Shown: one piece after another, positions 1-32,000 of the stretch
Layout: each line of letters starts with the position of its first letter
How positions within the stretch are numbered: the stretch's first letter is position 1
From: Promethearchaeota archaeon
GTDB taxonomy: Archaea > Asgardarchaeota > Lokiarchaeia > Sigyniarchaeales > SOKP01
DNA length: 32,000 nucleotides
Direction: 5' to 3'
Assembly: GCA_030606485.1 (NCBI GenBank)
Contig: JAUWGH010000001.1
Coordinates: forward strand, 540,001-572,000
Translations under genes and position numbers: made by a program
Notes under the pieces: model-generated
Databases searched by the model: none
What the model was told of the DNA's origin: nothing
The model's input: the letters and a program-made list of their open reading frames with translations, nothing else

Positions 1-1197
1 CTCAGATAATAACCCCCTACAAATCCTGGCAATGCCATTCTGTTTCTAGGATAACCTTCAGTAGCTGCTTTTATGATCTTTACCGTATTAAGGTTAAATT
101 TATCACAAATAAAAACTAATTCATTAGCAAAAGCAAAACTAACATCTCTAAAAGAATTATTTATTAATTTTATCATTTCAGCTTCCTCTAAGGAATCAAC
201 AGCAATGATATGGGGGGGCAAGATTCCTAAAAAAATTAGATGCCTCATTCACACACTTTTTACTAAAACCACCAATAATTTGAGGCAATGACTTTAATTC
301 TTCTAAAGCTTTACCTTCAACAGTTCTTTCTGGAGGAAAAGCCAAGTAAAAATCTTCTCCACAGATTAAATTTGATTCCTTTTCTAGAATAGGAAGAACT
401 ACGTTTCTACATATTCCTACTGGAACATTTGAACGATTAATAACTAAATCATCTACCTTAAGAAATTTACCAATCATAGAACTTACTTGCTTTATAGAAT
501 CAAGATTAGCTTTACGATCATTGCCGACAAGCGTTCCTACACTTATTATATAAATATCATTATTATTAGTTGTTATTTCAGTATTTACAAAGAGATTTTT
601 GTTTATGTTTCTTTTTAATATATAATCTAAATTTTTCTCATGAAAATGAGGATTTCCATTATTAATTTTATTTACAATATTTTCATTAATCTCTATTCCT
701 GTTACATTAAATCCAATATCAGCTAAAGAAACTGCTAATGTTAAACCTACAAATCCCATTCCAACAATGCAAACATTCTTAAGTCTAATATCTGATTTTC
801 TCCAAATCTCAAAAAAAGTAAGAACATCAACGACTTTATTATCCTTATCAACAACAACTATTTTATCAACTTTTCTCTGATGTAGCCGTTTTTTTTTAAT
901 CGCCTTACTTACTTTATTATTTATCATTTTTAACATAGAATTAGGGTACATGGAAGATAATACAGTTATAGGTTCCTTAACCATGATTTCTGATACTTTA
1001 TTATTAATATCTATCCCTCTTATTATTGCTCTTCGAATATCACCATCTGTTACAACGCCGAGTAATTCTTTTTCTTCATTAACTATTAGAGCAATTCCAC
1101 TTGGCAAACCTAACTTAGGTACTGCATTGATCTTCTTCATAACTTCTTTTATTGCTAAGTCTGGGTTCACCATTATTTCATCAATATTTTTTCTCAT
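1..1197 (-). pseudogene. CBS-pair + UDP-glucose/GDP-mannose dehydrogenase family (UDP-ManNAc dehydrogenase-like) fusion, frameshifted, runs off the window start
   Basis: N-terminal CBS pair (LLGVVTDGDIRRAII), then Rossmann motif IVGMGFVG, ISVGT and PERTVEG. The tracked ORF ends LAPPYHCC* at a G7 run (212-218). Removing one base restores IIAVDSLEEAEMIKLINNSFRDVSFAFANEL...PGFVGGYYL to the window edge. Confidence 0.85.
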
Positions 1198-1348
1198 CTT
1201 AGGACTCTTTCATCTTGTAAAGGCAATTTGATCTAAATTTTTTTTTTAAAAATATCTTCTATATTTTTAGAATAATTCGGTTAATAAATTTTTTATATAA
1301 ATTAATTTTTAAACGATTAATTAAGTTTCAGGTTTTTTTCATTCTCAT

Positions 1349-2272
1349 TTAAATTAAATTTATAAATAGATCTTCAAGTGTTAATTCCTGTTCTTTTAAG
1401 GTTAAAACATCATAATTTCCTAAAACTGAAAGCAAATTCTTAAAATATTTTCGACTTTCAATTGTAACCATCAATCCATGACTTGATTCATATATCTCCT
1501 TTATATAATTTTGATTACACAAGTCTTTTTTTAATTCATTTATTTTATGATTAATTGATATTTCAAATTGAATTTTTGATTGCATTGCTTTTGTTATATC
1601 TTCCTTAGTACCTATTTTAATTATTTTCCCTTCGTTTATGAATCCTATACGATCACATAATTTTTCTACAAACGACATGTCATGACTCGTTAAAATTATT
1701 GTGCTATCAACATTTTTTAATTTCTCAATGAGATATTTTTTTAACTTAACATCTAAACCTAAAGAAGGTTCATCTAATAATAATAACTTCCGATTTAATA
1801 AAAGTGTTCTACATAAAGCTAGTTTCATTTTCATTCCACTGGAATATTTTTCTACATATTGGTCTAACCAATTTTCTAATCCAAATTGTTCTGCCATGTT
1901 ATAAATCTTTTCTTTATAATTTGGTATTTTATATATTTTACAGAAAAATTTGAGATTATCATATCCAGTTATTCTATAATATATCATCTCTCTCCCTAAC
2001 ATTAACGCAATCCTTGATTTTGCTTTTAGTGGTTTTTTAAGTATATTAAAACCGTCTATTATTGCATACCCACTTGTCGGCTGGATTGCTGTTGTCAGAA
2101 TTTGTATCATCGTTGTTTTCCCTGCGCCATTAGGTCCTAATAGCCCAAAAATTTCTCCTTCCTTTATTGATATATTGATATTATCTAATGCCTTTATTTT
2201 TCCCTTCTTGCCTTTTAGTTTATAAATCTTAGTTAAATCAAAAGTTTCAACAATATTCGAATCTGATATCAT
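1349..2272 (-). CDS. ABC-2 type (DrrA-like) transporter ATP-binding subunit
   Basis: Walker A GPNGAGKTT, signature YSSGM, Walker B LLLDEP, H-loop TSH. Confidence 0.95.
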   Translation of the reverse strand: MISDSNIVETFDLTKIYKLKGKKGKIKALDNINISIKEGEIFGLLGPNGAGKTTMIQILTTAIQPTSGYAIIDGFNILKKPLKAKSRIALMLGREMIYYRITGYDNLKFFCKIYKIPNYKEKIYNMAEQFGLENWLDQYVEKYSSGMKMKLALCRTLLLNRKLLLLDEPSLGLDVKLKKYLIEKLKNVDSTIILTSHDMSFVEKLCDRIGFINEGKIIKIGTKEDITKAMQSKIQFEISINHKINELKKDLCNQNYIKEIYESSHGLMVTIESRKYFKNLLSVLGNYDVLTLKEQELTLEDLFINLI

Positions 2273-2277
2273 TTTTC

Positions 2278-3099
2278 TTAATACCCTATAATACCATATT
2301 TATTAAAAATAAAATTAAAAATCCAAAGACCAATTAAAGGAAGTATAACTGCGCCTCCAACTATTAGGAATACGTGAAAGGGGTGTGTAACAATTGACAG
2401 AAAAATATCATCATATATCCAAATTACTCTTATAAAATCAAATAGATAATAAAAAGGATCAAAAATTACGAAAGCTTGAAAATTCTCTGGAAAAAACTCA
2501 AAGGGATAACTAAGGCAGCTAAATATATATATAATACTTATACCTAAATTTACTAAAGGAGTTAGAGATGGTTTTGAGATCGCAAGAGCGCCTAAAAAGA
2601 GTCCTATACCACTGAAAATTAATGCAATGAAAAAATAAAAAATAAATAAAGAAATTATCGATAGAATAGATATAGGTAAGATAATTAAAGATAAGATAAA
2701 AAAGATAGTAAAAGGTACAGCATTTATTATCATATGAGTAAAATAGATTCCAAAAACTAGATTTCTTCGATTAAAAGGAGCAATAATAATTGCGTAAAGT
2801 GTTTTCCAAACTTTTTCTGTAGCAAATTGACTTGGAAATCTACCTCTAATTTTCACTACTATATTTATTTGATATGCTGTCAGGATATATACAGCAAAAT
2901 TTTGAGCAGTCCATGGTCCAAAATTTTCATTAAACGTAAAAATCTGTCCCATAATAACTAAGGGTAATATAAAACTTAAAATAGGAGAAATAATACTCAT
3001 TATTACAGGAAGTTTGAATCTTGTATGTAATTTGAGATCCTTTTCTACAACTGCAAATATTTGAGATAAATTATCTTTAATAGCTATAAAATAGTTCAT
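2278..3099 (-). CDS. ABC-2 type transporter permease
   Basis: About six hydrophobic segments, YPFEFFP..FQ...DPFYY C-terminal pattern; lies 5 bp upstream of the ATPase gene on the same strand. Confidence 0.88.
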   Translation of the reverse strand: MNYFIAIKDNLSQIFAVVEKDLKLHTRFKLPVIMSIISPILSFILPLVIMGQIFTFNENFGPWTAQNFAVYILTAYQINIVVKIRGRFPSQFATEKVWKTLYAIIIAPFNRRNLVFGIYFTHMIINAVPFTIFFILSLIILPISILSIISLFIFYFFIALIFSGIGLFLGALAISKPSLTPLVNLGISIIYIFSCLSYPFEFFPENFQAFVIFDPFYYLFDFIRVIWIYDDIFLSIVTHPFHVFLIVGGAVILPLIGLWIFNFIFNKYGIIGY

Positions 3100-3562
3100 T
3101 TAAAGTGAAAACCTATAATCTTTCTATTTATTTCTCATATTAAGATAATAAAAGAATGTTCAACATCTAATTAAGTTTTTAAAATCTTTTATTTCTTAAA
3201 TAATTTCATATTTTAAATCTAATCAATTCTTATATTGTGTTAAGTTGTAAAATTGTATATTTAGTTCATAAAAATAAATATTTCTACATAAAAAAGCTGA
3301 ATTGAAAAGATTATGGTTGAAAAGAAGTGTAATTTTACTAAAACAATAGATAGTCATAAACTAAGTTAAAATTAAAGAAATCTATTAATTGCAATTCTAC
3401 GATAAGAGAATTAAAGAATTGGTAAAATATTAATCAGATTCATTAAAAAATTATTTAATAATTATCTCAATTATTCTTGAAATATCTTGGATTAAGAGAT
3501 ACAAATTTTCTAGATTTAAAATCTTATAAATAAAACTCGAGATTATAATTTATATTGAATAT

Positions 3563-5194
3563 TTATTGATCTCTAAAAATTTCTAGTAACTTTTCATCGA
3601 TAATAAGATCATCTTGTTTTAACTGGAGTAAATTCGTCTCTATGTATCGAGTTTTGGATAATGTTGGCAATTTTATTGCATTCTCAAAGATATACCAATA
3701 AATATATCTAACAATATTTTTGTAGCGTTCTTGATAATTTTTATGAAAATCTTTTAAAGTTTTCTCAATGTTATCTAAATAATCAAAATATTCTTTTTTA
3801 CTTGTAACTATTATATTTCCATTCTCAACAGCAAACATTCCTCCTTTAACACACATAATAGTAGGAATCCTTAAAAAGGGCATCTCAACTGCTAAGAAAC
3901 CATCATAGATTAAACCCAAATCAATCCCACTTTTCAAAAATTCATACGTGTCAATTATTTCTTCAGGTGGAATTAAGGTCACATTATCAATATTGTTCAT
4001 ATCAATATTTTTAGTAATAATATCAACAATTCTGGGAGAATTTTTAAGGACAGTTATTTCGGAGGGATGAGATCTTATATATAATTTTATGTCTGATTTA
4101 TTTTTAATAAAATTAATTGTTGATAGAATCCAATCTCTGTAATCTTCAAAAACTTTGTGTTTATCACAAATATTTCCATCCCAAATTACATTTGGAAATA
4201 GGGAAATATGATATTTATAACCATCGTTCTTATCAACTTTAAAAGAGGTTCTTTTACCTTTATATAAAATTTTTGTATCAGAAGTATTAAAACTTAAACG
4301 AGAAGTGAAATATTGGTTTATTTTATTTTTCATATCTTCTGTAACTGATTTTTGTTTAAAAATTTTCCAATTTTTACTACTTGAAAGAAAAAATACACTT
4401 GAACCAGAAGAAATAAAAATTTCTTTAGGATTAATTGAGTGTCCATGAACAAACGAATAGTGTAAGCATTTTACACCTTTTTTATTTAAATATTCAAATG
4501 GAGGACCCCATGTTGAATAAATAGCGTGGGATGTAATGAAAATATCTGGTCTAATATTGTTATATATAAATTCGGCAACATTTTTACTTAGAATCGCATT
4601 TTTAAGAGATAAATTGTAATAATATTTTACAAATTTATTATTATAATCCAATTCACTTGTTTTAAAAAATCTAATTGTAGAAGATTTTGCATGCTTTTTC
4701 AATTCTTGCCAATTATTCAAGTTAACCTTTCTAAGTACACTACTATAATAAATAATTTTCAAATTTTTGTCTCTGTAAGTTTTTAAAGCTTTCTTAATGA
4801 TGGTTTTTTTGTAAAAATGTGTAATTACAAATTGATTATTAATTAATTTTGGATTATTATATGGATTTAAGTTAGTTCTATTAATTTGATTAATATCTGT
4901 AAGATGATTAACCTGATAGGTTTCCCAATGTAATAAAACACCATCATCTAAAAGAATATAAACTTTTGCGCCATTTAATGCTAATAATTTTCCTAAAAAA
5001 ATTTCTCTGTCGAGAAATTCTCGATCATATCTAACAGGGTTAAAAACAATGCATTTATTTATTTTTTGTTTTCTTTCTACTTTTTTCAAGAGTTTCTTTA
5101 AATGATTATATTCTTTTATTTGATATCTCCAAGAATTAAAATTTCTCTTGTTTAAAGATATAATACTTAAAATAGTTTTTATAATATTTTTCAT
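3563..5194 (-). CDS. Capsule-biosynthesis (KpsS/KpsC-like) GT-B protein, candidate CMP-sugar transferase
   Basis: 543 aa open frame; C-terminal LFPNVIWD, YIRSHPSE and YDGFLAVEMPFLRIPTI resemble the HP-motif capsule-synthesis domain. Confidence 0.6.
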   Translation of the reverse strand: MKNIIKTILSIISLNKRNFNSWRYQIKEYNHLKKLLKKVERKQKINKCIVFNPVRYDREFLDREIFLGKLLALNGAKVYILLDDGVLLHWETYQVNHLTDINQINRTNLNPYNNPKLINNQFVITHFYKKTIIKKALKTYRDKNLKIIYYSSVLRKVNLNNWQELKKHAKSSTIRFFKTSELDYNNKFVKYYYNLSLKNAILSKNVAEFIYNNIRPDIFITSHAIYSTWGPPFEYLNKKGVKCLHYSFVHGHSINPKEIFISSGSSVFFLSSSKNWKIFKQKSVTEDMKNKINQYFTSRLSFNTSDTKILYKGKRTSFKVDKNDGYKYHISLFPNVIWDGNICDKHKVFEDYRDWILSTINFIKNKSDIKLYIRSHPSEITVLKNSPRIVDIITKNIDMNNIDNVTLIPPEEIIDTYEFLKSGIDLGLIYDGFLAVEMPFLRIPTIMCVKGGMFAVENGNIIVTSKKEYFDYLDNIEKTLKDFHKNYQERYKNIVRYIYWYIFENAIKLPTLSKTRYIETNLLQLKQDDLIIDEKLLEIFRDQ

Positions 5195-5489
5195 ATTCAG
5201 ATAAAATATATTACATATTTAATCAATAAAAGGAATTTCTGTTTTCAAATAAATATTCTTAATTATTATCATTTAGAAATATTTATTTTTTTTAAAGAAT
5301 TAATCATATTGAAATTTATAATCAAAAAGGAGTATTTAATAATAATTGTAATCTCCATGTTATATTAAATGACGTATTTTTTCAAAAAAAACTTTAAAAT
5401 CAGCAATATATTATTGACATTAGATTAAAATTCATAAATCTTAAAACATGTGAATAAAACTGAATACTGTTAAAAAGTTAATAACTAAA

Positions 5490-6296
5490 TTGATTCAATT
5501 TTTAAATAATGAGAATTATTTATTTATTCGAAACATAAGATCTCCCATAAGACAAGTTATTAAAAAATATAATTATGGTTTTTTTCAAAACCTGAAAATG
5601 AGAATAGATCTAATTATAAATACATATCTTTGCTATAAACCAAAGAAATTAACTGTAAAAACAGCATTTTTAGACTATATTATTGATAGAATTTCTGAAC
5701 CTGAAGTAATATTAGATTTAGGTTCTTATGATGCTATGCAAAGTATTGAATTCGCAATCGCATTTCCAAAAGCAAAAATTTATGCTTTTGAATGTAATCC
5801 TGCGAATATAAGAAAATGTCATGATAATATAAAGAATTTTAAAAACATTGAAATAATTCCTAAAGCAGTTTTTAACAAAAATGGAAACATCAAATTTTTT
5901 CCTGTAATCTCAAATCCTGGAGCAAGTAGTTTATTTAAAGCAAGTGGAAAATATGATAAAATAGAAAAATACTCACATGAAGAAATTACTGTTGAAGCGA
6001 TAAGAATAGATACATGGGCAAAAGAAAGAGGAATAAAAAAAATAGATTTAATTTGGTTGGATTTACAAGGTGCAGAATATGAAGCTTTAGAAAGTATCGG
6101 AAATATGATATATTATATAGAAGCTATGTTCATAGAACTTGAACTTAAAGAAATTTATAAAGGTCAGAAATTATTCAAAGATGTCGTGAAATTTCTAAAG
6201 AGTAAGGGTTTTTCTATGATTAAATTTCACACGGTTCTAAAGAAATGGTGGGGTAATGGTGTATTTCTAAATAAAAATCTAATAAATAAAAGTTAA
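5490..6296 (+). CDS. FkbM family SAM-dependent methyltransferase
   Basis: ILDLGSYD, IYAFECNP, IRIDTW, WLDLQGAE motifs; TTG start. Confidence 0.9.
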   Translation: MIQFLNNENYLFIRNIRSPIRQVIKKYNYGFFQNLKMRIDLIINTYLCYKPKKLTVKTAFLDYIIDRISEPEVILDLGSYDAMQSIEFAIAFPKAKIYAFECNPANIRKCHDNIKNFKNIEIIPKAVFNKNGNIKFFPVISNPGASSLFKASGKYDKIEKYSHEEITVEAIRIDTWAKERGIKKIDLIWLDLQGAEYEALESIGNMIYYIEAMFIELELKEIYKGQKLFKDVVKFLKSKGFSMIKFHTVLKKWWGNGVFLNKNLINKS

Positions 6297-6460
6297 TTTA
6301 ATTTTTTTGAAAATATTTATTAAAAATATATGTTTTTACTTTTTAATGAAATAGACTTAAAGTAAAATAATTCTCCTTTCTTTTAAGTAAAATGTCTTGT
6401 ACTCTTACTCCATAATAATTTAATAGGAGATCTTCAAGTAAATTAGTTTTTCTTTACTTA

Positions 6461-7320
6461 CTAATTATTGATTTTTTTATGTATATATCCAATAATTACA
6501 GCACTAGCAGACCAGCGAACATAACTACCATATTTAACATTTGAAATTTTTTTCCATGGTACTTGTTTCCATTTATTATTCTTGGAAACACGTTTTAAAA
6601 AATATCTTTCCGTAAATGGAATTTTATTCTCTCTGTTAAATTATCTAATACTGGATTATGGCCTTTAGGTAAAGTAATTATTATTTTACCGCCTGGTACT
6701 AATAATCGTTTTAGATTATCTATAGCTTTATAAATTTTTAATGGTTCCCTTGGTTGTTCGTCCCAACCGACATGTTCCACTGTAGATATTGTAATTATTA
6801 TGTCATATTTTTTGTTAGGGTTGTAATCTATCACATCTTCATTTAAAACTCCTTTTGATTTTTCATATTTGTCAACAATATCTCTGTCAAAGACGAAAAA
6901 GTTCATTAGAACATTTCCTACTTTCAGTATATTTTTTCCTTTATACTTCTTAACGATTTCCAAAATAATTGGAATCTCAACGCTTCTTTCGTTATCCCAT
7001 GTAATCCAATTTCTGTGATAGAAATAATTATATTTCCTACCATTAAATTTGAAAGTTCTTGTAGTTTTAAAGTTTATATAAAACCATGTCCAGAATTTAT
7101 CATTATTATTTAGCCATGTTGAAAAGACATCATAATTTAAAATAACCCTTATCAATGATTGGATGGTATAATTTAACCCTTTTTCAAAAATATATTTTTT
7201 ACATCTAAAAAAAAAGAGTTTTACATAAAAAAAGATAAATGATAATAAGCCCTTTCTTTTTATTATCTTTTTTATAGTCTCCAACAGATTAATATGATCC
7301 TTAAAATATGTCTGTTTCAT
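6461..7320 (-). pseudogene. Class I SAM-dependent methyltransferase with one-base deletion near 6635
   Basis: VGNVL, DIVDKYE, ISTVEHVGWDE, LLVPGG. Adding one base at TTA-ACA-GAG restores RENKIPFTERYFLKRVSKNNKWKQVPW...IIGYIHKKINN* to TAG at 6461 (860 nt + 1 = 287 codons). Confidence 0.75.
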
Positions 7321-7442
7321 TTTACTTGAGGAAATAATCTTTTATTAATTATTAGAAAAATCCCTACCTTATCAAGAAATACTGCTTCAACAGGAGTCAT
7401 TCTAAAACCTTTTTTCATTAAACACTTTTTTCAGTAAATTAA

Positions 7443-8286
7443 TCAAAAAATATTATCTTTAATAAAAAGCAAATTAGTTTGACTCAATTTACATATTGAA
7501 TCAAAATCTTCAGGGGTAACAATTTTTTCATTGTTTAAATCATAAATTTTATAACCAAAACTAGAAATCTTTTTTAATAGATCTTTTGGATCATGATTTA
7601 ACTTTCTATATAGTGGTGCTGAAAATTCTGAAAGAATAATACATTTTTTCTCTAATAGTTTATTTCCTGCTTTAAACACTTCAAATTCACAACCTTCAAC
7701 ATCAATTTTTACTAAAATTGGCTCAGGTGGATTGTATTTTTCGAGAATTTTATTTAAAGTAGTTGTTTCAATACGAATTTTTCCTTCATATTCAGAAGGA
7801 TGGAATTCATGAAGGGTATGTGCACCTTTATTTTCTCGTGCTATAAATAAATCTGCAAAACCAACTTTTTCTGATAACGCTATTTTTTCCAGATTGGCCT
7901 GTATTCCATTAATTCTCATATTTTTTTGTAAAATGAGAAAATTAATCGGTTCAGGTTCAATAGCAATTACAGGTCCTTTTTTACACATGCTTTCTCCTAT
8001 AGTAACTGTAAAATATCCGATATTTGCTCCAATATCTATAAAAGAATTGCAATAAAAGGAGTATGATTTTAAAATCCAATAAATATTCTGATATAGGGTT
8101 CTATATTTAAAAAGAGATTTCGAAATAAATTTATCATAAGGATTGACGATTAATAAGTGATTTGTTTGTAATTTGATTGGGTTTAAGCCATTTTTTAAAA
8201 AAAGATGGTTCCAATACCATTTATCTAATCTTGGAAAAAATTTTAAAATTGCAAAAATTATTACTTCTATTAGTCGTTTTTTCCAT
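7443..8286 (-). pseudogene. FkbM family methyltransferase; start separated from the body by a +1 shift in an A6 run
   Basis: The frame is open upstream of the tracked ATG and contains FIDIGANIGYF; KIDVEGCE lies downstream. The only nearby ATG (8286) is one base off-frame (ATG GAA AAA A CGA); 844 nt - 1 = 281 codons. A non-ATG start with an intact gene is also possible. Confidence 0.65.
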
Positions 8287-8412
8287 ATCTTTAAAGCGGA
8301 AATTGAAAATCACTTGGAGGAGATTATTAAAAATAATTACTTGTATATGAAAGAAAAGAATCATTTATATTAATATTTATTTCTATTGAAACGACATAGG
8401 CTAAAATTCTCA

Positions 8413-8604
8413 TTAAAAAGAATTTAAGAAAAATATAATGAATGATGAAGTTCTTAAGACCATAAAAGATCTCTTGCTATATCTCATAGTGTAAAAATGT
8501 TTTAAGATTTTCTTTAAGCTTCTCCCTACATTTTTTATATTTTTCTGTTTTATCAGATATTGCGGGGATCGGATATTCTGATAAACAAATGATGTTTTAA
8601 ACAT
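8413..8604 (-). CDS. Short hypothetical ORF, possibly an N-terminal gene fragment
   Basis: 63 aa, co-oriented with neighbours; QNIRSPQYLIK resembles RNIRSPIRQVIK at the N-terminus of the 5490 methyltransferase. Confidence 0.25.
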   Translation of the reverse strand: MFKTSFVYQNIRSPQYLIKQKNIKNVGRSLKKILKHFYTMRYSKRSFMVLRTSSFIIFFLNSF

Positions 8605-8772
8605 TAATATATTTAATATATATTACATTTTTCGAATTTTTTTGTAATACTTAATTTTATAATGCCTTCTAAAATCCACCAGATATAATTTAACTTGGAA
8701 AATATTGTATTAATTTACTCTTTTTATTTATTTAATTTAATTTTTACAAAGCTGATTTATTTTTCATCATAA

Positions 8773-9819
8773 TTAATTTAGCGATTCAATTATTTTTATT
8801 AATCTTTTTTTCAAGGCATAAATTGAAAATCTTTTAATTATTTTGGAATTATCTGATTTGGTTTTTAAATTAATGGTGATTTTCATTTTTGACTTTAAAT
8901 CGTTGATATCATCTCTTTTAAAATATATTGGATAATCCCCTAAAATATCTCTATGAACATATATATTAGACGCGATTATTGGTTTATTAAGGAATGCTGC
9001 TTCAACAGAAGTCATTCCAAACCCTTCAAAAATAGTTGGAGCAACATAAAAGGAGCTTTGGTTAAGAATTTCCATGGTTTTTTCATGATCACTATAGTAA
9101 AAATGAGGGCAATCTAATTTAATTGTTTTATCACTATGATGTCCTAAAACCACAATATTCAATCCTAAATCGTTCGCAGCTTTTACAAAGAGGCTATGGC
9201 GCTTATACCAAATAATTCTACTAATATTTATCGCATCATATTTTATTTTTTTTTTTGGTAAATTTAGTAAATAATCTGAATTAACACATGGATAACATAT
9301 GGTAGTATCTAATCTTAAGAATTTCTTAACTAAATATTGTGTATATTTTGAGAGAGATAAATTTAGATTTGAATACTTTAAGAATCTCCGATAATTCTTA
9401 AGAAAAAATACTCTATTTCTTTGGATCTGATTAAAATAGCTCTGAAAAATTGTTGCGAAAACGTTATAATATTTACTTTTCAAGGGATTGAATCTAAATT
9501 TTTCAGTATAACGGTATAATAATGGATTTTTATGAAATTGATTGAAAAGTACTTGTTTAATATACTTTAAATAAGTATTTAGTTTATGATTTTTATCTAT
9601 TAGCCATGGAGGGATATCTAATACTGAATTTATCAATTTAATGTTATTTTTTTTTATGATTTTTAGCTTTCTATAAATTTCATACATATAAAAGCGACTT
9701 TCTAAGATACAAACATCGATATCAGTTGCAAAATTATTTAATAGAACTTCATGTCCTTCCTCTTTTAACAATTCCGTTATATATGGTAAATAATATTGTC
9801 CATAAATACTTATTTTCAT
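8773..9819 (-). CDS. GT4-like glycosyltransferase (GT-B)
   Basis: SRIIWYKR and YVAPTIFEGFGMTSVEAAFLNKPIIASN, matching the EGFG-x4-EA pattern. Confidence 0.88.
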   Translation of the reverse strand: MKISIYGQYYLPYITELLKEEGHEVLLNNFATDIDVCILESRFYMYEIYRKLKIIKKNNIKLINSVLDIPPWLIDKNHKLNTYLKYIKQVLFNQFHKNPLLYRYTEKFRFNPLKSKYYNVFATIFQSYFNQIQRNRVFFLKNYRRFLKYSNLNLSLSKYTQYLVKKFLRLDTTICYPCVNSDYLLNLPKKKIKYDAINISRIIWYKRHSLFVKAANDLGLNIVVLGHHSDKTIKLDCPHFYYSDHEKTMEILNQSSFYVAPTIFEGFGMTSVEAAFLNKPIIASNIYVHRDILGDYPIYFKRDDINDLKSKMKITINLKTKSDNSKIIKRFSIYALKKRLIKIIESLN

Positions 9820-10104
9820 AATATCTCAAAAAAATCAAATACAATATATTTTAATAATTACCATCTACGTGCTTTTTTAAACTCAAATATGGGTTCTTTT
9901 TTTGATAAAATTTTATCAACTTTGATTGAATTAAAAATTCTGTTCATTTTTATTTAAATTTGTTTAATATAAAATAAGAGATTCTTAATAAGAGTAAGTA
10001 TTTCACGTATGCTATTGAAAAAATTTTGGTCCATCGTAGTAGTATTTTATTTATATAATTATATTTTTAAATTTCATAGGAGGGGCATTAATTCGTTGTA
10101 TCTT

Positions 10105-10266
10105 TTATTCTTTAAACTTTGAAGGTGGTGCTTTAATTTGCTCTTTTTCTTTATTAATTTCTAGTAATTCTGGTTTTTTATGCAATAGAGTCATGATTTC
10201 TTTAAAATTAAAAATTTCTCCCTCTTTATATAATTCATTGAAATTTTTTTTAGATAATTCGTAATC
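10105..10266 (-). pseudogene. 3' relic of a second SpsF-like cytidylyltransferase
   Basis: Translates DYELSKKNFNELYKEGEIFNFKEIMTLLHKKPELLEINKEKEQIKAPPSKFKE*; 31 of 53 residues identical by hand count to the C-terminus of the 12718-13458 protein. Confidence 0.85.
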
Positions 10267-10343
10267 TAGTATAAATATCTTTAATCTATTTTAATTTTAT
10301 TATCTTATAAAATAAGTACTTAATAGAAAATTCCTGATAATAT

Positions 10344-11303
10344 ATGACAAACGAATCAATTTTTGAAAGGTATTATATAAAAGAAGAATTTATTGATAGA
10401 AAGACAAAGAATAATGAAGAAGGCGTGGATGTAATAATCCCAATTTTTAATACAAATGAATTATTCGAGAAGAATCTATTTTCTATTTATAGAGAAATCC
10501 CTGTGAATAGATTACTCATAGGAGATGGTGGATGCACGGATGATTCCTTAGAGATATTAGCAAAATTCCCGAGAATAGAAATTATTGATCAAACACACAA
10601 TCATACTTTAGGTTATTGTATTGTGGAGTTAATCTCAAATGTAGAAACTGAATGGTTTGTCTATCTTCATTCAGATGTATATCTTCCAGAGAATTGGTAT
10701 GATGTAATGAAGAAATACAACAATCAATTTGATTGGTATGAATGTGATAGGTCATCAACAATATTAGTAGAATATAAGGAAGATATTAGGAAAAGTAAAC
10801 GGGCCTATTCGGGGAGTCAAATGGGCCGAAAAGAGGCTTTTAATAAAATTATTTCAAAAATTGAAGATGATTATCTTTATAGAAATGAGGATATTGTGAT
10901 ACATGAACTACTTTTAACCGAAGGTTTTAAATATGGACGAGTTTTTGATACATTTCATTATCATCAAATCATGAATAAAAAAGGTGAAAAAGAACCAAAA
11001 CTTAAGAAGGTATTAATTGAAAGATTTCATGATAAAAAATGGGAAATTGATACATATCTCAAGCAAGTTAAAGGAATTATTAAATATATACAACCAAAAC
11101 CTTATCTACTCAGGGCAGTACAAGCTCCATTAAGGATTTTACAGCAATACAATGCAATCAACATAAAAGAATTTAAATCATGGGTTGAACGCACTAATAA
11201 AAATTGGTTGCCATATGTAAACTTAAAGGATTCTTTTTTCCTATGGATGTTAAAAAAAACTCGTATCTTGATAAATAAGATTTTTAATAAAATATTAAAT
11301 TAA
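10344..11303 (+). CDS. GT2 family glycosyltransferase (GT-A)
   Basis: DVIIPIFN, IGDGGCTDDS, VYLHSDVY. Confidence 0.88.
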   Translation: MTNESIFERYYIKEEFIDRKTKNNEEGVDVIIPIFNTNELFEKNLFSIYREIPVNRLLIGDGGCTDDSLEILAKFPRIEIIDQTHNHTLGYCIVELISNVETEWFVYLHSDVYLPENWYDVMKKYNNQFDWYECDRSSTILVEYKEDIRKSKRAYSGSQMGRKEAFNKIISKIEDDYLYRNEDIVIHELLLTEGFKYGRVFDTFHYHQIMNKKGEKEPKLKKVLIERFHDKKWEIDTYLKQVKGIIKYIQPKPYLLRAVQAPLRILQQYNAINIKEFKSWVERTNKNWLPYVNLKDSFFLWMLKKTRILINKIFNKILN

Positions 11304-11332
11304 AAACTTATTTTTAAATTTTGTTTTATTAA

Positions 11333-12657
11333 TTATGTCAATCTTTGAAAGCCACTGTGGGCAACTGGACCTTCTAATAAATCGAAAATCTTGTTTTCCT
11401 TGATTCCTTGAGCAATAATATTAAAAACTTCATCAACAGCATTAAGATAATCTTCTACGATCTCTTTTGTATGACTATAACTGACATAAACACTAGAACT
11501 TGCTAAATATCCTCTTTTTAACATTTCTTGAGTAAAGAGAGTTTTAAGTTCTTGTGCATTTTCATAATTAAATGTAAAAGTGGTTAATGCATTAGGAGGT
11601 AATATTTCAATGTTAAGCAAATGATCTTTTGCTAATTTTTCCCATCCCCTACTAATCATCTCACCGATATAGTCTAAATGGGCAGGAACATTTTTATCCT
11701 GCATTTTTCTAATAGTAGCAAGTGCTGCTGTTGGACCAATGCGTTCAGTCCAATAAGTACTGCTTATAAAACTAGTCTGAGCAGCATCCATGATATTTCC
11801 CTTCCCTATTACAGCAGCCATAGGGTAGCCATTACTCATTGCTTTTCCTACAACCATCATATCTGGGTTAACATTGAAGGTTAAATGAGCTCCGCCAACG
11901 ATAAATCTCCAACCAGAGGTTGTTTCATCAAAAATTAAGACAGCGCCAATCTCATCAGATATTTCTCTAATTTTTTTGAGAAAATCGTTCTTCGGTTCCT
12001 GATGTCTTAGTGGTTCTACAACGATAACATCAATGTCATTTTCTTTTACTAATGCTTCTAATTGCTTATTTTATTATATTCGAAAGGTAGTGCAGTGTTG
12101 ATTAAACTTCTTGGAACTCCATTTGGATCGAGACCAGGTAGAAGATGCCCATTGAGACTTGCATTATCTGCCAAATTACTTGATAAGTACCAGTCATGCC
12201 AGCCGTGATAACCACAAAAAGCAATTTTATCTTTTTTCGTATAGGCGCGTGCGATTCGTATAGCAATTGTCATTACTTCTCCTCCTGTCCTTGCATAACG
12301 TACTGCATTGGCTCATGGATGAAGTTCAATTAAAAGCTCCGCTAATTCGACCTCTTCGGGACTATTTAAAGTAGTCATAGAGCCCTCACTAATTACTTTA
12401 AGGACGGCTTCGTTCACATCCAGATCAGCGTAACCAAGAGTACAAGCCCCAACGCCCATTATTGTCATATCAATGAATTTATTATCATCTAAATCCCATA
12501 TCTGAACACCCTTTGCTTTTTTATAATAAGAGGGCCAATGATCTGGTAAAAACATTTCGGACCTTTTGCTTAATAATTGAGATCCTCCGGGGATCAATTT
12601 TTTTGCTTTATTCCATAAATCTATTCCTTTTTGACAGTTCATAATTTCACAGCTCAA
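11333..12657 (-). pseudogene. Class III PLP aminotransferase (glutamate-semialdehyde aminomutase-like, glycan-cluster type) with an in-frame TGA and a one-base deletion
   Basis: Three tracked ORFs join into one 441 aa protein: HP*ANAVRYARTGGE (TGA at 12313-12315), shift near 12066 (KI-[E]-QLEAL), FCGYHGWHDWY, FDETTSGWR, GKAMSNGYP. TTG start. Confidence 0.88.
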
Positions 12658-12717
12658 ATAACGTTTATAAATCAGATAAGGTTTTCATTTTTATCAAGAG
12701 AAATGAGATATATTTTA

Positions 12718-13458
12718 TTATTTTTTTAGTTTCGGAAGTGAAGTTTTAATTTGTTTCTTGCCTTCATTAATTTTTATAATCTCTGGTTTATTAATTAGTA
12801 AAGTCATAATTTCTTTAAGAGTAAAGATTTCCCCTCCTGTATATAATTCATCAAAAATTCTTTTAAATAACTCATAATCTTCTAAATAATCTAAAGTCAA
12901 TCTCCATTCAGGGTGGTTGTATATTGGATCTTTTATTTTATATATAAAAACTCTGTATAAATCTGAGCGATTTAAGTATTCACCCCAAATCTCTGTATCG
13001 ATTTCATCTTTTTTCTTGATTGCATCTTCCATAGCGGTCATTTTTATTAAATATGTTTGAATACCAACAGGTAAGTCTTTACAAAATACAAAATCTGCAT
13101 TTTTTTCCTCAAAAAATTCTATCATTTTGTCCATTATAATAGGATCTGTAAATGCATTGTCTCCAGTTGTACTACAAATAACATCTGCTCCATATTTCTT
13201 TGCTCCATTAAAAATACGTAACATAACATCATCAGGATGCCCTCGATAAAATTTAATTCCATTTTTTTTGGCTATATCTATTAAAATATCATCTTCTTCT
13301 AATGAAGATGTGCATAAAATAATTTCAGAAGGTTTTTTGGCTAATTTTAATCTATCGATCATATGATCTATATATCTTTTGCCTTTTATTTCAAGAAGTA
13401 CCTTTTTTTGTAATCGTGTAGATTTCATTCTTACTGTAATTGTTATAACATATTTCAT
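12718..13458 (-). CDS. spsF: SpsF-like cytidylyltransferase (CMP-nonulosonate synthetase family)
   Basis: [40 protein letters not shown]. Confidence 0.85.
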
Positions 13459-13499
13459 AATAATTTTATTTCTCTTTTTTTTATATAATGAATGAAAAA

Positions 13500-15347
13500 T
13501 TAAAGATTTTTTTTAAAATCAGCAATTATTTGGTCCGTTGGAGAATAATTTTCTTTCGTGAACAATATATGTTCCAGACTTTCTTTCAACTTCTTTTTAT
13601 ATTCATTAAGTTTCTTAGGATTAGTTAATAATTCATTTAAATATTCAAATAGTTCTCTCTCATTATAAACTTTTTTAATATATTTTTCATCGTTATAATT
13701 GTACTTTCCAGAATAAAATACCGGTTTATTTACTAAATCCAAACAAATTACTGGTGTGCCAATTACCATTGAATCAAGAATTACGGCGGAATCTTGAGTT
13801 AAGACTATATCCGCTGAATTTATAATGTTAAAAATATTAATATTCTTAACTATTATCGCATCATATTCAACTTTATTTCTGAAATCTCTTAAAAAAGATC
13901 CATTTTCTCTAGGATGGAGTTTAATTATCAATTGAATATTAGTCATTCTTTTAAGAGTATTAACAATTGTGGATAATATAACTCTTTTGGGAGCTTTTGG
14001 AATTGGATTTGAGCAATATAAAATTTTTTTTTTATTATTTGAGAGATCATGTAAGATTTGAGTCGTATAATCTTTAACCTTATCAACTTTTTTAATACCA
14101 CCTTTTATGATTTTCTCGTATTTTGTAGAACCAATGATTTTTATCTTATTTGCTTCTACACCATTATTTGAAAGAAAAATTTTATCTATCTCACTATCCA
14201 CATATATTATATCACTTAACGAAGGCGTAATTTCCGAACCATCATTAGGAATACCTACATGCGGTAAAAAAAAAGTCTTAATACCATGTTTTTTACACAG
14301 AAAATAAGTAATACGTGATTCTGGAAAAAATTCATTAAAAGTTATTATCATTTTATAATTATTTAATTCCAATTCCTTTTCAATAGTTTTTTGCCAATAT
14401 GATATTTGTGGAATAATTTCAAAAAAAATATTTTTTAAAACATTAAAGCCAATATTTTGAATTGATTTTTTTAAATCTTTAACAAGTTCTTGTTTAAATT
14501 TTTTGTTTTTCCAAAATCTTTTAAATTTTAATTTTAATCTAATTCTTGTCATATATTGAAATTTAAAATCGGTTATTGTGGGATTATATTTAAAGAGTTC
14601 TGGACCAATTCTCTTATAACTAATCTTATTTTCTTTCATATATTTATTTAATAAGCCCATACCTCCCAATAAATATAATTTGGGGAGAATTATGCCAACA
14701 TCATAATGTTTTTGGAAATTCTGATATTTTGGTTTTATGTTAATATTTTTAAAGATTGATCTTAAATCATGCAAAATGTTATAAAAAAAAAGAGAAATCT
14801 TATCAAATAAATAAAATAATCTATCAATTTTACTCTTATAAAAAGACTTTTTCAGATTATCAATTTTAATATCCTTTTCAATGCATTCAAAAAGGTTTAA
14901 ATCTTTTTGAAGAAAAACAATATGAGTGGGATTTTCTCTCTCAATTATAGATTTAATAAAATCTATTTTTGGAAATAAATAATTTAAATCATATTTGATT
15001 TCAGATTCTAAAATTGTCCAAAAATGATTTAATCTTTTATATTTAGATTTTAATAAATTATTGTAAAATTGCTTTATCTTTAGCCAAATTTTTTCAACAT
15101 TAATTTGATACTTCTCTCTTTCAATATTCATGTATTCATTAATAACAGATTTAAAGGATGAGTTGTATCCTTTTCTATATAGAGCTTCATAACTTTTATT
15201 AAGACAAAACAAATGAACAAGAGGATTATTACCTTTATACTTTTTTTTTAATAAGGAAACTAATTTCATAATTTCTTGGTTTTTTAGAAAACGGTAATAT
15301 TTTGCTTTTTTTGACAGAAAAATATCAAAAAAAATTAAGATCTTCAT
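13500..15347 (-). CDS. Large GT-B protein, candidate CMP-nonulosonate transferase (CDP-glycerol transferase/UDP-GlcNAc epimerase-like fold)
   Basis: 615 aa; [42 protein letters not shown]. Paralog of 21412-23283; directly upstream of spsF. Confidence 0.6.
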
Positions 15348-15473
15348 TAATCTCCTTTAAAGATAGATCCTTTTTAGAATTTATTAAATTAGATATCTTT
15401 ATAATGCATCTACTTCATGAAAATGATATTTTATAATATAGTCTTAGACATAATAATCTTATATTTATGTAGA

Positions 15474-15950
15474 TCATCTAAATTCCCAAGTATTATCACA
15501 ATAGATGCCACCCTTAGCAATCGTATTTGTTCGTGAAAATTTAACCCCTGGTAATAATTTTTCTGTAAAGGCAGGATCGGATAAACAAAATGCATATGCT
15601 AAATCATCTAACCCTAAATCTTTTAATATTTCAAAAAAAGGGCATCTTTCATATTTAACCTTCAAAATATTTGGTGTTGATTCAATTATTTTTAAGTAAG
15701 GTGTTTTTTCTGCATAATCCTCATAAAACACTCTAAATTTATCAAAACGCTCTTGAGAGCCTATTTTAGTAGATACTAAAACATTTTCATAAATACCAAT
15801 CATATATCGGGTAAAAGCCTTTAATGCAATATTAAAAGCTTTATCAGGTTCCAAATTCTCTTTTAAAGTTGTTAAAAATGAAATCATAGTTAAAGATTCT
15901 TGCTTTTTCTTTTTATAAATTTCATCTCTATGATTTTGAGCTTTATTCAT
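15474..15950 (-). CDS. L-2-amino-thiazoline-4-carboxylate hydrolase family (V4R-like) protein
   Basis: CPFFEILKDLG, FCLSD, RTNTIAKGGIYCD cysteine pattern. Confidence 0.75.
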   Translation of the reverse strand: MNKAQNHRDEIYKKKKQESLTMISFLTTLKENLEPDKAFNIALKAFTRYMIGIYENVLVSTKIGSQERFDKFRVFYEDYAEKTPYLKIIESTPNILKVKYERCPFFEILKDLGLDDLAYAFCLSDPAFTEKLLPGVKFSRTNTIAKGGIYCDNTWEFR

Positions 15951-16060
15951 TGTTTTATCATACTATGAAAATAAAGATCTTCTTAATTTTATTAAATTTT
16001 ATAATTCTGATAATATTATCTCTATGGTAATAAACAGTAAAATAGAAAAAATTGAAAAAT

Positions 16061-17185
16061 CTAATGAATAGGTTCTTTTAATCGCCATATTCCATCTCGT
16101 TTTTCGACAAGATCTCTGTTAGCGTATTTTTCTACGACTTGCCAGAAGTATTCTTCTGTTATTTCAATAAAATCAAGAAAATCTTTTAATATTTTGGGAT
16201 CTAATTTATATTCATGTTCATTTGCAATTTTTACAGCCTCTTCTCGAGATATTCGCCCTTCTCTAATATCTAAACTTAAATAATCTGTGAGGACCCAATG
16301 TCCAAACTTTACGAATTTAAACCAAGTATGGGTTAAATATCCAACTGTATCAATCTGAAGGTAGTGCAATCCCGGTAACCCTTTACGTTCCCATTCACCA
16401 GTGTCTTTTAAAGTTTTCCACCCATTTTTTATTGCCCAGCGATAATTCTCATAATCACTCCAAGGCACGTAATAACTACAAAAGCGTGCTTCTATATCTG
16501 CTTTTTCAATTTCTTCCATAGTAGGGAAGATAATTGGATTTAAATCTTTCATTGTAATCTCATCATCCAACCATTCAACCAGTGGGATTGGTTTTACCAC
16601 ATCATTTTTAAGTTGCACAAGTGCATCGGGAATATTTTCTTTTACAGGACCACCGCGCTCGTATGATGTATTTTCACCCCAAATAACAAGGGGGATCCCC
16701 AACTTTATTGCCATCTGTAAAGGATAGGCATATATAGATCTATCCCAATACCAACATGGAATTAACTGTTTTTCAAAAGCTTTTTTGAACATTTTTCGAG
16801 CAACTTTACGATTTAAAGTTAAGAGATGAATATCAACTCCGAAACGATCCCCTAGGTTTACGTAATTCAACCGACCTGTTTCCGTCCAGCTAAAATTATC
16901 AATTGAAATACAAAGAGGATTCATACCTAATTTTTCTTTTAAAAGATGGATTTGGTAATAACTATCTTTCCCACTACTAGCAGTAATAAGGCAATCATAA
17001 TAGTTACCATTCCGTCCTCGGTGTTTATCTGCAAGAGCTTCAAATTCCTTCCACCTTGCATCCCAATCAATATTTTTTCGATCTTCATATCTTTTACAAG
17101 GCATACAGATTCCATCGTCATCAAAAGAGATATAAGGTCTTGTATCAGGCATTATACATTTTTTACAATATCTCATTTTATTCAA
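16061..17185 (-). CDS. N-acetyl sugar amidotransferase (WbuX/PseA-like, PP-loop)
   Basis: YCKKCIMPDTRP and GICMPC Cys cluster, YDCLITASSGKDSYYQ PP-loop, IWGEN, DIREGRISREEA. Confidence 0.9.
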   Translation of the reverse strand: MNKMRYCKKCIMPDTRPYISFDDDGICMPCKRYEDRKNIDWDARWKEFEALADKHRGRNGNYYDCLITASSGKDSYYQIHLLKEKLGMNPLCISIDNFSWTETGRLNYVNLGDRFGVDIHLLTLNRKVARKMFKKAFEKQLIPCWYWDRSIYAYPLQMAIKLGIPLVIWGENTSYERGGPVKENIPDALVQLKNDVVKPIPLVEWLDDEITMKDLNPIIFPTMEEIEKADIEARFCSYYVPWSDYENYRWAIKNGWKTLKDTGEWERKGLPGLHYLQIDTVGYLTHTWFKFVKFGHWVLTDYLSLDIREGRISREEAVKIANEHEYKLDPKILKDFLDFIEITEEYFWQVVEKYANRDLVEKRDGIWRLKEPIH

Positions 17186-17388
17186 TTAAAAACTGATTAT
17201 TTGATTAAAAACAAACAAACAAATATCTCTTAAATGTTTATCTATTTTTAAAAATTATATTAACTTAATAGGTTATATGCTATAAAATTTAAAATAAATT
17301 TTTCGTTTTTGATATAATTTTTTAAAGAGTTTAGTGAAATGTTTCAAAGGAACAAAATTTTTATCAATTCAATATATTTAAAATTAGA

Positions 17389-18432
17389 TTACAATAAATC
17401 ATCAAATGTTATATTATAATATTTTTTAATATCTTTTTGAGTAATTTTTCCTTCAATTTCATTAAATTTATCTGGTGGTATCCCTGGTTCATTTCTTAGA
17501 AACATAACATTTTCCCTGGTAATTTTACTACCTTTAGCAATATCCTTTATTGCCACTATACTTTTTTTACAATAGGCTCGATAAATTAGTTCACCCTCCG
17601 TAAAACTTCTAATTTCTTTCTTTCCTATACTTTTTTCGCATATTCTCAATAGATTTACAAAATCTATGAAATTTTCAGGGTTTAATGAAGATTCATAATC
17701 AATTCCTTTATCTTCTCTAGTTAGAATAAAGTGTTTTTCAATAACACTAGCTCCATATCCAATAGACATAATTGGAATAATTTTTGCTAAAATTGAACCT
17801 GCATCAATATGATCATAGAATCCAATATTTAAACCAAATATTCTTTCTAAAGATCTGATATAATTTAAATTTGAATCCTCAATTCTAGTAGGAAATCCTT
17901 GATAACCATGCATCAATATTAGATCTTTATTTCCATTTTTTCTTAGATAATCAATTGCTTTTTTTATTTCAGCAACAGTTGAAGCTCCACAACCTAGAAA
18001 TATTGGCTTCTTAGACATAGCAACTTTTTTTAAAAGTTCTGGATTTGAGATATCAGATGAATGTACTTTAAAAGCGTCAACTCCTTTATCTATTAAAAAT
18101 TTTATACTTTCAATATCATATCCCGCAGCAAAGAATATTATATCCTCCTTCTTTATTATTTCTATCACTTTTGACCATTCATCTTGTGTTAATTCTAATC
18201 GCTTAATTAAATCATAATCTTTATAGATTGGAGACATATATCTCTCTTTTTTAAATACTTGAATCTGAATTGCATCTGCTGTAGCTTTAGCTGCTAAATT
18301 AACTAAATCGCATGCATTTTTAACATTTCCTTGGTGAGCACAAGCCATTTCTGCGATTAAAAATGTAGGATATCCTTCTCCAATAATTTTATTTTTAATT
18401 TTCATTGGTTCTACCATAATATATATCTCCAA
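17389..18432 (-). CDS. Divergent NeuB/SpsE-family synthase with C-terminal SAF domain
   Basis: IAEMACAHQG, GFYDH, IEKHF, KKSIVA...RNEPG. True start is probably ATG 18417 (MVEPMK), by alignment to the 27070 paralog. Confidence 0.88.
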   Translation of the reverse strand: MEIYIMVEPMKIKNKIIGEGYPTFLIAEMACAHQGNVKNACDLVNLAAKATADAIQIQVFKKERYMSPIYKDYDLIKRLELTQDEWSKVIEIIKKEDIIFFAAGYDIESIKFLIDKGVDAFKVHSSDISNPELLKKVAMSKKPIFLGCGASTVAEIKKAIDYLRKNGNKDLILMHGYQGFPTRIEDSNLNYIRSLERIFGLNIGFYDHIDAGSILAKIIPIMSIGYGASVIEKHFILTREDKGIDYESSLNPENFIDFVNLLRICEKSIGKKEIRSFTEGELIYRAYCKKSIVAIKDIAKGSKITRENVMFLRNEPGIPPDKFNEIEGKITQKDIKKYYNITFDDLL

Positions 18433-18544
18433 AAGAGTAGATTAATTAATAATATTTAATAGTTTAAAAAAAGTTTTTATTTAATAATAAAGTAGAAATT
18501 AATTTTTTATGATTTATTGAATTTAAAATTAAAAATAGAATTTA

Positions 18545-19597
18545 ATGAAAGAAATTTCAATTAATGGAAAAAAAATCGGACCTGAATCACCTATTTTTTT
18601 AATTGCCGAAGCCGGAGTAAATCATAACGGTAAATTAAATTTAGCTAAAAAGATGATTGATATCGCCCTTGAGGCGAAGGTAGATGCTATAAAGTTTCAA
18701 ACCTTTTCAACAGAAAAATTATTATTAAAAACAACTCCAAAAATTAAATATCAGAAAGAAAACGTAGAAGACCAAGAAAATTTTTATGATATGCTCAAAA
18801 AGTATGAATTAACGATAGAAGATTTTAAAATCCTAAATAATTATTGCAAAGAAATAGGTTTAATATTTCTATCTACTCCTTTTGATGAAATTTCAGTTAA
18901 ATGGTTAGATATTTTAAATATTTCTGCTTTTAAAATTGGTTCTGGTGATATGAATAATTTTCCGTTATTAAAATTGATTTCTTCAAAAAAAAAACCAATT
19001 TTGTTATCAACAGGTATGGCAACTTTGGAAGAGGTTATAGAATCAGTCAATTTCTTAAAATCAAACAATGTTGAAGATATAGTTATTTTTCAATGCACCA
19101 CAAATTATCCTTCAAATTATGAAGAAATAAATCTTAATGTTATTGATACGTATAAGAAAGAATTTCCAAATAATATTATTGGATTCTCTGATCATTCTTT
19201 AGGATTTGAAGCATCTATTGGAGCTGCTGCAAAAGGAGTAAAAGTTATAGAGAAACATTTTACTATAAATAAAGAAATGGATGGACCGGATCATAAAGCT
19301 TCTCTAAATCCTAGAGAGTTAAAAGAATGGGTAAAACACATAAGGAATCTTGAAAAAGCACTAGGGGATTATAAAAAATTTCCTTCAAAAAATGAACAAG
19401 AAATTGCTAAAATTGCGAGAAAAAGCATTGTTACTTTAAGTGATTTGAAAGAAGGAGATTTAATAAAAAGGGAAGATATAGATATAAAAAGACCGGGATA
19501 TGGTATATCTCCAAAATATTTTAACTCCTTAATTGGAAAAACTATTAAAAGGAATGTTCCAAAAAATTCAATTCTTTTCTGGGAGGATGTAGAATAA
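18545..19597 (+). CDS. neuB: Canonical N-acetylneuraminate/legionaminate synthase
   Basis: IAEAGVNHNG, IKFQTF, STPFD, KIGSGD, LSTGM, TNYP, GFSDHS, IEKHFT, GPDHKASL, KRPG. Confidence 0.95.
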   Translation: MKEISINGKKIGPESPIFLIAEAGVNHNGKLNLAKKMIDIALEAKVDAIKFQTFSTEKLLLKTTPKIKYQKENVEDQENFYDMLKKYELTIEDFKILNNYCKEIGLIFLSTPFDEISVKWLDILNISAFKIGSGDMNNFPLLKLISSKKKPILLSTGMATLEEVIESVNFLKSNNVEDIVIFQCTTNYPSNYEEINLNVIDTYKKEFPNNIIGFSDHSLGFEASIGAAAKGVKVIEKHFTINKEMDGPDHKASLNPRELKEWVKHIRNLEKALGDYKKFPSKNEQEIAKIARKSIVTLSDLKEGDLIKREDIDIKRPGYGISPKYFNSLIGKTIKRNVPKNSILFWEDVE

Positions 19598-20767
19598 TTG
19601 TCTAAAAAAAAAATATGTATTGTCACAGGAGCTAGATCCGATTATGCTTATCTAGAATTAATAATAAAAAAGGTTGAAGAATCTGAAAACTTAGAATTAT
19701 CTTTGTTTGTAACAGGTCTACATTTATTAAAAAAATATGGTGAAACAATTAAAATAATAAAAAATGATGGATTTCCAATAAAAAAAGTTATACTTATGTA
19801 TGATGAAAATAATTTCGAACAAGAGAATTTAGGTAAGTATGTTGGAAAAGCAATACTAAACTTTACAGAAGCATTGAATGAAGAAAAACCAGATATATTG
19901 TTAGTATTGGGAGATAGATATGAACCTTTAGCTGCAGTTATTGCTGCTACTACCTTATCGATACCAATTGCCCATATTCATGGTGGTGATAATGTTTTTC
20001 AAGGACAAGTTGATGAACAAATTCGACATGCTATTACAAAATTCGCTCATATCCATTTTCCTGCAACTCAAAAAAGCGAAAGAAGAATTGAATTACTGGG
20101 CGAAGAAAAGTGGAGAATTCATATGGTTGGTTCCCCAACTATAGATAAAATTAACTTAGAGAAAAAAAAATTAATAAGTAAGGAGGATATTTGCAAAGAT
20201 TTTAAATTTACTAGGTATGAAAAATTAGTTCTTTGTATTCAACATCCATATATATTTGAAGCGGAATTGGCGGGTTCGCAAATAAAAACCACGCTTGATG
20301 TACTAAAAAAACTTAGTTTGCAAACAATTATTATATATCCAAATAATGATCCAGGCAGTGATTTAATAATAAAAGAAATAGAATCCAATAGGGATGTGCA
20401 AAATTTTAGAATTCGTAAGAATTTAGAGAGAAAAGTATATTTAAGTTTATTGAATAACGTAAATCTCTTAATTGGAAATTCAAGTGGTGGATTAATTGAA
20501 TCACCAATGTTTAAATTACCAGTAGTAAATATAGGAGATAGAAATAGAGGAAGAGAGAGTGGTGATAATGTAATTAATGTTGCTCCAGTTTACTCAGAAA
20601 TTGAAAAAAGTGTAAGTAAAGCATTTTCAGACGAATTTAAAGCATTTTGTAAAATGGTAAAAAATCCTTATGGAGATGGAAAAGCTTCGGATCGGATAAT
20701 TAAAATATTAGAAAATTTAGAAATAAATGTGAAATTAATGAAAAAAAGATTAACTTATGATGTTTAA
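19598..20767 (+). CDS. neuC: Hydrolysing UDP-N-acetylhexosamine 2-epimerase (NeuC/LegG-like)
   Basis: VTGARSDY, LGDRYE, HIHGGD, RHAITKFAHIHF, GNSSGG, NPYGDG. TTG start abuts the neuB stop. Confidence 0.95.
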   Translation: MSKKKICIVTGARSDYAYLELIIKKVEESENLELSLFVTGLHLLKKYGETIKIIKNDGFPIKKVILMYDENNFEQENLGKYVGKAILNFTEALNEEKPDILLVLGDRYEPLAAVIAATTLSIPIAHIHGGDNVFQGQVDEQIRHAITKFAHIHFPATQKSERRIELLGEEKWRIHMVGSPTIDKINLEKKKLISKEDICKDFKFTRYEKLVLCIQHPYIFEAELAGSQIKTTLDVLKKLSLQTIIIYPNNDPGSDLIIKEIESNRDVQNFRIRKNLERKVYLSLLNNVNLLIGNSSGGLIESPMFKLPVVNIGDRNRGRESGDNVINVAPVYSEIEKSVSKAFSDEFKAFCKMVKNPYGDGKASDRIIKILENLEINVKLMKKRLTYDV

Positions 20768-21273
20768 ATATCTTCAAATTTAACTTTTGGGCGATTTCCT
20801 ATTACTTTACATGGATTTCCTACGTTTATTGTCCATGGTTTAACATCTTTCAAAACTAGACTATTACTACCGATAATTGCCCCCTTACCAATTATAACTC
20901 CTGGATGGACAACTGAATTTGTCCCTATAAATGCATCCTTTTCGATCCTCACAAATGAAACCTTAACGTTTCTTTGTTCTTTAGGCAAAACAGTTGACAT
21001 CCTATGCCCTCCATGGTATGTATCAGTACCAGTTAATATTCTTGCTCCATCTGCTAATACAGTGTAATCTCCTAAATAGAGTTTTCCCCCACCAATAACG
21101 CTCACAAAACGAGATATATGAACATATCTTCCGATTTTTATACCATTTCCTCCATAAATAAAGGTAAAATCATCTATTTCAGAGAAGTCTCCGATTTCTA
21201 TAACTTCAGGTTTTATAATTTTTGCAGAGTCAAAAATTTTGACACCCTTACCGATTTTTTTAAATTGATTCAT
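20764..21273 (-). CDS. Hexapeptide-repeat (left-handed beta-helix) acyltransferase
   Basis: IGKGVKI, IGDFSEI, IGRYVHI, IEKDAFIG, IGKGAIIG repeats and VGNP; stop shares TTAA with neuC. Confidence 0.88.
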   Translation of the reverse strand: MNQFKKIGKGVKIFDSAKIIKPEVIEIGDFSEIDDFTFIYGGNGIKIGRYVHISRFVSVIGGGKLYLGDYTVLADGARILTGTDTYHGGHRMSTVLPKEQRNVKVSFVRIEKDAFIGTNSVVHPGVIIGKGAIIGSNSLVLKDVKPWTINVGNPCKVIGNRPKVKFEDI

Positions 21274-21411
21274 ATTGAATATATAGAATTTAAAAAAATT
21301 AATAATATCATTCTTTCTATTGAAATAATTAAAAATTAAAAAATAACAAAATTCAGAGAGATTGAAATTACCTAAGATGATATTTTTACAACCATAATGT
21401 GAATTGTAGTT

Positions 21412-23283
21412 TTAACATTGTTTTAATATCAATTTAATAATTTTTTCAGTCGAAGGCTCATTTTCATCATAAAAATTGAATAAATGGGAGCTCTTCATAA
21501 TTTCTTTAGAATAATTTTTATAGAATTCCTTATTAGTGATCAATTCTTTCATTAGTTTTTTCAGTGATTCGAGTGACTTTGCAATTTTTATAAACTTCTC
21601 ATCGCTAAAGGAATATCTTCCTGTATACTGAAATCCTCTATTTAGAAAATCTAATAAAATAACTGGAATCCCTATTATCATTGCCTCTAAAATTGTAGTA
21701 GATAAGGTAGTTAATAATAGATCGCATGATTTAATTAATTCTAAAATATTAACATCTCTCACAATTATTGCATTTGAATTTAAGTCTTGTACAATTTTTT
21801 TATGAAGAATTCCATCTTCTCTTGGATGAAGCTTTATAATTAAATTTTTATCAAGATTTAACTCTTTTAAAGAATAAATAATTGTAGTAATTATCCTTGT
21901 AAGAAATTTTCTCCCAATAGGACTTGATGTGAATAATATTTTAAATTTATCTTTTTCAAATTTATATTTTGAGTTATTAAACATATCATTAATTTTATAT
22001 AATTGTTTTATTTCACCTTTATAGAAATTATCATAACGTGGATATCCTGTAATTTTGATCTTATCCTTTGGTTCCCCTTTTTTTTTATAATACTCTAAAC
22101 CAGACTCCCCTCCTACTATAATATAAGTAAAATCCCTCTTGCAAATAAATTCATCATAAATAGGGGTTCCGGCATGAGGAACATAAATAATCGGAATATT
22201 ATTCATCTTACAAATTTTAGCATATCCCTTACCCTCTATTTTCATTTCATCAGCTGAAACAACAAAATTTGGAGAGTTTACTTTAATAATTTGATTAAAA
22301 TGAATAAAATTGTTAAAAATCTCGATTAAAATATAAAACAGCTTCATATCGTAAAAATTTTTCATAAAAAATTTTAGAGTAAATCCATTGTAATTCAAAT
22401 TTTTTAATATTTTATCTTCATTATCCTTCCAAATTCTTCTTTTCTGGATTAAAAATTTTACTTCTTTATTCAAATGTTTTTTTGGGAAAAAATTTTTATT
22501 AGAATAATAAAAGGCATTAACAGATTTATATTGTTTTAATTTTAGATATATTGGATTTATGCTATTGAAGTGATTTTTAGTATTTGCAATAAACATAATA
22601 TTTTTTTTTCCATTTTTCCTAAAGACATCCTCGTTTGGAAATTTTTTATTAATATAAATTTTAATAGAACCAGCTAATCGAGTAAGAAAGTAAGTAAAAA
22701 AATTTAGAAAAATTAAAAATTTTGAAAGTCTCTTTCTTAAAGGATCTCGATACATCTCGATCTTAATACAGTCGAGGTTTAATAAGTGAAGGATTTCTAA
22801 AGAGCTTTTAGAATAGTTAAATAAAATAATTTTATCATAATTACTATTATGAATAAGTAATCTTAATAATTCAATCTTACCTAAAATGGTTTTAAAATAT
22901 TCAGTCATATTTAGTTCTAATAAATTACCAATAGAAATACCTTGAAAATGAAATGTCCTTAAATTATTTAGATTATTAATAAACTTGATAAAAAGTTCTT
23001 TAGTTTTATTTTTGATCTTATTTTTTAATTTTAAAAATTCAGTCCTGTCAAGGTCGATTCTAAAATCTGAAAGATAATTAATTAAAATATTTTCTTTAAT
23101 CTCAAATTTTTCTTGCGTATCAATTATAAACTCGATTTTTATATCTTTACCATATGTTTTTCTTAATTTATTAATATGGGTTTTTAATTTGAATTTTTTA
23201 TGCTTTAATAAAAGTTTAATTATGAATTTGGGCAGATGTGAATAAAATGGGCTGAAAAAATTATCTATAATTAATATTTGCAT
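21412..23283 (-). CDS. Large GT-B protein, candidate CMP-nonulosonate transferase
   Basis: 623 aa; [44 protein letters not shown]. Paralog of 13500-15347. Confidence 0.6.
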   Translation of the reverse strand: MQILIIDNFFSPFYSHLPKFIIKLLLKHKKFKLKTHINKLRKTYGKDIKIEFIIDTQEKFEIKENILINYLSDFRIDLDRTEFLKLKNKIKNKTKELFIKFINNLNNLRTFHFQGISIGNLLELNMTEYFKTILGKIELLRLLIHNSNYDKIILFNYSKSSLEILHLLNLDCIKIEMYRDPLRKRLSKFLIFLNFFTYFLTRLAGSIKIYINKKFPNEDVFRKNGKKNIMFIANTKNHFNSINPIYLKLKQYKSVNAFYYSNKNFFPKKHLNKEVKFLIQKRRIWKDNEDKILKNLNYNGFTLKFFMKNFYDMKLFYILIEIFNNFIHFNQIIKVNSPNFVVSADEMKIEGKGYAKICKMNNIPIIYVPHAGTPIYDEFICKRDFTYIIVGGESGLEYYKKKGEPKDKIKITGYPRYDNFYKGEIKQLYKINDMFNNSKYKFEKDKFKILFTSSPIGRKFLTRIITTIIYSLKELNLDKNLIIKLHPREDGILHKKIVQDLNSNAIIVRDVNILELIKSCDLLLTTLSTTILEAMIIGIPVILLDFLNRGFQYTGRYSFSDEKFIKIAKSLESLKKLMKELITNKEFYKNYSKEIMKSSHLFNFYDENEPSTEKIIKLILKQC

Positions 23284-23301
23284 TATAAATCTTTGATTAA
23301 A

Positions 23302-23559
23302 TTAATTAAAATCATCATATATTAAATTATATTTTTTTTATATCTTTTTTAACTACATTACCTTCAATTTCTTTAAATTTAACAGGTGATTCCCTAGGTC
23401 ATTCCAAACAAATATAACCTTTTCATGAATAATTTTATCACCTTAAGAAATATCAATTTTTGCGACAATAATTTTTTTACAATATATACGATAATTTAAT
23501 TCTCTTTCCATTAACTCTCTAATCTTATTGCTACCGTTTGTGTTTTCGCTTTCTCTCAA
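23302..23559 (-). pseudogene. 3' relic of a divergent NeuB (SAF-domain region)
   Basis: LRESENTNGSNKIRELMERELNYRIYCKKIIVAKIDIS*GDKIIHEKVIFVWNDLG/SPVKFKEIEGNVVKKDI/KKYNLIYDDFN* aligns with the 17389 and 27070 C-termini. One internal stop and two frameshifts. Confidence 0.85.
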
Positions 23560-23992
23560 TTATTTATTTATTTCTAGATAGATTTGATGGTATTCAGTAT
23601 ATCTCACATACCAAGCTGTATCAATGTCAATTACTATATTAAAAAAATTATCATCAAAAGGTATTTCTCTCATGTCAGCGATTAAAAAACATTTTTTAAA
23701 ATCGTTAAGTATTATAATTTCTTCTTCCAATCTTCTATCAAATTTCATAATTCTTGATTTTGCAATATCAATTCCATGTACATCGAATCCCTCTCGAATT
23801 AAAAACCAGGAATTTGCACCGTGTCTAATTCTTAAATCAAAAATTTTGATTTGTTTTCTTTCATTAAGTTGTAATCTGAAAAAATTTCTTTCAATGAACC
23901 TTACTAATTTTTCATTAGGATATCTCCCCCACGATCTTGAGGATTGGATTTGTTTCCATTGGTGTTCGTTAGAATTGGTTACTTTTTATCAC
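23560..23992 (-). pseudogene. 5' part of a class I SAM methyltransferase, truncated and degraded
   Basis: Open frame 23985-23560: WGRYPNEKLVRFIERNF...KIFDLRIRHGANSWFLIREGFDVHGIDI...ADMREIPFDDNFFNIVID. The Gly-rich SAM motif reads DLRIRHG; the GTG at 23992 is off-frame by one A. Confidence 0.8.
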
Positions 23993-24322
23993 TTATTTAT
24001 TCAGTTTTATTTCAATTATTTTATTATGTTCATAATTTTAATTAAAATATTTTAATTTTTTTACTTAATTTTTTTTTAATATCGATTATTGAGATTTTAC
24101 TAATAATTTTATTGATTTCATAAGGTTTTAATGTTCCATTTGCTCGTTTAATTACAAATTATAGATCAAAGATATAATCTTGATGATATGAATATTATTT
24201 TAGATAAGGTCAAAACTGTTGTATAAAATTTTTTTAAGGGATTATATGTTTTTATAATTAAGTTAAATATGTCCGAATAATTAAAGAAGATAATTTTATT
24301 TATTCTGTGAAGTGAAAATATT

Positions 24323-25369
24323 TTGGATTTCTCATCTTTTTTTGAGGATAAGGTTATTTTAGTAACTGGTGGAACAGGTTCAATTGGTTCTGAAATTGTG
24401 GCAAAATTGCTAAATTACAATCCAAATACTATTCGTATATTAACCAATTCAGAAAATGAATTGTGGGAAACAAAACTAAGATTTAAAAAATTTAGTGAAA
24501 AACTTCGATTTCTTTTAGGAGATATTAGAAATTTTGAAAGGATGAAACGGGCTACAAAAGAGGTTGATTTTGTTTTTAATGCAGCTGCGATAAAACATGT
24601 CCCTTTTAGTGAATATAATCCAATAGAAGCGACTAATGTAAATATCTTCGGTTTAGAAAATATTATAGAAAGTTGTTTTATTAATCGTGTTAAAAAATTA
24701 GTTCATATTTCTACAGATAAAGCTGTTAATCCAACCACTGTGATGGGTGCAACTAAAATGCTTGGAGAGCGTTTATGTATTTCACGAGATTTTGCTAAGG
24801 GAGCCTCACCAACTAATATCGCTTGTGTTCGATTTGGGAATGTGCTTGGGTCTAGAGGTTCGATCATTCCTTTAATTAAAAATCAAATTAAAACAGGCGA
24901 TATAGTTACCTTAACAGATGAAAAAATGAATAGATTTTTCGTGTCAATTTCTCAAGCTGCTGAATTAATTTTGCAAGCAATGGTTCTGGCAAAAGGAGGA
25001 GAAATTTTTGTATTAAAAATGCCAACTATACATATTAAAGATTTAATAGAAATAATAATTGAAGAATATGCCCCAAAAATTGGAAAGAATCCCAATTCAA
25101 TAAAGATTAAAGTTGTTGGACCTCGTTTGGGGGAAAAAACCGACGAGTATCTAATCTCGAGTATTGAGTTCTTCTCATGTTATGAAATGGCTGATATGTA
25201 TATCATCTATCCAATGTTAAATTTTGGGGGAAATATACAAGCTAGAGAGATCATTAGGAATAGTAAAGCTGTCAAAATTGATGAAAACTTTAAATATTGC
25301 ACAGAAAATGGAAAACCTTTAAGTAAATCAGAAATAAAAGAAACTCTTAGAAAATTCAACTTAATTTAA
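24323..25369 (+). CDS. UDP-N-acetylglucosamine 4,6-dehydratase family (CapD/PseB/FnlA-type, soluble)
   Basis: ILVTGGTGSIG, AAAIKHVP, STDKAVNP, MGATK, VRFGNVLGSRGS; TTG start. Confidence 0.93.
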   Translation: MDFSSFFEDKVILVTGGTGSIGSEIVAKLLNYNPNTIRILTNSENELWETKLRFKKFSEKLRFLLGDIRNFERMKRATKEVDFVFNAAAIKHVPFSEYNPIEATNVNIFGLENIIESCFINRVKKLVHISTDKAVNPTTVMGATKMLGERLCISRDFAKGASPTNIACVRFGNVLGSRGSIIPLIKNQIKTGDIVTLTDEKMNRFFVSISQAAELILQAMVLAKGGEIFVLKMPTIHIKDLIEIIIEEYAPKIGKNPNSIKIKVVGPRLGEKTDEYLISSIEFFSCYEMADMYIIYPMLNFGGNIQAREIIRNSKAVKIDENFKYCTENGKPLSKSEIKETLRKFNLI

Positions 25370-25386
25370 TTCATGTGTGATTCTTA

Positions 25387-26523
25387 ATGGCAAAAAAATA
25401 TCCACTTTTTGATATCTATTGGGATAAAGAAGATATTCAAATGGTTACACATATTATTAAAAGAGGTTCTTATTGGGCAGCTGGTCCAGAAATACAAGAA
25501 TTTGAAAAAAAACTTTCAAAATATTTTAATACAAAATATGTTGTAACGTTTAATTCAGGGACTTCTGCTCTGTATTCTGTACTTTTAGCTTATGAAATAA
25601 CTTCAGGTGAGGTAATCGTCCCTTCAATGTCCTTTATTTCTACTGCCAACGCTGTTATTTTAGCAGGAGCAAAACCTGTTTTTGCTGAAATCGAAAAGGA
25701 AACAATTGGCTTAGATCCAGAAGATGTGAAGAAAAAAATTACTGATAAAACTAAAGCTATTATTCCAATGCATTATGGAGGTAAAGTTTGCAAAAATATT
25801 GAGGTTTTGCGTGAAATCGCTGATGAACATGGATTAATCCTTATCGAAGATAATGCAGAAAGTTTTGGAGCAAAAATTAATGATAAATTTGCAGGAACTA
25901 TTGGACATGCTGGTATGCTTAGTTTTTGTCAAAATAAAATTATAACAACGGGAGAGGGTGGTGCTATTTGCACAAATGATGAGAAAATCTATGAAAAACT
26001 ACTTTTAATTAGATCTCATGGTCGTGTTGAAAAACCCGGAACTGATTATTTTTCAAATATCAATGTTTCAGATTATATTCAAGTGGGATATAATTATAGA
26101 ATGCCTACAATGTGTGCTGCCTTAGGTATTTCTCAATTAAAAAAGATTGAAAAAATTATAGAATTAAGGAGAAAACGAGGTAAATATTATGATGAAAATC
26201 TCAAAGAAATACCTAAAATTGACATCATTCCAGAATTAATTGGAAGTAGAACAGTATATCAGTTATATAGTATTTTATTGAAAAATCTTGAGAAAAGGTC
26301 TAAATTACAAAATTATCTCTTAAAGAATGGGATATTTACTAAAATTTATTTCGAACCCATTCATTTGAAGACATTTTATAGAAAAAAATTTGGATATCAT
26401 GAAGGGAATCTTCCAATAACTGAGAGTCTCTCAAGCAGAATCTTAACTCTCCCATTTTCATTGCTATTTAAAGATGAAGATCAGGATTATATCATAAATA
26501 CAATAAAAAATTTCTTTAATTGA
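25387..26523 (+). CDS. DegT/DnrJ/EryC1/StrS sugar aminotransferase
   Basis: NSGTSAL, IEDNAES, SFCQNKIITTGEGG, GYNYRM; follows the dehydratase. Confidence 0.93.
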   Translation: MAKKYPLFDIYWDKEDIQMVTHIIKRGSYWAAGPEIQEFEKKLSKYFNTKYVVTFNSGTSALYSVLLAYEITSGEVIVPSMSFISTANAVILAGAKPVFAEIEKETIGLDPEDVKKKITDKTKAIIPMHYGGKVCKNIEVLREIADEHGLILIEDNAESFGAKINDKFAGTIGHAGMLSFCQNKIITTGEGGAICTNDEKIYEKLLLIRSHGRVEKPGTDYFSNINVSDYIQVGYNYRMPTMCAALGISQLKKIEKIIELRRKRGKYYDENLKEIPKIDIIPELIGSRTVYQLYSILLKNLEKRSKLQNYLLKNGIFTKIYFEPIHLKTFYRKKFGYHEGNLPITESLSSRILTLPFSLLFKDEDQDYIINTIKNFFN

Positions 26524-26564
26524 TTTAAACCAAGTTCATAATGAACCCTCTTTGTCAATTTCTT

Positions 26565-27065
26565 CTATTTCTTTTTCCTCTTAAAATAATAATTTTTTAA
26601 CAATATTACCTATAAACCATTCTAACCGAAAATATAGATGTATTTTTCCCAAATAATTCTTAAAATCTCAATAACAACTAATAAAACTATGAATTACATA
26701 AGTTTTATATAAACAGGAAAACTGCTCTTAAAATCTTTATTAAAAAATGTAGAAAATAAAAATATTCCCACATTCATAATTCTGAAATGTACATAATATA
26801 GGGAAAATGAAAGTTCAACCCAATTTTCAAGAGAATTGATCATAATTGGTGTTTTAGCCTCTTTATCAAATAGATATCGAGAAAGAATAAGTATAATTAA
26901 TAATCATTCGATTATAGTATCAAATTTAAGTTCAGGAATCTTAAAATTATGAAGCAATAAAAAAAAATTCATGCCCAAAATAAGTAATAAGATTCCAATT
27001 ACTAACAAAGATATAAATAAATATTGGTCTTCATTTAATATTATTGAGATATGAGAGGAGTTGTA
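26565..27065 (-). pseudogene. Relic of a multi-pass membrane protein (possibly acyltransferase/DUF1624/DUF418-like C-terminus)
   Basis: One frame stays hydrophobic and protein-like across three stops: ...LVIGILLLILG...IIE*LLIILILS...ELSFSLYYVHF...KLM*FIVFISCY*DFKNYLG...RLEWFIG...KRKKK*. Family assignment is weak. Confidence 0.5.
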
Positions 27066-27069
27066 AGAT

Positions 27070-28095
27070 ATGATAAAACCTATTAAAATTAAAGAAAAAG
27101 TCATTGGAGAGACATATCCTACATTTTTGATTGCCGAAATGGCATGTGCACATCAAGGAGATGTTAAACAAGCGTGTGAATTAGTTGATGTTGCGGCTAG
27201 AGCAAAAGCAGATGCAATTCAAATTCAAGTGTATAAAAAAGAAATATATATGAATCCCCTTTATGAAAGTTATGATTTAATCACTCGGTTAGAATTATCT
27301 CAAAATGAGTGGCTAAAAGTAATTAATAAAATTAAAAAGAAGAATATGTTATTCTTTGCTGCCGGTTATGATATATATAGCATAAAATTTTTAATTGAAA
27401 ATGGCGTTGACGCATTTAAAATCCATTCTGCCGATATATCTAATCCTGAAGTTTTAAAAGAAGTTGCTAAACCAAGGAAACCTATATTTTTAAGTTGTGG
27501 TGCTTCAAAAGTAGATGAAATTAAAAAAGCAATTGATTTTTTGAGAAAAAACGGAGTAGATGATGTCATATTAATGCATGGATATCAAGGATTTCCAACA
27601 AAGATAGAAGATAATCATTTAAATTATATAAAAACCTTAAGACGGTTGTTTGGTTTAAATGTAGGCTATTATGATCATGTAGATGGAGGTTCTATTTTAG
27701 CAAAAATAATTCCCATTATGGCTATAGGTTATGGAGCTCAGGCTATTGAGAAACACTTCATATTATCTAGAGAAAATAAAGGTATTGATTAGGAATCGTC
27801 TTTAGATAAGGAAAATTTCATAGAATTTTGTTCGCTTTTAAGGGAATGTGAAAAAGCAATAGGGACAAAAGAAGTAAGAAGCCTTACTGAAGGGGAATTA
27901 AACTATCGGGCATACGCTAAAAAAAGCATCGTTGCGTGTGTTGAAATCCCAAAAGGAACTAAGATCACTCGAGATAAAGTTATGTTTGTTAGAAGCGATC
28001 CGGGCATTCCACCTGATAAATTTCAAGAAATTGAAGGAAAAACGGCAAAAAAAGACATTAAACGATATCACAATATCACATATGACGCTTTTTAA
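27070..28095 (+). pseudogene. Divergent NeuB paralog interrupted by a single in-frame TAG
   Basis: GID*ESSLDKENF...YRAYAKKSIVA...RSDPGIPPDKF...YHNITYDAF* stays in frame to TAA 28093-28095 (342 codons). TAG 27790-27792 replaces the Tyr of paralog GIDYES. Confidence 0.88.
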
Positions 28096-28168
28096 AATCG
28101 AACTGAATCATTTTAAGGATTGAAAACTTCTATTTATTGATAAAAAATTTGAAAAAATATTAATATCT

Positions 28169-29392
28169 ATGATTAATAATCTAAAATCAATGTTTTCGTC
28201 AATAAAATTTATCTCAAAAAAGATATTCTCCCGAATATCACTAAAACATTTTATTAGTGATGTTTACTTTAGTTTTTTGAGTTATTTTCGCCGATATTTG
28301 CAAAGAAGAATGGTTGCTGAGAAGAAATTCATCAGAAGTATTTTTGATTATTTTTCAGATAAATTGGATGAGATTGAATATAAAAAATTAGCACCCAGAA
28401 GGCACATACTATTTAATGAAGAAGAAAAGCAATTTTTAGATCTTAATATAAAATGCTCAAAAAGAATAAAAAGGAATAAAGAAAAGGGTTATATTCAAAA
28501 AGAAGTATTCTCTTGTAAATTCAAAAATATAAAATTTTTTGGTCATTCTGGAGGTTTTACCTTCGGAAAAAAGCCCTTATTAGAATCTACTGCTACATTA
28601 AATCGCTTACGCAACTATACATTTACGGTAAATACTCCTCTCTTGGTACATAAACGGATGAAAGGTGTATTTACTTCTCTAATGCATATTGAAAATCATA
28701 TCTATTATCATTTTTTATTTGAAGGCATTCCAAGGTTTTATGGTATTTTACAAATTGAGGAACCAGAAATAAATCTAATAATTCCTGAGAATACTCCTAA
28801 ATGGCAAATTGAAATATTTAAAATTTTTTTAGATAAGAGATTTAAACTTTTACATATAAAAAAAAATGAAGTTTGGGAATTAGAAAATTATTACTTTCCT
28901 TCTTTTTGGCATGTTGATTGCTCAGCTTACATTCCCCGTGAATTATTAAATTTCTTTAGAAATAAGATATTTGAGTATTATAAGATTGACACAAACATAA
29001 AAAGAAACAGAAGGCTAATCCTAAGCAGAGAAAAAGTTAAGCGTAGGCATATTTTAAATAGAAAACAATTTTTAAATTTATTAAAAAAATATAATTTTGA
29101 AAATGTCCATCCACAAGATATGACCTTTAAAGAACAAGTGGAACTATTTAATTCTGCCGAAATTGTAATTGGAATGGAGGGATCTGCTTTTGTTAATGTT
29201 GTTTTTGGTACTAATCTTAAAGTAGTGGTGATCTTTCCATCAAATTATATTACAACTCATTGGATGCTTTCTTCCAAATCATTAAATTTTACTTATAGAT
29301 ATACAATAGGCTACAACTCGACTCCAAAGTTTGACTGCAAGGTAGATTTAGATGAGGTTGAGAAGATTGTAAAAGAATTATTAGAAAATTAG
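28169..29392 (+). CDS. GT61 / DUF563 glycosyltransferase
   Basis: IYYHFLFEGIPR, LILSRE...RRHILN, TFKEQVELFNSAEIVIGMEGSAFVNVVF. Confidence 0.85.
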   Translation: MINNLKSMFSSIKFISKKIFSRISLKHFISDVYFSFLSYFRRYLQRRMVAEKKFIRSIFDYFSDKLDEIEYKKLAPRRHILFNEEEKQFLDLNIKCSKRIKRNKEKGYIQKEVFSCKFKNIKFFGHSGGFTFGKKPLLESTATLNRLRNYTFTVNTPLLVHKRMKGVFTSLMHIENHIYYHFLFEGIPRFYGILQIEEPEINLIIPENTPKWQIEIFKIFLDKRFKLLHIKKNEVWELENYYFPSFWHVDCSAYIPRELLNFFRNKIFEYYKIDTNIKRNRRLILSREKVKRRHILNRKQFLNLLKKYNFENVHPQDMTFKEQVELFNSAEIVIGMEGSAFVNVVFGTNLKVVVIFPSNYITTHWMLSSKSLNFTYRYTIGYNSTPKFDCKVDLDEVEKIVKELLEN

Positions 29393-29394
29393 AT

Positions 29395-30147
29395 TTATAA
29401 TTTTTTATATACATATAAATATTTGCCATCTTCATTAGTCGGTCCCCACATGTGCTTTTTTATAATTCTCTCAAAACCAATATCTTGAATTATACCATCA
29501 AACTTACCCGCATACTTCTGATTATATTCAAGAGCTAATTTGTATCCTTTAAACCTTGCTGTAAAAAATAATAGCCCATTCTCATTTAATATTTGATATA
29601 TTTTTTGAATAACCTTAATTGGGTCAGGAGTGTGCATTACGACCTCAAAACAAGTCACAGCATCATACTTTTCAGGAAGTTTTTCATCAGAAGTAAGTTC
29701 AATGGAGGTGATATTTAGGTTTCTCTTTTTAAATCTCCATTTCGCAAATTCAAAAGTTTTTCCGGGAAGATCATATGCTATAGCGCGAAGTCCTGCTTCC
29801 GCAGCTTCAATACTATCTTGGCCAATTCCACAACCATAATCAAGAACGGTTTTAACATTATGCTCTTTCATTATCTCAATACAATGTTTTCGCATTTTAG
29901 ATTTTACTTCAGTGGCATGATACTCCATCAACTCAAAGATATAATTTTTGGTATTAGCATAGAAATCTCTCAGTTGACTGGGATTTCTTATATTTTGAAT
30001 AAATTCTTCAAATTCTTCTTCAGTTACATGAGACCATTTATTATATCCTTCGTACTTCTTTGATATTTCCTCATACTTTTCCTTTAATTTATTAATATCT
30101 ATTTGTAAATATTCAGAAATTTCTTGAAATGCTTGATTTAGGTTCAA
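29395..30147 (-). CDS. Class I SAM-dependent methyltransferase
   Basis: VLDYGCGIG, YDLP, YDAVTCFEVVMH, LNENG; TTG start. Confidence 0.9.
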   Translation of the reverse strand: MNLNQAFQEISEYLQIDINKLKEKYEEISKKYEGYNKWSHVTEEEFEEFIQNIRNPSQLRDFYANTKNYIFELMEYHATEVKSKMRKHCIEIMKEHNVKTVLDYGCGIGQDSIEAAEAGLRAIAYDLPGKTFEFAKWRFKKRNLNITSIELTSDEKLPEKYDAVTCFEVVMHTPDPIKVIQKIYQILNENGLLFFTARFKGYKLALEYNQKYAGKFDGIIQDIGFERIIKKHMWGPTNEDGKYLYVYKKL

Positions 30148-30150
30148 AAA

Positions 30151-31248
30151 TTATCTCACCAGTATTTTTTTTATCACATCTGAAATTTTTATTAATTCTT
30201 CCTCGGAAATCCATGGATGCATCGGTAAGGAAAGAATTTCATTACATATTTTTTCCGTAATTGGTAATCTATTAGTTTTTGTATAGTTAGAATACGCTTT
30301 TGATAGATGCACTGGAATTGGATAATGGATATAATTCTGGATTTCATTCTTATCAAAAGATTCTTTCAAATAATCTCTTTTTTTAGATCTAATTACATAT
30401 AGGTGATATATGTGTTTAGAATACTCTTTCTCAATTGGGGTAATTATATCCGTTTTTTCTAATAATTGATTATATTTTTGCGCGTGTTCTCTCCTCTTTT
30501 TATTCCAATTGTCGAGATATTTTAATTTTACTCTGAGAATCGCTGCTTGTAATTCATCTAATCTACTATTAATTCCAATAAAATCATGATAATATCTTTT
30601 TCTTTGTCCATAATTTCTAAATTGCTTTAATTTTATCGCTAGTTCCTCATTATCAGTAATTAACATTCCAGCATCCCCATAAGCCCCTAAATTTTTCGAA
30701 GGATAGAAACTGAAACATCCAATATCGCCAATTCCCCCAACTTTTTTTCCTTTATATTCTGTACCGTGAGCTTGACAAGCGTCTTCAATTACAATTATTT
30801 TATTTTTCTCTGAAATTTCCATAATTGGATCCATATTTGCACTATTTCCATATAAATGAACCAACATAATTGCTTTAGTTTTATTTGTAATCTTTTCTTC
30901 AATCTTGGAAGTATCAATATTGTATGTATCTTCTTCGATATCAACAAAAATCGGTGTTGCTCCACATCTAGCAATTGCATCTACTGTAGATGTCATTGTA
31001 TGAGATACAGTAATTACCTCATCACCTCTACCAATGTCGTTTGCTAAGACTGCTAGAAGAAGCGCATCAGATCCAGAATTAACACCAATACCGAATTTTG
31101 CTCCAATATAGTCAGAAAATTCCTTTTCGAAATATTCCAATTCTTCTCCAAAAATAAACCATTGCCTTTCTAATACTCGTTCTAGCGCTTCTTGAATTTC
31201 TTCTTTAATCTTCTCGTAGCCTTTTTTGAAATCTACAAATAATATCAA
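30151..31248 (-). CDS. DegT/DnrJ sugar aminotransferase (FdtB/QdtB-like)
   Basis: [43 protein letters not shown]; TTG start; divergent from an fdtA-like gene. Confidence 0.93.
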
Positions 31249-31463
31249 ATTATCTCATATCATTTAATCCTTTAGTAATTTAATCATACCTTACAATATA
31301 ATATATAATGCAACTCATCTCTTATTAATCCAATTATAACTCTTAATTTTTTAGAATAAGAAATATCATATGGATACTAAAATATTTAAAACCTATGTCG
31401 TATTTTTTCAATATATTATACTTTTAAAAAAATTGAAAGAATTAAAACATACTTACATATCAA

Positions 31464-31895
31464 ATGTCTAAATCTTCTTGCTCGTTAAAGGATTGCAGAA
31501 TAATTGAGTTGCCTAAAATTTATGACGCTAGAGGAAATCTTACTTTCATAGAAAATAGTCGTCATATACCTTTCAATATAAAAAGAGTTTTTTATCTTTA
31601 TGATGTTCCTGGCGGTGAAACCAGAGGGGGGCATGCTCATTTAGATTTAGAGCAGTTCATAATCGCAGTCTCTGGCAGTTTCGATGTAATATTGGATGAT
31701 GGGTTTGAAAGAAAAGTCTTTAGTCTAAATAGATCGTATTACGGATTATACATTCCTTCCATGATATGGCGCGAATTGGAGAATTTTTCATCCGGATCCG
31801 TTTGTTTAGTCTTAACTTCAGATTTCTATAAAGAAGAAGATTATATTCTAAATTACGATTATTATAAGAAGATCGTAAGAGAATCTGATAAATAA
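31464..31895 (+). CDS. fdtA: FdtA/QdtA cupin sugar 3,4-ketoisomerase
   Basis: DARGNL, IKRVFYLY, RGGHAH, SGSF, GLYIPSMIWR, YILNYD. Confidence 0.9.
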   Translation: MSKSSCSLKDCRIIELPKIYDARGNLTFIENSRHIPFNIKRVFYLYDVPGGETRGGHAHLDLEQFIIAVSGSFDVILDDGFERKVFSLNRSYYGLYIPSMIWRELENFSSGSVCLVLTSDFYKEEDYILNYDYYKKIVRESDK

Positions 31896-32000
31896 ATGAT
31901 TTACATAATATCCTAATAGAATTAAATGAAGTTACTAATATCTCGACTGAGGATTTTTAATTCCTTTTTCTTAGCTATTCATAAATTTTTCCTATTCCTT

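Follow-up and report, generated by a model that had tools for sequence, protein, structure and literature searches.

The window, a 32,000-nucleotide stretch of DNA from a Promethearchaeota archaeon, carries an intact but divergent NeuB-family gene (copy 1), whose product belongs to a lineage, uncharacterised as far as we found, that branches deeply among the alpha-carboxyketose synthases of the NeuB family. Copy 1 has the NeuB fold, retains the catalytic and metal-binding residues, shares its unusual residues with the rest of its clade, and stands in a conserved genomic setting. We tentatively read it as a second, separate ulosonic-acid synthase with a remodelled pocket, a reading in which our confidence is slightly less than even. 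Copy 1 would most likely be a homodimeric, metal-dependent synthase that holds PEP in a remodelled carboxylate pocket and condenses it with a 2-acylamido aldose. Beside the sugar of the adjacent class I (canonical) NeuB, there would then be a second ulosonic (sialic-acid-like) one, which would be CMP-activated and then put on a cell-surface glycan by one of the transferases of the island. [quoted passage not shown]

Copy 1 is an intact NeuB-family gene transcribed away from a class I synthase

The features of the window that bear on this reading are:

10111-10266, minus strand: remnant of a second cytidylyltransferase
12718..13458, minus strand: CMP-sugar-acid cytidylyltransferase (CTP_transf_3), the sole intact one in the window
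16061..17185, minus strand: WbuX-type N-acetyl sugar amidotransferase (TIGR03573, 318 bits versus cut-off 203.2), immediately 3' of copy 1 and on its strand
17389..18417, minus strand: copy 1, intact divergent NeuB-family gene of the Gln53/Cys28 "MACAHQG" type, 342 aa from ATG 18417
18418..18544: AT-rich intergenic region between the divergently transcribed copy 1 and class I NeuB
18545..19597, plus strand: class I (canonical) NeuB/LegI-type nonulosonic acid synthase, 350 aa (TIGR03569, 419.2 bits versus cut-off 399.65)
19598..20767, plus strand: NeuC-type hydrolysing UDP-sugar 2-epimerase (TIGR03568, 409 bits versus cut-off 235.9)
20764..21273, minus strand: hexapeptide-repeat acetyltransferase, 169 aa (Pfam Hexapep), kept beside NeuC in related loci
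21412..23283, minus strand: GT-B-like protein, 623 aa, candidate nonulosonate transferase (weak Capsule_synth, Epimerase_2 and GT1 matches; TIGR04396, BFO_1060 family)
23318..23580, minus strand: relic of a third divergent-type NeuB, about 80 C-terminal residues (the SAF part, residues about 250-332), with a frameshift and stops
24323-25369, plus strand: PseB-like 4,6-dehydratase, below equivalog cut-off
25387-26523, plus strand: PseC/LegC-like aminotransferase, below equivalog cut-off
27070..28095, plus strand: divergent NeuB copy 2, 341 codons with a single in-frame TAG at 27790-27792, a recent pseudogene
28169..29392, plus strand: GT61-family glycosyltransferase, a common neighbour on the downstream side of divergent NeuB in related loci

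The open frame of copy 1 extends to a TTG at 18432 (17389-18432, minus strand), and its likely start is the ATG at 18417; the protein is identical to the representative of its sequence cluster (P0001). It combines a NeuB TIM barrel with a SAF domain, both of which pass their Pfam cut-offs (PF03102, 186.4 bits versus 22.1; PF08666, 32.2 bits versus 21), and it falls below the equivalog cut-offs for NeuB_NnaB (TIGR03569, 239 bits versus 399.65) and for PseI (TIGR03586, 206.8 bits versus 340.25). The AF2 model (pLDDT 85) has the NeuB/PseI fold, with a TIM barrel and an antifreeze-like (SAF) domain. Foldseek matched this model to 1XUU, 2WQP, and 8H2C (TM 0.78-0.85), followed by the PEP-using DAHP and KDO8P synthases, and the look-alikes of the divergent protein in the ESM Atlas were generic NeuB-family clusters only. 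Copies 1 and 2 are 73% identical overall, and each shares 32-35% identity with the class I NeuB, whose best PDB matches are SpsE 1VLI and NmNeuB 1XUU. The intergenic region at 18418..18544 probably holds a shared bidirectional promoter. The 623-aa GT-B-like protein has paralogues at 13500-15347 and 3563-5194, and it is seen again in related loci. Genome-wide, four intact NeuB-family genes and four CTP_transf_3 genes were counted, all inside 60 kb.

The divergent protein resembles several known synthases without coinciding with any one of them. It shares the TIM barrel and SAF domain of NeuB/SiaC of Neisseria meningitidis (1XUU/1XUZ; TM 0.78-0.80), but the two are only 26% identical, and the changes from the meningococcal enzyme include K53Q, I28C, T110A, G131H, N184Q, Y186F, S213Y, and E134D. 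PseI of Campylobacter jejuni (8H2C) is the best match among solved structures both in sequence (E 6e-36) and in structure (TM 0.85), and copy 2 stands after PseB-like and PseC-like genes; PseI, however, has the class I motifs K-I-Q, S-S-P-F, S-T-G, S-x-Y-P, and S-D-H, and no equivalents of PseG or PseH were found beside divergent NeuB. The dehydratase, aminotransferase, hexapeptide acetyltransferase, NeuC-type epimerase, synthase, and CMP-transferase of the window correspond to a Leg-type pathway, as served by LegI or Bacillus subtilis SpsE (1VLI), but there the adjacent class I NeuB already takes the synthase role, and the divergent gene is a seventh, extra one. Also related are uncharacterised, as far as we found, non-canonical NeuB proteins, including NeuB-cytidylyltransferase fusions (e.g., in Nitrosopumilus) and Bacteroidota "MACAHDG" proteins, which have the class signature A27, G182, Q184, K-x-H/N-S, and D-Y/H-x-S in common with it; the Bacteroidota group has Gln53 and Cys28 as well. 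These relatives likewise occur in two-synthase clusters beside a CMP-transferase, and they are 36-45% identical to the divergent protein, whereas the Asgard-type clade is its own branch.

The catalytic set is retained and one side of the pocket is altered

Residues are numbered as in N. meningitidis NeuB, from a MAFFT alignment of 224 sequences. The divergent NeuB retains E25, H30, Q55, K129, S132, D214, H215, E234, H236, D247, and R314, and of these E25, H30, D214, H215, E234, H236, D247, and R314 are conserved at 95% or more over the 210 family members sampled. The metal-binding His pair (H215/H236) and the catalytic acids (E25/E234) are invariant in the divergent clade. E134 is replaced by Asp, a state shared with many archaeal and eukaryotic enzymes (the roles of the residues follow PMC8208679, PMC6795526, and PMC11339185). 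Since no universally conserved catalytic or metal-binding residue has been lost, the divergent NeuB is most likely an active enzyme.

The PEP-contact set Lys53/Thr110/Ser154/Asn184/Ser213 is not preserved: Gln replaces both Lys53 and Asn184, Ala replaces Thr110, and Tyr replaces Ser213, while position 154 is Gly in copy 1 and Ser in most clade members. Lys53 we take to be a ligand of the PEP carboxylate in the NmNeuB-PEP structure. Since all 120 sampled proteins of the Gln53 group have Gln in its place and Thr110 is substituted as well, one cannot count on ordinary binding of PEP. The earlier note, made from this DNA alone, had described eight motif contrasts between the class I copy and the two long divergent copies, and all eight are real in our alignment and in HMMER pairwise alignments to PseI and NmNeuB; its figure of 45 identities between the copies in their first 60 residues was exact on recount. 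The loss of PEP contacts that these contrasts imply held in part. Lys53 and Thr110 are indeed replaced, but on the phosphate side the changes of Ser213 to Tyr and of Asn184 to Gln are chemically conservative, and Ser132 is kept, as is Lys129. Because part of the supposed loss is conservative, the changed substrate or chemistry suggested for the divergent NeuB is possible.

R304 of copy 1 (equivalent to Arg314) is invariant in the clade, and Arg314 of the SAF domain extends across the dimer to the acetamido group of the sugar bound in the partner subunit (PMC8208679). Class-wide changes in the barrel (A27, G182, and Q184) co-occur with changes in the SAF linker. This linker projects into the active site of the other subunit, and the co-variation of the barrel and SAF linker fits a dimer of like subunits.

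The divergent proteins form a conserved branch within a larger non-canonical group

The divergent type forms a compact clade; most of its roughly 70 sequence clusters are from sediment, and its few named members are Asgard archaea. The proposed phylogeny of MACAHQG-type proteins bore out their unity: the Asgard-type clade, with Tyr213 and H-Q-G, is a 100%-supported branch (71 rows). The rewiring is not peculiar to the three copies in the window, as its features mark a large part of PF03102. A wider Gln53/Cys28 group makes up 120/210 sampled rows and takes in Bacteroidota and Proteobacteria, with Gln at position 53 in 120/120 of them and Cys28 in 119/120, and this group is itself nested within the very large non-canonical part of the family, of which xQxFP, a variable residue 213, and K-x-H-S are general marks. 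Only the Met26/Cys28/Gln53 triad is a signature specific to the Gln53 clade. Positions 53 and 110 go together: Gln53 occurs with a non-acidic residue 110 in 119/120 rows, and the other non-canonical members have Lys53 with an acidic residue 110 (50 rows).

An alignment of 27 clade members, each 54-74% identical to copy 1, has 66 invariant columns, among them the whole catalytic set and every "rewired" residue. The view that the shared changes reflect selection and not decay is thus upheld at the level of the clade; of the three copies in this genome, only copy 1 is intact. Our literature search on the divergent clade, Asgard nonulosonic acids, and paralogous NeuB genes found no paper describing the clade, in agreement with the suggestion of an undescribed system in the earlier note.

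Copy 2 and the relic are decaying duplicates

Over its first 240 residues copy 2 scores 164.8 bits with Pfam NeuB, and it is 94% identical to an intact orthologue (P0004). Its TAG at 27790-27792 replaces a Tyr that is invariant in copy 1 and all relatives. The same TAG is found in contigs from two other samples, so an assembly error was rejected, and because a related strain reads TAC the nonsense mutation is strain-specific. Pyrrolysine read-through was rejected on the same TAC and on finding no PylS above the cut-off in the genome. Copy 2 carries a real, recent nonsense mutation. Comparison of copy 2 with its intact orthologue gave a dN/dS of about 0.43-0.50 from small counts, and this was the only usable pair, most pairs within the clade being too diverged. 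No small gene was found in the 550-bp gap 5' of copy 2, either in the window or at the orthologous locus L020.

The relic was correctly assigned to the divergent type in the earlier note, and we place it at 23318-23580: tblastn matched it to residues 253-332 of both divergent copies (E 1e-11 to 1e-13), and no similarity to the class I NeuB copies was detected. It spans the SAF domain alone and therefore lacks every active-site motif. Both it and copy 2 are duplicates in decay.

Divergent NeuB lies in nonulosonic-acid clusters throughout the related loci

In related loci, divergent NeuB always lies inside nonulosonic-acid clusters. Sixteen more distinct loci (17 with the window) repeat the head-to-head arrangement with class I NeuB, the tblastn matches lying 112-464 bp apart. 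The class I partners are of three pathway types (Leg-like, NanE/phosphatase-type, and a third), and the pairing is kept across archaea and bacteria. Divergent NeuB is followed immediately, in the same orientation, by a CMP-transferase gene in loci L019, L028, L039, L041/L067, and L058 and in the distant relatives L014, L015, L050, and L052, and some related non-canonical members are fused to a CMP-transferase. Within about 20 kb, most related loci showed only a single CMP-transferase to serve both synthases. No precursor genes dedicated to divergent NeuB could be assigned.

Between loci the divergent protein is 61-74% identical, whereas the class I partners there are only 33-70% identical; between type A and type B loci the values are 61-65% and 33-36%, respectively. 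That the divergent protein is steadier than its partners from three pathways suggests that it has its own unvarying task. Its sub-clades do track the partner type. There are also arrangements with no class I gene within several kb, namely the copy-2 type (PseB-PseC-divergent NeuB-GT61) in the window and L020, as well as L023, L026, and L028.

Class I NeuB was co-present in 5/5 genomes examined for the Gln53 type. We also surveyed 301 genomes of one bacterial class with PF03102 for a divergent type serving as the sole NeuB; four of the five single-copy, low-scoring cases were inspected, all four were class I variants, and on these cases the idea was rejected. The survey yields no count because the Pfam bit score alone fails to separate the classes.

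Discussion

The constant company of class I NeuB in the genomes examined, together with the usual divergent transcription from it, would fit a functional dependence on class I as well as a separate synthase. As the earlier note suggested, the divergent protein might pair with class I NeuB in a domain-swapped dimer, obligate or facultative, and have no product of its own, each SAF domain capping the barrel of the other and tuning specificity or regulation. The 17 head-to-head loci, the tracking of partner type by sub-clades, the single CMP-transferase of most loci, and the invariance of R314, which crosses the dimer interface, all speak for such a heteromer, but we consider it unlikely. An identity of 61-65% against 33-36% for the partners is hard to square with a co-adapting interface, the full catalytic set is retained, several arrangements lack a nearby class I gene, the barrel and SAF-linker changes co-vary within the class, and shared inheritance of whole clusters accounts equally well for the sub-clade tracking. 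A shade less probable is a change of chemistry, to a non-PEP donor (e.g., pyruvate) or to a metal-dependent retro-aldol/aldol step at C4 of a finished nonulosonic acid, a step that would be common to all three pathway types. The loss of the Lys53 and Thr110 contacts with the gain of an invariant Cys28, the clade-specific Met26/Cys28/Gln53 triad, the correlation of residues 53 and 110 that indicates remodelling of one side of the pocket, and the presence of divergent NeuB with all three pathways and alongside class I in every genome examined would suit it. The phosphate-side residues, kept or conservatively swapped, argue instead for continued binding of a phosphorylated donor; a synthase is what one would expect right beside a CMP-transferase; and we know of no donor change or finished-nonulosonate step of this kind for the NeuB fold.

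Lower again we place a redundant isozyme, which would run the reaction of the class I NeuB next to it on the same sugar and be retained for regulatory reasons or for other conditions. The common cluster, the lack of separate precursor genes, and the ready loss of copies in this genome agree with redundancy, but the protein is only 32-35% identical to its partner and has a systematically different pocket, and a pairing kept in archaea and bacteria with three partner types is improbable for mere redundancy. Decay of the whole paralogue is very improbable: the stop in copy 2, the remnant of the third copy, and the dN/dS of copy 2 are what it would predict, whereas copy 1 is intact, 66 columns are invariant in the clade, and the nonsense mutation is strain-specific. 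We thus favour, with the reserve stated at the outset, a second ulosonic-acid synthase. More speculatively, the Gln53/Cys28 clade as a whole, in Asgard-type archaea and several bacterial phyla, could perform a reaction new to the fold (with a non-PEP donor, or at a finished-nonulosonate step common to Leg-, Neu-, and Pse-type pathways) or form an obligatory class I heterodimer with a hybrid active site; we judge this broader proposal doubtful, and it would explain why the clade was not seen without class I NeuB in the five genomes examined.

Sialic-acid-like sugars shape the recognition of microbial surfaces, nonulosonate synthases serve as markers to predict the sugar made, and Asgard archaea are the closest known relatives of eukaryotes. 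A conserved branch that lacks Lys53, has an invariant Cys, and accompanies a class I synthase in every genome examined implies that annotations as "NeuB" probably conceal at least one further activity, which bears on Asgard archaea, Bacteroidota, and Proteobacteria. The product of the divergent NeuB would reveal either a second, unknown sugar acid on display or a chemistry of the family beyond the condensation of PEP with an aldose.

Active-site changes and family assignment of the divergent NeuB

The motif contrasts between the canonical and divergent proteins that the earlier note had read by eye were all recovered by MAFFT and HMMER pairwise alignments, and its manual tally for the two long copies, 45 identical positions among the first 60 residues, is exact. 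In N. meningitidis numbering, transferred through the alignment, the divergent type carries K53Q, I28C, T110A, G131H, S154G/S, N184Q, Y186F, S213Y, and E134D and retains E25, H30, Q55, K129, S132, D214, H215, E234, H236, D247, and R314. The class I PEP-contact set is thus not carried by the divergent protein. Copy 1 is a member of the Pfam NeuB family by its match but falls below both equivalog models (NeuB/NnaB, TIGR03569, and PseI), whereas the neighboring class I gene passes TIGR03569. The predicted structure has a NeuB/PseI-like fold.

One intact copy, a recent pseudogene, and a relic

The presence of three divergent genes in the window was confirmed, but only copy 1 is intact.

Divergent NeuB genes in the window
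17389–18417, − strand: copy 1, intact
27070–28095, + strand: copy 2, full length, with one TAG at 27790–27792
23318–23580, − strand: relic aligning to residues ~250–332 of each divergent copy, frameshifted and interrupted by stops

The relic has no match to the class I genes. The TAG of copy 2 recurs in contigs of two further samples, the site reads TAC (Tyr) in a related strain that comes from a different study, an intact orthologue (P0004, from loci L020 and L021) is 94% identical, and a search of the genome gave no pyrrolysyl-tRNA synthetase above the cut-off; together, these sequence comparisons indicate that copy 2 is a real, recent, strain-level pseudogene. The flanking GT61 gene is 98.8% identical to its L020/L021 counterpart, and dN/dS between copy 2 and P0004 is ~0.43 to 0.50, with few changes. 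Because copies 1 and 2 fall in different sub-clades of the tree, a recent tandem duplication is ruled out as their origin. Directly upstream of the relic, a frame at 23560–23760 (−) resembles a partial SAM-methyltransferase (motif ...ADMREIPFDDNFFNIVI...), with no complete gene, and may be another remnant.

The altered site is widespread in the family

A word-indexed search returned ~80 clusters 54 to 74% identical to copy 1, nearly all 341 to 342 aa long, which collapse to essentially one representative at 50% clustering; the few that are named are called Thor-, Prometh-, or Hodarchaeota. In a FastTree phylogeny of 210 family members, the copy 1 relatives form a 71-row branch (100% support) nested in a 120-row group (support 94) in which every member has Gln at position 53, and which includes a 29-row branch whose few named members are Bacteroidota. 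Class I enzymes branch separately; Lys53 is retained by the rest of the non-canonical members, some of which are fused to a CMP-transferase. Column statistics define a signature specific to the Gln53 group, Met26/Cys28/Gln53 (Cys in 119 of 120 rows), while A27, G182, Q184, and two SAF-linker residues are common to all non-canonical members. Lys53 pairs with an acidic residue 110 in 50 rows, and Gln53 with a non-acidic one in 119/120. Thus, the "rewired" site proposed earlier is real and correlated, but it is not special to these copies, being instead a trait shared by a large and ancient section of the family. The divergent type is also patchy: of 201 species genomes from this phylum, the present one alone has it, and just one further species representative with it, labelled Promethearchaeota, occurs in the genome collection.

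The genome and its glycan island

The window (G000:C10:540001–572000) has ~25% G+C and lies in a 3.75-Mb genome of 13 contigs whose SSU rRNA is archaeal; its DNA is also present in cold-seep and marine-sediment metagenomes. The SSU rRNA match in locus L087 (G000:C2:448544–451002) ends at model position 945/1478, where the fetched stretch ends, and the whole-genome match covers model positions 4 to 828 only; this gene is possibly split or interrupted. The entire window is a surface-glycan island, containing an ABC exporter, methyltransferases, glycosyltransferases, a CMP-transferase, a WbuX amidotransferase, PseB-like and PseC-like enzymes, a NeuC-type epimerase with a hexapeptide acetyltransferase, and three large GT-B-like proteins. 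The last are candidate nonulosonate transferases, and such proteins recur alongside the divergent NeuB in other loci.

GT-B-like paralogues in the window
3563–5194, − strand: 543 aa, no Pfam match
13500–15347, − strand: 615 aa, weak Epimerase_2 match
21412–23283, − strand: 623 aa, weak Epimerase_2, Capsule_synth, TIGR04396, and BFO_1060-family matches

All five PF03102 matches of the genome lie within a 60-kb span on the window's contig: two class I genes (one in the window, one outside), the two divergent copies, and a third type outside. This last gene (L005:1402–2391, G000:C10 ~529.7–530.7 kb) encodes 329 aa with the motif AEFCQNHLG on a long tree branch; it is flanked by a D-2-hydroxyacid dehydrogenase-like gene and a gene for a 391-aa protein, with a CTP_transf_3 gene just upstream. 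A class-III aminotransferase in two pieces (11333–11860 and 12313–12657, −; Pfam positions 254–333 and 10–82) looks like a broken gene, and a second CMP-transferase persists as a remnant at 10111–10266 (−), whose 52 residues share 60% identity with the C-terminal end of the intact gene at 12718–13458. Gene turnover in the island is active.

The divergent gene keeps company with class I NeuB

We examined ~45 related loci. In 17 distinct loci, the window included, the divergent gene and a class I NeuB are transcribed away from each other, with 112 to 464 bp separating the tblastn matches.

Class I partner types
Type A: 63–70% identical to the window's class I gene, with NeuC, hexapeptide acetyltransferase, and PseB/PseC-like genes
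Type B: 338-aa NeuB, then NanE and a HAD phosphatase
Type C: 348-aa NeuB with GNAT, an Epimerase_2 protein, and PseB-like and DegT genes

The NanE and HAD phosphatase genes of type B suggest a phosphorylated Neu5Ac-type route. On one related sediment contig with an Asgard-type divergent NeuB (L068:6787–9793), the class I partner is followed by NanE (ManNAc-6-P epimerase), a HAD phosphatase, and a CMP-transferase, resembling the sialic acid route of the phosphorylated type, as in animals or Bacteroides.

Downstream of the divergent gene, there is often either a GT61 glycosyltransferase gene or the CMP-transferase gene of the cluster. In some arrangements, the copy 2 type among them, no class I gene lies closer than several kb; each of the five examined genomes with a Gln53-type gene has a class I gene too. 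The distant bacterial Gln53 relatives likewise sit in two-synthase clusters, adjoining a CMP-transferase, and those of Bacteroidota adjoin a DHDPS-family protein. In L066:7311–11038 (Bacteroidota) and the JGI contig of representative P0085, the Gln53-type gene has a CMP-transferase gene and an aldolase-like gene of the DHDPS family nearby, in L066 with an acyltransferase gene as separator; a separate cassette of class I NeuB, PglD-like, AP_endonuc_2, and CBS-aminotransferase genes lies a few kb away.

Discussion

The complete set of catalytic and metal residues, the NeuB/PseI-like fold, strong selection across the divergent clade, and the tie to CMP-transferases argue that the divergent gene encodes a catalytically active enzyme that carries out a metal-dependent condensation. 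Changes on the phosphate side of the pocket are conservative, which leaves PEP as the enzyme's most likely donor, and a 2-acylamido sugar substrate is suggested by the invariant counterpart of Arg314.

Three observations lead us to favor, tentatively, a homodimeric synthase of the copy 1 type that would be separate from class I NeuB and would make a second sugar acid: the divergent protein is far more conserved than its varied class I partners, changes in its barrel and SAF linker occur together across the class, and the synthases and CMP-transferases of the genome number four each. Two rival readings still draw support from the ever-present class I gene, the head-to-head orientation, the fact that most loci have one CMP-transferase only, and the absence of Lys53 and Thr110: pairing with class I NeuB as a heterodimer, which we consider unlikely, and an altered chemistry, to which we give slightly less credence. 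Simple redundancy with class I NeuB is less likely than either and seems improbable to us; that the protein has no function, set beside the clade-wide selection, we find very hard to credit.

A large phylogenetic survey lumps such sequences with synthases and remarks on poor annotation (PMC8208679). In agreement with the suggestion that the type is undescribed, our literature search found no paper describing or testing this branch. We conclude that the divergent NeuB is a real, conserved, uncharacterised variant of a known enzyme family.
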